DNA of 48,068 nucleotides from a plasmid. Position 1 is the first letter of the stretch, and the number at the start of each line of letters is the position of its first letter. Below, piece after piece: positions 1-48,068 of the stretch. The translations under genes were made by a program, and so were the position numbers. The notes beneath the pieces are model-generated. The model was given only the letters and a program-made list of their open reading frames with translations. It was not told the origin of the DNA and made no database searches. The stretch lies in sequence record NZ_CP008945.1; one strand, 5' to 3'.

Positions 1-4
1 CTAT

Positions 5-21
5 GACGTCGAAAATGATAA
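5..21. repeat. Left terminal 17-bp inverted repeat GACGTCGAAAATGATAA. It is the perfect reverse complement of 48042..48058. Candidate outer att arm.
   Basis: Exact reverse-complement match between the two window ends, read directly from the sequence. Confidence 0.6.
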
Positions 22-157
22 GTAGGCGTTTGCATTAGCGAGTATGCCCCAAGGGGGCCAAGAAAATCGCTTGCGTTAGCGAGTGTATAGCGCGTTAGCT
101 CTGACCTGCAGAAACGCTCCCCGAGCACTATCACTTCGCTGCTGCCACGATTTCTGG

Positions 158-198
158 GCATGAGAAAAGCCCGTCCGGCGCTCATGCACGAACGGGCT
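158..198 (-). terminator. Candidate rho-independent terminator downstream of serine recombinase A.
   Basis: Hairpin AGCCCGT...ACGGGCT followed on the minus strand by TTTTCTC, about 20 bp after the stop at 219. Confidence 0.35.
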
Positions 199-218
199 AA
201 AAATTTCCCTCTAACCTC

Positions 219-1790
219 CTACAGCTGAACCCTCACTACCTCACCAACTCGGAACACGAACCGGATCGTATCCTCGTCTACGATGGCGTGGTCGATGAGT
301 GCGCTCCACTGTGAGGGGCGGAACTCGCTCACAGGTTCGCCCGCCAGATCGCCTAGGGCTGTAGTGACGGCGGCATGCTTGGCAGTGTTCGCTGCAATAT
401 CTGCCTCTAGGCTCGCTTTGCATGCGAGTGTCTTACGGTAGGCAGTATCGAGCTCTGTGTACTTGTTTTGGTAGGCGTCTTGGTCGAGCGCGCGTTGCTG
501 GTTTTCCGCAATCAGTGCTTCGATCTGCTCAGTGAGTTCCACGATTTTCGCCTGGCAGGCGGCGGCTTGTTCTTCCATGCGGCTCGTATCAAACATGGAG
601 TCAAAGATTTGCAGTAGGTGGCTTTGCCGTGACTGGCGGGCGATCAGTTGGTTGAGTGCTTGGACGAAAGCGTTCTTGATATGTTCGTCCTTCACAGTCG
701 CGCTGCTGCAAGGGTGTTCGACTGCGTATTTGTGGTTGCATTGCCAGACTGTGTACTTATATTTCGTGTTCGACGCCCACGTTTTACGCCCATACCATGC
801 ACCACACTGCGCACACTTGAGCCGGGTGGAGAATAAGCCGACTTTTGCTGACGATATGTTGCCATGCCTGGTGGTGAGCTCGTATTGCACCTGATCCCAG
901 ATACGCGGTTCGATGATCGGCTCATGATTACCTGATACATAGTATTGGGGTACTTCGCCTTCGTTGACCTTCATCTTCTTAGTAAGGAAATCGGTGGTGA
1001 ACGTCTTTTGCAGCAGGGCATCGCCCTTGTATTTTTCATTCGACAGGATGGAACGCACTGTCGACGTTGACCACACCTCTTTCCCACGCGGGGTGAGAAT
1101 CTTGCGGGTAGCGAGCTCGGTTTTGATCTCACTGATAGCCATCCCGTCAAGGAAAAGCTGGTAGATCAACCGGACAGTCGGTGCCTGGGTTTCGTCAATG
1201 ACGAGGTTACCGTCCGCTCCTTTCTTGTATCCGAGCAGCGACTTGTAGGGCACCATGACTTTTCCATCGGCAAAACGTTTCCTGTGTCCCCAGGTGACGT
1301 TTTCGGAGATAGAGCGGGATTCTTCTTGCGCCAGTGAGCTCATGATCGTGATCAATAGCTCGCCTTTGGCGTCGAAGGTGTAAATATTTTCCTTCTCAAA
1401 ATAGACCTCGACGCCTGCGTCTTTGAGCTTGCGCACGGTAGTGAGCGAGTCGACGGTGTTGCGTGCGAACCGGGACACGGATTTGGTGAGGATCAGATCG
1501 ATTTTGCCTGCCAGGGCATCATCGATCATGGTTTGGAATCCCTCACGGCGCTTCATAGAGGTGCCAGAGATACCTTCGTCGCAGTACATGCCCGCGAACT
1601 GCCAATCATTACGGGAGCGAATGTAGGTGGTGTAGTAGTCGATTTGCGCCTCATATGATGAGGTTTGTTCTTCCATCTCGGTAGAGACTCGCGCGTAGGC
1701 GGCGACCTTTCTGCGTGCCGGTACCCCGGACGGGGTTGTGACAGTTCCGGGTTTCTTTGTTGCGGGTATCGCAGTGACCGTGCGACTCAT
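219..1790 (-). CDS. Large serine recombinase (resolvase/invertase-type catalytic domain plus recombinase and zinc-ribbon domains), copy A.
   Basis: N-terminal YARVST...SGTSMKRREGFQ...KSVSRFARN serine-recombinase motifs. 523 aa. The ATG overlaps the stop of the upstream recombinase (ATGA). Confidence 0.85.
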   Translation of the reverse strand: MSRTVTAIPATKKPGTVTTPSGVPARRKVAAYARVSTEMEEQTSSYEAQIDYYTTYIRSRNDWQFAGMYCDEGISGTSMKRREGFQTMIDDALAGKIDLILTKSVSRFARNTVDSLTTVRKLKDAGVEVYFEKENIYTFDAKGELLITIMSSLAQEESRSISENVTWGHRKRFADGKVMVPYKSLLGYKKGADGNLVIDETQAPTVRLIYQLFLDGMAISEIKTELATRKILTPRGKEVWSTSTVRSILSNEKYKGDALLQKTFTTDFLTKKMKVNEGEVPQYYVSGNHEPIIEPRIWDQVQYELTTRHGNISSAKVGLFSTRLKCAQCGAWYGRKTWASNTKYKYTVWQCNHKYAVEHPCSSATVKDEHIKNAFVQALNQLIARQSRQSHLLQIFDSMFDTSRMEEQAAACQAKIVELTEQIEALIAENQQRALDQDAYQNKYTELDTAYRKTLACKASLEADIAANTAKHAAVTTALGDLAGEPVSEFRPSQWSALIDHAIVDEDTIRFVFRVGEVVRVQL

Positions 1791-3037
1791 GCCAACCTCC
1801 CCTCACTGGTTAAGCCCACCGGCGTCATAGTTCCATCCGCGAGGTGGAATGTGAGCTGGTGCGGGAAGGCTTCAATCATCACGATCTGCTCGCCAACCTG
1901 GACGGGGTCGAAACTTTGGGTGCCGAGCATGTCTGCGCAGGCTTGTTCGAGGAGTGTTTCGCGTAGGTTGTGCCCCCTACAGGGGTTGCCGTTCCCGGTG
2001 CAGGCACTCCAGCACCGCCAAAACTTATACGAGGTTCCAGACTTGTAGGTGCGGGTTTTGCGTTGATAGTTCTTCCCGCACGCGCCGCAGCAGATCCGTC
2101 CAGTGAACACGCCCGTGTTCTTTGACGGGGTCGCCGCCGGACCAATCTCGCGCCGATGAGCGATTTCTGCTTGCACCGCGTCAAACATCTCCTCGTCAAT
2201 GATTGGTGGGAGGGCTTGCTCAACCCAGTATCGCGGCAGCTCCCCGTCGTTGAGGGCACATGTGGGTGCTTGGATTGTGGGGCGGTACATTTTCTGTAGC
2301 ATTTGGCAGCCCTTGTAGCGCTCATTTTCGAGCATGCGACGAAACACTGACCCGTAGAAGCGTCCTCCACCGCGCGAACGCGCCCCTTGACCATTGAGGA
2401 TCGCGGCTGTCTTTTCCGGGCTGATCCCATCGAGATAATTGGCAAACAGTAAGCGCACAATCTTGGCTTCATCTTCAATGATGGTGAACTGGCCGTCTGC
2501 CCAGCTATAGCCGTAGACGACGAAAGAATTTGTGCCACCGTTCTTGTACCGGTTACGGATTGCCCATTTGACGTTCTGGGACAGGGAACGGGATTCTTCT
2601 TGAGCAAACGACGCCAACAAGGTCAGCAGGAGTTCTCCGTCAGCGCTGAGAGTGTCGATGCGTTCGCGTTCGAAGCGCACAGCCACACCAAGGTCTTTCA
2701 GCTCACGAACCGTAGCGAGCAGGTCGACAGTGTTGCGGGCAAGGCGCGAGATCGATTTACACAACACAAGATCGATCTTTCCTGCTCTGGCTGTGTTCAT
2801 CAGGTCGGCCAGGCCTTGCCGGGATTTCATCGAAGTGCCAGTAACCCCTTCGTCAGTGAATACACCCGCATAGGCCCATCCGGGCGTGGATTGGATCAGG
2901 CGCGAATAATACGACACTTGCGCCGATAGGGATGCTAACTGCTCGACGGCGTTGGTTGAGACCCGCGTGTATGCTGCTACGTTGACCAGTTTCGGGGTCG
3001 GCGGCCGAACTGGTGTCACCACACTAACTTGTGCCAC
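1787..3037 (-). CDS. Large serine recombinase, copy B. The likely start is the GTG at 3037, preceded by GAAAGGAG; the ORF track extends to 3067.
   Basis: AAYTRVST...GVTGTSMKSRQG...KSISRLARN motifs. A Cys-rich zinc-ribbon region. A C-terminal coiled-coil-like segment. Confidence 0.85.
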   Translation of the reverse strand: MAQVSVVTPVRPPTPKLVNVAAYTRVSTNAVEQLASLSAQVSYYSRLIQSTPGWAYAGVFTDEGVTGTSMKSRQGLADLMNTARAGKIDLVLCKSISRLARNTVDLLATVRELKDLGVAVRFERERIDTLSADGELLLTLLASFAQEESRSLSQNVKWAIRNRYKNGGTNSFVVYGYSWADGQFTIIEDEAKIVRLLFANYLDGISPEKTAAILNGQGARSRGGGRFYGSVFRRMLENERYKGCQMLQKMYRPTIQAPTCALNDGELPRYWVEQALPPIIDEEMFDAVQAEIAHRREIGPAATPSKNTGVFTGRICCGACGKNYQRKTRTYKSGTSYKFWRCWSACTGNGNPCRGHNLRETLLEQACADMLGTQSFDPVQVGEQIVMIEAFPHQLTFHLADGTMTPVGLTSEGRLA

Positions 3038-3060
3038 GTTTTCTCCTTTCGTGTTAGGTC

Positions 3061-3099
3061 TATACACGCTCTAAACCAGGTGTTTATCCAGTCGTTTCG
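3061..3099 (-). promoter_or_regulatory. R-motif copy 1 (CGAAACGACTGGATAAAC...TTTAGAGCGTGTATAGACC), immediately upstream of the recombinase B RBS.
   Basis: Shares the CGA[A/T]ACGACTGGATAA core and the TTTAGAG[C/T]GTGTAT segment with the copy at 23157..23213. Confidence 0.5.
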
Positions 3100-3293
3100 C
3101 CCACAATCTGTGGTTGATAGATCGGGCTCAACGCCTGGAACAACAACCGATAGACACGCCGATACTCTGCGGGGGTTAGCACTCCTCGACCTGCCAGCAT
3201 GCTCAACGTGTGAGCGTCAGTAATGAAGGCGAGTTCTCGGGTGAACACCTCGGGCCTTGTCATCTGGTCGACCGTGGTGGCGAGCGTGTTCAT
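3084..3293 (-). CDS. Small hypothetical protein (69 aa), translationally coupled to the upstream zinc-ribbon gene by an ATGA overlap.
   Basis: ATG at 3293 overlaps the stop at 3290 of the preceding gene. No recognisable domain. Confidence 0.35.
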   Translation of the reverse strand: MNTLATTVDQMTRPEVFTRELAFITDAHTLSMLAGRGVLTPAEYRRVYRLLFQALSPIYQPQIVGETTG

Positions 3294-3673
3294 GAGCGCC
3301 CACCTCGGGTGCCAAAGCGAGCACGCACATAACAGGCGTGACAGCAATACTTTTGACCTGGCTTGTCCACGATCACGAAGCGGTGCCCGCAGTGTGCACA
3401 GGTCTGCTTGCGCACGGGCTCGGTTTTCTGCCGTTCCCGCCAAGCTTTATGCCTGCAGGCGGGCGAGCAAAACCGAGCACGAGCACCTCCCCGAATAGGG
3501 CTGGCACACCAGCGGCACACCCGCTGAGCCACCACTGAACCGGCCTCGAGATTTCGGCTGGTGCAGTATGAACGGACCTGGTCACGGGTCAAGGCGCAAA
3601 ACTCGGCAATCGCTTTATACCCCCAGCCTGCTGTGCGCAGGTTACGGATACGTTCTTCTTCAATGTTCTTCAC
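3290..3673 (-). CDS. DNA-binding protein with an N-terminal HTH (sigma region-4-like) and two CxxC...CxxC zinc ribbons. Possible regulator or recombination directionality factor.
   Basis: CRWC...CSPAC and CAHC...CCHAC motifs. GTG start preceded by GAAGGGAG. An X-motif lies upstream. Confidence 0.55.
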   Translation of the reverse strand: MKNIEEERIRNLRTAGWGYKAIAEFCALTRDQVRSYCTSRNLEAGSVVAQRVCRWCASPIRGGARARFCSPACRHKAWRERQKTEPVRKQTCAHCGHRFVIVDKPGQKYCCHACYVRARFGTRGGRS

Positions 3674-3687
3674 AGTGGGGTCACTCC

Positions 3688-3729
3688 CTTCACCCCACTG
3701 CCGACAAACCCGTATGTGTTAAATCCGCC
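3688..3729 (-). promoter_or_regulatory. X-motif copy 1 (plus-strand CCTTCACCCCACTGCCGACAAACC...GTGTTAAATCCGC), upstream of the gene starting at 3673.
   Basis: One of three ~40-bp near-identical motifs. Each sits directly upstream of a minus-strand gene start. Confidence 0.45.
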
Positions 3730-3737
3730 CGTAAAAT

Positions 3738-3798
3738 GACGAAAAGCCCCGCCACCACCGGCTTCCCGAAAGTTGGGAAATCACAGTGATGACGGGGC
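3738..3798 (-). terminator. Candidate terminator after the endolysin gene.
   Basis: GCCCCG...CGGGGC stem with an inner TTCCC/GGGAA hairpin, followed on the minus strand by TTTTCGTCATTTT. Confidence 0.35.
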
Positions 3799-3825
3799 TT
3801 CAATACGCCACAGGAGCGTGCGGGG

Positions 3826-4638
3826 TTAGTAGCCGAGCTTGGCGTTCACTCGCGCTTGCACAGCGCTGTAGAGGTTTCCGAGACGGCGTTTACGCTCTTC
3901 GCCATTGCCGTACTCGCCACGGATCACGGCATCGGCAAGAGCATCGATGTTGGGCCCGGCGGGCTTCGTGGGCGTTCGGCCGGAGAGCTTTTCGTTGACT
4001 CGCTGTTGGACGGCGGCGTAGTTGGCTCCGAGGCGACGCTTGCGCTCATCCCCGTTGCCGTAGTCGCCACGGATCACGGCATCGGCGAGAGCGTCGATGT
4101 CCGGTGTGGCTGGTGCTGGTACTGGGGTGTTGCCGGTCATCTGCTCATACCAAGACTGTGCTCGTGCCATATACGCGGCGTGCTGACTGCCTGCCAGCGA
4201 GGCGGGGCATTCGGTCGAGGAGAAGTTCTTGTGCCCGAACACGTTCTTCCCCCAGACCGGTCGGCCGAGACCGTAGAACTTGCAAACGGCCGCGACGAGG
4301 TGTGCTCCGTTATCAAGGCACGCCTCCGACACAGCCCATGAATCACTAGTCATGTCGGCGTGTTCGATGCCGATGGAGGTGGTGTTGGCTACCCAGTTTC
4401 CTGCGTGCCAGGCGGTATCACGGTCCCACACCAACTGGCCTATGCGTCCGTCGGATTGAACTTGGTAGTGGGCGGAAGCAGGACGGGTTTGCCACACGTC
4501 GTAACATCCCTTGATGGTGAGGTTTCCGGCGTTGTGGTGGATGATGACCTTATCGATCCGTCTACCGTTCCTGCCGGGTGTGTAGTGCTTGTTCATGATG
4601 AGGCCGATATCGGCCTCAAGCGCGAACCAATTCTTCAT
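3826..4638 (-). CDS. Endolysin: N-acetylmuramoyl-L-alanine amidase (Amidase_2/PGRP) with two C-terminal CW_7 (Cpl-7-type) cell-wall-binding repeats.
   Basis: HHNAG...WHAGN amidase_2 signature. Two ~42-aa repeats IDALADAVIRG(D/E)YGNG(D/E)ERKRRLG...VQ.RVN.KL. RBS AAAGGAG. Confidence 0.85.
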   Translation of the reverse strand: MKNWFALEADIGLIMNKHYTPGRNGRRIDKVIIHHNAGNLTIKGCYDVWQTRPASAHYQVQSDGRIGQLVWDRDTAWHAGNWVANTTSIGIEHADMTSDSWAVSEACLDNGAHLVAAVCKFYGLGRPVWGKNVFGHKNFSSTECPASLAGSQHAAYMARAQSWYEQMTGNTPVPAPATPDIDALADAVIRGDYGNGDERKRRLGANYAAVQQRVNEKLSGRTPTKPAGPNIDALADAVIRGEYGNGEERKRRLGNLYSAVQARVNAKLGY

Positions 4639-4640
4639 GA

Positions 4641-5096
4641 CTAGTTCTCCTTTGTGTTTTCAGTGGTCGTTTCGGTCAGGGGTGGTCTGGTGTCGGCGCG
4701 GTTGGCAATCGCATCGAGCGCGCCACGCATTTGGGCAGGAACAGGCAGGCCCAGGCGGGTGGCGTTCTCGATCAGCGAGATGCCTTCGTTGGACAGGTAG
4801 AAGAAAATGACCGCCGCACGCAGCACGCCTGGCGCGCCGAGAATATGGACGTCGATCAAATGGGCGAGCCCGACGAGGGTGAAGATAAGGATCTTGCGGC
4901 TGATACCCCTAAAACCGACGGATGAGCTGAGGCGGCGCTCTGAAATGGCGGCGAAGACGCCGGTGATGTAGTCGGCGATAGCGAAGACGATCAGCGCATA
5001 GACAAGGCCGTCGAGCCCTCCAAGATAAGCGGCGAGCCAAGCACCGAAACCGGCGATGCCGGTTTGGATGGCGTGCCAGATAGCGTGAATAGACAT
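4641..5096 (-). CDS. Holin (toxin-secretion/phage-lysis holin family, Phage_holin_4_1-like). Likely start at 5096; the ORF track extends to 5144.
   Basis: Several transmembrane segments. DYITG...S..GFRGISRK motif. Sits immediately upstream of the endolysin. RBS GGAAGGAAC. Confidence 0.7.
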   Translation of the reverse strand: MSIHAIWHAIQTGIAGFGAWLAAYLGGLDGLVYALIVFAIADYITGVFAAISERRLSSSVGFRGISRKILIFTLVGLAHLIDVHILGAPGVLRAAVIFFYLSNEGISLIENATRLGLPVPAQMRGALDAIANRADTRPPLTETTTENTKEN

Positions 5097-5187
5097 AAAG
5101 CGTGTTCCTTCCAGGGTGGGTGGGCAAATGAAAAATACCCCCACCCATCTGGGGTGAAGGCAACAAAGAATCCCGCGTCGTAGCGGG

Positions 5188-5409
5188 TTACATGGTCGGG
5201 TCAGTCAAGACCTCCAAGATCGGCAGGCTCAAGTCGAAGGACGCCGCCTTGGGTGCTGGTAGTTCGTGGGCTTTGATAGCCTCTGCGGGTGGTGCAGGCG
5301 TGGCATCGGATTCAATTGGGACGATCGGCAACTGCACCTCATCGTCAGGCGTTGACTCATCAGCGGAGACTTCGGTGAGTTCTTTGCTCTTTTCTTCTTC
5401 GGCGCTCAT
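5188..5409 (-). CDS. Small acidic hypothetical protein.
   Basis: ORF with coupled overlap to the upstream gene. No recognisable domain. Confidence 0.4.
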   Translation of the reverse strand: MSAEEEKSKELTEVSADESTPDDEVQLPIVPIESDATPAPPAEAIKAHELPAPKAASFDLSLPILEVLTDPTM

Positions 5410-5828
5410 GTGTTGTCCTTGGTGATCGCGTCGTAGAGAACGTCGTAGGCCTCGGCCGCTTCGCCAGACAGCTCACCGTCATAGCCATCAAGAAGTGTTT
5501 TCACGTCCTTGTCGTGGCCGTCGTAGGTTGGCCCCGACACTTCAGCAATCGAGGTCAGCAGATTCTGACGGGCATCGAGAAATTCACTCGCTTTGTCGGG
5601 GTCAGCGAGCATGAAGGTGCCGTCGTCAGCGAACACTGGGCGACCACTCTCATCGAGGCTCGCATAGTGGGTGACGAGGTCGTATTCATCTTCCCCAAAC
5701 CGAGCAATCGCCTCCCTCACCAACGTCAGAAGTTTCGAGCGAGCACGGGACTGTGCCGCCTTCAACGGCATATTGGTGAGTAGGTCGGCGACGGGTTGGA
5801 GCTGCTGGTTGGCGAGCATGATGCGCAT
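5406..5828 (-). CDS. Hypothetical phage protein located between the tail genes and the lysis genes.
   Basis: Position and coding-like composition only. Confidence 0.45.
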   Translation of the reverse strand: MRIMLANQQLQPVADLLTNMPLKAAQSRARSKLLTLVREAIARFGEDEYDLVTHYASLDESGRPVFADDGTFMLADPDKASEFLDARQNLLTSIAEVSGPTYDGHDKDVKTLLDGYDGELSGEAAEAYDVLYDAITKDNT

Positions 5829-5839
5829 AGGTGTTCTCC

Positions 5840-8713
5840 TTAGCTGAGGGTGGTGGGCATGGTGGACAGGCCGGTGTTCGAGTAGTACTGCCAGGTGATG
5901 TTTGACCCCGACCCGGAAATCGAGGTGATCCAGCCACGGTTCAACAGCCCGATCAGCGTGTTCATCCGGCCCATGAGGTCACTGACCCTGTCGAAGAGGC
6001 GGCTCATGTTGTAGTAGGCACCGTTGGTGACGACCATCAGGTCGTAGGTGTGGAACACGACCTTCGAGTTCCCGGTCTGCCCCACCCAGCCCGGATGGGT
6101 TCCTTTCCCGCTGAGCGCACAGTCCTGCAACACCGCATACCGAGAGCCGGTGGTGTAGAACTTGTAGCCGTTCGTGCGCAGATCATCACCCAAGTGGATG
6201 CCAGCCTTACCGTAGAAGCGGCCCTTCGGATCCAGCGTCAAACACGTGAAATAGTCCCCGCCCGAGGCCGTCTGATACGTCCAGGCGACATAGTCGCCTC
6301 GGTAAGCAAGCTGGTTGACGATGCCCTGCACGTCGGGCTTGTCCTTGTGAGGACGCCTGGCCATCTCCCCGATATAGCGGGTGCCGTACCAGAACCGCAT
6401 CCCCGAACTGGAGATCGTGCCCTCCAGGGAGGACCCGTCATACCACGCGATCTGGGTTGGTGAAATGCGGATGGATTGTGTCCATCCGGCGAGCCCGACT
6501 TGGATCGCGTTGGTGGCGAGCTTGTCGGCAGTGATCGACTTCGCCCCAATCCGCGCCGCCGACAGTGTCCCGGTGGTGATCTTGCCAGCATCCAGCGAGG
6601 CAACCTTCGCCGAGATGATCGCCGCGTCCTTGATCATCGCCGTGGTGATGAACCCGTTGGCAATGGTCAACTTGTCGGACGTGATCGACCCGGCAGCGAT
6701 CCGTGCCGCCGACAAGGTACCGGTCGTAATCTTCGACGCCGACAGACTGCCAACCTTTGCGTCCGTGATCGCGGCGTTGGCAATCATTGCGGTGGTGATG
6801 AACCCACTCGCGATGGTCAGCTTGTCGGAGGTAATACTTCCCGTGGCGATACGGTCAGCCGCCAAGAACCCAGCCGTGATTTTGGCTGCCGACAGTGAAC
6901 TGATTTTCGCGTTGGTGATCGCGGCGTCGGCGATGTGTGCGGTGCCGATGGCGGCATCTGCGATGTGTGCTTGGCTGATCGCTTTCGGCCCAATCATCGC
7001 GGCGCCGACCGGTGTTGGTTCCCATTGGTTGTTGGTGAGGAGATATTGGCGGGCGATCACGCCGTCGACGCGCACTTGCCACAGCGCACCCTCCGGTCGA
7101 CCAGCCGCATCCGCTACGCTCGGATCAACAACAGCAACCGTGAGCCGCCCATCCGAGGTCACCGCAATGTCATGGGCATCCTGCGCCAACTGGGTAGCAC
7201 CAGCGGCTGCGGTCTTGGCCTGGTCGATCTTCACCTGCGCCGATGCCATCTGAGTGGCGACAGCATCGGCGGCGGTTTGTGCATCTTGGGCAGCGGTGAG
7301 GGCGTGGTCGACCTCTGCGCGGGCGGCGTCGAGTTCGGCCTGCACCTGGGCATGATTCAGATCAGTAGCGAGTGCCACCCAGCCGGGCTGCCCGGTGTCG
7401 GTCACGCGGTAGATCCAGATTTCTGTGGTTTCGCCGTTGCTCTTGAACCATGTGTCACCCAGCTGCGCGGTGGTGGGCTGCACGGTGCCGTAGTGGTTGG
7501 TGTTCTTCCCGTCCGCTGAAGCGAGTGCGAATCCTGCCGCATCCGACGCAGCCACCGCCGTATTGATGGCGGTCTTGATCTGCCGGGTGACAGACGTGAA
7601 CTTCCGAGCGGTAGAACCCAGTTCGACCGAGATGTACTGGAGCGTGAGTGGGTTGTATTCGTAAGCGACCACCCGTGCCGTGAGCGCAATCCCAAGATCA
7701 GCGTGACGGACGGTCACGGTGTCGCCAATTTCGACGGTTTCCAGGCGTGCAAGATCAGCGTATTCACGGGTGGTGGCGAGGTCGACGAACCGCACCTTAT
7801 ACGAGCCCGACGGCTCATCGACATGTCTTGCGCTGAATTCTGCTGCAGCTAGTCGGCGCAGCTCAGAGTGGGCTTGGTCGAGTGGGAGTTCACCTTCGCG
7901 CGGGTTGTCTTTATCAGTGATGGCTTTGACTTGTCCGTAGCGGATGACGTGGATACGCGGCACCACATAATCGCCCAACTTCGGCGAATCCACATAGAGT
8001 TCGGGTAGGAGTAGGCCGTCGTATCCGACTGGCAGAATCCGCGTCGCCACTGTTGAGAAGTCAATGGATGATTCGAAGCCAGTGAGGTTTTTCCGATCAC
8101 GAATCACCACCCCATGGTTGGCTCCGCGCATGGGCGTGTGATGGATCAGCCAATTATTACGCGTAATCTCGCCGCCCCAACGCGCAGCGAACGTGTTGTC
8201 CTCGCCCGCATCCATGAGAGCGGCGGCGATGGGCATGCGCACCAACCGCGCCGACGAGCGCGTCACCGTATCCGACGAGGTAGCAGTAAACCCGTGGCTC
8301 GTGTTCGCAGCCGCCAGGATCTGGGTGAGTGCACCTTTGGCGGTTTTGTTGACCACGTAGGTGTCGGCGATGAGATTCGCCGCCAGATCATAAAAGATGT
8401 GAAACGCCGTTACTTCGAGCATGCCTTCGAGGGTGGTGGCGACCTCGCTGATGCGGAACCCCTGACGTTGCTCCAGCCCTGGCACGAGCGCTGCCACAAT
8501 GTTCTCAAGCGTCAGGTGCTGTGCTGCAGGTCCATCTGCTGGGTAGGTGAAGGTCAGGGAGAATTCGCCGCCGAGTTCCTCGACCACGATCGGGTTGATG
8601 ATCTCCCGGTCGAGCACGCCGAGTCCGGTGGTGGTGAATGTCGTGGCGGTGCGGTCGTGAACCGTAATCATGAGAGGCCTTCCAAACAAAACAATTTGGC
8701 CACCCCATAACAA
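5840..8713 (-). CDS. Tail tip or receptor-binding tail protein (Tal-like N-terminus, a coiled coil, ~39-aa tandem repeats, and a C-terminal distal domain).
   Basis: 957 aa, immediately after Dit. Repeats of the form AITDAKVGSLSASKITTGTLSAARIAAGSITSDKLTIA.GFITTAMI. Confidence 0.7.
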   Translation of the reverse strand: MLWGGQIVLFGRPLMITVHDRTATTFTTTGLGVLDREIINPIVVEELGGEFSLTFTYPADGPAAQHLTLENIVAALVPGLEQRQGFRISEVATTLEGMLEVTAFHIFYDLAANLIADTYVVNKTAKGALTQILAAANTSHGFTATSSDTVTRSSARLVRMPIAAALMDAGEDNTFAARWGGEITRNNWLIHHTPMRGANHGVVIRDRKNLTGFESSIDFSTVATRILPVGYDGLLLPELYVDSPKLGDYVVPRIHVIRYGQVKAITDKDNPREGELPLDQAHSELRRLAAAEFSARHVDEPSGSYKVRFVDLATTREYADLARLETVEIGDTVTVRHADLGIALTARVVAYEYNPLTLQYISVELGSTARKFTSVTRQIKTAINTAVAASDAAGFALASADGKNTNHYGTVQPTTAQLGDTWFKSNGETTEIWIYRVTDTGQPGWVALATDLNHAQVQAELDAARAEVDHALTAAQDAQTAADAVATQMASAQVKIDQAKTAAAGATQLAQDAHDIAVTSDGRLTVAVVDPSVADAAGRPEGALWQVRVDGVIARQYLLTNNQWEPTPVGAAMIGPKAISQAHIADAAIGTAHIADAAITNAKISSLSAAKITAGFLAADRIATGSITSDKLTIASGFITTAMIANAAITDAKVGSLSASKITTGTLSAARIAAGSITSDKLTIANGFITTAMIKDAAIISAKVASLDAGKITTGTLSAARIGAKSITADKLATNAIQVGLAGWTQSIRISPTQIAWYDGSSLEGTISSSGMRFWYGTRYIGEMARRPHKDKPDVQGIVNQLAYRGDYVAWTYQTASGGDYFTCLTLDPKGRFYGKAGIHLGDDLRTNGYKFYTTGSRYAVLQDCALSGKGTHPGWVGQTGNSKVVFHTYDLMVVTNGAYYNMSRLFDRVSDLMGRMNTLIGLLNRGWITSISGSGSNITWQYYSNTGLSTMPTTLS
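6480..6990 (-). repeat. Tandem ~117-bp coding repeats inside the tail tip/fibre gene.
   Basis: Repeated nucleotide units are visible and correspond to the ~39-aa protein repeats. Confidence 0.6.
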
Positions 8714-8746
8714 GGGATGGCCATCGGAACTTGCGTGAGTTGGGTG

Positions 8747-9439
8747 TTAGGGGTTGCGCCAGTTCGGCGTGATCACGATCTTCGAAATACCCGCGCCGAG
8801 CGTGATCCGATTCAAACCAGGCTTAAAGGTTGGGAAGGTTTCGGTGAGCGCATCCGTCTGCACGCGACCTGATGCGTGAGCGACGAGACGCGCGCTGTCG
8901 AGCGTGACGGAACCTGCTGGCGAATTCACGTGATAGACGCGCGCATTGATCGTCAAAGACAACGCTCCGGTGCCGGTGATCGTGATGATTGGATCAGCTT
9001 CCAGTAGGCCGGGGTTCGTGATCGTCCCAGATGCAGTGAGCGTTACCGGATTCAATCCCCCGGTCAGGTAGGTGAAGGGTTGGCAGGTCAGGCGCGCGGT
9101 GAAGAACCCCCACCCCGATAGCTCCCGGCGCAGTTCGCTCACTTCGCAGTGCTTAACCTTGCGGTAAACACCAGGCTCGGCAGTGAACGCAATCGTGGAA
9201 GCGCCCGTCAGCTCGTGAGTAGCCTGCCGATACTGGTGGAGCCCGTCACGGACAGGAACGGCGAGCTCAAGCTCGATCTCGGTGTCTTCCCAGCCCGTGA
9301 AGCGCGTGAGGGTTCCTGCTCTGCCTTCGACCTCAATATCATCCACCGCACGGACGGCTGCGGGTATCGCAACCGGGGCAGCAAGGCGCAAACCCAACGA
9401 AGCAGAAGACACCTGGTTATTAAGGGTGAACCCATACAT
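8747..9439 (-). CDS. Distal tail protein (Dit-like).
   Basis: ~230 aa ORF immediately downstream of the tape measure gene. Identified by size and synteny. Confidence 0.55.
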   Translation of the reverse strand: MYGFTLNNQVSSASLGLRLAAPVAIPAAVRAVDDIEVEGRAGTLTRFTGWEDTEIELELAVPVRDGLHQYRQATHELTGASTIAFTAEPGVYRKVKHCEVSELRRELSGWGFFTARLTCQPFTYLTGGLNPVTLTASGTITNPGLLEADPIITITGTGALSLTINARVYHVNSPAGSVTLDSARLVAHASGRVQTDALTETFPTFKPGLNRITLGAGISKIVITPNWRNP

Positions 9440-11985
9440 TAATAGCCTCCTGCCATCACGGTCTGCCGCCGATCAAGGCGCGCGAGTTGTTTGTCGAGAG
9501 CAGGTGCGAGTTTGCCGACCAGCGTCCCATCCGAGAGCGTCACGCTAATGTCCAGCGAGGACAGGATGCGCTTTGCTGTGGCATCGACGATGCTCGCGAC
9601 ATCCACCCGCTCACTATCAGCACCGCCACTCGTATCGCGATTGATAGCTATGGGTTGTGGGGTCAGATCAACGGCCGGTACCTGCAGGTCTGCCACCGTC
9701 TCGATCGGCACAGCCAGCCCGTCCTCAAGGTTGGCGAAGGCGTTCATCGTGTCCCTAGCTAAACCAGTGGCAGCGGTGACAGCCTTGTTGCCGTCCGTGC
9801 GGATGGAGCCTGCGAGGCCTTCGACGAGCATTCGACCTGCCCAGGCCATCTTGCGTGACGGTGAGTGGATGCCAAAGAAGCCGGTGATGGAGTCCCAAAT
9901 CCCGCTTGCCCAGTTCGACACCGAATCACACAACCACCCGGCCAACGACTGGATACCGTTCCACAGGCCGTAGACGAGGTTCTTGCCCGCCTCCACCATC
10001 TGCCACACGCCCTGCCCAACGGCCGAGACGATGCCGGTGATGATTTGTGGGATTGCGGCGACGATCGTGGAAATAATCTGGGGCAACGCCCGCACCAACG
10101 CGGTCAAGAGTTGGATGCCTGCTTGGACGAGCTGCGGGATAGCCCCACCAATCGCCGACACAATAGCTCCGATAATCTGCGGGAGCGCTGCGACGATCGC
10201 TGTGATGATCTGAGGCAACGCCCCAATCAATGCGGTCAAAAGTTGGATTCCTGCTTCGATGATCTGCGGGATCGCCCCCACAAGGAACGTGACAATCCCG
10301 GTGATGATCTGTGGGAGGGCTTCGATGATGACGGGAATGGCAGCGATCAAGCCTTCGGCGAGTCCGGTGATGAGCTGCAACGCCGCATCCAACAAAAGCG
10401 GCAGGTTGTCTACCAGCCCCTGCACTAAAGCGGTGAGCGTCTCCACCGCCGCAGGAACCAGTTCTGGCAAGGCTTCACCGATACCTGAGACCAGCGTGGC
10501 GATGATCTGTATCGCCGCCTCAAGGAGCGCTGGCAGTGCTTCGATGATTGCCTCGACCAGCGCGATAATCAGCGTCACCGCCGTCTCGGCCACCTGTGGG
10601 AGCACTTCGATGATGCCTTCGAGCAGGACGGTGAGGATGGACATGCCGGTTTCAACCACCATCGGCAGCTGCTCAGCAATAAACCCGAGGGCTTCTTGCA
10701 ATACGCTACCGAGGGCGTCGATCAACGCTGGCGTGCCGCCTTCTTCAAAAGCTGTCGTGAGTTCGTCGATCCAGCCGTTCACCATGGGAAGGACTGACCC
10801 AGCCAACGCCTCGCTTAATCCGCCAGCCAGCAAGCCTTTGAGGTTTTCGATCCCGTCCTGCATTGTCGCGAGCTGACCAGAGAAGGTCTTGGATTGGGCG
10901 TCCATAGCCCCGTAGAAACGCCCGCCCTCGCTAGTGGCAGAAGCAAAGGCTTCCGCGACCATATCAGCCGAGATAGCGCCCTTGGCCATATCCTCCTTGA
11001 GCTCACCAATGCTTTTGCCGGTCTTACGCGAGATTTCCTCCAGGGGGTTGAATCCGGCGTTGATCATCTGCAGCAAATCCTGACCCGTAAGCTTGCCAGT
11101 CGAAGACATTTGCGCGAAGGCAAGCGTGAGCGACTCCATCTTCACCGCATCACCCTGGCTAATGTCGCCGATCTCGTGCAGGCGCTTTTTCGCATCCTCA
11201 AGGCTCATGCCAAAGCTCAGGAGGGTTTGCATGTTACCCGCAAGATCCTCCATACCAAACGGAGTCTTCGCCGCCTCAACCTTCAAATCATTCACAAGCT
11301 GCTGAGCCTTGGCTTGATCACCAAGCATCGTCGTGAAGCTTGTGGAGTATTGCTCCATACGCGCGTTGTACTCCACGCCCTCCTTCAAGGCTCCAGCCAT
11401 GCCGCGACCAATACTGGCGATCGCATGCCCGATACCCTTCACCCCGGCGATGATGGCTTCGGAGGCGAGGTTGGCTTTCAACACGTCGCCGAAAATGCGG
11501 GTCTTGCCGGAGGTGGTGTCCATCTCGTCCCCGAGATCGTCCACCGCACCCTCGAGCTTGCCCGCATCCTTCGCAGCCCCCTTCGCATCATCACCGGCAC
11601 CGTCCGCCTCGTTACCGAAATCAGAGAGGGCGTCGTTGTTGGCTTTGAGTTCGCCTTCGAGCCGGTTGAGCTCCGCGCCTGCGTTGTTGAGCTGGATCTG
11701 CCAATTCTTCGTCCGCGAATCATTCTCACCAAACGATGAGGCAGAGTTCTCCAGCGCGGCGCGCAGGGTCTCAATCTTCGACTTTTGAGCCTCGATCTCT
11801 TTGCCCAGCACCTGGTTACGGGCCGTGAGGGCTTCGGCGGACTTGTCATTCTTATCGAACGAGGAGGCGACCAGTTTCATCTCACTGCCGAGAACACGCA
11901 TCTCACGGTTAATATCCGAAATCGCGCGCTTGAACTCACGCTCACCCTCAAGCCCAATCTTCAAACCAAACGAACTGTCAGTCAT
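9439..11985 (-). CDS. Tail tape measure protein.
   Basis: 848 aa. N-terminal coiled coil. Long hydrophobic ALPQII.AIV..G.AIPQ repeats of ~33 aa. Lies between the chaperone and Dit. Confidence 0.85.
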   Translation of the reverse strand: MTDSSFGLKIGLEGEREFKRAISDINREMRVLGSEMKLVASSFDKNDKSAEALTARNQVLGKEIEAQKSKIETLRAALENSASSFGENDSRTKNWQIQLNNAGAELNRLEGELKANNDALSDFGNEADGAGDDAKGAAKDAGKLEGAVDDLGDEMDTTSGKTRIFGDVLKANLASEAIIAGVKGIGHAIASIGRGMAGALKEGVEYNARMEQYSTSFTTMLGDQAKAQQLVNDLKVEAAKTPFGMEDLAGNMQTLLSFGMSLEDAKKRLHEIGDISQGDAVKMESLTLAFAQMSSTGKLTGQDLLQMINAGFNPLEEISRKTGKSIGELKEDMAKGAISADMVAEAFASATSEGGRFYGAMDAQSKTFSGQLATMQDGIENLKGLLAGGLSEALAGSVLPMVNGWIDELTTAFEEGGTPALIDALGSVLQEALGFIAEQLPMVVETGMSILTVLLEGIIEVLPQVAETAVTLIIALVEAIIEALPALLEAAIQIIATLVSGIGEALPELVPAAVETLTALVQGLVDNLPLLLDAALQLITGLAEGLIAAIPVIIEALPQIITGIVTFLVGAIPQIIEAGIQLLTALIGALPQIITAIVAALPQIIGAIVSAIGGAIPQLVQAGIQLLTALVRALPQIISTIVAAIPQIITGIVSAVGQGVWQMVEAGKNLVYGLWNGIQSLAGWLCDSVSNWASGIWDSITGFFGIHSPSRKMAWAGRMLVEGLAGSIRTDGNKAVTAATGLARDTMNAFANLEDGLAVPIETVADLQVPAVDLTPQPIAINRDTSGGADSERVDVASIVDATAKRILSSLDISVTLSDGTLVGKLAPALDKQLARLDRRQTVMAGGY
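10020..10770 (-). repeat. Tandem ~99-bp coding repeats inside the tape measure gene.
   Basis: Repeated GATGATCTG(C/T)GGGA...CAA(A/G)AGTTGGAT units. Confidence 0.55.
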
Positions 11986-12044
11986 AGGTCTGTATTCCTT
12001 CGCGCTGCTGGGGCTTAAAATTGGCTAGAGGATGAGGAGGAATC

Positions 12045-12245
12045 GTGTGGGCCAATGTTGTAACTAATCGCCGGTGGGTATGGCCGTTGTTTGCTTTACT
12101 CGTCATCGGTACGGTAGTTTTCGCTGTTTTGTGGATGAGCGGTGTCGTGCATCCCGTCACGGGCATCGCTAATGCAGCAGGTTTCGCAATATGTGCGATC
12201 GGGCTTGCAGCGTGGCACCTTGCCACTCGTGGTTTGCAGCGATGA
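12045..12245 (+). CDS. Small two-transmembrane membrane protein (66 aa). Opposite-strand moron.
   Basis: Hydrophobic helices. Stop overlaps the ATG of the downstream hydrolase (ATGA). Confidence 0.45.
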   Translation: MWANVVTNRRWVWPLFALLVIGTVVFAVLWMSGVVHPVTGIANAAGFAICAIGLAAWHLATRGLQR

Positions 12246-12859
12246 GCACTCCGGTACTTTTCCTCCACGGACTCGGCGAGACCCCGCAAGCCTGGAATGG
12301 CGTCATCAACGAGTTCGAGAGCATTGACGCGCTCACGCCCACTGTTTTCGATCAGCCATCAGGAACGCCATGGTCGTTACATGAGCGCACGGACGAACTC
12401 GCCGCATCACTGAATGATCCAGTCGACGTGGTTGGGCTATCTCTTGGCGCGGTGATGGGTCTTGATCTGGCTATACGGCACCCGCACATGGTTCGGTCGC
12501 TGTTTCTTTCAGCTCCCCAAGCACGCCCGCCTAAAGCATTGATGCGCATTCAAAGCGTTCTCATGCGAGTCTTGCCTGAGCGTCTCGTGTGCCCACCACA
12601 GATTTCCAAGCAACAGTTGCTGGAAATCCTGCGGCAAATATCAGCCATTGATTTCGAGCCAGAGCTTGGAAATATCACGGTTCCAACAACGATTGCGTGC
12701 GGCGTGAAAGACCGCGCGAATCTTCCTGCCGCCCGCACCATCAGCCAACAGATCCCACCAGCCCGCCTCATCGTTGTGCCAGACGCGGGTCATCAATGGC
12801 ATCAATCAATGCCCACACAATTCGCTCACGAGCTAAAAACCCACCGGGACAACATCTAA
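12242..12859 (+). CDS. Alpha/beta-hydrolase fold esterase or lipase-like protein.
   Basis: HGLGE oxyanion region. GLSLG nucleophile-elbow (GxSxG). C-terminal DAGHQ His motif. Start at the second ATG, 12242. Confidence 0.7.
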   Translation: MSTPVLFLHGLGETPQAWNGVINEFESIDALTPTVFDQPSGTPWSLHERTDELAASLNDPVDVVGLSLGAVMGLDLAIRHPHMVRSLFLSAPQARPPKALMRIQSVLMRVLPERLVCPPQISKQQLLEILRQISAIDFEPELGNITVPTTIACGVKDRANLPAARTISQQIPPARLIVVPDAGHQWHQSMPTQFAHELKTHRDNI

Positions 12860-13077
12860 ATCCCGGCAGGAATCACGTCGTCGATGAACCATTGACGTAG
12901 CGGTTGGGCTCTGCCGGTTTCGAGTCGCCAGCAGTCGACCAGATCCAACAGCTCACCAAACACGGTTAAGCCCACCTCCACCCGCGATAGGTGAAGGTGA
13001 GCCATGCCGATATACGTCAGCCGCATGAACACAGCCTGATCGTTGTCGACTACGCGTCCGCTGCTGGTGCTTTTGGG
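12856..13077 (-). other. -1 frameshift extension (gpT-like) of the tail assembly chaperone. Slippery site CCCAAAA at ~13071..13077. The ~73-codon -1 frame is open to a TAG at 12856.
   Basis: Hand translation of the -1 frame shows no stops. This is the canonical G/GT arrangement. Confidence 0.5.
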
Positions 13078-13466
13078 GCTGGCTCGGTCAGGATGTCTCG
13101 GCGTGTGCCTCGTTGGAGGGCTTCGGCGATCGCGCCACGATAATCCGCCAGATCAGCAGGCACAGTGAGTAGTTCAACCTCGTCCTCGGTCAACTCTGGG
13201 CGCTTGTCGTCTGGGTGGCGCAGGTTGTGGATCTGGATGGACTGGTTGACCAGCAGCGTGATTAGCCAAATCACCTCACCGAGCATCTTGCCCAGATCGT
13301 CGGAGATTTCCAGGGCGTTACCCAGATGTTCGAGCCCGCCGTAACGCTCAGCGATCAGCCGCGTGGCTTTCGTCGTCAAGACAAGCTCGCAGTCGGTACC
13401 GCCGATGCTGACAGTGGCGGAGCGCCCTGGGTCAACAGCTGATTCAGTCTTCTTCTTGGTTGTCAT
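13050..13466 (-). CDS. Tail assembly chaperone (gpG-like).
   Basis: 138 aa, acidic. Sits between the major tail protein and the tape measure gene. The slippery heptamer CCCAAAA lies at its 3' end. Confidence 0.6.
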   Translation of the reverse strand: MTTKKKTESAVDPGRSATVSIGGTDCELVLTTKATRLIAERYGGLEHLGNALEISDDLGKMLGEVIWLITLLVNQSIQIHNLRHPDDKRPELTEDEVELLTVPADLADYRGAIAEALQRGTRRDILTEPAPKAPAADA

Positions 13467-13478
13467 GGCTCATGCTCC

Positions 13479-14075
13479 TTAGGCTTCAGATGTGGTGCTG
13501 GCGGGTTCATAAACTTGCGCATACCAATTAGTGATCGTCTCGGGCTTGACGCCGGTGCCGCCCTCTAGCACTTCGGCCTTCCACGGATGCCGCCCCTTAC
13601 TATCGGGTTTGTTACGCCGCAAAATCGTGCCCTCAATCGAGGGCGTCGAGAACGTAATCGAGTCGGCCTTTGTGGCCAACGTTTCTGTTGGGAGGGCGAA
13701 CTTGACCCGGTACAGCCAGAAATACTGATACTTCCCGTTGGAGCGTGCGGCTCGGAAGCCGATCGCCACGGGAGCCCCGCCGTCCTCGGAGGTGGAGATG
13801 AGTACGCCGTTCGCGTCCACGCTCGCGCCAGTGAGGGCTGCGGCTGCTTCACCACCCAGGTCGTCGATACCCAAAGTGAGGGTTCCGGATTTGAATTCCT
13901 TGACGATCTCGGACGGGCCGTCGTCGGCGTACAGGATCGCTTCAGCGACCTCGACGGAGAGTTCGGCGGAGATGGCTTTCGCGAGGGGTTTGGGCTTGGC
14001 GTAGGTTTCCTCACCCGTGTCGGGGTTTTCGGTGATCGTGGCGTAGTAGAGCTTGTCTAAACCAATCGTTGCCAT
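13479..14075 (-). CDS. Major tail protein.
   Basis: 198 aa, immediately upstream of the chaperone. Resembles phage major tail proteins of the TP901-1/phi13 class. Confidence 0.75.
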   Translation of the reverse strand: MATIGLDKLYYATITENPDTGEETYAKPKPLAKAISAELSVEVAEAILYADDGPSEIVKEFKSGTLTLGIDDLGGEAAAALTGASVDANGVLISTSEDGGAPVAIGFRAARSNGKYQYFWLYRVKFALPTETLATKADSITFSTPSIEGTILRRNKPDSKGRHPWKAEVLEGGTGVKPETITNWYAQVYEPASTTSEA

Positions 14076-14087
14076 AAGAAATTCTCC

Positions 14088-14432
14088 TTATCTGTAGGTG
14101 TGGTGGGTTGCGATGTTTATCGCGTAATGGTGGAATCCTGTATCCGCTTCGAAGCCGACATAGGTACGGCCAGTGATCGTCAGTCCAGTGTCGAGTAGGG
14201 CGCGGGTAATGCGGTTACGCAGGTCGAGATAGTTTCCTCGAGTGAAGAGTGCGAGGCGGACTTCCTCAACCTCAACGCTGGGTTGGTTATCTGCGAACAC
14301 GTCCAACACATCAGCCAGTGGGGTTGCCACCAGATACGTCTGCGGCGCGGGCGTAGCCGTATACAGGCCAACTTCGAACGGCAGGCCGAGCTTGTCAGCA
14401 ATCTGCGTGAGTTGTTCCAATAATGTGGTCAT
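14088..14432 (-). CDS. Tail terminator or tail completion protein (assigned by position).
   Basis: Synteny with the HK97-like connector region. Confidence 0.45.
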   Translation of the reverse strand: MTTLLEQLTQIADKLGLPFEVGLYTATPAPQTYLVATPLADVLDVFADNQPSVEVEEVRLALFTRGNYLDLRNRITRALLDTGLTITGRTYVGFEADTGFHHYAINIATHHTYR

Positions 14433-14866
14433 GGCCCCACCTGCTCAATGCGCGCTGTGAGCGCTGTTTTCATGGCCTTGATCGCACCACGCCGTGTTTG
14501 CGACCGTGTGGGTGCAAGGAACGGGCGTGCAGGCTGATTAGACCGTCCGTGTTCGAGGACGTTCGCAATCAACGCATTCGCTCGACCATCCCGGCGGTTC
14601 TCCGCGAAGCCGACCTTAACGTTGTGATCGCCTCGGCTGTTGACTTTCACCGAGGTCGTGCCCAAAGCGCTGAGTAGTTGCCCTGTTGACCGCGAGGGCT
14701 GATTGGTGGCACGTCCGATCGCGCCGGTGAGGTTGGCTTGCATGCACGGCTCAACCACGGCGGCTCCCGCCTCGAGCACTTCATCCGCCGATGTTTCTAG
14801 CACACGGCTGGCAGCATCAAGGGAATCAATGAACGCGTTGGGAAGGCGAATCTGAACTCTAGCCAT
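14429..14866 (-). CDS. HK97 gp10-family head-tail joining protein.
   Basis: Size, position and N-terminal MARV... pattern typical of the family. Confidence 0.5.
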   Translation of the reverse strand: MARVQIRLPNAFIDSLDAASRVLETSADEVLEAGAAVVEPCMQANLTGAIGRATNQPSRSTGQLLSALGTTSVKVNSRGDHNVKVGFAENRRDGRANALIANVLEHGRSNQPARPFLAPTRSQTRRGAIKAMKTALTARIEQVGP

Positions 14867-15197
14867 GGGCGTTTCCTTCGGGCGTGGTCTGGTGAGCGAG
14901 GATTTCCACGTAACGGCCGATCACTTCAACGGCGTCGATCACGTACCGCCCGTCTGGGCCGCTGATCTCCATATCAGTGGTCACGGATAGTCCGGGGATG
15001 GTGCGGATGCGGAAGAGGACGTCGGCTTTCGTATAGGCGGCGCGGTTCACCCACGCCCCGCTCGCGTGCCGAACCTCGATCTGCGCCCGCGCCGTTGCCT
15101 TCACTTCATCGCGTGTGGTGGTGAACCCCGCCTTATCCCGAACAACCGTCGGCTGGATGAGATCGATCGAGGTGCGCATGGATCCCAAAGAAGCCAT
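14859..15197 (-). CDS. Head closure or head-tail adaptor protein.
   Basis: Synteny. Confidence 0.5.
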   Translation of the reverse strand: MASLGSMRTSIDLIQPTVVRDKAGFTTTRDEVKATARAQIEVRHASGAWVNRAAYTKADVLFRIRTIPGLSVTTDMEISGPDGRYVIDAVEVIGRYVEILAHQTTPEGNAHG

Positions 15198-15201
15198 TGG
15201 T

Positions 15202-15528
15202 CTACACCTTCCAATCCCGGTCCAGGCGCAGCAGATTGTTCACCGCGCTCCATACCGCCCGCGCAGCATCTGGCTTATCTGCCCAGAAGCCTGCCGTGGA
15301 ACCATCACGAGACTCATAGAAATGGCTGGCGAGCATGACAATGCCTTGCCGGGTTGCTCCACTCATCTCGTGTGTTTCGTAGTGGTTTTCGGGCAGGTGC
15401 TGATAGGAGCAGGCGTAGGAGGTGGCCGCGTTGATCAGCGCGCCGATCAATTGATCGTCATCGTCAAAGGTGATGAGCAGATTCGCCTTCACCTGCGCAA
15501 CCAAATCAACCGTGGTCATTGCGGCCAC
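15202..15528 (-). CDS. Head-tail connector (gp6-like DNA packaging protein).
   Basis: Synteny: immediately downstream of the major capsid gene. Confidence 0.5.
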   Translation of the reverse strand: MAAMTTVDLVAQVKANLLITFDDDDQLIGALINAATSYACSYQHLPENHYETHEMSGATRQGIVMLASHFYESRDGSTAGFWADKPDAARAVWSAVNNLLRLDRDWKV

Positions 15529-15549
15529 CTCCTTCCACTGTCGCCGGGG

Positions 15550-16779
15550 TTATGCGGTGGTCTTTTGGGTGAGCAGCTTGACCGCTTCGGGTAGGACGAG
15601 CTTCCCGTCCAGACGCTGAGAAGCAAGGAACCCAACCTGACCGGTGGTGGCGAACAATTCGTTGAGTCGCTTAAAGGAGCGGCCCTGCCGGTCGGCGATC
15701 CAGTAATACGACAAGTCACCGAAAGCAACCGTCGACGCACCAGCCTTGATCTCCGGCACAAACGTGCTCGTGTGGACGGGGCGGCCAAGAACCAGATCCG
15801 GCGTTCCAGCAGTCAACGCTGGCTGCCACAAGTACTGGCCGTTACCATCCTTGAGCTTCCGGATGGTTTTCACAGTGGAATCGTTCATCAGCCACACCGC
15901 GTTCTTGCGGTACGGGCCACGCAGGGAATAGTGCAGGTCGATGAGCTCATCAGCGGTAATATCCGTGGCCTTACCCGCGGTCACCGCCTTCTCGCCACCG
16001 CCAGAGGCTGCGAAGATGCCGGTGGGCTTGCTCTTGCCATCCCCTGTGAGGAAGGCTTCTTCTTCAGCCGCTCCGATACGGCGAGCAAACTCAGCTGCTA
16101 GGTACTGCTCGACATTAAACGCGCTGTCATTGAGCAGCTCTTCGCTGATCTTGAGGAAGGTGCCGAGCTTAAACGCACTCAATGTGACCTGCGTGAAGGC
16201 TTCATCGGATTCGGTATACGGCTTGCCTTCATCGAGCCAGCCAGCAGTGCCATGGGTAGAGACGACTGGGATCTTCCGATCCCCGCTGGTGGTTTGAATG
16301 ACCTTGGCCAGGCCGCGCATGATGTTCTGATCCGCCAGTGCCGCCACGAGGGTGTGTTCGAACTCGTCCGGGACGAGGTATCCGCCCTCAGTATCGACGC
16401 CTTCGGAGAGTGCGTTGCGTACTTCCATCGGAGAAGCGTTGAGCCGCATGGCATCCCAGAAGGCTCGCTTATAGGAGGCTGAGGCGCGTGGGGTCGTCGG
16501 CTTGACATCGTCATTGTCGGGGTCGATGCCTGGCATTGAGGTGAGCGGTGTGTTGGTGGCCTTAGCCAGGTCGGCATCCCGGCGCAGGGCACGTTCAGAG
16601 CGGGCGATCTCATTGGAGAGTCGATCGATTTCGGCCTCCATCTTCGCGTAAGCCTGATCATCTTCAGCAGACAGGCAGCCAGATGTAGCATCGCGGCGTT
16701 CATCGAGGAATGCCTTCGCGCGCTCCCATACGTCGGCGCGCTTGGTGCGAAGGTCAGAAACAGTCATTGGGGTTGTCAT
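15550..16779 (-). CDS. Major capsid protein, HK97 family, with an N-terminal coiled-coil delta/scaffold domain.
   Basis: 409 aa. The N-terminal ~100 aa are coiled coil. HK97-fold signature segments. Confidence 0.85.
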   Translation of the reverse strand: MTTPMTVSDLRTKRADVWERAKAFLDERRDATSGCLSAEDDQAYAKMEAEIDRLSNEIARSERALRRDADLAKATNTPLTSMPGIDPDNDDVKPTTPRASASYKRAFWDAMRLNASPMEVRNALSEGVDTEGGYLVPDEFEHTLVAALADQNIMRGLAKVIQTTSGDRKIPVVSTHGTAGWLDEGKPYTESDEAFTQVTLSAFKLGTFLKISEELLNDSAFNVEQYLAAEFARRIGAAEEEAFLTGDGKSKPTGIFAASGGGEKAVTAGKATDITADELIDLHYSLRGPYRKNAVWLMNDSTVKTIRKLKDGNGQYLWQPALTAGTPDLVLGRPVHTSTFVPEIKAGASTVAFGDLSYYWIADRQGRSFKRLNELFATTGQVGFLASQRLDGKLVLPEAVKLLTQKTTA

Positions 16780-16793
16780 CGGTGGGGTTCCTT

Positions 16794-17663
16794 TCAGTGG
16801 GGTTGGTTCGCTAATTCGGCGTACAAATCGAGAACCCGCCGACCAGCAGGCACGGCGGGAGTAACGGTTGGGCGTGGTGGACGCACCGGCTTCGGCGGTG
16901 ATGTGGCGGTCAGATGTGCGACGAGTTTTTGTTCGGCTGCTCGGCGGGAAAACACCGTGCCAAGTCCTGCGTTCTTGGGTGGGAACACCTGCCGCTTCGG
17001 ATCTTCATCCTCGTCGTCTTCGTCGGGTTCATCTGGTGACTCGACCTCGTCCTCATCGTCATCGTCAGACTCGTCTGGCTTGTCGTTGAAGGCGGGGTTG
17101 CGTTCACCTGTCAGGAGTTCGTCGGCGAAACCCATGTCGATCGCGGCACGAGCGTCCATCCAGGTTTCGGCATCCATGAGCTTGGACAGCTTCGCCCGGG
17201 ACAGTCCAGTTTTTAGCTGGTAGACGTTGATAATCGAGTCTTTGACAGATTCAAGCATGCTCATCGCACGTGCGAGTTCGTCCTTATCGCCAACCGCCAT
17301 CGTCGCCGGGTTGTGGATCATCAACATCGACACCGGCGACATGGCAACGGTGGATGCGGCCATGGCGATCACGGACGCGGCCGATGCGGCGATGCCGTCG
17401 ATATTGACGGTCACCTCGCCTGGGTAGTCGATGAGCATGTTGTAGATCTGCGCCGCAGCCACCACGTCCCCTCCGGGACTGTTGAGCCAGATCGTCACCG
17501 GCCCGCTACCCGCGTTGAGTTCGGCTGCGAAGATGGCGGGGGTGATGTCGTCATCGAACCAGGACTCTTCAGCGATCGTGCCGCTGATACGCAAAACCCG
17601 GACTGCATCTGCGTCCGGGTCAGTTGATGGCTCGGGTGTGAGCCAGTTCCAAAAACGTCTCAT
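16794..17663 (-). CDS. Prohead (head maturation) protease, ClpP-like, with an acidic C-terminal extension.
   Basis: ClpP/S14 motifs (NSPGGDV...SAAS). Sits between portal and capsid genes. Poly-Asp/Glu tail. Confidence 0.8.
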   Translation of the reverse strand: MRRFWNWLTPEPSTDPDADAVRVLRISGTIAEESWFDDDITPAIFAAELNAGSGPVTIWLNSPGGDVVAAAQIYNMLIDYPGEVTVNIDGIAASAASVIAMAASTVAMSPVSMLMIHNPATMAVGDKDELARAMSMLESVKDSIINVYQLKTGLSRAKLSKLMDAETWMDARAAIDMGFADELLTGERNPAFNDKPDESDDDDEDEVESPDEPDEDDEDEDPKRQVFPPKNAGLGTVFSRRAAEQKLVAHLTATSPPKPVRPPRPTVTPAVPAGRRVLDLYAELANQPH

Positions 17664-18961
17664 ATCCTCCTCCTTACAGAAGATTCACTCATAGGTTCCT
17701 CAGCCGGTTCAGGCTCTGGTTCAGACTCGGTTGTCTGCGCGTATGCCCCTGCGAGACTGAGCGGGAGCATGTTGCCGTTGACGAGGTAGAGGTCGCCGCC
17801 AGCCTCGATGCTGATGCGGTCGAGGTTTTCTAGTTCGCGGATATCGTTAGCGCTCATCCACCCGTTCTGCCGTGCCACCGCGTATCCATCCATCCGTGAC
17901 TTGTAATCCCCTCGCAGGAGTCCTTCGAGGTTGAACTTCACATACACGCCAGGCTTTTCACGCGGGCTGAGGAGGGTTTTGGTGATGGCTTGTTCGAAGC
18001 GGATCACCCACGGGTCCAACGTGTATTTCACAAACTCCAACGACTGCTGCTCAATATTGCTAAAGGAACTCTTTTCGAGGTCGCCGATCATGTGCGGCGG
18101 AATACGGAAGATTCGAGCAATTTCGTTGATCTGAAACTTTCTCGTTTCAAGGAATTGAGCTTGTTCTGGGCTGACGGAGATCGGCGTGTACTTCATACCC
18201 TCCTCAAGCACAGCGATCTTGTTCCCGTTGCGGGCTCCGCCGAACGTGGACTGCCAGGACTCCCGCACACGTGCTGGGTCTTTGATCGTGCCCGGATGCT
18301 CCAACACACCACCAGGTGCAGCACCGTTAGCAAAAAACGATGCCCCGTAGTCTTCGGTTGCTTGGGCGAGGCCGATGGCGTTCTTTGCCATTGCAATCGG
18401 CGAATAGCCGACCAGCCCGTCAAATCCCAGCCCTGGAATATGCAACACATCGCGGGCTTGCAAGGTGACGGTTTCAAACCTTCCTGTTGGTTCGTCCCAC
18501 GTACGTTGATACTCGTAATACAGCCGCCCAGCCTCATCCCTTCCCACGGTCATCCGGTTGGGCATGAGTGGATACAGGCCGATGACCTCGTCGCGGCCGT
18601 TGCGGATCACCTGTGCAAAAGCATTACCCCAAAGAAGCAAATGCGTCATCAGAGTTTCCCTAAAGACAAAGGATGTCATCTCTGGATTCGGCTCATCATG
18701 AAGCAGTCGATACAACGGATGATCGAGCGCCTTCACCTTCGCGCCATCACTGGATTGTTGGTAGACGTGCAACGGCAGGCCCGCGATAGCTTCAGCCAGA
18801 ATTCGCACGCAACTGTAGACAGCGGTCATCTGCATCGCGCTGCGTTCCGTTACCGGACGACCAGAGCTCGTGGCTCCGAAGAAAAAGCTATATCCAGAGC
18901 TGATCGCGTGATCGTCAGCGGTGCGAGTGGTGTCGCCACGCAGCCAATTTAGAAAACCCAT
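17660..18961 (-). CDS. Portal protein (HK97 family). Likely start at the ATG at 18961; the ORF track extends to 19054.
   Basis: Portal family similarity. Lies downstream of the terminase large subunit. RBS GAAAGG ahead of MGFLNW. Confidence 0.85.
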   Translation of the reverse strand: MGFLNWLRGDTTRTADDHAISSGYSFFFGATSSGRPVTERSAMQMTAVYSCVRILAEAIAGLPLHVYQQSSDGAKVKALDHPLYRLLHDEPNPEMTSFVFRETLMTHLLLWGNAFAQVIRNGRDEVIGLYPLMPNRMTVGRDEAGRLYYEYQRTWDEPTGRFETVTLQARDVLHIPGLGFDGLVGYSPIAMAKNAIGLAQATEDYGASFFANGAAPGGVLEHPGTIKDPARVRESWQSTFGGARNGNKIAVLEEGMKYTPISVSPEQAQFLETRKFQINEIARIFRIPPHMIGDLEKSSFSNIEQQSLEFVKYTLDPWVIRFEQAITKTLLSPREKPGVYVKFNLEGLLRGDYKSRMDGYAVARQNGWMSANDIRELENLDRISIEAGGDLYLVNGNMLPLSLAGAYAQTTESEPEPEPAEEPMSESSVRRRI

Positions 18962-19009
18962 GTGCATACCTTTCAATGAGAGAATCGGTAAGAGAAGGAG
19001 GAGATAGCG

Positions 19010-19549
19010 ATGACCGAGAGTTCGTTCCAACAAGCAAAAGAGGCCTACCGACAAGCGCGTCTCGTTGAACGCGAGAAAATCCGTAACTTGCTTCGATCCA
19101 TGAATTTCGAAGTAATCGACGGTAAAGGAGCCGGAGAAGGTCCTTTCTCCTACCCAAAGAAATCAACGCGAATTCGCCCACAACTAGACCTAAGAAACTG
19201 GATGTGGGTAGAAGGAACGTCACTCAGCGATCCTTCAATCCAGGTTCTCGTCACACTGCAAGTACTTGACTGGGAATGGAAAGAGGAGGATGGCAAGTTA
19301 AAAAATACATCGAGAAATGTGCATGCCCTGTTTGATCGTTTAGGCGTTATTCCTTTTTGCGATGCTCCGCATCCGAAGCTTCGACCAGGTGCGCGTTCAA
19401 AATTCGCGACATGCAACCTCGAGGCCGATAAGTGGGTTAAGAACGCAGTTCTCAACGATCAGTTCCATACGGATATTGACCTCCCGCTGGATGAAATCAA
19501 ACTTCATAATCTCGAGCAGATAATCCGAACGCGATGCTGTCACGCCTAA
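19010..19549 (+). CDS. Hypothetical protein (179 aa). Opposite-strand, low-GC moron between the portal and terminase genes.
   Basis: Strong RBS GAAGGAGGAG. ~48% GC against a ~60% background. Convergent 4-nt overlap with the terL stop. Confidence 0.6.
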   Translation: MTESSFQQAKEAYRQARLVEREKIRNLLRSMNFEVIDGKGAGEGPFSYPKKSTRIRPQLDLRNWMWVEGTSLSDPSIQVLVTLQVLDWEWKEEDGKLKNTSRNVHALFDRLGVIPFCDAPHPKLRPGARSKFATCNLEADKWVKNAVLNDQFHTDIDLPLDEIKLHNLEQIIRTRCCHA

Positions 19550-21153
19550 ATAACGAATAATCCGCGCTCGTCATAAACGCTGCCGCTCACATGTCCGGTG
19601 CCGTTTCGAATGGCGCGATCCAACGCCATGATGGTGGCGACCACGCCGTCGATCTTCTCGGTGCTCTTTTGCTTGTCGGGTTTGATGTTGCCTGCGGGGT
19701 CGGTGCGCACGTGAATGTTATCGACCATCCACGACAGTACCGGATGTCCGCCATGCGCCAACCTGCCCTCCAGCGCGAGCTTCATCAGCTCCTTCGATGG
19801 TGGGCTCATGTCTTTGAAGCCCTGCCCGAAGGGAACGACGGTGAAGCCGAGTCCTTCGAGGTTTTGGCTCATTTGGACTGCGCCCCACCGGTCGAACGCG
19901 ATCTCCCGAATGTCGAACCGGGTGCCGAGTTCTTCGATGAACGCCTCAATCGCGCCATAGTGGACAACGTTTCCTTCGGTCGTCTGCAGGAAGCCTTGCT
20001 GGTGCCAGAGGTCGTAGGGCACGTGGTCGCGAGCCACCCGGAGCTTGAGGTTGTCTTCGGGTATCCAGAACCAGGGTGCGATCACATACGGCTCATCACC
20101 GGTTTGGGGTGGGAAGACGAGGACGAACGCGGTGATGTCCGTCGTGCTGGCGAGATCGAGCCCGCCGTAACAGACCCGGCCTTCCAGGTCGGCAAGGTCG
20201 ACGGGAGCCGAGTTGTTGTTCCACACGTGCATGGGCATCCACCGCACTGACTGCTTGACCCACTGGTTCAACCTGAGCTGGCGGAAGGTGTTTTCTTCGG
20301 CCGGATTCTGCCTGGCCGAGTTGCAGGCTTGGCGAACCTTCTCGATCGGCACTGTAATCCCCAGCGACGGGTTGGCTTTTGCCCAGACGGCTTCGTCGGT
20401 CCAGTCGTCGTCACGATCCGCGCCGTAGATGACCGGGTAGAAGGTCGGGTCATGTTTCTTGCCTGCGAGGATGTCCTCGGCTTTCTCGTGCTGCTCATAA
20501 CAAATCGAATGCGTGTCGGTACCCGCTGTCGTGATGAGAAAGTACAGCGGCTGGGTGCGGGCATCACCGCTGCCTTTGGTCATCACATCGAACAAGGCGC
20601 GGCCTGGTTGGGTGTGGAGTTCGTCGAAGACGACACCGGAAATGTTGAACCCGTGCTTCGAATACGCCTCTGCTGAGAGGACTTGGTAGAAGCTGTTGGT
20701 GGGCTTGTAGATGATGCGCTTTTGCGAGGCAAGAATCTTGACACGCTTGGACAGGGCGGGGCTCATGCGCACCATGTCGGCCGCGACCTCAAACACGATA
20801 GAGGCTTGCTGGCGGTCTGCCGCGCACCCATACACTTCAGCGCGTTCTTCACCATCCCCGCAGGTGAGCAGGAGCGCAACTGCGGCGGCGAGCTCTGATT
20901 TGCCCATCTTTTTGGGTATCTCGACGTAGGCGGTGGTGAACTGGCGGTAGCCGTCTTCTTTGACGGTGCCGAACAAGTCACGGATGATCTGTTCCTGCCA
21001 GTCGATGAGCTGGAAGGGCTTGCCTGACCAGCGGCCCTTCGTATGCTTCAAAGCTTGAATGAAGGCGACCGCGAAGTCGGCCTTCCGCTTGTCATAGGTG
21101 GAGCCTTCGGCCATGAACCGGGTCGGCGTGTAGGTGTCGAGGATGCGCATCAC
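19546..21153 (-). CDS. terL: Terminase large subunit.
   Basis: 535 aa. ATPase and nuclease domains. N-terminal MRILDTYTPTRFM...GKPF...LIDWQ pattern. Confidence 0.9.
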   Translation of the reverse strand: MMRILDTYTPTRFMAEGSTYDKRKADFAVAFIQALKHTKGRWSGKPFQLIDWQEQIIRDLFGTVKEDGYRQFTTAYVEIPKKMGKSELAAAVALLLTCGDGEERAEVYGCAADRQQASIVFEVAADMVRMSPALSKRVKILASQKRIIYKPTNSFYQVLSAEAYSKHGFNISGVVFDELHTQPGRALFDVMTKGSGDARTQPLYFLITTAGTDTHSICYEQHEKAEDILAGKKHDPTFYPVIYGADRDDDWTDEAVWAKANPSLGITVPIEKVRQACNSARQNPAEENTFRQLRLNQWVKQSVRWMPMHVWNNNSAPVDLADLEGRVCYGGLDLASTTDITAFVLVFPPQTGDEPYVIAPWFWIPEDNLKLRVARDHVPYDLWHQQGFLQTTEGNVVHYGAIEAFIEELGTRFDIREIAFDRWGAVQMSQNLEGLGFTVVPFGQGFKDMSPPSKELMKLALEGRLAHGGHPVLSWMVDNIHVRTDPAGNIKPDKQKSTEKIDGVVATIMALDRAIRNGTGHVSGSVYDERGLFVI

Positions 21154-21179
21154 GCCCGTCAGGTTCCTTCCTGCATTGG

Positions 21180-21467
21180 TTAGTTGGTGTGGGCAAGGGC
21201 CCAGGCGATGGCGTGGCCGGCGTCGGCGAACAGTTCGTCAGCCTCGGCAACCAGGGTAAGTTCGCATTCACTGAAACTGCGGGCGTCTGGTCCCCAGCCG
21301 CCGATGGGCGCCTCGGCGAGTTTGTAGACGCGGGCGTCGTTTCCGATCCGGCCTTTACCCAGGTGCCGGTATGCCGAGGCGAGCACGAAATCTCCGTAGG
21401 CGATCACCGTGCCGTAGCTGTCGGTCGCCATCTGCAGCTGCTCCATCGTGGTCTTGCCGTTGTTCAT
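21180..21467 (-). CDS. Small hypothetical protein Y1, starting MVMNNGK after the RBS AAAGGAG. The ORF-track N-terminus is read-through of the promoter module.
   Basis: RBS and start context GGAG.ATGGTCATGA is conserved with the gene at 22235..22423. Confidence 0.45.
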   Translation of the reverse strand: MNNGKTTMEQLQMATDSYGTVIAYGDFVLASAYRHLGKGRIGNDARVYKLAEAPIGGWGPDARSFSECELTLVAEADELFADAGHAIAWALAHTN

Positions 21468-21491
21468 GACCATCTCCTTTGCCTCTTGTTC

Positions 21492-21545
21492 GGTCATGTA
21501 CATACAGCCATAGGTGTGCGCGGTTATCCAGTCGTTTTCGGCGTA
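21492..21545 (-). promoter_or_regulatory. R-motif copy 4 (CGAAAACGACTGGATAACC...CACCTATGGCTGTATGTACATGACC).
   Basis: Near-identical to the copy at 22467..22515. Contains the palindrome CATGTACATG. Confidence 0.5.
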
Positions 21546-21592
21546 TTTACACGGGAAGAATAGAGATTCTGATCTCTTGCATATTTCCCGTT

Positions 21593-21714
21593 TATTCGGC
21601 CTGTGTGGGCGTGGTTTTCCACGCCGCATTCCCTTCCAAGTTGGTCAGCAGGACTCGGCGCACGTTCTTGTAACTGTCACCGATCATTCCCAGGCGTAGG
21701 AGCCAGCAGCGCAT
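21593..21714 (-). CDS. Conserved small peptide ORF (MRCWLLRLGMIGDSYKNVRRVLLTNLEGNAAWKTTPTQAE). It overlaps the 3' end of gene X1 in the -1 frame, and may be a frameshift-fused C-terminus.
   Basis: The paralogous copy at 22738..22860 differs mainly by synonymous third-position changes in this frame. Confidence 0.45.
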
Positions 21715-22238
21715 CGCATACTTATCATTCCCTGGTTCAGGTGGTTTCGGTGAGATGCGGGGGAGGTCTTGGCTTGCTCGATCATGAGCTGAAGGAGCAC
21801 ACTGGCCGCCTCGATCACCTCCGCGTCAGGAAGTTGTTCGAACCAGGCAAACTCAACCGTTCCCTCCACCGCATTCAAATTCATCGGAGTGGCCGGAATG
21901 CCCAGCGCCTTAGCGATGAGTTCTCCCTTGGCGGCGAGCAGGGCTTCGAGCTTCGCGGCTGTGGTCTCGTCCCACCCGGTCGTGGGGAAAGCAAGCATCA
22001 GCCCGTACTCCTCGCTCGTGGGCGCGAACCCGGCCTTCTGTGTGGCTTCAATGAGCGCTTCAGTGTAGAGGTCGTTTGGGAGGTGGAGCACCCAATCCCG
22101 ATCAAGGCGCGCCTGCCCAATCTCATAGTCGAAGGTCGGAGCACCCGCATAAACTGCCGTGAGACCAAGGTGAGCGGCGATGGTGTCGGCGAGTTTCTTA
22201 CGCCCGCTCTTGTTAGAGACGAACGAAATTTGGTTCAT
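21684..22238 (-). CDS. Hypothetical protein X1 (184 aa) with two HTH-like KL..IA..LG segments.
   Basis: ORF. Paralogous to the disrupted copy at 22738..23113. Confidence 0.55.
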   Translation of the reverse strand: MNQISFVSNKSGRKKLADTIAAHLGLTAVYAGAPTFDYEIGQARLDRDWVLHLPNDLYTEALIEATQKAGFAPTSEEYGLMLAFPTTGWDETTAAKLEALLAAKGELIAKALGIPATPMNLNAVEGTVEFAWFEQLPDAEVIEAASVLLQLMIEQAKTSPASHRNHLNQGMISMRCAAGSYAWE

Positions 22239-22423
22239 GCCGCCACACCCTCACCGTCAAACCAAAACTCGACCAGTTGCAGGTAGCCGGTTGCGTCGTG
22301 TTCGATCGCACCGGCAACCAGCGGGAAGTTCCACTTTCGTGCAATGTCGAGGGCTTCTTCGACGTCCCAGATATTGATGCCCGCTTCGAGCATCTCGCTA
22401 ATCTCAATATGCAAATCACTCAT
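22235..22423 (-). CDS. Small hypothetical protein Y2 (MVMSDLHIEISEML...).
   Basis: RBS GGAGGA. Conserved start context. Located downstream of R-motif copy 3. Confidence 0.45.
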   Translation of the reverse strand: MSDLHIEISEMLEAGINIWDVEEALDIARKWNFPLVAGAIEHDATGYLQLVEFWFDGEGVAA

Positions 22424-22466
22424 GACCATCCTCCATCTCACGTTTGCTCTTGTCAGGGATTCGTTT

Positions 22467-22515
22467 GGTCATGTACATACAGCCATAGGTGCGGCGCTAC
22501 ATCCAGTCATTTTCG
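22467..22515 (-). promoter_or_regulatory. R-motif copy 3.
   Basis: CGAAAATGACTGGAT...CACCTATGGCTGTATGTACATGACC. Confidence 0.5.
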
Positions 22516-22737
22516 CCCTGAATATCAACGAAAAATAGCGGTCTGCATCACTGACTTTGTGGAAGGTATTCCCACCTGTCAACACCGGGGATCAGGCCGG
22601 GTGTTGAGCCTGTGCAGTCAACGTGGACCGTCCCGCATCTTCAACAAGCATGCCCGTTTGTCAGATGCAAGGTAGGCGTATGGATCCGTGGTCGCGATGA
22701 GCCGAAGCAGACGCCCTTCACGCTTTCCGCTCATTAC

Positions 22738-23113
22738 TCACCCCTCATGTGCGGGTGCGGTTTTCCATGCCGCGTTGCCTTCCAGATTCGCCAGCAGGAC
22801 TCGGCGCACGTGCTTGTAGCTGTCGCCGATCATGTCTAGGCGCAGCAGCCAGCAGCGCATCGCATACTTGTCATTTCCACCTGTCTGGGCAGGCTTCGCG
22901 GATACTCTCGTGGCGACCTTGGCGTGTTCGATGATCCGGGCGATCAACACCGTCACGGCCTCCACCACCTGCGGGTCAGGCACTTGGAGAACCAGGGGAA
23001 CTCGACCGTCCCGGCCTTTTCGGCGATGTTCATCGGGGTTACGGGGATTTGAAGTGCCTTGGCGATGAGGGCGGCGAGCTGCTTGCGGCCCTTGGCCTGT
23101 TTGGTGAACTGGA
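22738..23113 (-). pseudogene. Frameshifted paralogue (X2) of gene X1. An N-terminal frame (MTTIQFTKQAKGRKQLAALIAKALQIPVTPMNIAEKAGTVEF) is followed, after a 1-nt deletion, by a second frame carrying the conserved ...IEHAK...NDKYAMRCWLLRLDMIGDSYKHVRRVLLANLEGNAAWKTAPAHEG tail.
   Basis: Alignment to X1 shows a 1-nt deletion near tggttc|tccaag. The 244-aa ORF 22738..23472 is a composite of frames. Confidence 0.4.
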
Positions 23114-23156
23114 TTGTTGTCATGACCGGCTCCTTTACGTGTTTCCCAAGTCGGGG

Positions 23157-23213
23157 TGGCGTTTTGGGTCATGTACATACACACTCTAAACGCGCCGGTT
23201 ATCCAGTCGTATC
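23157..23213 (-). promoter_or_regulatory. R-motif copy 2 (CGATACGACTGGATAACCGG...TTTAGAGTGTGTATGTACATGACCC). It overlaps the 3' end of the C5-MTase gene.
   Basis: Shares both the R1 segment and the GGTCATGTACATAC segment of copies 3 and 4. Confidence 0.5.
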
Positions 23214-24602
23214 GACCACGTTTTCCACTCTTTCCAGGACGTGTTCGGCTACCGGCAGTGCGATCCCGTTGCCCCACAACTTGTACTGCGCCGAATCCGA
23301 CGCCGGGTCTGCGAGCCAGCTGGCGACCTGCTTGCGGGAGCGCGGCCTGACGCCTCGGAGGCGGTTCCATTCGGCCCACACGTCCACCCAGTAGTCGAGC
23401 TGGGCATCGGTGGGGTCGGTGATGGCGAGCTGGTCGCACCAGTCGTCGGGGAAGCCCTGCAACCGGGCGCACTCGACCGGCGTCAACCGCCTGGGACGCA
23501 GCGAGTGCCCGGCCACCATGGGCGGATCGGTGTAATCCGAGGCCAACAAGGCACCGGCCTGATCCTTGGTGGCGCGGATGAAATAGTCGGCCTTGGATGC
23601 GGCATAGACGGGCTCCAAGATGACCATGCCGCCCTGGTTGCAGGTCGGCTCCCCGCCTTTCAGGTCGAGGGTTTTCGACACTTCCGCTTCGTAGCCGTAG
23701 TGGCCGCCACCGCTGCGGGACAGGTGGATCGAATTCAGACCAAACACCCTGCGTTCCTCTGGGGCGTCGAGGAGGATGGGCACGTTGGTGGGTGAGTTGC
23801 CCATCCGGGCAGTCAACGTCTGCACCACCCCCAAGGAGTCGACGGTCAACCTCAAGTCCTGCAGATGATGATCCATCAATATCACCGAGCCGCTACGGAC
23901 TCCAAGGCTTGCTTCAGGGGTGTGGGCATGGTCTTGTTCTTGCGTGCCGCACGATTCAGGATGCCCTGAGCTGCTCGCGGGCTCAAAAAGAATCTCGGGT
24001 GCGGCTCGGCCTGCAAAATCTGCGACAAGGTAGATGCGGCGACGTCGTTGGACCAGACCGAAATGTTGCGCATCGAGTACACGCCACGCAACCGAGCATC
24101 CACCTGCCACAACGCATCCCGCATCTGTCCACCGGGGTACAGGGACAGGCACGTCAGCAACGGTCGGGCTCTGGATGCGGATGAGGCTCGTGAGGACCGC
24201 CGCGAAATCCGCCCCTTGGTTGGAGGAGAAGGCTCCCGGCACGTTCTCCCAGACAGCAAATCGGGGATATCGGTCATTAGTCGCCTCCCTCATTTCCTTG
24301 ATGATGCGAACAGCCTGAAAGAACAGGCCAGAACGAGAACCTGCCAGCCCGGTCTGCCGTCCTGCGACCGACAGGTCTTGGCACGGCGACCCGAACGAGA
24401 CGATGTCCACCGGCTCGATCACGGTGCCGTCGATAGTGTTGACGTCGCCGAGGTGGGTGACCGCGGGCAGACGGGTGGAGGTGACCAGAATCGGAAACGG
24501 CTCCACCTCGGACGCCCAGACGGGGCGGATACCGACGTGGAGGGCGGCGAGTGGGAAACCGCCCGACCCGTCAAACAGAGAACCAAGCGTCAACGCGGTC
24601 AT
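23199..24602 (-). CDS. DNA (cytosine-5)-methyltransferase.
   Basis: Motif I LFDGSGGF. PC-like region. ENV motif AVWENVPG. QRRR motif. The ATG at 24602 overlaps the upstream stop (ATGA). Confidence 0.85.
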   Translation of the reverse strand: MTALTLGSLFDGSGGFPLAALHVGIRPVWASEVEPFPILVTSTRLPAVTHLGDVNTIDGTVIEPVDIVSFGSPCQDLSVAGRQTGLAGSRSGLFFQAVRIIKEMREATNDRYPRFAVWENVPGAFSSNQGADFAAVLTSLIRIQSPTVADVPVPVPRWTDAGCVVAGGCSVAWRVLDAQHFGLVQRRRRIYLVADFAGRAAPEILFEPASSSGHPESCGTQEQDHAHTPEASLGVRSGSVILMDHHLQDLRLTVDSLGVVQTLTARMGNSPTNVPILLDAPEERRVFGLNSIHLSRSGGGHYGYEAEVSKTLDLKGGEPTCNQGGMVILEPVYAASKADYFIRATKDQAGALLASDYTDPPMVAGHSLRPRRLTPVECARLQGFPDDWCDQLAITDPTDAQLDYWVDVWAEWNRLRGVRPRSRKQVASWLADPASDSAQYKLWGNGIALPVAEHVLERVENVVDTTG

Positions 24603-25849
24603 GTGGTGCCTCGATCCACTGCCTTCACCACATCCAGGTAGGCGAGCTGGTGGCCGTCGCGGAGACACGTGATGCCTGCGGCGTCTCCGGTGGCGTCAGC
24701 ATAGCGGCGCAGAATAACGCTCGCGTATTTTTCGTCGAGCTCCATGCAATAGCAGATGCGGTCGGTTGCCTCAGCTGCCATGAGCGTGGAGCCCGAGCCT
24801 GCGAACGTGTCGAGCACGATCGCATTGGCCTGCGTGGAGTTCCCAATCGGATACGCCAACAAGTCCAGTGGCTTGCTGGTTGGGTGGTCGGCGTTGCGGC
24901 GGGGCTTGGCGAAGTTCCAGATCGTCGTCTGCTTACGATCCGCATACCAGCGATGCTTACCCGTCTTCACCCAGCCAAAGAGCACCGGCTCATGCTGCCA
25001 CTGATACGGGGATCGGCTAAGGACGAGGGAATCTTTCACCCAGATGCAACACCCAGACAGATAGAAACCGGCATCAGCGAACGCTTTACGGAAGTTGAGA
25101 CCTTCAGTGTCAGCGTGGAAAACATAAGCGGACGCACCCTTCTCACACACCGCCGCCATGTTCGTAAACGCCGATAGCAGTAAGTCGTAGAACTTATCGC
25201 CATCCATCTTGTCGTTCTTGATCGACAAACCCGACCCTGATTCGAAGGCGACGTTATAGGGCGGATCGGTGAGCACAAGATTGGCTTTCTTGCCATCCAT
25301 CAGCGTGGCGACATCGTCGGCGCTGGTGGCATCCCCGCACACGAGTCGATGGCGGCCGACCGTCCAGATATCCCCACGCTCCACGAACGCGGCGGCCTCC
25401 AGGGCGGCGGTAAGGTCGAAATCATCATCCGCCACCTCGCCCTCATCCAATGAGCCGATAAGCTGCGCGATCTCAGCATCGTCAAAGCCAGTCAGTTCAG
25501 CATCGAAATCCGAAGCATCGAGGTCGGCGATGAGGAGGGCGAGTTTGGATTCATCCCACTCGCCACTGATCTTGTTCAAGGCAATGTTGAGTGCTTTCTC
25601 GCGGGTCTCATCAAGCTCAACAACGATCACGTCCACATGCTCGTGGCCGAGGTCTTCCAGCACCTTCAAGCGCTGATGACCACCTACAATGTTGCCGGTG
25701 GTCTGGTTCCAGATGACGGGTTCAACGTAGCCAAACTCGGTCAGGGATCGCTTGAGCTTCTCATACTCAGCATCACCAGGCTGAAGATCTTTACGCGGAT
25801 TGTAATCAGCAGGCTTCAACTCACCTATCGGCATCGTTTTCATGAGCAT
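24599..25849 (-). CDS. ParB-like N-terminal nuclease domain fused to a DNA methyltransferase (N6-adenine or N4-cytosine, DPPY motif).
   Basis: ParB/Srx-like GGHQRL segment. TDPPYN catalytic motif. SAM-binding FAGSGST. Confidence 0.8.
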   Translation of the reverse strand: MLMKTMPIGELKPADYNPRKDLQPGDAEYEKLKRSLTEFGYVEPVIWNQTTGNIVGGHQRLKVLEDLGHEHVDVIVVELDETREKALNIALNKISGEWDESKLALLIADLDASDFDAELTGFDDAEIAQLIGSLDEGEVADDDFDLTAALEAAAFVERGDIWTVGRHRLVCGDATSADDVATLMDGKKANLVLTDPPYNVAFESGSGLSIKNDKMDGDKFYDLLLSAFTNMAAVCEKGASAYVFHADTEGLNFRKAFADAGFYLSGCCIWVKDSLVLSRSPYQWQHEPVLFGWVKTGKHRWYADRKQTTIWNFAKPRRNADHPTSKPLDLLAYPIGNSTQANAIVLDTFAGSGSTLMAAEATDRICYCMELDEKYASVILRRYADATGDAAGITCLRDGHQLAYLDVVKAVDRGTT

Positions 25850-27011
25850 GCTTCTTCACCGCCTTCCGCAGCGCATCAATGTGAGCGAACGAGTTTTCCC
25901 AGCGCAGACCGGGATGGCCGAAGTGCCCATAAGTTGAGTAGCGCGTGAATCCTGGCTTGCGAAGATTCAAAGCATCGATGATCCCACCGGGGCGTAGCGG
26001 AAACACCTCGGCTGCAGCCTTAGCGAGGACCTCGTCGGCGTATTCGCCCGTGCCAAGCGTGTCCACACTGAAGGCGACCGGGTCGGCCTTCCCAATCGCA
26101 TAACTCAGGCTCACTTGGCACTCGACGGCCAACCGTGCCTCGACGATAGTCTTGGCGATCAGACGCGCCATATAGGCACCCGAACGATCAACCTTCGAGG
26201 CATCCTTACCAGAGAACGCACCACCACCATGTGGGGCAAGACCACCGTAACTATCAACCATCAACTTGCGACCCGTCAGACCCGTGTCGGCCTTCGGCCC
26301 ACCCACCGTAAACAAGCCCGAGGGATTCACCAGAATCTCGGTGTCAGCGCTCATCGGCAGATACGGCTTACACGCGGATGCAACGATAAGGGTTCTCACC
26401 TCCGACGCCAACTCATCGAGATCCTTGGTTTTATCGTGCTGAATCGACACCACCACCGTCTCAACCGCCACGGGCCTACCAGCAGCGTCGTAACGAACTG
26501 TCACCTGCGCCTTACCATCAGACTTAATGCCAGTGATGGTGCCGTCTTTGCGTGCCTGGTCGAGCCGGGCGCAAATCTCATGTGAGAGCACCAACGGCAA
26601 CGGCAAACGCTGCGGAGTCTCGGCCGTGGCATAACCATAAACAGTGCCCTGATCACCCGCTCCTTGGAGCGCGAACTCGGTATCATCACCGAAACGAGCC
26701 TCCAAGGACTTGGAGACTCCGGCGTTGATGTCTGGAGACTGCCTGCGAGTCCAGACGAAAACGAGGAACTTCCACGGCACATAACCCGCCTTCGCCAACG
26801 CATAACGCACCGACTCACGAATACGCGGACGACCCTTCGACGTAATATCGCCAGTCACAATGATCCTGCGGCCAGATGCCATCACTTCTACTGCAACGCG
26901 TGCGGATGGGTCCTCATAAAGGAGGTCATCAAGGATCGTGTCCGCGATCAGATCGCAGAGCTTATCGGGATGGCCGATACACACGGCCTCAGCAGTCTTC
27001 GTGACAGACAT
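25821..27011 (-). CDS. metK: S-adenosylmethionine synthetase (MetK). Probable start MSVTKTAEAVCIGHPDK at 27011.
   Basis: GHPDK motif. Methionine adenosyltransferase central and C-terminal signature segments. ~396 aa. Confidence 0.85.
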   Translation of the reverse strand: MSVTKTAEAVCIGHPDKLCDLIADTILDDLLYEDPSARVAVEVMASGRRIIVTGDITSKGRPRIRESVRYALAKAGYVPWKFLVFVWTRRQSPDINAGVSKSLEARFGDDTEFALQGAGDQGTVYGYATAETPQRLPLPLVLSHEICARLDQARKDGTITGIKSDGKAQVTVRYDAAGRPVAVETVVVSIQHDKTKDLDELASEVRTLIVASACKPYLPMSADTEILVNPSGLFTVGGPKADTGLTGRKLMVDSYGGLAPHGGGAFSGKDASKVDRSGAYMARLIAKTIVEARLAVECQVSLSYAIGKADPVAFSVDTLGTGEYADEVLAKAAAEVFPLRPGGIIDALNLRKPGFTRYSTYGHFGHPGLRWENSFAHIDALRKAVKKHAHENDADR

Positions 27012-27093
27012 ACACACACTCACTTTCCAAAGAATCAGGGCAGAACAAAACGTCCACCCGTCAAACACAGGCAGGCGCAAGAAAGAAAAAGGG

Positions 27094-27666
27094 TTAGGAG
27101 CGGGCTTTCAGCAGCTGCTCCATCACATCATCACCAGGCGCACCGCCCGAGTAGTCGGTGGTGCAGGTGGCGCGCACAATCTCGTAAATCTCGTACCAAT
27201 ACACATTCGCCTGCTTACCGAACGACTGGGACATGGCAACGAACGGGGACGCGATAGCTGCGCCTGTGGTTGGGTGTTTGCCGAGCAGGCCGAACTTGGA
27301 GATCGCCTGCTCGCACTGCACATAACGCGCGAACGCCTGCGCATAGGACTCAATCAGACGTGGTGCGACGAACTGCGAACAGCCGCGCTGATCGAGCCAC
27401 TGCCAGGTCTCGCGGTAAACCAAATCAGCACCGAGGAGTTTGCCATCGCGCTGAATATCCGACAGGTAATCGGAAGGCTCGGGCATCGTCTCACCAGCGA
27501 GCACCGCACCATCACCAATATCAGAGCCTTCGAAATCGAACGGCTCAGCCAGCGGATCCTCCAGGCGAGTAGCAGGCAGACCCTTAGCGAGTTTCTCGTT
27601 GAGCGGGTCGGGTTTCGCGCCAGCCCTCACGCGGCGTCCGCCACGGTTGGTGCCGTCTTTCGCCAT
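27094..27666 (-). CDS. Putative terminase small subunit (P27-family-like).
   Basis: 190 aa, immediately downstream of the HNH endonuclease. This is typical HK97-like HNH-terS synteny. Sequence similarity is weak. Confidence 0.4.
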   Translation of the reverse strand: MAKDGTNRGGRRVRAGAKPDPLNEKLAKGLPATRLEDPLAEPFDFEGSDIGDGAVLAGETMPEPSDYLSDIQRDGKLLGADLVYRETWQWLDQRGCSQFVAPRLIESYAQAFARYVQCEQAISKFGLLGKHPTTGAAIASPFVAMSQSFGKQANVYWYEIYEIVRATCTTDYSGGAPGDDVMEQLLKARS

Positions 27667-27948
27667 GGGTGTGCCTCCTTGTCTAGGCCGTTGTGGCCTT
27701 GGATTAGAGGCCGAAAAGTGCGCTCGTGGGCGCAGAAGAATTCGTGGGGCGGGTCAATACCCTGTTTGATTCGGTCTTTTTGCGTACGGTTGGCCCCGCC
27801 CGCTGACCTGTGCCAAGGCTGTAGAGATTCGACGGCCCTACCCCTCACCAGCCTTTCGATGTTGCCACGTGTTCGACAAACGCCAGGCGGGTAGGCAAAT
27901 TTGAGGTGCGCGACGACAACCGCGACAGGGCGGAACGTGGCGAAGAAT

Positions 27949-28326
27949 TCAGTAGGTGTAGACCCGAGGTTGTTGCCGCCACCGATCATCATCAAGCGCG
28001 GTCTGGCGCGAGTGGCAGGGCTTGCACAGCGAACGGAGGTTGTCGAAGTTGTGGGTGCCGCCGTGCTCAAGCGGGAGAACGTGGTGGACCTCTTGGACAG
28101 GCGTGTACTTGCCTTGTTCGAGGCAGTCTTCGCAGAGCGGGTGGGCGGTGATGTAGGCGGCGCGGATCTTCCGCCACCGGGCACCGTAACGCCGGTTGAT
28201 CTTCGGGTCACGCTGCCACTTGCGGTACCGCTCGTCCTCAGCCTTGGCATGCTCCGGGCAGTAGCGTTCACGGGTGAGCTCAGGGCAACCAGGATGGGAG
28301 CACGGGGAGGCTGGTTTGACCGGCAT
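27949..28326 (-). CDS. HNH endonuclease.
   Basis: CxxC...HH...N...CxxCH HNH zinc-finger motif (VHHVLPLEHGGTHNFDNLRSLCKPCH). Confidence 0.8.
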   Translation of the reverse strand: MPVKPASPCSHPGCPELTRERYCPEHAKAEDERYRKWQRDPKINRRYGARWRKIRAAYITAHPLCEDCLEQGKYTPVQEVHHVLPLEHGGTHNFDNLRSLCKPCHSRQTALDDDRWRQQPRVYTY

Positions 28327-28465
28327 CGCTGGCTCCTTCCCCCTGGATGTGGTGAAGCCCCAAGTTCCCGTGTGGGTTCTTGGGGTTTCTCCTAGTTTTC
28401 AACCACTTACATGTTCTCACACCGATATGCGGTTTTCTATCGCATGTTTCGGATACCCGCTAACG

Positions 28466-28924
28466 CTAGAGCTGTCCGTACAAGGCGGTGGCAAACCTGT
28501 CGAGGGCCCGGTTCTTGCGCCGATAGACCGTGTCACGCTCGACGTAGAAGTGATCGGCGATCATCGATACCTTCTCATCTTGTGTCCCCTCGCTGAGGAA
28601 GAAGCCTTCGAGAATGAAGCGGTCGTCTTCAGCGATGACTTCCCACGCAGGCAAGAACCAGTCCATGTACTGGCGGGCCTGTAGGTAGCGAGCCTTGTAG
28701 GCGTCGATTCGCTCAATGCTCGCGACGATCCTGTTCTCCGAAGCGTGGAGGTTGCCTGATGGTGGTGTGCCGTCCATGCGTGGGGATGCGGGGCTTGCCG
28801 CGTCAGCGTAAGCCGCCTTGATCTGCTCGTCGGTACTCTCGATGATCTGTTCCATCACCGCATAATCCTGCAAGGCGGAGATGGCGGCTTTGCGGGTGTC
28901 GAGGTATTTGGTCATCACATGCAT
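28466..28924 (-). CDS. ArpU/RinA-like late-gene transcriptional regulator (sigma-70 region 4-like C-terminus).
   Basis: 152 aa. C-terminal HTH ADHFYVERDTVYRRKNRALDRFATALYG. Lies upstream of the HNH/terS genes. Confidence 0.55.
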   Translation of the reverse strand: MHVMTKYLDTRKAAISALQDYAVMEQIIESTDEQIKAAYADAASPASPRMDGTPPSGNLHASENRIVASIERIDAYKARYLQARQYMDWFLPAWEVIAEDDRFILEGFFLSEGTQDEKVSMIADHFYVERDTVYRRKNRALDRFATALYGQL

Positions 28925-30324
28925 GAGCTTGTCCTTTCAGTGGTTGTGATTTCTGCTGTGACCGCGTCAATCAACGCAGCCTGAGTAGCGTCTTTCGCAT
29001 CAAGAGCTTTGAGAACGGTTTCATCGAGCGTCCCTTCCGCAACAAGATGCGTGATCGTCACAGGTTCGGTTTGTCCTTGCCGATACAGCCGTGCGTTGGT
29101 CTGCTGGTAAAGCTCCAGGCTCCACGTGAGCGAGAACCACACCAGTAGGTGCCCACCCGCCTGCAAGTTCAGCCCGTGGCCAGCCGATGCTGGGTGGATC
29201 AGCCCGAGGGTTATCTCGCCTCTGTTCCATGCCTCGATATCCGCGCTTGTTTTGAGTTCGCGAGCCTGCGGGAAGCGGGCGGTGATGCGTTCGCGGTCGT
29301 GAGTGAACCAATAAGTCACCAATAACGGGCTGCCGTTGGCTGCCTCATAGAGGTCTTCGAGAGCGTCGAGCTTCCGATCATGAACCGGAGCCCATTGACC
29401 GCCTGCGGTGTAGATCGCGCCGCTCGCGAGTTGGAGTAGCTTTCCGGACAAAGCGGCGGCGTTCGCGGCATCGATTGTCGCCCCATCAAGGTCGAGGACG
29501 AGGTCTGCCTTGAGTTGGTCGTAGACCTTGCGTTCTTTCGGCTCCAACGTGACGGGCGTGGTCGTGACCGTCAAGGACGGGAGTTGGAGGTGGTCGGTGG
29601 TGCGCATCGACAACGTCATGTCACCGATCGCCGCATAGATCTCATCCTCAGCACCGCTGCGCGGCTTATAGGTGAACACCTGCATCCCGTTGCGTTTATC
29701 GGGCAGGAACCACTTGTCGCGGTAGCGGGTGATGAACCTGCCGAGGCGTTGGCCTCCGTCGAGGAGCCGGAACTGCGCCCAGATATCCATCAGCCCGTTG
29801 CTGGCGGGGGTGCCGGTCAGGCCGACCCAGCGCTTGACGTGTGGGCGCATTTTCACCAGCGTGGTGAACCGTTTCGCGCGATGGTTTTTGAAGCTGGAGA
29901 GTTCGTCGATGACGACCATGTCGAACGGCCACGCGCTCCCGAGTTGGCCGATGAGCCATGGGATGTTTTCGCGATTGATGATGGTCACCATCGCAGACTT
30001 GGCTAACGCCGCCAGCCGGTCGGCTTTGGTTCCGACAGCTACGGCTACGGTGAGCCCGTCAAGGTGATCCCACTTGCGAATTTCGGCGGGCCAGGTGTCT
30101 CGCGCTACTCGAAGCGGTGCGACAACCAGCACGCGGGAGATGCTGAAGTAGTCGAGCAGCAGCTCCCAGATCGCCGTCAGGGTGATGACACTCTTGCCGA
30201 GTCCCATGCCCAGGAGGATGGCAGCCTCTGGGTGGTCGAGGATGAACCGGGTGGCGGTCTGCTGGTAGTCATGCGGCGTGTAGTGCATCAAGCACCTCCT
30301 GGATGCCGTCCACCGAATCAACAA
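28915..30324 (-). CDS. SNF2-family DEAD/H helicase.
   Basis: Walker A GMGLGKS. DEAH-like DELSSFKN. Helicase C-terminal domain. Confidence 0.8.
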   Translation of the reverse strand: MLIRWTASRRCLMHYTPHDYQQTATRFILDHPEAAILLGMGLGKSVITLTAIWELLLDYFSISRVLVVAPLRVARDTWPAEIRKWDHLDGLTVAVAVGTKADRLAALAKSAMVTIINRENIPWLIGQLGSAWPFDMVVIDELSSFKNHRAKRFTTLVKMRPHVKRWVGLTGTPASNGLMDIWAQFRLLDGGQRLGRFITRYRDKWFLPDKRNGMQVFTYKPRSGAEDEIYAAIGDMTLSMRTTDHLQLPSLTVTTTPVTLEPKERKVYDQLKADLVLDLDGATIDAANAAALSGKLLQLASGAIYTAGGQWAPVHDRKLDALEDLYEAANGSPLLVTYWFTHDRERITARFPQARELKTSADIEAWNRGEITLGLIHPASAGHGLNLQAGGHLLVWFSLTWSLELYQQTNARLYRQGQTEPVTITHLVAEGTLDETVLKALDAKDATQAALIDAVTAEITTTERTSSCM

Positions 30325-30553
30325 CCAATGCGGTGAAACCTTGGTAGCGGAGTTGATTCATCCGATGCTGTTGGATTGGGCGTGGCTGTTTGCCTGGTGC
30401 TTTGAGCTCGACGAAAACGGCCCGGCTGTTCATCAGGCATATCCGGTCAGGTACGCCACTGGTTCCAGGGCAGACGAGCTTCCAGCACAAGCCGCCAGAG
30501 GCTTCAACGACGTTCTTGAGTTTCGTTTCAATTACGTGTTCGTTCATGGTCAC
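30269..30553 (-). CDS. VRR-NUC domain nuclease.
   Basis: 94 aa. PD-(D/E)XK-like D...VELK motif. Conserved association with phage SNF2 helicases. Confidence 0.65.
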   Translation of the reverse strand: MTMNEHVIETKLKNVVEASGGLCWKLVCPGTSGVPDRICLMNSRAVFVELKAPGKQPRPIQQHRMNQLRYQGFTALVVDSVDGIQEVLDALHAA

Positions 30554-30597
30554 TCCTTGAGTTCGCTTTCAGGGGTGACGGCAGGTGACGAGTCGTT

Positions 30598-30650
30598 CCT
30601 AACCTTTTATATAGAGAAATACACAATGTAATTTCACATGCATAAAGTAG
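30598..30650 (-). promoter_or_regulatory. AT-rich promoter-like island between the primase and VRR-NUC genes.
   Basis: TTTATGCATGTGAAATTACATTGTGTATTTCTCTATATAAAAGG on the minus strand, in an otherwise 60% GC region. Confidence 0.3.
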
Positions 30651-30682
30651 GGAATGGCTCGTCACAGCTCGTCACCATGGGG

Positions 30683-32944
30683 CTAGTTGCCGAACTCGGA
30701 TGCGATCGCGAGCCCGTAGACGTACATGCCGTGCTTGGTCTTTTTCCGCACGAATCCGGCTTGTTCGACCGCAGCGTTGAAGTCGACCATCGGGCGCGCC
30801 CATCCTGAGGTGTTTTGCGCCCACGCCCGATACGTCTGATAGAGGTCACCAGCCCTCTCCGCTAAGCCATCCTCGACGTCGCACGAGTCCTCAAGGAACT
30901 GCGAGAACCAGTCGTTATCCTCCTTATAGGCCTGTGAGGCTTGAACCACCTGAGGCGGGGCTTTGAGCTTGTAGCCCTCACTGTGAATGAGGCGCGCGCC
31001 CTCCATAATCCACGTAAGGATTGCTCCGCCAGCGTGTTCGTAGAGGTGGTCGGCGTAGTTCTTCACATCCGTATCGCCTTCGATGACCGCGTTGAACGGG
31101 ATGACGATCAGACGCCGCCAGATGCCTGCGTCCATGGCTCCCACACGCGGCAAATGGTTCGTGTACAAGACCAGCGTGTGGGACGGAGTGAACGCGAAGG
31201 GATCCTTAAACTTTTTCTCTGCCGAGATCTGATCGGTCGAAGCAAGCTGTTTGACGTTCGAGGTTGATAGGCGCATGCCTTCTTCGGTTTCAGCCGCGAT
31301 CAAGAGCCGTTTACCTCTGGCTTCGGCAAGTTCGGGTTTGACGTTGCGACGCACCCCGACAGTGAGCGCATCTGCTGAGATCGTGCCCGAATACGTCCCC
31401 AACACGCGGGCGATGGTGTTCCAGAAGGTGGATTTGCCGTTTCGTCCGTCCCCGTAGGCGATGACGAGTGCTTCGACGAAGACTTGCCCGATCGCCGCCA
31501 ACCCCACAATGCGCTGCACGTAACCAATCAGCTCAGGATCTCCTTGGAAGAACACGTCAAGCGCGTCGGCCCAGATCTGTGCACCCTCATCGCTGGGGCC
31601 GACAGCGGTCTGCTTGGTCAATAGATCGGCTGGGTTGTGCTCGTGGCTACTACTGTCGCGTAGATCCCAGGTACCTGCCGGGGTGTTGAGCTGGTAGGGG
31701 TCGACGTCGAGGTCACGGATACGCACCTGCAAGATCGGCCCGGCTTCTTTCAACGTGGCCGTGATATTGCGTGACAAACGCCTGGAGAGAACGAACTTGT
31801 GATAGTTTTTGGATTCATCCCACGCCTTGAATGCTGCGACTTGGGCGGGGTTGAGTTTTGCTAGGCCGCGGGCTTTCGATGAAGCCGATGCCATCACCAC
31901 GTCAGCACCGGTAGAAACCATGGCTTGCCATGTTGTGGCGATAAGGTGTTGTGCTTCTTCAAGTTGACGAGAAGTCAGTTCTTGAACCACTCCTTGTGCG
32001 GACAGGTCGTTCTCATCCCACACGCCATGGTCGTAGACAAGCCACTTGGTAGCCAGCGAGTAGCGGATCTTGTTCGCATACTCGCCAGCCAATGTGTCTG
32101 CCTGACCGACATCGGAAAAATCATCCGGACGAAGCCCCGCCAACGCCTCATAAGCCTCTGGCGGCAGATAGCCTGGATCAGCAGCGACCTTCGAAGCGAA
32201 CCTGCACGCGCTATTCCAGATCGTCTGTAATTCTCCCTCGCTGAGCGGTGGCTCGCAGAGGTTGGCTTTGCGGTCGAACAGGTCTCGTGCTTGATCGGTC
32301 TGCCCGTAGCGGATGAGGACCCTGCCTGCGAAACGTGAGAGTGTAGCGTTGCGTGACCCTTCACCAATCACGAGAGTGCTTTGATCAAAGGCGGCGAACA
32401 CGTCGATCTCATCAGCGTCGTCCAACCAAGCATCGAGCAACTGGTCGCCCTCATGCACCGTAACTTGTGGGTTAGGGGTGCCGTAGATGAAGCGACCGGC
32501 ATCCAGAGCATTGCGATCAAAGAAACCAAAGCGCGATGCCAGGCGATGCTTCAATCCCGCGTATTCGTCCGCGTTCGTGATCGTGTGGATTGGGAAGTAG
32601 ACGTGGAAACGCGGCCTCGCCGATACCACACCCTTCGCCTTCATGTGATTACGGGAGGTGGCGGTCATGAACTCCACACCAGACATCAACTCGCCGAGCT
32701 TCTCAGGCGTGATCCACTCGGTGTGGGTTTCGGTGTGGTCGTTATCGATATCCATGACCACGCAATCCGAAGACATGAACGCTGCAGTTGAGCGGCGGTC
32801 ATTCACGTAGGTGGCTGCCACGTGATCGAAACCCGCGACTGCCGACAGCGACGCCGCGTCCGTGACGGTGTGGCTGTTCGGGTAGTGGTTGTTATTCCGT
32901 ACGCCGCTCACATTCGCGGCGCACAGGGTGAAGGGCGTGGTCAT
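30683..32944 (-). CDS. DNA primase/helicase (AEP-type prim-pol N-terminus, D5_N/PriCT region, P4-type SF3 helicase).
   Basis: VVMDIDNDH AEP motif. Walker A GDGRNGKST. 753 aa. Confidence 0.8.
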   Translation of the reverse strand: MTTPFTLCAANVSGVRNNNHYPNSHTVTDAASLSAVAGFDHVAATYVNDRRSTAAFMSSDCVVMDIDNDHTETHTEWITPEKLGELMSGVEFMTATSRNHMKAKGVVSARPRFHVYFPIHTITNADEYAGLKHRLASRFGFFDRNALDAGRFIYGTPNPQVTVHEGDQLLDAWLDDADEIDVFAAFDQSTLVIGEGSRNATLSRFAGRVLIRYGQTDQARDLFDRKANLCEPPLSEGELQTIWNSACRFASKVAADPGYLPPEAYEALAGLRPDDFSDVGQADTLAGEYANKIRYSLATKWLVYDHGVWDENDLSAQGVVQELTSRQLEEAQHLIATTWQAMVSTGADVVMASASSKARGLAKLNPAQVAAFKAWDESKNYHKFVLSRRLSRNITATLKEAGPILQVRIRDLDVDPYQLNTPAGTWDLRDSSSHEHNPADLLTKQTAVGPSDEGAQIWADALDVFFQGDPELIGYVQRIVGLAAIGQVFVEALVIAYGDGRNGKSTFWNTIARVLGTYSGTISADALTVGVRRNVKPELAEARGKRLLIAAETEEGMRLSTSNVKQLASTDQISAEKKFKDPFAFTPSHTLVLYTNHLPRVGAMDAGIWRRLIVIPFNAVIEGDTDVKNYADHLYEHAGGAILTWIMEGARLIHSEGYKLKAPPQVVQASQAYKEDNDWFSQFLEDSCDVEDGLAERAGDLYQTYRAWAQNTSGWARPMVDFNAAVEQAGFVRKKTKHGMYVYGLAIASEFGN

Positions 32945-33378
32945 GGGGTGACCTCCTTGAAATCAGAATCGAAAAACTTAATGGGCAACTCGAGGTCGCG
33001 TGCCCACCCGATCTCTAAGCGCATACCAGGGCTGACGTGTCCGACATATGCCCAGAAGGCTTCGCACTTGGCGAGCAGCACACGGTTGAAAAACATCGCC
33101 AGCTCCCGCTGATCAAAATCGGTGTCATCCATGAACTGCGGGAACAGCAGGTGTGGGGCGAATAGGATTTTGCCCGCGCCCACTGCAAATCCACAGAATT
33201 GACGGGCCAGCTCCACGTTCGCCTCGGTGTCGCCCGAGTAGGGCGAGCAGATATAAACCAAGGGCCGGTAACCGAACAGTTCACGCTGGAGCTTCTTGAG
33301 CGCGTGGTAGCTCGTCAGGTCCAGATAGCCTTCGGTGTTCTTCTTCGAAAACCCAATATCAAGAGTCGCGACGGTCAT
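32941..33378 (-). CDS. DUF4406 / nucleoside 2-deoxyribosyltransferase-like protein.
   Basis: LVYICSPYSGD...FAPH...WAY...SPGM.LEIGWARDLELPIKFF pattern of the phage DUF4406 family. Confidence 0.5.
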   Translation of the reverse strand: MTVATLDIGFSKKNTEGYLDLTSYHALKKLQRELFGYRPLVYICSPYSGDTEANVELARQFCGFAVGAGKILFAPHLLFPQFMDDTDFDQRELAMFFNRVLLAKCEAFWAYVGHVSPGMRLEIGWARDLELPIKFFDSDFKEVTP

Positions 33379-34139
33379 GCTTGCACCTGACCTTCACGCT
33401 CAATCACCGGCAGAATGCCGAGCTGGTTCTTCAAAAGGTCGTAGATGAACAAGCGACCCTTCTGGGTCCAGTACATGTGGGTCGCGGTTTTACCTTCGCC
33501 GTATTCGTGGGTCTTGGACTGGGTGTAGCCCTGCTCGGCGTACTTGGCATAGAGGAACCAGCGGCCAGACTGATGGAACTGCACGTGAGCATCACGCAGA
33601 ATGCGGTTGAGCTTCTTCGCGGAAAGTCCGTAGTCCTTCGCAATCGCCGTCGTCGTCAGGAGTGAATCGGACTGCAACACAACGTCGTAGTACGAGACTT
33701 TCGGTGCCGCTTCAAGTAGCGCTTGCTCTGCGGCCAGGCGCTTGGCTCGCTCGGCACGCAGCGTGGCGATGGCATGCTCAAGGAACTCATCGTCAACGAG
33801 GAGTTCGTCGTATGCGTACATGCCGTGGCGGCGAATCGTCGGTAGCACTTCATCGAACACCCATGCTTCGAACTTCTGCGCTGCCGGGAGTTTGGAGGAG
33901 ATGATGAGGCGGTAGAGGTCGCCTTCAGCAATGAAGCGAACCTGCTGGATTCCACCAGCGGTCTCAAGGGGGTGGTAATTTGCCACCCCCTTGCAGTGCA
34001 GCTTCACCGCGTTCGTCGCATCCTGGTAGCCGAGCGCGGTGGCGACGTCCTTGCCGCAGAAAAGGATCTGACCATCATTGGTGGTGGTTCGGATCGTGCC
34101 GAACACGTCGTTGGTGAATGTTTGAATCTGGTTTCCCAT
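33375..34139 (-). CDS. Phage antirepressor (Bro-N N-terminal domain plus KilAC/ORF6C C-terminal domain). Probable start MGNQIQTF.
   Basis: Bro-N pattern FxxxxIRxxxxDGxxLFxGKDVAxALGY. RBS GGAAGGAAC. Confidence 0.75.
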   Translation of the reverse strand: MGNQIQTFTNDVFGTIRTTTNDGQILFCGKDVATALGYQDATNAVKLHCKGVANYHPLETAGGIQQVRFIAEGDLYRLIISSKLPAAQKFEAWVFDEVLPTIRRHGMYAYDELLVDDEFLEHAIATLRAERAKRLAAEQALLEAAPKVSYYDVVLQSDSLLTTTAIAKDYGLSAKKLNRILRDAHVQFHQSGRWFLYAKYAEQGYTQSKTHEYGEGKTATHMYWTQKGRLFIYDLLKNQLGILPVIEREGQVQA

Positions 34140-34203
34140 GGCGGGGTTCCTTCCCGAGACCCCGTCGAGAAAAAGTCGTGCCGGTCGGCACAAGGGTTAA
34201 GGG

Positions 34204-34247
34204 CCTCACCCCACTGCCGACGAACCTAAAAGTGTTAAATCCGCGCC
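34204..34247 (-). promoter_or_regulatory. X-motif copy 2, upstream of the antirepressor gene.
   Basis: CCTCACCCCACTGCCGACGAACC...GTGTTAAATCCGCGCC. Confidence 0.45.
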
Positions 34248-34280
34248 GGGTATACCCCGCAGACAAACAGTGCTGCGCGA

Positions 34281-34478
34281 GTGAACATGGGTGGCATGAG
34301 TGAGATTGATAAGGCCACGGTGTGGGCGATGGCGAAAAACATGCGCCTATTCGCCTTGATGGAATATCTGCGCAACCTCGACAACGACCCAGCACCGAAC
34401 GCTGCGAATCAGCAAATCGCCGCTTATCTGCGAGAGTTCATGGAAACCGACCCGAAGCTGCTGCTCGGCGACGAGTAG
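34281..34478 (+). CDS. Small hypothetical protein (65 aa). Opposite-strand ORF with a GTG start.
   Basis: ORF only. Lies between the antirepressor start and the polymerase stop. Confidence 0.3.
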   Translation: MNMGGMSEIDKATVWAMAKNMRLFALMEYLRNLDNDPAPNAANQQIAAYLREFMETDPKLLLGDE

Positions 34479-34481
34479 GAG

Positions 34482-36449
34482 TTAGTCCTTGCGGTAGTAG
34501 CCGCACTCGTAACCGTCCGCATCCAACGGCAAACCGTCGGCCCAGGCTGGGAGCGTGGACATGAGCTGGCACGCATCGGTGACGGTGAAGCCCGAATCCA
34601 GAGGTTCGTCGATGACGATTTCGTCGTGAACATGCATCACGATCTGATGCCCATCTTGCGCTACTGCGTGCATACCGGTGACGAGAAGGTCACGCGCGAT
34701 CGCCTGAACGATATTCTCGACCAACTTGCCGCCGTAGGTTTCGAGCTGCCCCCAGCGACGTGCAGTGGTGGTTCCGGTGTAGGTGATGGACGTGCCACCC
34801 CAACGATTCTCACCCAGACGCGGCTGCACATACGCTAATCTCCTGCCTGAGGGCAATTCGATGAAGAGAATCCCAGACTCGACACTGAACCGTAGCTTCC
34901 GTAGACGGATTGGTTGACGAGACGTGATGGCGGCGATCGCGGCTTCTTCGACGTCTGCCCAGAGCTGAACGATGTGTGGATTAGCTTGCCGCCATGCATC
35001 CACGACTGGTTTGAGCTCATGCTCAGCTAAGCCCATGGTGAGGGCTCCCATGGCTTTAAGCGCACCAGCTGACCCTTGATAACCACAGCTTAGGGTCGCA
35101 ATTTTCCCTTTCTGCCGTAGCTCGCCGTTGATGCCGTGTTTTTCGACTGGGACGCCAAACATGCGCGACGCGGTCTCGCAGTAGAGGTCTTTGCCCTCAC
35201 GGAAGGCGGCCAGGGTGGTTGTTTCTCCTGCGAGCCAGGCTATGACGCGCGCCTCGATTGCAGAAAAGTCAGCGACGATAAACCTGTGCCCCGGAGAAGG
35301 AATAAAGGCGGTACGAATAAGTTGGCTGAGCGTGTCGGGCACAGACTCGTAGAGCAGCTCCAACGCATCAAGATTACCCGCCCTGACCAGAGTTCGGGCT
35401 TGGTCGAGATCAGGCAGATAGTTCCTGGGCAAGTTCTGTACCTGCACGAGGCGTCCGGCGAAGCGCCCGGTGCGTCCTGCTCCGTAGAACTGGATGAGCC
35501 CACGCGCCCGGCCGTCGCCGCCTGCGACGTTTTGCATCGCCTGGTATTTCTTGACGCTGGATTTCGCTAGATCGCCGCGCAGTTCGAGGACTTCTTTCAC
35601 CTCGCCAGTGGCGGTATCGAGGGCTGCATCGACGTCGGCTTTCGCTAGTGATTCGAGTTCGCAGCCGTGGTTGTGGAGCCATTGTTTGAGCTGGATCGGC
35701 GAGTTCGGATTCTCCAACCCAGTCAATGTCTGTGCCCGAGCGAGTGTGGCGTTGCGGTGGTGTTCGTCCACGGCAACGGCATTATCGACGAGCGTGTGGT
35801 CGAGGAGAATCCCAGCATCATTGATCCGTTGGTCGAGGTCGTAGGTGTCCCACTCGGACTCCGGCATCGGGAACGATGAGAGCCGCTCGTGGATGGCAAG
35901 TTCGACTTCGACGTCACGACGGTTGTAGTCGATAAATCTCGCCCAGCCGGGCGGGTCAGCTGATGGTGGGTTCCTGCGTTTTCCACCGTTGAGCACTGAG
36001 GGTGTGGTGGGAGTGCAGAATTGCTTGATCAACTTGCGGCCGGCGCTGTCCTTTTGAACATTGAGGTTGAGGACAGTGGCCACTGCGTCGAGGCTCATTG
36101 GTAAACCGAGGTAGGCGGACCAGATCATGGTGCAGCGCCACTGAGGCGGATCAAGAAACTCCTCAGTGAGGAGGTCTGGGTGGTGGCGGCGCAGCCACGC
36201 CGAGAGTGCGACTCGCTCGAAGGCGGCGTTATGCGCCCACTTGACCACATCCGGATCCACCAGTGCCGCCAGAGCCTCATCGGGCAGGGCCTCGCCGCTG
36301 GCAAGATCCACCACCTCAACCGGGTCACCGTCAATCGAATATCCGAAGAGAAGCAGGTCAAAGTCTGGGTGGTCGGCATACGGGTAAACACCCGTCTTGG
36401 CGAGCCGAACAGGGCTGAAAGATTCAATATCGCAGAAGAGTGTTCGCAT
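34482..36449 (-). CDS. DNA polymerase I (family A) with an N-terminal 3'-5' exonuclease domain.
   Basis: Exo motif CDIES...; Pol motif C VHDEIVI. RBS GAAAGGAAC before MRTLFCD. Confidence 0.85.
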   Translation of the reverse strand: MRTLFCDIESFSPVRLAKTGVYPYADHPDFDLLLFGYSIDGDPVEVVDLASGEALPDEALAALVDPDVVKWAHNAAFERVALSAWLRRHHPDLLTEEFLDPPQWRCTMIWSAYLGLPMSLDAVATVLNLNVQKDSAGRKLIKQFCTPTTPSVLNGGKRRNPPSADPPGWARFIDYNRRDVEVELAIHERLSSFPMPESEWDTYDLDQRINDAGILLDHTLVDNAVAVDEHHRNATLARAQTLTGLENPNSPIQLKQWLHNHGCELESLAKADVDAALDTATGEVKEVLELRGDLAKSSVKKYQAMQNVAGGDGRARGLIQFYGAGRTGRFAGRLVQVQNLPRNYLPDLDQARTLVRAGNLDALELLYESVPDTLSQLIRTAFIPSPGHRFIVADFSAIEARVIAWLAGETTTLAAFREGKDLYCETASRMFGVPVEKHGINGELRQKGKIATLSCGYQGSAGALKAMGALTMGLAEHELKPVVDAWRQANPHIVQLWADVEEAAIAAITSRQPIRLRKLRFSVESGILFIELPSGRRLAYVQPRLGENRWGGTSITYTGTTTARRWGQLETYGGKLVENIVQAIARDLLVTGMHAVAQDGHQIVMHVHDEIVIDEPLDSGFTVTDACQLMSTLPAWADGLPLDADGYECGYYRKD

Positions 36450-36527
36450 GACGGGGTTCCTTTCACATAGAGGAAAATGTGGAGGGAACCAACAAGATGT
36501 GCTGATTCCCTCCACGTGTGGGGATGG

Positions 36528-37079
36528 TTAGTTCAGGAAGTTGTCATCAGCGGCGAAGGAACCGAAGTCGGTCTCAGCGCTCACGCGGCCACCACCGAGA
36601 CTCTCGCCGTCACGGGTCTTTTGAATGTTGCCGAGTCCGCACGCCACACCCTTGTTCCCGTTCCTGTTGAAGCTGTAGAAGGACAGGGATACTCGTGCGT
36701 AGCAGCCCGAGTAGACCTCGCCGCGGTCAAGAATCGGCGCGACGCTCTGATCGACGATCTGCGGAGCTGTCAGAGAGTTTGCGTTGAGGAAGTAGGCGCC
36801 CTTGTAGGCTTCATCGTCACGCTCAATATCCCCATCACGCAACGGAAGCTTCAAGGCAGCCTTGTTCGGGCGCTTCCCACCAAACTTGGCAATACCGGCC
36901 TCGATGGCCGCGTCCACGGCCTTCTCAATGGCTGCGATGGTGGATGTGTCGGACTTCGGGATGATCAGGGAGACGGAGTACTTGGGTTTTCCGCCTTGGA
37001 TGGAGTTCGGCTCCCAAATATGGGCATAACTGAGGCGTACTTCGCCGGTGACGATACGGGTCGGATTAGTCGTTGTCAT
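36528..37079 (-). CDS. DUF2815-family phage protein (predicted ssDNA-binding).
   Basis: RLSYAHIWEP N-terminal signature. Conserved trio with a DUF2800 nuclease and a family-A polymerase. Confidence 0.5.
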   Translation of the reverse strand: MTTTNPTRIVTGEVRLSYAHIWEPNSIQGGKPKYSVSLIIPKSDTSTIAAIEKAVDAAIEAGIAKFGGKRPNKAALKLPLRDGDIERDDEAYKGAYFLNANSLTAPQIVDQSVAPILDRGEVYSGCYARVSLSFYSFNRNGNKGVACGLGNIQKTRDGESLGGGRVSAETDFGSFAADDNFLN

Positions 37080-37102
37080 AATCTTGTTCTTCTTTCTGTT
37101 CG

Positions 37103-38242
37103 TTACTTGTTTGGTTGGAAATCGGTGGCCGCACTCACCAGGTCAAGCGGCGGCCGTTTGTCGGATGCAGGCACCAGGGTTGGTTTTCCTGCAGGTTTGG
37201 TTACGAGGTCACCGAGGACCTCGTTGAAGGTAGGTTTGCCCATGAGCTTTTCCATGGCTGTGAGGGTGATGAGCTTTCGGTCCCAGATGTCCCTATAGCC
37301 AGCCGCTTCCGCCGCTGCAGCCACCTCTTTCTCAGAGGTGTATTTGCGTATCGACCGTCCGGCGACGAGCTTGAACCCCTCAAAGACCACTCCCTGGTTG
37401 ACGGCCTTGGAAAGGGCGTAGGCTTCCACGTCGGATGCCCAGGACTTCAGATCCGGAATCTTCGCTAGTACGTCAGCGATCTCTGCATCACTCAGTTCTG
37501 CTGGTGGGGCGAACTCCAACTTGGCAAGTTGAAGATTGGCTTCGGCTCGTGCTCGACACGTTGGCGCGATACGACAGAACTGACACCACGAGCCTGGACA
37601 AAACTCACCCTCACCTACGGCTGCGAGCTCGGCTTTCGGTTTCACCTTGGCCTCAGCCCAGGCTTCAAGTTCTGCGACGGTGATGCTCCAGGTGTTGACG
37701 TTGGATCGGCGTGGCTGGAAGATCGTCACCTCCACCGTCTCGATGTCATACAGGCTCCCGAACGCATGGAGCGCTCCGAGGACGTAAAGCATGAGTTGCG
37801 GGTTCTGCTCGGCTTCAACCAACACACCTTGCCCGTACTTCAGATCAATGATCTGGAGTGTGGGTTCAGCGATGATAACGGCGTCGCCGGTGCCGAACCC
37901 GCCCGGCACAATGTGGGAGAAGTCGAGACGCTGCTCGATCAGCACCTGCGGATCACCACAGGCCTCCCGAGCCAGCGAGACGTGCTCCTGGATGAAGGCG
38001 ACGTAATCATCGGTGTAGTGCTCCATCTCGGTATCGATCCAGTCGGATTCCGGCTTGAACGCGGGTGCCTGGTGGAGGGCGCACCGCAGTTTCCACTCTG
38101 CGAGGGCGTGTGCGACGGTGCCCTGCTCGGCAGCCGATGACGAAGAATCCGGCTCGCGGGACTCCAGGACGGCGCTGGGCGGGCAGTTCAACCACCGGTG
38201 CGCACCCGACGCCGACAACAACGCGTGATCACTCGGAGCCAT
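37103..38242 (-). CDS. DUF2800 / Cas4-RecB-like PD-(D/E)XK exonuclease with a C-terminal Cys cluster.
   Basis: LSASGAHRWLNCP N-terminus. D..K nuclease motifs. CPGSWCQFCRIAPTC Fe-S-like cluster. Confidence 0.65.
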   Translation of the reverse strand: MAPSDHALLSASGAHRWLNCPPSAVLESREPDSSSSAAEQGTVAHALAEWKLRCALHQAPAFKPESDWIDTEMEHYTDDYVAFIQEHVSLAREACGDPQVLIEQRLDFSHIVPGGFGTGDAVIIAEPTLQIIDLKYGQGVLVEAEQNPQLMLYVLGALHAFGSLYDIETVEVTIFQPRRSNVNTWSITVAELEAWAEAKVKPKAELAAVGEGEFCPGSWCQFCRIAPTCRARAEANLQLAKLEFAPPAELSDAEIADVLAKIPDLKSWASDVEAYALSKAVNQGVVFEGFKLVAGRSIRKYTSEKEVAAAAEAAGYRDIWDRKLITLTAMEKLMGKPTFNEVLGDLVTKPAGKPTLVPASDKRPPLDLVSAATDFQPNK

Positions 38243-38636
38243 CAGCTAACCCCTGTGCCTTGGCGAGCAGCCATGAGTATTTGGCCGGGTCGACCGCCGA
38301 GAGCTTGTCTGCGCCGGTGGCGACGATCAGTTCCCGTACCTGCTCGGTCATGCCCTGACTGGAGAGCCCGGCGAGGACGCCACGCACCTGCACCAACGAC
38401 ACAGGCTCAGGTGCCGGTTCGGGTGCCTGCTGGTGGGTGGTCCTGTACTCAGCAGCCGCTTCTTCCAGCGCAGGTTGTGCCAGTTGGGCGGCGGCGATCG
38501 GACGCGCACCGGGCATCCCGGCATGATCCTCGAACCCTTCCCACGCGGTCTCCTCAATCGCGGCCGCAAGCATCGTCACGCCTTCGGCGATCCGGTTCAA
38601 CGCTGCGATGTGCTTGTTCGCATCGGTGACGTTCAC
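38229..38636 (-). CDS. Hypothetical phage protein.
   Basis: ORF in an operon with overlapping stop and start codons. Confidence 0.45.
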   Translation of the reverse strand: MNVTDANKHIAALNRIAEGVTMLAAAIEETAWEGFEDHAGMPGARPIAAAQLAQPALEEAAAEYRTTHQQAPEPAPEPVSLVQVRGVLAGLSSQGMTEQVRELIVATGADKLSAVDPAKYSWLLAKAQGLADGSE

Positions 38637-38887
38637 GCCGCATCACCACCCTCACGGGTGACACCTGCCGCGTCGGCCAGCGCCATCAGGTCGTCGTCGG
38701 TTTCGGCGATGTCGATCTGCTTGACCGAGTTGCCGGGCACGACGATGGTGACGCGCTGCTTGCGACCCAGGAGCTTGCGCATGATGCGTCCGCGCAGGGT
38801 GACTGTGCGGGTGCCGACGATCCCCGGATCATCGGGGATGTGCTTGGCGATATGGAGCTTGAGCCGATGCTGGGTCATCTCCTTCAC
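38633..38887 (-). CDS. Hypothetical phage protein (84 aa).
   Basis: ORF. An X-motif lies immediately upstream. Confidence 0.45.
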   Translation of the reverse strand: MKEMTQHRLKLHIAKHIPDDPGIVGTRTVTLRGRIMRKLLGRKQRVTIVVPGNSVKQIDIAETDDDLMALADAAGVTREGGDAA

Positions 38888-39663
38888 CTGCCTTCCTTAC
38901 TGGTGGGAGTGGCCCGGGTGGCTGCTCCCTTCACCCCACTGCCGACACCATCGGAAGTGTTAAATCGCGTCGCCTCCACCGCTGCGCGAAGGACCGCAGC
39001 TGCTTCCTTGAACAGTTGTGAGACCCGGGCTCGCGACAGGCCCAGGGCGCGGGCAACATCAGACTGCTTCATGTCCGCGCCGACGAGCATCAGCTCCATC
39101 ACTTGTTTGTGCTTGCCCTCCAGGCCAGCGATCGCCTCCCGCAGCGCTTGGAATTCGCGGGCCTTCCGAGCGGTGTCTTCAGCGGCGATCAGCTGGTCTT
39201 CGGGCGACGCGGTGATATCCTCGACAACCGCAGATGGATCGTCGGACTTGTCAACAACGAATTCCGGTTCACGGTCGATCTCCATGAACCAGTCGAGCGA
39301 CCACGGCGCGTTTTTCGGCACCCGGCAGCCACGGCGCGGGCCGCACCCGGCACCGCAGCTGCACTTGCGAGCGCCGGGGCCACGATCACCCCGGTAGGCC
39401 TCGTGGAAGACGGCCTCTTCCTGCCTGGCCATGTCATCGAGAATCTGCTGCGGATGCCTCGGCTTGATCTCATCGACCGGACGGCCTGTCTGTTGGGCGC
39501 GTTCACGCCGGTCGGTTTTCACCATCACGGCAAACTCGCCGGGGTCGATCTCGTAGACGTCGGTGATGGATTCGTGCTTGTTGTTGTCGGCTTCGTGCTT
39601 AAAGCGGATTGTGAGCGCAGCGTTGTTGTTCTGCGTTTCCTGCGCGTCCGTACGCTTGGACAT
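38884..39663 (-). CDS. DNA-binding protein with a Cys cluster and a C-terminal sigma-70 region-4-like HTH. Probable start MSKRTDAQ at 39663.
   Basis: CSCGAGCGPRRGC cluster. C-terminal ELMLVGADMKQSDVARALGLSRARVSQL HTH. Confidence 0.5.
   Translation of the reverse strand: MSKRTDAQETQNNNAALTIRFKHEADNNKHESITDVYEIDPGEFAVMVKTDRRERAQQTGRPVDEIKPRHPQQILDDMARQEEAVFHEAYRGDRGPGARKCSCGAGCGPRRGCRVPKNAPWSLDWFMEIDREPEFVVDKSDDPSAVVEDITASPEDQLIAAEDTARKAREFQALREAIAGLEGKHKQVMELMLVGADMKQSDVARALGLSRARVSQLFKEAAAVLRAAVEATRFNTSDGVGSGVKGAATRATPTSKEGR
38928..38969 (-). promoter_or_regulatory. X-motif copy 3, embedded in the 3' end of the upstream gene.
   Basis: CCTTCACCCCACTGCCGACACCATCGGAAGTGTTAAATCGCG. Confidence 0.45.
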
Positions 39664-39708
39664 TGGGGATCTCCTGTCGGATTGGGATCCGCAGGAGTCC
39701 GCCACGCC

Positions 39709-39788
39709 GCAGAAACGGCAAGACGGGCAGGTTCACGCGCCTCAAAGTCGAGGTGATGCGTGATCCTTGCCCGTCTAGCGGTTCTGCG
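39709..39788 (-). repeat. Imperfect ~22-bp inverted repeat (GCAGAAACGGCAAGACGGGCAGG ... CCTTGCCCGTCTAGCGGTTCTGC) with a ~34-nt spacer, located in the leader of the early operon.
   Basis: Read from the sequence. No U-tract follows, so it is not a classic terminator. Confidence 0.35.
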
Positions 39789-39830
39789 GATCGAACTGTT
39801 TATGTCGGTATTTAGTTGTGGTTCGGTGGG

Positions 39831-40001
39831 TTATCGATAGTGCGGTTCAGGTGGGGGTCGTCGTTCGTGACGCTGGTGAAAGCCCCCGTAGTCGTCGAAC
39901 CAGAGCCGGGAGAGGCATCCCTTATGGACGATCTCGATCTGCCTACGCTCTAGGTCGACACGGCAAATCGTTTTGCCTCCCGCGTTCTTTACTGTTTCCA
40001 T
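39831..40001 (-). CDS. Small protein (56 aa, METVKNAGGKTICRVDLERRQIEIVHKG...), the first gene downstream of the immunity module. It is below the ORF-track size cutoff.
   Basis: RBS GGAGGTG with 7-nt spacing to the ATG. The frame is open to a TAA. An operator-like palindrome lies immediately upstream. Confidence 0.4.
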   Translation of the reverse strand: METVKNAGGKTICRVDLERRQIEIVHKGCLSRLWFDDYGGFHQRHERRPPPEPHYR

Positions 40002-40018
40002 AACACCTCCTATTCACT

Positions 40019-40037
40019 AGTTAGCTAAGTTGCTTAC
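40019..40037. promoter_or_regulatory. Operator site 1: palindrome GTAAGCAACTTAGCTAAC. Read on the same strand it is nearly identical to site 2.
   Basis: 18-bp GTTAGC-N6-GCTAAC-type dyad between the immA stop and the next gene's RBS. Confidence 0.5.
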
Positions 40038-40078
40038 AACATGGGTAAAAAAAGAGAACCCGACTCGTAGTGAATGAA

Positions 40079-40753
40079 TTACGCGGCGAGCTTCAGGTTC
40101 TTGATGCGGATTGCGGCAGCCTGCTTAGAAACCTCGAAAGTCCCAGCGAGTTCCCGGACGACACGGCGCTTGCGTCGCTCATCCAATGATCGCCAGCCTT
40201 CGGGGGCAAGCTCGGTGAATGCCTGCGAGAACGGGTCACGGGGCATGAGTAGCGCCGCCCCGAGGTAGTTGGCTTGGAACTCGGCGCGGTCCACCTTGTT
40301 GTCGGCGCGAACGCCCTCCGAGGTAGTAGTGAACGGGCGATACCCTGTTCCTCCCTTGCACTTCATCCGAGGGTCTCGGTAGTAGATATGCCGATGCAGG
40401 AGGAGGTGAGCGCACTCGTGAGCAATCGTGAAACGCAGTCGACTGTCCGGGGAGTCACGCAAGGCATCGTCGTCGATAACGATTGTTCGTTCTGGAAAAA
40501 CGATGTCAACCCTTGCGCCGGTAGACTCGAAGACAGGGATGGACAGCTCCTGGAAGATCGACATTCCAAGCACGCTGCCGTCCGACGAAAGCCGCTGATA
40601 GTCCAGTGCCGCTCCCAGGTGAAACTCGGCGAAGCTGTCGACGTCGAGCGGGATAGGCGCTACCAGTTGAGCGCCACCGGCGAATTTCTCGAGCTCCTTC
40701 TCTGCGCGAGCCTCGAGTCGCTCCTTGCTGAGGTATTTGGGGTCAAGGCTCAC
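40079..40753 (-). CDS. ImmA/IrrE-family metallopeptidase (anti-repressor protease).
   Basis: HEXXH motif FTIAHECAHLLLH. Gene pairing with the upstream XRE repressor. Confidence 0.8.
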   Translation of the reverse strand: MSLDPKYLSKERLEARAEKELEKFAGGAQLVAPIPLDVDSFAEFHLGAALDYQRLSSDGSVLGMSIFQELSIPVFESTGARVDIVFPERTIVIDDDALRDSPDSRLRFTIAHECAHLLLHRHIYYRDPRMKCKGGTGYRPFTTTSEGVRADNKVDRAEFQANYLGAALLMPRDPFSQAFTELAPEGWRSLDERRKRRVVRELAGTFEVSKQAAAIRIKNLKLAA

Positions 40754-41127
40754 TGGTCAGCTTCCCCGCCTTCAATGATGTCGATGATGTCCCGCCACTG
40801 CTGGTCACTCAGGTCATGTTCTTTCGCCCGGCGAAGAGCGACGCGAGCCATGTCGGTTTGCATAATGTAGCCCGACAGGTCGGTAGACACCTGGTTCTCG
40901 CGAGTCAATGCTGCCAGGTCATACATCCGCTCCCTCTCGGAGCGGGAGAGTCGCAACGTCTCCGCGATGTCCCCCAGCTTGCCGTCCGGGGCAGCCCGGC
41001 GGCCTTTCTCGATGTCACTCAGGTAGGGAGCGGTCACACCGATGGCGTCCGCGAACTTGCGCATGGTTAAGCCTTGCGCCTTCCTATGTGCTTCCAGGAA
41101 GGCACCGAAGTTCTCTGATTCAGTCAT
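40750..41127 (-). CDS. XRE-family HTH repressor (ImmR/CI-like). Probable start MTESENF at 41127.
   Basis: HTH QGLTMRKFADAIGVTAPYLSDIEKGRR. RBS GAGGAGG. Confidence 0.8.
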   Translation of the reverse strand: MTESENFGAFLEAHRKAQGLTMRKFADAIGVTAPYLSDIEKGRRAAPDGKLGDIAETLRLSRSERERMYDLAALTRENQVSTDLSGYIMQTDMARVALRRAKEHDLSDQQWRDIIDIIEGGEADQ

Positions 41128-41148
41128 TGGAACAGCCTCCTCACGTCT

Positions 41149-41166
41149 GTTAGCAACTAAGCTAAC
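41149..41166. promoter_or_regulatory. Operator site 2: perfect dyad GTTAGCAACTAAGCTAAC, 22 bp upstream of the repressor start. Probable autoregulation site.
   Basis: Perfect 6-bp half-sites with an N6 spacer. Confidence 0.55.
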
Positions 41167-41196
41167 ACGTGAAGTAGGTTGGTGCAAGTCTACGGA

Positions 41197-44100
41197 TCAG
41201 GAGTCGTCTCGTTGGCTATCCTCGTGCCGGGGTCGGTTGAGGCGGTCGTGGATGAGCGGGAGCAGGATCGCGTCCACGTCGGCTCGGAAGGCTTTGTCCG
41301 ACAGGTACTTCATGGAGAAGTCGTGATTTTGGGTCATCCGCGCCAGCATGACGTCGGGCATCTTCTCGTCGTAGATGATCTTGAACAGGTCGAGCGGGTT
41401 ATGGGCACGCAGCTGGATCTCGTTGTCTTGGGCGAGGTCGTCGGCGACCTGTTCGAGCACTTTGTCCATGTTGGTGAACTCGGTGCCCCATCGTTCGTTG
41501 AGGGAGTCGAGGATCTTTGAGAGTCGCTCGCGGTCGTCTTCGGTGGGCATGCTCAGCTTGGGCGAGTTGTTCAACTCACCCACCTGGTCTTGTAGGTCGA
41601 TGGAGCCCTCGTAGACCGACTGGAGCCGGTAGTACTGCAAGGTGACCTCATCATCCAGGTGTGGGGCGGGGTCGCCGTCGATGTGGAGCTTGCGGGTCAG
41701 CAGTTTCGCGTATGCGGCGAACTTGTGCAGCTGCTCGTCGTCGAAGCGGATGATGTGGGTCAAGAACTCGTAGTTGCGGTTGAACTTGTTGAACGCCGAG
41801 CGCACCTCGACTTTTTCCTCGTCGTCAAGGGCGTCGAAGCGGCCGACCGCCGGGTCGAGATAGGCGTTGAGCCTGCCAAAGTCGAGGTTGGTCTGCTGCT
41901 TCTGCTCTCTGAAGAACACGGTCGCGAACCCGTCGATCTCCTCGACCTGCCACAGCTGGTAGGAGGCGATCAGGTGGTAGAGGTCGTAGACGATGTTCGG
42001 GTCGGTTTCCTCGCTGATCGAGGTCGACACGTAGTAGTCCTGGAACGCCGCCTGAATGTCGTCAGCGCTGTTGACGAAGTCCAACACGAACGTGTCTGAC
42101 TTGCCCGGGCACATCCGGTTGATCCGTGACAGAGTCTGCACGGCCTTGACCCCGTGGAGCTTCTTGTCCACATACATGGTCTGCAGCAGGGGCTGGTCGA
42201 ACCCGGTCTGGTATTTCTCGGCCACCAGCAGAATCTGGTACTCACCGGTGTCGAACCGGTCTGGCAGCTCGGCTTCGGGGAAGCCGTTGAGTTGTTCCTC
42301 GGTGTAGTCATGCCCGTCGTCTTCGACGGTGCCGGAGAACGCCACCAGCACACCCAGGTCGGTGTAGCCCTTGGCTTTGATGTAGTTGGCGAACGCGAAG
42401 TAGTAGCGTACCGCGTGCAACCGGGAGCCGGTCACCAGCATTGCCTTGGCTTTGCCGCCGATCTTGTGCGCCACGTTGCTGCGGAAGTGCTCGATGATGA
42501 TCTCGGCCTTCTGCCGCAGATTGTGCGGATGCAGGGCTAAGTACTTGCCCAGCGCCTTGTTGGCCTGCTTCTTGGCGTACTCCGGATCGTCAGCGGTGGC
42601 CTTACCAACCTTGTAGTACGTCTGGTAGGTGATGTAGTTCGCCAGCACGTCGAGGATAAACCCCTCCTCGATCGCCTGCTTCATCGAATACACATGGAAC
42701 GGGCGCGGCGCGCCACCAGGCGTCGGAGTGCCGAAAATCTCCAGAGTCTTCTGCTTCGGGGTGGCCGTGAACGCGAAGAACGACAGATTCGGCTGACAAC
42801 CGTGGGTAGCCATGTCGGCGGCGATCTGCTCGTCAACCTCCAACTGTTCGGTCTCCACCTGAGCCTCAGCCTTCGCATACCGATCCAGCAACTCGGCCTC
42901 AGACTCCTGACCCGCTTGGGCAGTGTCAGCCAGCACCTGCTTGAGCCGCTCAGATGCCTGCCCGGTCTGCGACGAGTGCGCCTCATCCACAATCACCGCG
43001 AACCGCTTCCCGACCGTCACAATGTTGGACACGTCAACGAACGGAAACTTCTGCAACGTCGAAATGATGATCCGAGCACCCCGACCCAGCGCATCAGTGA
43101 GCTGACGGGCGTTCTTGTCCACCTTCACCACCACACCGGCGGTGTGATCCATCGAAAACACCGTGTCCTGGAGTTGCTTGTCCAACACCCTCCGGTCAGT
43201 GATCACAATGATCGAATCAAACACCACCCGCTGCTCGTCATCATGCAGGTTTGACAGGTGGTGAGCCAGCCACGCGATCGTGTTCGACTTGCCCGAGCCC
43301 GCCGAATGCTGCACCAAATAGTTATGACCAGCGCCGTTCGCCTTCGCGTCCGCGATGAGTTTACGCACCGCATCGAGCTGGTGGAAGCGCGGAAAGATCA
43401 CCTTGTCTTTCGACTTCGCCGAACGCCCCTCGGGAGTCTTGCCGGGCACGAACTGCACAAACCGGTGCAAAATATCAAGCAGTGAATCCTTCGCCAGCAC
43501 CTGCTCCCACAAATACGAGGTCTTGAACTTCCCCTCCACCGGAGGATTACCAGCACCATTCTGGAAACCTCTGTTGAACGGCAGGAACACCGTATCTTGA
43601 CCGGCCAGCTTCGTCGTCATCCACACCTCATCGGTGTCAACCGCGAAATGCACCACCGCACGCCGATTCAACCCAAACAACGGCTCCGAGGCCGGGCGAT
43701 CCCGCTTGTACTGGGCGATCGCGTTCCGGTAGGTCTGCCCCGTCAGCGGGTTCTTCAACTCGAGCGTCGCCACCGGGATGCCGTTCACCAACAGCACCGT
43801 GTCAACCGAGTTCTCACTGCGCGTTGAATACCGCAGCTGGCGCACGATGCTCATCTCGTTCGCCCAATACTTCTCAGCAAGCACCTCGTTCAAGTCAGTG
43901 CCGGGAGCAAAATACACCAGCTTGAACCGAGCACCCACATCCTCAACGCCACGGCGCAACACATCGATCACACCACGCTGATCAAGCTGCGCAGCGACAC
44001 GCTTCAGAAACTTCTGCTCCGCGTTACCCCGGTAACTGCGCTCCAACTTCGCCCACTGATCAGGCTGAGTAACCTTCACAAACCGGATCAGATCCGCAGG

Positions 44101-44226
44101 ATACAGACACAGCTCACGATCAAAACCCTGCGGGTCACGCGACTCAAAGCGGTCAAACTCCGCGCCCCGGGCAGTCAGCCAGTACTCGATCTCCGACTCA
44201 AACCGCCGCTCCGACGTATCCATCAC
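41197..44226 (-). CDS. hsdR: Type I restriction enzyme R subunit (HsdR).
   Basis: 1009 aa. N-terminal Type I/III restriction domain. DEAD-box helicase motifs (GSGKS, DEAH). Confidence 0.9.
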   Translation of the reverse strand: MMDTSERRFESEIEYWLTARGAEFDRFESRDPQGFDRELCLYPADLIRFVKVTQPDQWAKLERSYRGNAEQKFLKRVAAQLDQRGVIDVLRRGVEDVGARFKLVYFAPGTDLNEVLAEKYWANEMSIVRQLRYSTRSENSVDTVLLVNGIPVATLELKNPLTGQTYRNAIAQYKRDRPASEPLFGLNRRAVVHFAVDTDEVWMTTKLAGQDTVFLPFNRGFQNGAGNPPVEGKFKTSYLWEQVLAKDSLLDILHRFVQFVPGKTPEGRSAKSKDKVIFPRFHQLDAVRKLIADAKANGAGHNYLVQHSAGSGKSNTIAWLAHHLSNLHDDEQRVVFDSIIVITDRRVLDKQLQDTVFSMDHTAGVVVKVDKNARQLTDALGRGARIIISTLQKFPFVDVSNIVTVGKRFAVIVDEAHSSQTGQASERLKQVLADTAQAGQESEAELLDRYAKAEAQVETEQLEVDEQIAADMATHGCQPNLSFFAFTATPKQKTLEIFGTPTPGGAPRPFHVYSMKQAIEEGFILDVLANYITYQTYYKVGKATADDPEYAKKQANKALGKYLALHPHNLRQKAEIIIEHFRSNVAHKIGGKAKAMLVTGSRLHAVRYYFAFANYIKAKGYTDLGVLVAFSGTVEDDGHDYTEEQLNGFPEAELPDRFDTGEYQILLVAEKYQTGFDQPLLQTMYVDKKLHGVKAVQTLSRINRMCPGKSDTFVLDFVNSADDIQAAFQDYYVSTSISEETDPNIVYDLYHLIASYQLWQVEEIDGFATVFFREQKQQTNLDFGRLNAYLDPAVGRFDALDDEEKVEVRSAFNKFNRNYEFLTHIIRFDDEQLHKFAAYAKLLTRKLHIDGDPAPHLDDEVTLQYYRLQSVYEGSIDLQDQVGELNNSPKLSMPTEDDRERLSKILDSLNERWGTEFTNMDKVLEQVADDLAQDNEIQLRAHNPLDLFKIIYDEKMPDVMLARMTQNHDFSMKYLSDKAFRADVDAILLPLIHDRLNRPRHEDSQRDDS

Positions 44227-45416
44227 GCAGCCTCCTCACTAACCCGAACCTTGCCCGTCACCACATCATTAATAACCTGCTTGCGATAAGCACCCAACAA
44301 CTCCATCTGGCGGTCAATATCGCCAATCAAGCCGTCAATTTCTGCTGTCTTCGAATCGAGGAAATCTGCGATTTCTTCCTGCTCGCGAAGCGGCGGAAGA
44401 AGTGTTGGCAGTTTCCTTAGTTCTGAATAGTTCAACGACTGCCGCACGCCAGATCCAAGCCCGTAGAAAATCTTCTTTAGATCGTAAGCGCGCATCATCC
44501 ATCCAAGGAATCGCGGATCTATCTGAGCCCCGGGAATAAGCCCAATGTATGCTCCTGTGATGATTCCACGTTCACTAACGTAACCACTGCGCAGGCTTCT
44601 CTTGTCATTTTGCAGATCGGTCATGCGTAGAACTACATACCCAGGATTAACGATTTGATAAGTATCAAACGAAGCTGACAACAGCCCAAAAGCCAGATTA
44701 ATATCCTTGCGAATGATCGAACCGTAGCTAAGGCTCAGGAGATTACTCTCCGAAAGATCCTTGTTCTTCGTTTTGTTCTCATCGGTCATATTTGAAAGCG
44801 TCTGGATCTGCCACGCTTCTGGGATCTCGCCGATCCACTGCAACCCACTTTCTTTCATGGGGGCTTCGGGGTCGAGTCCCTTCGTGACGGTGTGGGCGAT
44901 CAACTCACGCTTGTAACGCTCCAACAACTCCCGCTGGCGCCTGAGCTTCTCGACCACCACGTCAATCTCAGCAGTCTTCGCATCCAAGAACGCAGCCATC
45001 CGTTCCTGTACTTCAATGTGCGACGGTATGGAAATTCGAACCTTCTCGATAACGCTGGCTGATATTCCCGGCTGTGCAGCCGCCTGAGAATATTGATTTA
45101 GATTCATTTGGATTAGCAGATAATACAAATACCTTGGGAGAACAAGACCGGAGATCGAGGCGATAAGTGCATGCTCGGATGCATATGCGGGTTGTGCAAC
45201 AAAGTGCACGTTTCCGGCCAGTGCTCCCTGCCGACCCACTAGAAGGTTAGTTCCTTCAATATTCGATGTCTCGGTGTACCCTCTTATTCCGTTACCTCCA
45301 AATACTGGATAGGTTCCCGTTTCGTGGATCTCTTCTCCTCGAATAGATCCACCGGAACGGAATCTGGCTAGTCGCTTAAGCGGGATTTCCAAACTTCCAC
45401 CTGGGTAACTGTCCAT
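44223..45416 (-). CDS. hsdS: Type I restriction-modification specificity subunit (HsdS) with two target-recognition domains.
   Basis: Two TRDs separated by conserved coiled-coil spacers (..LDAKTAEID..). Lower GC than the flanking genes. Confidence 0.85.
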   Translation of the reverse strand: MDSYPGGSLEIPLKRLARFRSGGSIRGEEIHETGTYPVFGGNGIRGYTETSNIEGTNLLVGRQGALAGNVHFVAQPAYASEHALIASISGLVLPRYLYYLLIQMNLNQYSQAAAQPGISASVIEKVRISIPSHIEVQERMAAFLDAKTAEIDVVVEKLRRQRELLERYKRELIAHTVTKGLDPEAPMKESGLQWIGEIPEAWQIQTLSNMTDENKTKNKDLSESNLLSLSYGSIIRKDINLAFGLLSASFDTYQIVNPGYVVLRMTDLQNDKRSLRSGYVSERGIITGAYIGLIPGAQIDPRFLGWMMRAYDLKKIFYGLGSGVRQSLNYSELRKLPTLLPPLREQEEIADFLDSKTAEIDGLIGDIDRQMELLGAYRKQVINDVVTGKVRVSEEAA

Positions 45417-47465
45417 CTATACCGCCTGCTCACTGAATAGTTTGGCGATGGAGGCTTGGATGTGGGCTCCAAGGCTTTGGATTTCGGCGAGGGTTTTGGT
45501 TGGGTCGCCGAGTTCTTCGTATTGGTAGAAGTAGCGGGTGAAGGGGATCTCGTAGCCGATCTTGGTCTTGTCGGGGTCGACGTAGGCGTCGGCCGCGTAG
45601 GGGATGACTTCGCGCTGGATGTAGGCGTCGATGTCTTCAGCGAGTGGGATCTGCTCGGTGTCGCGCAGCGCAGGGTCAGGTTCCGGGTTGCCCTTGGTGT
45701 CGCGGCAGATGTCTGCAGTCGGGTCAGTTTCACCCAGAGCCACCACGATCGCTTTCAACAGCGGGGCGCGCACCGTCAAACCATGCTCTTTGAAAGAGGC
45801 TTTGAGGACCTTCGTGAATTCGTCTCGGTTCTTCCACACCCGCTGGTCGCCGAGAGTTTCGATGGCGTCGACGATCGCTCGTTGGGTCTTCTTGCCGCCC
45901 TCGATCTCTTGGGTGCGGGCGGCTTCGCTACGCTTCTTCGAGGTGGCCAGATTCTTGAACGGGGTCCGCTCCCAGACTCGCTCGACGCGCTCAGGTGTGG
46001 CGGTGAAGTTCAAACGTAGCGGGCGTTCCACCGTGACTTCATGGAAGCCGAACTCGCGGGTGTCGAAAATCTTGGAGTGCTCACCCTCGGTGAAGTCGCC
46101 GTAGATGCGCGCGATCTGGGCAATGTTGTCAGCGGTGAGGTATTTGCGTTTTTCGCCGAGCGGTTTGCGCATCCTGGCAAAGAACTTGGTGGCGTCGATC
46201 AGTTGCACCTTGTTCTTGCGGATCGATGCCTTCCGGTTGGAGAGCACCCAGATGTAGGTAAGGATGCCGGTGTTGTAGAACATCTGGTCAGGCAGGGCGA
46301 CGATGGTCTCAAGCCAGTCGTTTTCAAGAATCCAGCGACGAATGTTCGACTCGCCCGACCCTGCCGCGCCGGTAAACAGGGGCGAGCCGTTGAACACGAT
46401 CCCGATCCGAGTGCCCGGCGCGTTCTGCGTATCAGCCGGATCGTAAGACTTCATCTTCGAGATCATGTGCTGCAAGAACAGGAACGACCCATCAGAGATT
46501 CGGGGCAGGCCAGCGCCGAAGCGCCCCTTCCACCCCCGCTTCTCGGCCTCGTCCTTGATCGGGCCTGCGTACTTCTTCCATTCCACGCCGAAGGGTGGGT
46601 TGCACAGCATGTAGTTGAACGTCCGACCCGCTGTTCTGTCAGCGGTCAGCGAGTTGCCGAAGTAGATTCGGTCGGCGTCATCGCCCTTGATGAGAATGTC
46701 GGACTTTGCCACCGCGTAGGATTGCGGGTTGAGCTCCTGCCCGTACACTTCGATGCGCGCGTCGTCGTTGAGGACCCGGGCTCGTTCGATCGCTTCGGAG
46801 AGCATGCCACCGGTGCCAACTCCCGGGTCATACAGCGACGCCATGAACCCGGGCGCGCATATGGCATCCATGTCCGGGTCGAACAGCACCTCGACCATGA
46901 GCTGGATGACTTCACGTGGGGTGAAGTGCTCACCGGCGGTCTCGTTGGACAGCTCGTTGAATCGCCGGATCAGTTCTTCAAAGATCGACCCCATGTCTTC
47001 GTTGGAGACCGCTGCAGGTAAGAAGTCCACCGCAGGGTCAGTGAAAGCATCGACGATCTGGTAGAGCAGATCGGAGCGGTCGAGACGGTCAATCACGGTA
47101 TAGAAGTCGTAGGACTTCATCACGTCGCGGGCGTTCCGCGAAAAGCCCTCCACGTAGGAGCGCAGGTTACCTTCCAGGTTGTCAGGATCGTTCTTGAGCG
47201 TGTGCAGCGTGAACCTGGAGGTGTTCCAGAACGGGTAGCCCGTAGCTCTCGCGTATTGGATGCGCTTGACCTCAGCCGGGACACCCTTCTGGTCACGAAT
47301 CTGGGCAACTTTGTCCTTCGTACTCACGAGAACCGAATCGAGACGGGTAAGCACCGTGAACGGCAAGATCACGTCCCCGTACTCGTGCTCCTTGTAGTCA
47401 CCGCGCAGCAGGTTCGCAATCTTCCAAATGAAGCTGACATAGTTCGTTGTTTTCTCAGTGCCCAT
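45417..47465 (-). CDS. hsdM: Type I restriction-modification N6-adenine methyltransferase subunit (HsdM).
   Basis: HsdM N-terminal domain (IWKIANLLRGDY..EYGDVILPFTVLTRLD). NPPF catalytic motif. SAM-binding region. Confidence 0.9.
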   Translation of the reverse strand: MGTEKTTNYVSFIWKIANLLRGDYKEHEYGDVILPFTVLTRLDSVLVSTKDKVAQIRDQKGVPAEVKRIQYARATGYPFWNTSRFTLHTLKNDPDNLEGNLRSYVEGFSRNARDVMKSYDFYTVIDRLDRSDLLYQIVDAFTDPAVDFLPAAVSNEDMGSIFEELIRRFNELSNETAGEHFTPREVIQLMVEVLFDPDMDAICAPGFMASLYDPGVGTGGMLSEAIERARVLNDDARIEVYGQELNPQSYAVAKSDILIKGDDADRIYFGNSLTADRTAGRTFNYMLCNPPFGVEWKKYAGPIKDEAEKRGWKGRFGAGLPRISDGSFLFLQHMISKMKSYDPADTQNAPGTRIGIVFNGSPLFTGAAGSGESNIRRWILENDWLETIVALPDQMFYNTGILTYIWVLSNRKASIRKNKVQLIDATKFFARMRKPLGEKRKYLTADNIAQIARIYGDFTEGEHSKIFDTREFGFHEVTVERPLRLNFTATPERVERVWERTPFKNLATSKKRSEAARTQEIEGGKKTQRAIVDAIETLGDQRVWKNRDEFTKVLKASFKEHGLTVRAPLLKAIVVALGETDPTADICRDTKGNPEPDPALRDTEQIPLAEDIDAYIQREVIPYAADAYVDPDKTKIGYEIPFTRYFYQYEELGDPTKTLAEIQSLGAHIQASIAKLFSEQAV

Positions 47466-47664
47466 TCGGGTCAACTCCATCTTCCATCAATCGCTCGTAA
47501 CGCTCATGCGACATGACCACCACGAGAGGCTTTCCGTAACGCAACACGTAGGCCACATCGTCACCATCAGCCACTTCCTTGAGCAGCTTCGATGCCTGAC
47601 CACGTCCAAGGTCGCCAATGTTGATGTGCTTCATCGACTTCTTCGCCGTACGCTTCCGCACCAT
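47455..47664 (-). CDS. Phd/YefM-family antitoxin-like DNA-binding protein, translationally coupled to hsdM (11-nt overlap).
   Basis: KHINIGDLGRGQASKLLKEVADGDDVAYVLRYGKPLVVVMSHERYERL matches the Phd/YefM fold pattern. No cognate toxin gene follows. Confidence 0.6.
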   Translation of the reverse strand: MVRKRTAKKSMKHINIGDLGRGQASKLLKEVADGDDVAYVLRYGKPLVVVMSHERYERLMEDGVDPNGH

Positions 47665-47699
47665 CGTATCCTTCACCACGAGTTACCGCCAACGCCTCA

Positions 47700-47775
47700 T
47701 TTTCCCATAAATGCATGCAAAATATCGTCACAACATGCGCGAGATACTACATGTACTTTTGCATGTGGTTCTTCG
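47700..47775. promoter_or_regulatory. AT-rich promoter/operator region upstream of the Phd-like gene, containing the inverted repeat CATGCAAAAGTA ... TATTTTGCATG.
   Basis: Lower GC content. TTGTGAC -35-like element. Dyad symmetry typical of antitoxin-type autoregulation sites. Confidence 0.35.
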
Positions 47776-48041
47776 TGAAGATGGAGACATGTGCGCGAGC
47801 CAGAACGCCCCACAAGGTCGAAGGTGGGCACGGTCTTATCAATCACAATTGAGGGCACGCCCCCTCGCCAGATATCCGCTAACGCAAGCCCACCAGCAGA
47901 CCCCCTCAACCAGAAACGTGCACCACTCCAACGGGAAGATCGGGGACGAGCACCCGATTACTGAACCTCCAGCACACCAGCGAACAGCCCCAGAAACAAC
48001 AAAATCCCTGGTCAAAAGGGGTTCAGGAACTCACGCGGTTT

Positions 48042-48058
48042 TTATCATTTTCGACGTC
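48042..48058. repeat. Right terminal 17-bp inverted repeat TTATCATTTTCGACGTC, the reverse complement of 5..21.
   Basis: Exact match, read from the sequence. Confidence 0.6.
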
Positions 48059-48068
48059 TTTGTTTCCA

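What the first reader, a model, noticed from the sequence alone, without database searches (positions are those of the whole stretch)
47455..47664. Orphan Phd/YefM-like gene, with no toxin, translationally coupled to hsdM
The 69-aa protein has the Phd/YefM antitoxin fold pattern. The next gene is hsdM, which overlaps it by 11 nt, rather than a Doc/YoeB/RelE toxin. It may have been recruited as a transcriptional controller (C-protein analogue) of the Type I system, or the RM system may have replaced the toxin.
Basis: partly seen in the sequence, partly recalled or inferred. Interest (0 to 1): 0.55.

Follow-up and report, generated by a model that had tools for sequence, protein, structure and literature searches.

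The report
Antitoxin-fold regulator heading restriction–modification operons
The small "antitoxin" gene in front of hsdM is real but has no toxin; it belongs to a conserved family of tiny Phd/YefM-fold DNA-binding proteins that always sit in front of a DNA methyltransferase gene (nearly always a restriction–modification operon) and most likely switch that operon's promoter off, so databases that call them antitoxins are probably wrong.

Summary
A 69-aa ORF (47455-47664, minus strand) has the Phd/YefM N-terminal fold, overlaps hsdM by 11 nt and has no toxin partner.

It is not a leftover:
- About 100 related loci were examined, from Actinomycetota, Bacillota and their phages. In every informative one the homologue lies directly upstream of a DNA methyltransferase gene. 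These head two Type I families, LlaJI/McrBC-like systems with m6A, N4/N6 or m5C methylases, or lone methylases.
- The protein is under strong purifying selection (dN/dS 0.02-0.1).
- It lacks the C-terminal toxin-binding segment but keeps the base-reading Arg-Gly-Gln.

Its own promoter carries family-specific short palindromes:
- Actinomycetes have RCATGY/TACATGTA sites phased every 12 bp, the geometry of YefM operators. The window's only paired site is at 47749-47766.
- Firmicutes and phages have GTAATTAC, about 500-fold enriched, inside the 17-nt spacer of consensus -35/-10 promoters.

Best reading: a toxin-less Phd-fold autorepressor ("controller") of the RM operon. It is analogous to C proteins and to RptR but built on a third, unrelated fold. 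I found no paper describing this. DNA binding and the sign of regulation are inferred, not shown.

The window is a whole prophage with this cassette at one end.

The parts
47455..47664 (-). Phd/YefM-fold gene, 69 aa. It consists of a basic N-terminal arm (res 1-10), the Phd N-domain (res 11-61) and a short conserved tail GVDPNGH. There is no toxin-binding C-terminal region.
   Evidence: dN/dS 0.02-0.1
47455..47465 (-). 11-nt overlap ATGGGCACTGA between the stop codon of the small gene and the start codon of hsdM (translational coupling, inferred).
   Evidence: the same (A/G)TGAGCACTGA overlap occurs in all actinomycete copies
45417..47465 (-). hsdM, Type I methyltransferase subunit (682 aa from the conserved start).
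   Evidence: HsdM_N, N6_Mtase; PADLOC MTase_I PDLC03029, 873 bits
44223..45416 (-). hsdS, specificity subunit. This is the variable part of the cassette.
   Evidence: Methylase_S; 27-53% identity between loci whose HsdM/HsdR are 68-96% identical
41197..44226 (-). hsdR, restriction/translocase subunit.
   Evidence: HSDR_N, SWI2_SNF2, T1R_D3-like
47748..47755 (.). Core operator palindrome TACATGTA. It is the only copy in the 48-kb window.
   Evidence: 1 match, 0.10 expected; ACATGT in 22 of 24 distinct homologous promoters
47761..47766 (.). Second RCATGY site (GCATGT), 12 bp centre-to-centre from the core palindrome.
   Evidence: RCATGY-N6-RCATGY occurs once in the window (47749-47766; 0.06 expected); phasing
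47713..47718 (.). Third in-phase site (GCATGC), 36 bp from the core palindrome and abutting the conserved TTTATGGGAAAA box.
47733..47738 (.). Extra RCATGY site (ACATGC), out of 12-bp phase.
47787..47792 (.). Extra ACATGT site upstream of the array, out of phase.
47744..47749 (-). Possible -10 hexamer TAGTAT (TANNNT) overlapping the core palindrome. This is a guess; the actinomycete promoter was not located with confidence.
   Evidence: own reading; the sigma-70 consensus scan found nothing
47700..47711 (-). Invariant box TTTATGGGAAAA (T-T/A-TGGGAAAC in other clades). Function unknown.
47669..47673 (-). Shine-Dalgarno sequence AAGGA, 4 nt before the ATG of the small gene.
   Evidence: read directly
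40750..41187 (-). XRE-type HTH gene (CapH/ImmR-like), 9 nt after hsdR. It is an optional neighbour, seen only where a prophage-type context could be checked.
40079..40753 (-). M78 (ImmA/IrrE, CapP-like) Zn-metallopeptidase gene, partner of the HTH gene. Optional neighbour.
   Evidence: (capP, E 3e-18)

Best explanation
The 69-aa protein is a stand-alone Phd/YefM-type DNA-binding and dimerisation domain that has lost, or never had, a toxin-neutralising tail. It serves as the built-in transcriptional autoregulator of the operon it heads: phd-like, hsdM, hsdS, hsdR.

Shown here:
- the fold;
- the absence of a tail and of a toxin;
- purifying selection;
- a DNA methyltransferase gene directly downstream in every informative locus, across two phyla and their phages, heading RM operons of unrelated types;
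- family-specific palindromes confined to its own promoter.

Inferred mechanism. Dimers read the RCATGY palindromes through the invariant Arg21-Gly-Gln23, which is equivalent to YefM Arg10-Gln11. They occupy sites spaced 12 bp apart on one face of the DNA and occlude RNA polymerase. The operon therefore fires when it enters a cell without the protein, then throttles itself to a low steady level. In actinomycetes the 11-nt overlap ties regulator synthesis to HsdM synthesis.

Repression, rather than activation, is inferred mainly from the Firmicute and phage relatives. There the GTAATTAC operator sits inside the 17-nt spacer of a near-consensus TTGAAA/TTGTAA-N17-TATAAT promoter.
For: Fold and domain limits:
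- Pfam and NCBIfam hits.
- AF2 model plus Foldseek: the top ~29 PDB hits are all Phd/YefM antitoxins, including the Phd-operator complex 4zm2.
- hhalign maps residues 11-65 onto P1 Phd 1-53, so the Doc-binding residues 54-73 have no counterpart.
- Invariant N15, R21, G22, S25, G44, K45, P46, R55, Y56, R58 and D65 across phyla.

Selection:
- dN/dS is 0.02-0.1 with saturated dS.

Synteny:
- 32 of 32 actinomycete loci have hsdM overlapping the gene.
- Firmicute relatives (43-54% identical) head Type I operons, LlaJI-type operons or a lone MTase.
- A gut phage copy heads a different Type I family.
- In the IMG/VR scan, 49 of 49 informative loci have a DNA MTase gene directly downstream: 37 Type I, 11 with LlaJI R1/R2 preceded by m6A, N6_N4 or C5 MTases, and 1 with two MTases.

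Operators:
- ACATGT occurs 40 times in 22 of 24 distinct actinomycete promoters; the next-best palindromic hexamer occurs 7 times.
- Six clade representatives carry 19 CATG sites against 2.2 expected, and 14 of 24 site pairs are in 12-nt phase (0 of 5000 shuffles reach this).
- Within the window, TACATGTA and RCATGY-N6-RCATGY are unique to 47748-47766.
- GTAATTAC occurs 31 times in 28 of 34 distinct Firmicute/phage promoters, against 4 times in 448.6 kb elsewhere. It lies in the -35/-10 spacer whatever RM type follows.

Precedent:
- YefM dimers read GTAC cores 12 bp apart through Arg10-Gln11 at the -35/-10 region (PMC1802561; PMC7544224).

Co-decay:
- In L027 the protein is degenerating (dN/dS 0.5; basic arm, R42 and P46 lost) and the palindromes are gone too, while hsdMSR stay intact.
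Against: - No experiment has been done: DNA binding, dimerisation and the sign of regulation are all inferred.
- In the window and other actinomycete loci I could not place the -35/-10 elements. The consensus scan found none, so the sites could lie upstream of the promoter, which would suit an activator.
- The Pfam score is 0.6 bits below the gathering threshold, and Foldseek E-values are weak (0.03-0.5) because the domain is short.
- The Firmicute operator (GTAATTAC) differs from the actinomycete one, so extrapolating from one branch to the other is an analogy.
- Negative autoregulation of an operon that contains both M and R does not by itself provide the M-before-R delay that C proteins give.
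- The conserved C-terminal tail GIDxxE(Y/H) and the invariant TGGGAAAC box are not explained by this model.
Confidence: 0.75

Rival explanations
1. It is a true type II antitoxin. Its 'toxin' would be a component of the RM system (for example HsdR) or an unrecognised toxin elsewhere, neutralised by direct protein-protein binding.
For: - All databases name it an antitoxin.
- The antitoxin-first gene order and the overlap with the next gene mimic TA operons.
- RM systems can behave as addiction modules (established knowledge).
Against: - The toxin-binding C-terminal segment is absent.
- The partners downstream are non-homologous: Type I of two families, LlaJI/McrBC-like systems with three different MTase classes, and a lone MTase. 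No single protein target is shared between them.
- No Doc/YoeB/RelE/ParE gene lies in any flank, and the flanks differ between genomes.
Confidence: 0.05
2. It is a functionless remnant of a decayed phd-doc/yefM-yoeB module next to which an RM system happened to insert.
For: The protein is short, tail-less and toxin-less. One copy (L027) is visibly decaying.
Against: - Strong purifying selection with saturated synonymous sites.
- About 100 loci in two phyla and their phages share the same position.
- Conserved operators are present.
Confidence: 0.03
3. It is a controller, but it works as an activator or as a C-protein-like dual switch: it activates at low occupancy of distal sites and represses at high occupancy of proximal sites.
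For: - Actinomycete loci carry 2-5 sites spread over ~80 bp, and I could not show that they overlap the core promoter.
- Many Firmicute loci have a second GTAATTAC about 50 nt upstream of the promoter-embedded one.
- C proteins work this way (PMC12707154).
Against: - In Firmicute/phage relatives the best-conserved site lies inside the -35/-10 spacer of an already near-consensus, TG-extended promoter, which needs no activator.
- YefM, Phd and RptR are all repressors.
Confidence: 0.15
4. It is the prophage's immunity repressor, or the substrate of the downstream M78 protease (an ImmR/ImmA- or CapH/CapP-like switch), and the RM genes are merely cargo between the two.
For: - The window is a whole prophage, and the cassette plus HTH and M78 genes lies at its end.
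- In Firmicute phages the gene is divergent from the replication genes, and a 494-521-aa M78 protein follows hsdR.
- The M78 protein matches PADLOC capP.
Against: - The paired operator occurs nowhere else in the 48-kb phage.
- The Phd-RM cassette exists without M78 or phage genes in chromosomal contexts (L026, L031, L032).
- No M78 homologue was found in the LlaJI-type operons.
- In the window the M78 gene has its own HTH partner.
Confidence: 0.08

Closest known systems
RptR (RMS-proximal transcriptional regulator) of Gammaproteobacteria (PMC12255303, 2025)
   Same: [quoted passage not shown]
- It represses its own promoter through two or three 6-bp palindromes that overlap core promoter elements.
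- Regulator and site are conserved together.
- The island ends with a Zn-metallopeptidase gene.
   Different: - RptR is a four-helix, all-alpha protein with no PDB homologue. The protein here has the alpha/beta Phd/YefM fold.
- The site is different (TAGCTA versus RCATGY or GTAATTAC).
- The phyla are different.
- The present family also heads LlaJI-type operons and lone MTases.
Type II RM controller (C) proteins, e.g. C.PvuII, C.AhdI, C.Esp1396I; also the C-family gene upstream of hsdMSR in Mycoplasma (PMC5282649, cited in PMC12707154)
   Same: A small dimeric regulator encoded inside the RM operon. It binds palindromic boxes in its own promoter and sets RM expression after transfer to a new host.
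   Different: - C proteins are Xre-type HTH proteins, usually precede R and first activate.
- This protein is not an HTH protein: no PADLOC Control_protein hit.
- It always precedes a methyltransferase gene.
- It probably only represses.
YefM and Phd antitoxins (yefM-yoeB, axe-txe, phd-doc)
   Same: - The same N-terminal fold.
- The base-reading Arg (+Gln) is conserved.
- Operators are short palindromes with GTA/TAC half-sites, 12 bp centre to centre, at the promoter.
- It is the first gene of the operon and overlaps the next gene.
   Different: - No C-terminal toxin-binding region and no toxin, so no conditional cooperativity.
- An extra basic N-terminal arm and a conserved GIDxxE(Y/H) tail.
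- The operon it controls is a defence system.
CapH/CapP and ImmR/ImmA repressor-protease pairs
   Same: The HTH + M78 pair that follows hsdR in the window matches the capH/capP models. These pairs regulate defence operons or mobile elements.
   Different: Here the pair is downstream of the operon, not upstream and divergent. It is optional. No link to the Phd-like protein is shown.

Membership tests
Type II toxin-antitoxin antitoxin, Phd/YefM family | N-terminal Phd/YefM alpha/beta DNA-binding and dimerisation fold | tested here: met
   PF02604 E 7.7e-7 (0.6 bits under the gathering score); TIGR01552 above its cut-off. AF2 model pLDDT 82; the top Foldseek PDB hits are all Phd/YefM antitoxins.
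Type II toxin-antitoxin antitoxin, Phd/YefM family | C-terminal (often disordered) segment that binds and neutralises the toxin | tested here: not met
   Residues 11-65 align to Phd 1-53. Only 4 residues remain, against 20 in Phd and ~30 in YefM. All family members are 59-72 aa from the conserved start.
Type II toxin-antitoxin antitoxin, Phd/YefM family | Adjacent cognate toxin gene (Doc, YoeB, RelE/ParE, etc.) | tested here: not met
   The next gene is a DNA methyltransferase in ~100 loci. Upstream flanks are unrelated between genomes, and homology ends 404 nt upstream.
Type II toxin-antitoxin antitoxin, Phd/YefM family | Base-reading Arg (YefM Arg10-Gln11; Phd Arg10) at the start of helix 1 | tested here: met
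   R21-G22-Q23 is invariant or nearly so. R21 aligns with Phd R10. The role of these residues in YefM comes from PMC7544224.
Type II toxin-antitoxin antitoxin, Phd/YefM family | Autoregulation through paired short palindromes about 12 bp apart in its own promoter | tested here: inconclusive
   The sites are present with the right geometry and are highly non-random. Binding and repression are not testable with these tools.
RM controller (C) proteins | Xre-type helix-turn-helix fold | tested here: not met
   The predicted topology is beta-alpha-beta-beta-alpha. There is no HTH Pfam hit and no PADLOC Control_protein hit.
RM controller (C) proteins | Encoded within the RM operon and co-transcribed with, and upstream of, the restriction gene | tested here: inconclusive
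   It is the first gene of the operon, but it precedes M, not R. Co-transcription is inferred from the overlap or short gaps.
RM controller (C) proteins | Palindromic operator boxes in its own promoter | tested here: met
RptR family | Homology to the four-helix, all-alpha RptR fold | tested here: not met
   The predicted structure is alpha/beta of Phd type. RptR is described as four alpha helices with no PDB homologue (PMC12255303). No direct sequence comparison was run.
RptR family | First ORF of a Type I RM operon, with at least two 6-bp palindromes in the promoter | tested here: met
   window; relatives
Type I restriction-modification system | hsdM, hsdS and hsdR genes with their characteristic domains in one operon | tested here: met
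   HsdM_N/N6_Mtase; Methylase_S; HSDR_N/SWI2_SNF2/T1R_D3; PADLOC MTase_I, REase_I
CapH/CapP regulator pair (for the HTH + M78 genes at 40079-41187) | HTH repressor plus M78 metallopeptidase, encoded upstream of and controlling a defence operon | tested here: inconclusive
   The HMM matches are capH E 4e-6 and capP E 3e-18. However, the pair lies downstream of hsdR and is absent from chromosomal copies of the cassette. Function is not testable here.

The most novel reading that the evidence does not exclude
The Phd-fold protein would be the sensor-controlled gate of an inducible defence operon, not just a homeostatic repressor. Its conserved C-terminal tail GIDxxE(Y/H) would be a cleavage or docking site for the Zn-metallopeptidase that recurs at the 3' end of regulator-led Type I operons: M78/CapP-like here and in Firmicute phages, YgjP-like in the Heliusvirales phage, and M48 in the RptR island. 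Phage infection or DNA damage would then destroy the repressor and boost restriction. This would be a convergent repressor-RM-protease architecture built on at least two unrelated repressor folds.
Probability: 0.12. Interest if true: 0.85.

Novelty: new variant of a known kind. Interest (0 to 1): 0.66.

Why it matters
- Transcriptional control of Type I RM systems is acknowledged to be poorly known (PMC12707154). Only an HTH C-type gene in Mycoplasma and RptR (2025) have been described.
- This finding points to a third, structurally unrelated class of RM controller. It is derived from a toxin-antitoxin DNA-binding module and is spread across Actinomycetota, Bacillota and their phages. It also serves LlaJI/McrBC-like systems.
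- It gives a concrete, testable regulator-operator pair: RCATGY or GTAATTAC.
- It shows that regulatory parts are exchanged between TA and RM addiction/defence modules.
- It flags a systematic annotation error. Several hundred database protein clusters named 'type II TA system Phd/YefM family antitoxin' would inflate TA counts although they are probably RM regulators.
- It identifies a portable promoter-operator-repressor unit that may govern how phage-borne RM systems establish in new hosts.

Tried and rejected
- **Structured RNA leader or attenuator between the palindromes and the start codon.** RNAalifold on 11 divergent leaders gave no pairs, and there was no Rfam hit. Rejected.
- **Long palindrome TCTAACTTGCCAAGTTAGA in Firmicute loci as a second (HTH) operator.** The equivalent element in L088 scores as an intrinsic terminator of the upstream gene. 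Dropped.
- **Global phage repressor.** ACATGT is not enriched in the window (7 against 10 expected), and the paired site is unique. Rejected.
- **Sigma-70 consensus promoter in the window's upstream region.** None was found. An ECF-like GGAAC..GTT reading of the conserved box fails on spacing (own reading). The promoter remains unplaced.
- **Plasmid collection.** No homologue was found.
- **PDB by sequence profile.** No hit; only the fold search worked.
- **RhuM (Fic/DOC-like) genes about 2.5 kb upstream in L007, L008, L010 and L014 as a candidate displaced Doc-type toxin.** They are not conserved in other clades and lie on the opposite strand behind an ABC ATPase gene. Rejected.
- **P0123 (2068 aa) in the representative search.** This is a spurious Ig/sushi-repeat match.
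- **Literature.** Searches for Phd/YefM linked to hsdM, LlaJI or controller proteins found no description of this family.
Full report
**1. The observation**

On the minus strand an ATG-initiated ORF runs from 47664 to 47455 (69 aa). A longer GTG start at 47679 lacks a ribosome-binding site. The ATG is preceded by AAGGA, and homologues begin there.

The protein matches Pfam PhdYeFM_antitox (E 7.7e-7; 29.2 bits, 0.6 below the gathering score) and NCBIfam phd_fam (28.3 bits, above the 20.8 cut-off). An AlphaFold2 model built on 35 homologues (pLDDT 82) has strand 12-15, helix 21-33, strands 37-42 and 45-51, and helix 53-61. Its best ~29 Foldseek matches in the PDB are all Phd/YefM-fold antitoxins: Mtb RelB2, YefM, the VapB46 N-domain, and Phd bound to operator DNA. 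Probabilities are near 1, although E-values are weak for so short a domain.

The following genes on the same strand are hsdM, hsdS and hsdR. The same (A/G)TGAGCACTGA junction is present in every actinomycete copy.

**2. No tail, no toxin**

Profile alignment places residues 11-65 on residues 1-53 of P1 Phd, which is its DNA-binding and dimerisation domain. The 20-residue Doc-binding tail of Phd has no counterpart, because only four residues remain. The protein has three parts:
- a basic arm (KRRKVP-like, conserved at the protein level with synonymous variation);
- the Phd N-domain;
- a short conserved tail GID(I/P)(N/S)E(Y/H).

No toxin gene is adjacent here or in any related locus. Sequence upstream of the gene is unrelated between genomes. 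Homology between the closest relatives ends ~404 nt upstream, which is exactly where the window ends.

**3. A conserved component, not a remnant**

A word-indexed search found 35 close homologues in Corynebacterium, Arcanobacterium, Schaalia, Mobiluncus, Brevibacterium and others, all named 'Phd/YefM family antitoxin'. A profile search found 332, including Firmicute proteins 40-54% identical and of the same length. The family is narrow: 118 representatives at E<=1e-3 among 1.84 billion.

Pairwise dN/dS between actinomycete clades is 0.02-0.1, with synonymous sites saturated.

In 32 of 32 actinomycete loci the gene is followed by an overlapping hsdM, then hsdS and hsdR. Two loci have a truncated hsdM and one contig is too short to tell.

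Firmicute relatives head several kinds of operon:
- Type I operons;
- LlaJI-type operons: two MTases, an AAA_5/McrB-like protein and RE_LlaJI;
- a lone N6 MTase.

A gut phage (Ca. Heliusvirales) copy heads a different Type I family, with an 896-aa HsdM, a HindI-like HsdR and a YgjP-like peptidase.

A scan of IMG/VR gave 52 loci, 49 with enough downstream sequence. In all 49 the next gene is a DNA methyltransferase:
- 37 are Type I;
- 11 have LlaJI R1/R2 preceded by gamma-class N6, N6_N4 or C5 MTases;
- 1 has N6_N4 plus C5 MTases.

The only feature these operons share is the small gene at their head. That argues against a specific protein-protein (antitoxin-like) target and for a role at the promoter.

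**4. Operators travel with the protein**

*Actinomycetes.* In 24 distinct actinomycete upstream regions, ACATGT is by far the commonest palindromic hexamer: 40 copies in 22 sequences, against 7 for the next best. The sites are phased. Relative to the conserved Met11 codon they lie at:
- -148/-136/-112 in one clade;
- -139/-115/-91 in another;
- -161/-149/-137/-113 in another;
- -132/-120/-84 in the window clade.

In six clade representatives there are 19 CATG sites against 2.2 expected, and 14 of 24 site pairs are separated by multiples of 12 nt. This was never reached in 5000 shuffles or random placements.

In the window the sites are TACATGTA 47748-47755, GCATGT 47761-47766 and GCATGC 47713-47718, plus two out-of-phase sites. 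TACATGTA and the pair RCATGY-N6-RCATGY each occur once in 48 kb, and only here. The hexamer is not otherwise enriched in the window.

*Firmicutes and phages.* The motif is GTAATTAC. It occurs 31 times in 28 of 34 distinct 200-nt upstream regions, against 4 times in the remaining 448.6 kb (~500-fold). It sits in the 17-nt spacer of TTGAAA/TTGTAA-N17-TATAAT, TG-extended promoters, whatever RM type follows. A second copy often lies ~50 nt upstream within a longer palindrome, TTGTAAAAGTAATTACTTTTACAA.

*Comparison with YefM.* YefM operators are TGTACA/GTAC cores 12 bp centre to centre at the -35/-10 region. They are read by Arg10-Gln11 of a YefM dimer (PMC1802561; PMC7544224). The equivalent Arg21-Gly-Gln23 is invariant or nearly so here.

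*Co-decay.* In one Corynebacterium locus (L027) the protein is degenerating (dN/dS 0.5; arm, R42 and P46 lost) and the palindromes have gone with it, while hsdMSR remain intact.

**5. Mechanism**

*Shown:* the fold; the absence of tail and toxin; purifying selection; obligatory position at the head of RM operons; protein-specific palindromes confined to its own promoter.

*Inferred:* dimers bind adjacent palindromes on one DNA face and block RNA polymerase. The operon is then expressed strongly on arrival in a naive cell and is throttled afterwards. In actinomycetes the 11-nt overlap couples regulator and HsdM translation; in Firmicutes the genes are 17-100 nt apart.

Repression is well supported for the Firmicute/phage branch by the position of the operator. 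For the window it rests on analogy, because I could not place the promoter. TAGTAT at 47749..47744 is only a guess. A C-protein-like dual activator/repressor mode is the main sub-rival.

**6. Context**

The 48-kb window is a complete prophage. Reading from one end to the other it encodes:
- two large serine recombinases (219-3067);
- lysin, tail, tape measure, capsid, ClpP protease, portal and TerL;
- C5 and ParB-N6 methyltransferases and a SAM synthetase;
- SNF2 helicase, D5 primase, ANT, PolA, DUF2800 and a sigma-like protein;
- an M78 peptidase and an XRE HTH protein (CapP/CapH-like by PADLOC);
- hsdR, hsdS, hsdM and the Phd-like gene at the very end.

Closely related cassettes and flanking phage sequence (88-95% nt identity over the aligned stretches) occur in Actinomyces urogenitalis, Gleimia hominis and Corynebacterium. 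The related IMG/VR contig L052 has a Phd-like protein 99% identical but HsdM, HsdR, HTH and M78 only 84%, 89%, 76% and 59% identical.

The HTH/M78 pair occurs only in some loci. It is absent where the four-gene cassette is chromosomal, for example in L026, L031 and L032, which are followed by ABC, FtsX or DUF4143 genes. It is therefore probably a phage immunity-type module rather than part of the cassette.

Even so, a Zn-metallopeptidase gene recurs at the 3' end of regulator-led Type I operons: M78 here and in Firmicute phages, YgjP-like in L051, and M48 in the RptR island. This is the basis of the more speculative 'inducible switch' reading.

**7. Comparison with what is known**

The closest functional analogue is RptR (PMC12255303). 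It is a 79-aa protein, the first ORF of Type I RM islands in Gammaproteobacteria, and it represses through TAGCTA palindromes overlapping the -10. It is an all-alpha protein of unrelated fold.

C proteins are Xre-type HTH proteins, normally precede R, and activate before they repress. One C-family gene upstream of hsdMSR is known in Mycoplasma (PMC12707154).

The present protein works like these but is a member of neither family. It shares the fold, the DNA-reading residues and the operator geometry of Phd/YefM. It fails two defining features of an antitoxin, namely the neutralising tail and the cognate toxin.

Six literature searches found no description of Phd-fold RM controllers. A 2025 review states that little is known about transcription of Type I systems.

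**8. Verdict**

The finding is best classed as a new variant of a known kind: RM operon controllers, here built on an antitoxin fold.

It matters for three reasons. It supplies a testable regulator-operator pair. It links the regulatory modules of TA and RM systems. It exposes a systematic misannotation.

Confidence that it is a promoter-binding autoregulator of the RM operon is about 0.75. Confidence that it acts purely as a repressor in the window is lower.

Noticed in passing
window 1-48068: The whole window is one prophage. It has two tandem large serine recombinase genes at one end (219-1790, 1787-3067, minus strand) and the Phd-RM cassette at the other. Closely related cassettes and flanking phage sequence (88-95% nt identity over the aligned stretches) occur in Actinomyces urogenitalis, Gleimia hominis and Corynebacterium, which implies recent spread across actinomycete orders. 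A related prophage contig of similar size is in IMG/VR (L052).
   Followed up: partly
window 40079-41187 (minus strand): An XRE-HTH gene (145 aa) and an M78/ImmA-like peptidase gene (224 aa) start 9 nt after hsdR. They match PADLOC capH (E 4e-6) and capP (E 3e-18). The pair is absent from the chromosomal copies of the cassette that were checked, and it is truncated in L023, L025 and L028.
   Followed up: partly
L033 14674-16170; L051 16202-16954; loci L064-L102: Zn-metallopeptidase genes recur directly after hsdR in regulator-led Type I operons. Firmicute phages have a 494-521-aa M78 protein with no recognisable HTH. The Heliusvirales phage family has a YgjP-like peptidase. The published RptR island has an M48 peptidase.
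   Followed up: partly
window 23199-27080 (minus strand): The phage carries a C5 cytosine methyltransferase (23199-24668), a ParB-N6_N4 methyltransferase (24599-25849) and an S-adenosylmethionine synthetase (25821-27080). This looks like a self-protection or anti-restriction set alongside its own Type I system.
   Followed up: no
window 47700-47711 (minus strand TTTATGGGAAAA) and equivalent positions in L001-L032: An invariant box T(T/A/G)TGG(G/A)AAAC lies ~45 nt upstream of the small gene in all actinomycete clades. It is not a recognisable -10 or -35 element and not part of an RNA structure. It remains unexplained.
   Followed up: partly
window 44223-45416; L019, L020: hsdS is the variable module: 27-53% identity where HsdM and HsdR are 68-96% identical. 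In L020 only the C-terminal half of HsdS is detectable, and L019 gave no HsdS hit. This suggests specificity-domain shuffling or loss.
   Followed up: no
L027 10001-10201 (Corynebacterium sp. HS2168-gen11): This copy of the small gene is degenerating: dN/dS ~0.5, with the basic arm, R42 and P46 lost. Its upstream palindromes are lost too, while hsdM, hsdS and hsdR remain full length. It is a natural 'regulator-off' variant.
   Followed up: partly
L022 (record titled Staphylococcus chromogenes strain M79.2): This contig carries an actinomycete-type cassette, with HsdM/HsdR 67-77% identical to the window's and the HTH + M78 pair. Either the assembly is contaminated or there has been inter-phylum transfer.
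   Followed up: no
L007, L008, L010, L014 about 2485-3534 (minus strand): RhuM (Fic/DOC-related) genes lie ~2.5 kb upstream of the cassette in some Schaalia/Actinomyces-type loci. They are not conserved elsewhere, so they are probably just defence-island neighbours.
   Followed up: partly
window 38884-39705 (minus strand): A 273-aa protein with a sigma-70 region 4 / KorA-like C-terminus follows the M78 gene. Similar sigma-like genes flank the Firmicute cassettes (L033, L044). It may be a phage early regulator.
   Followed up: no
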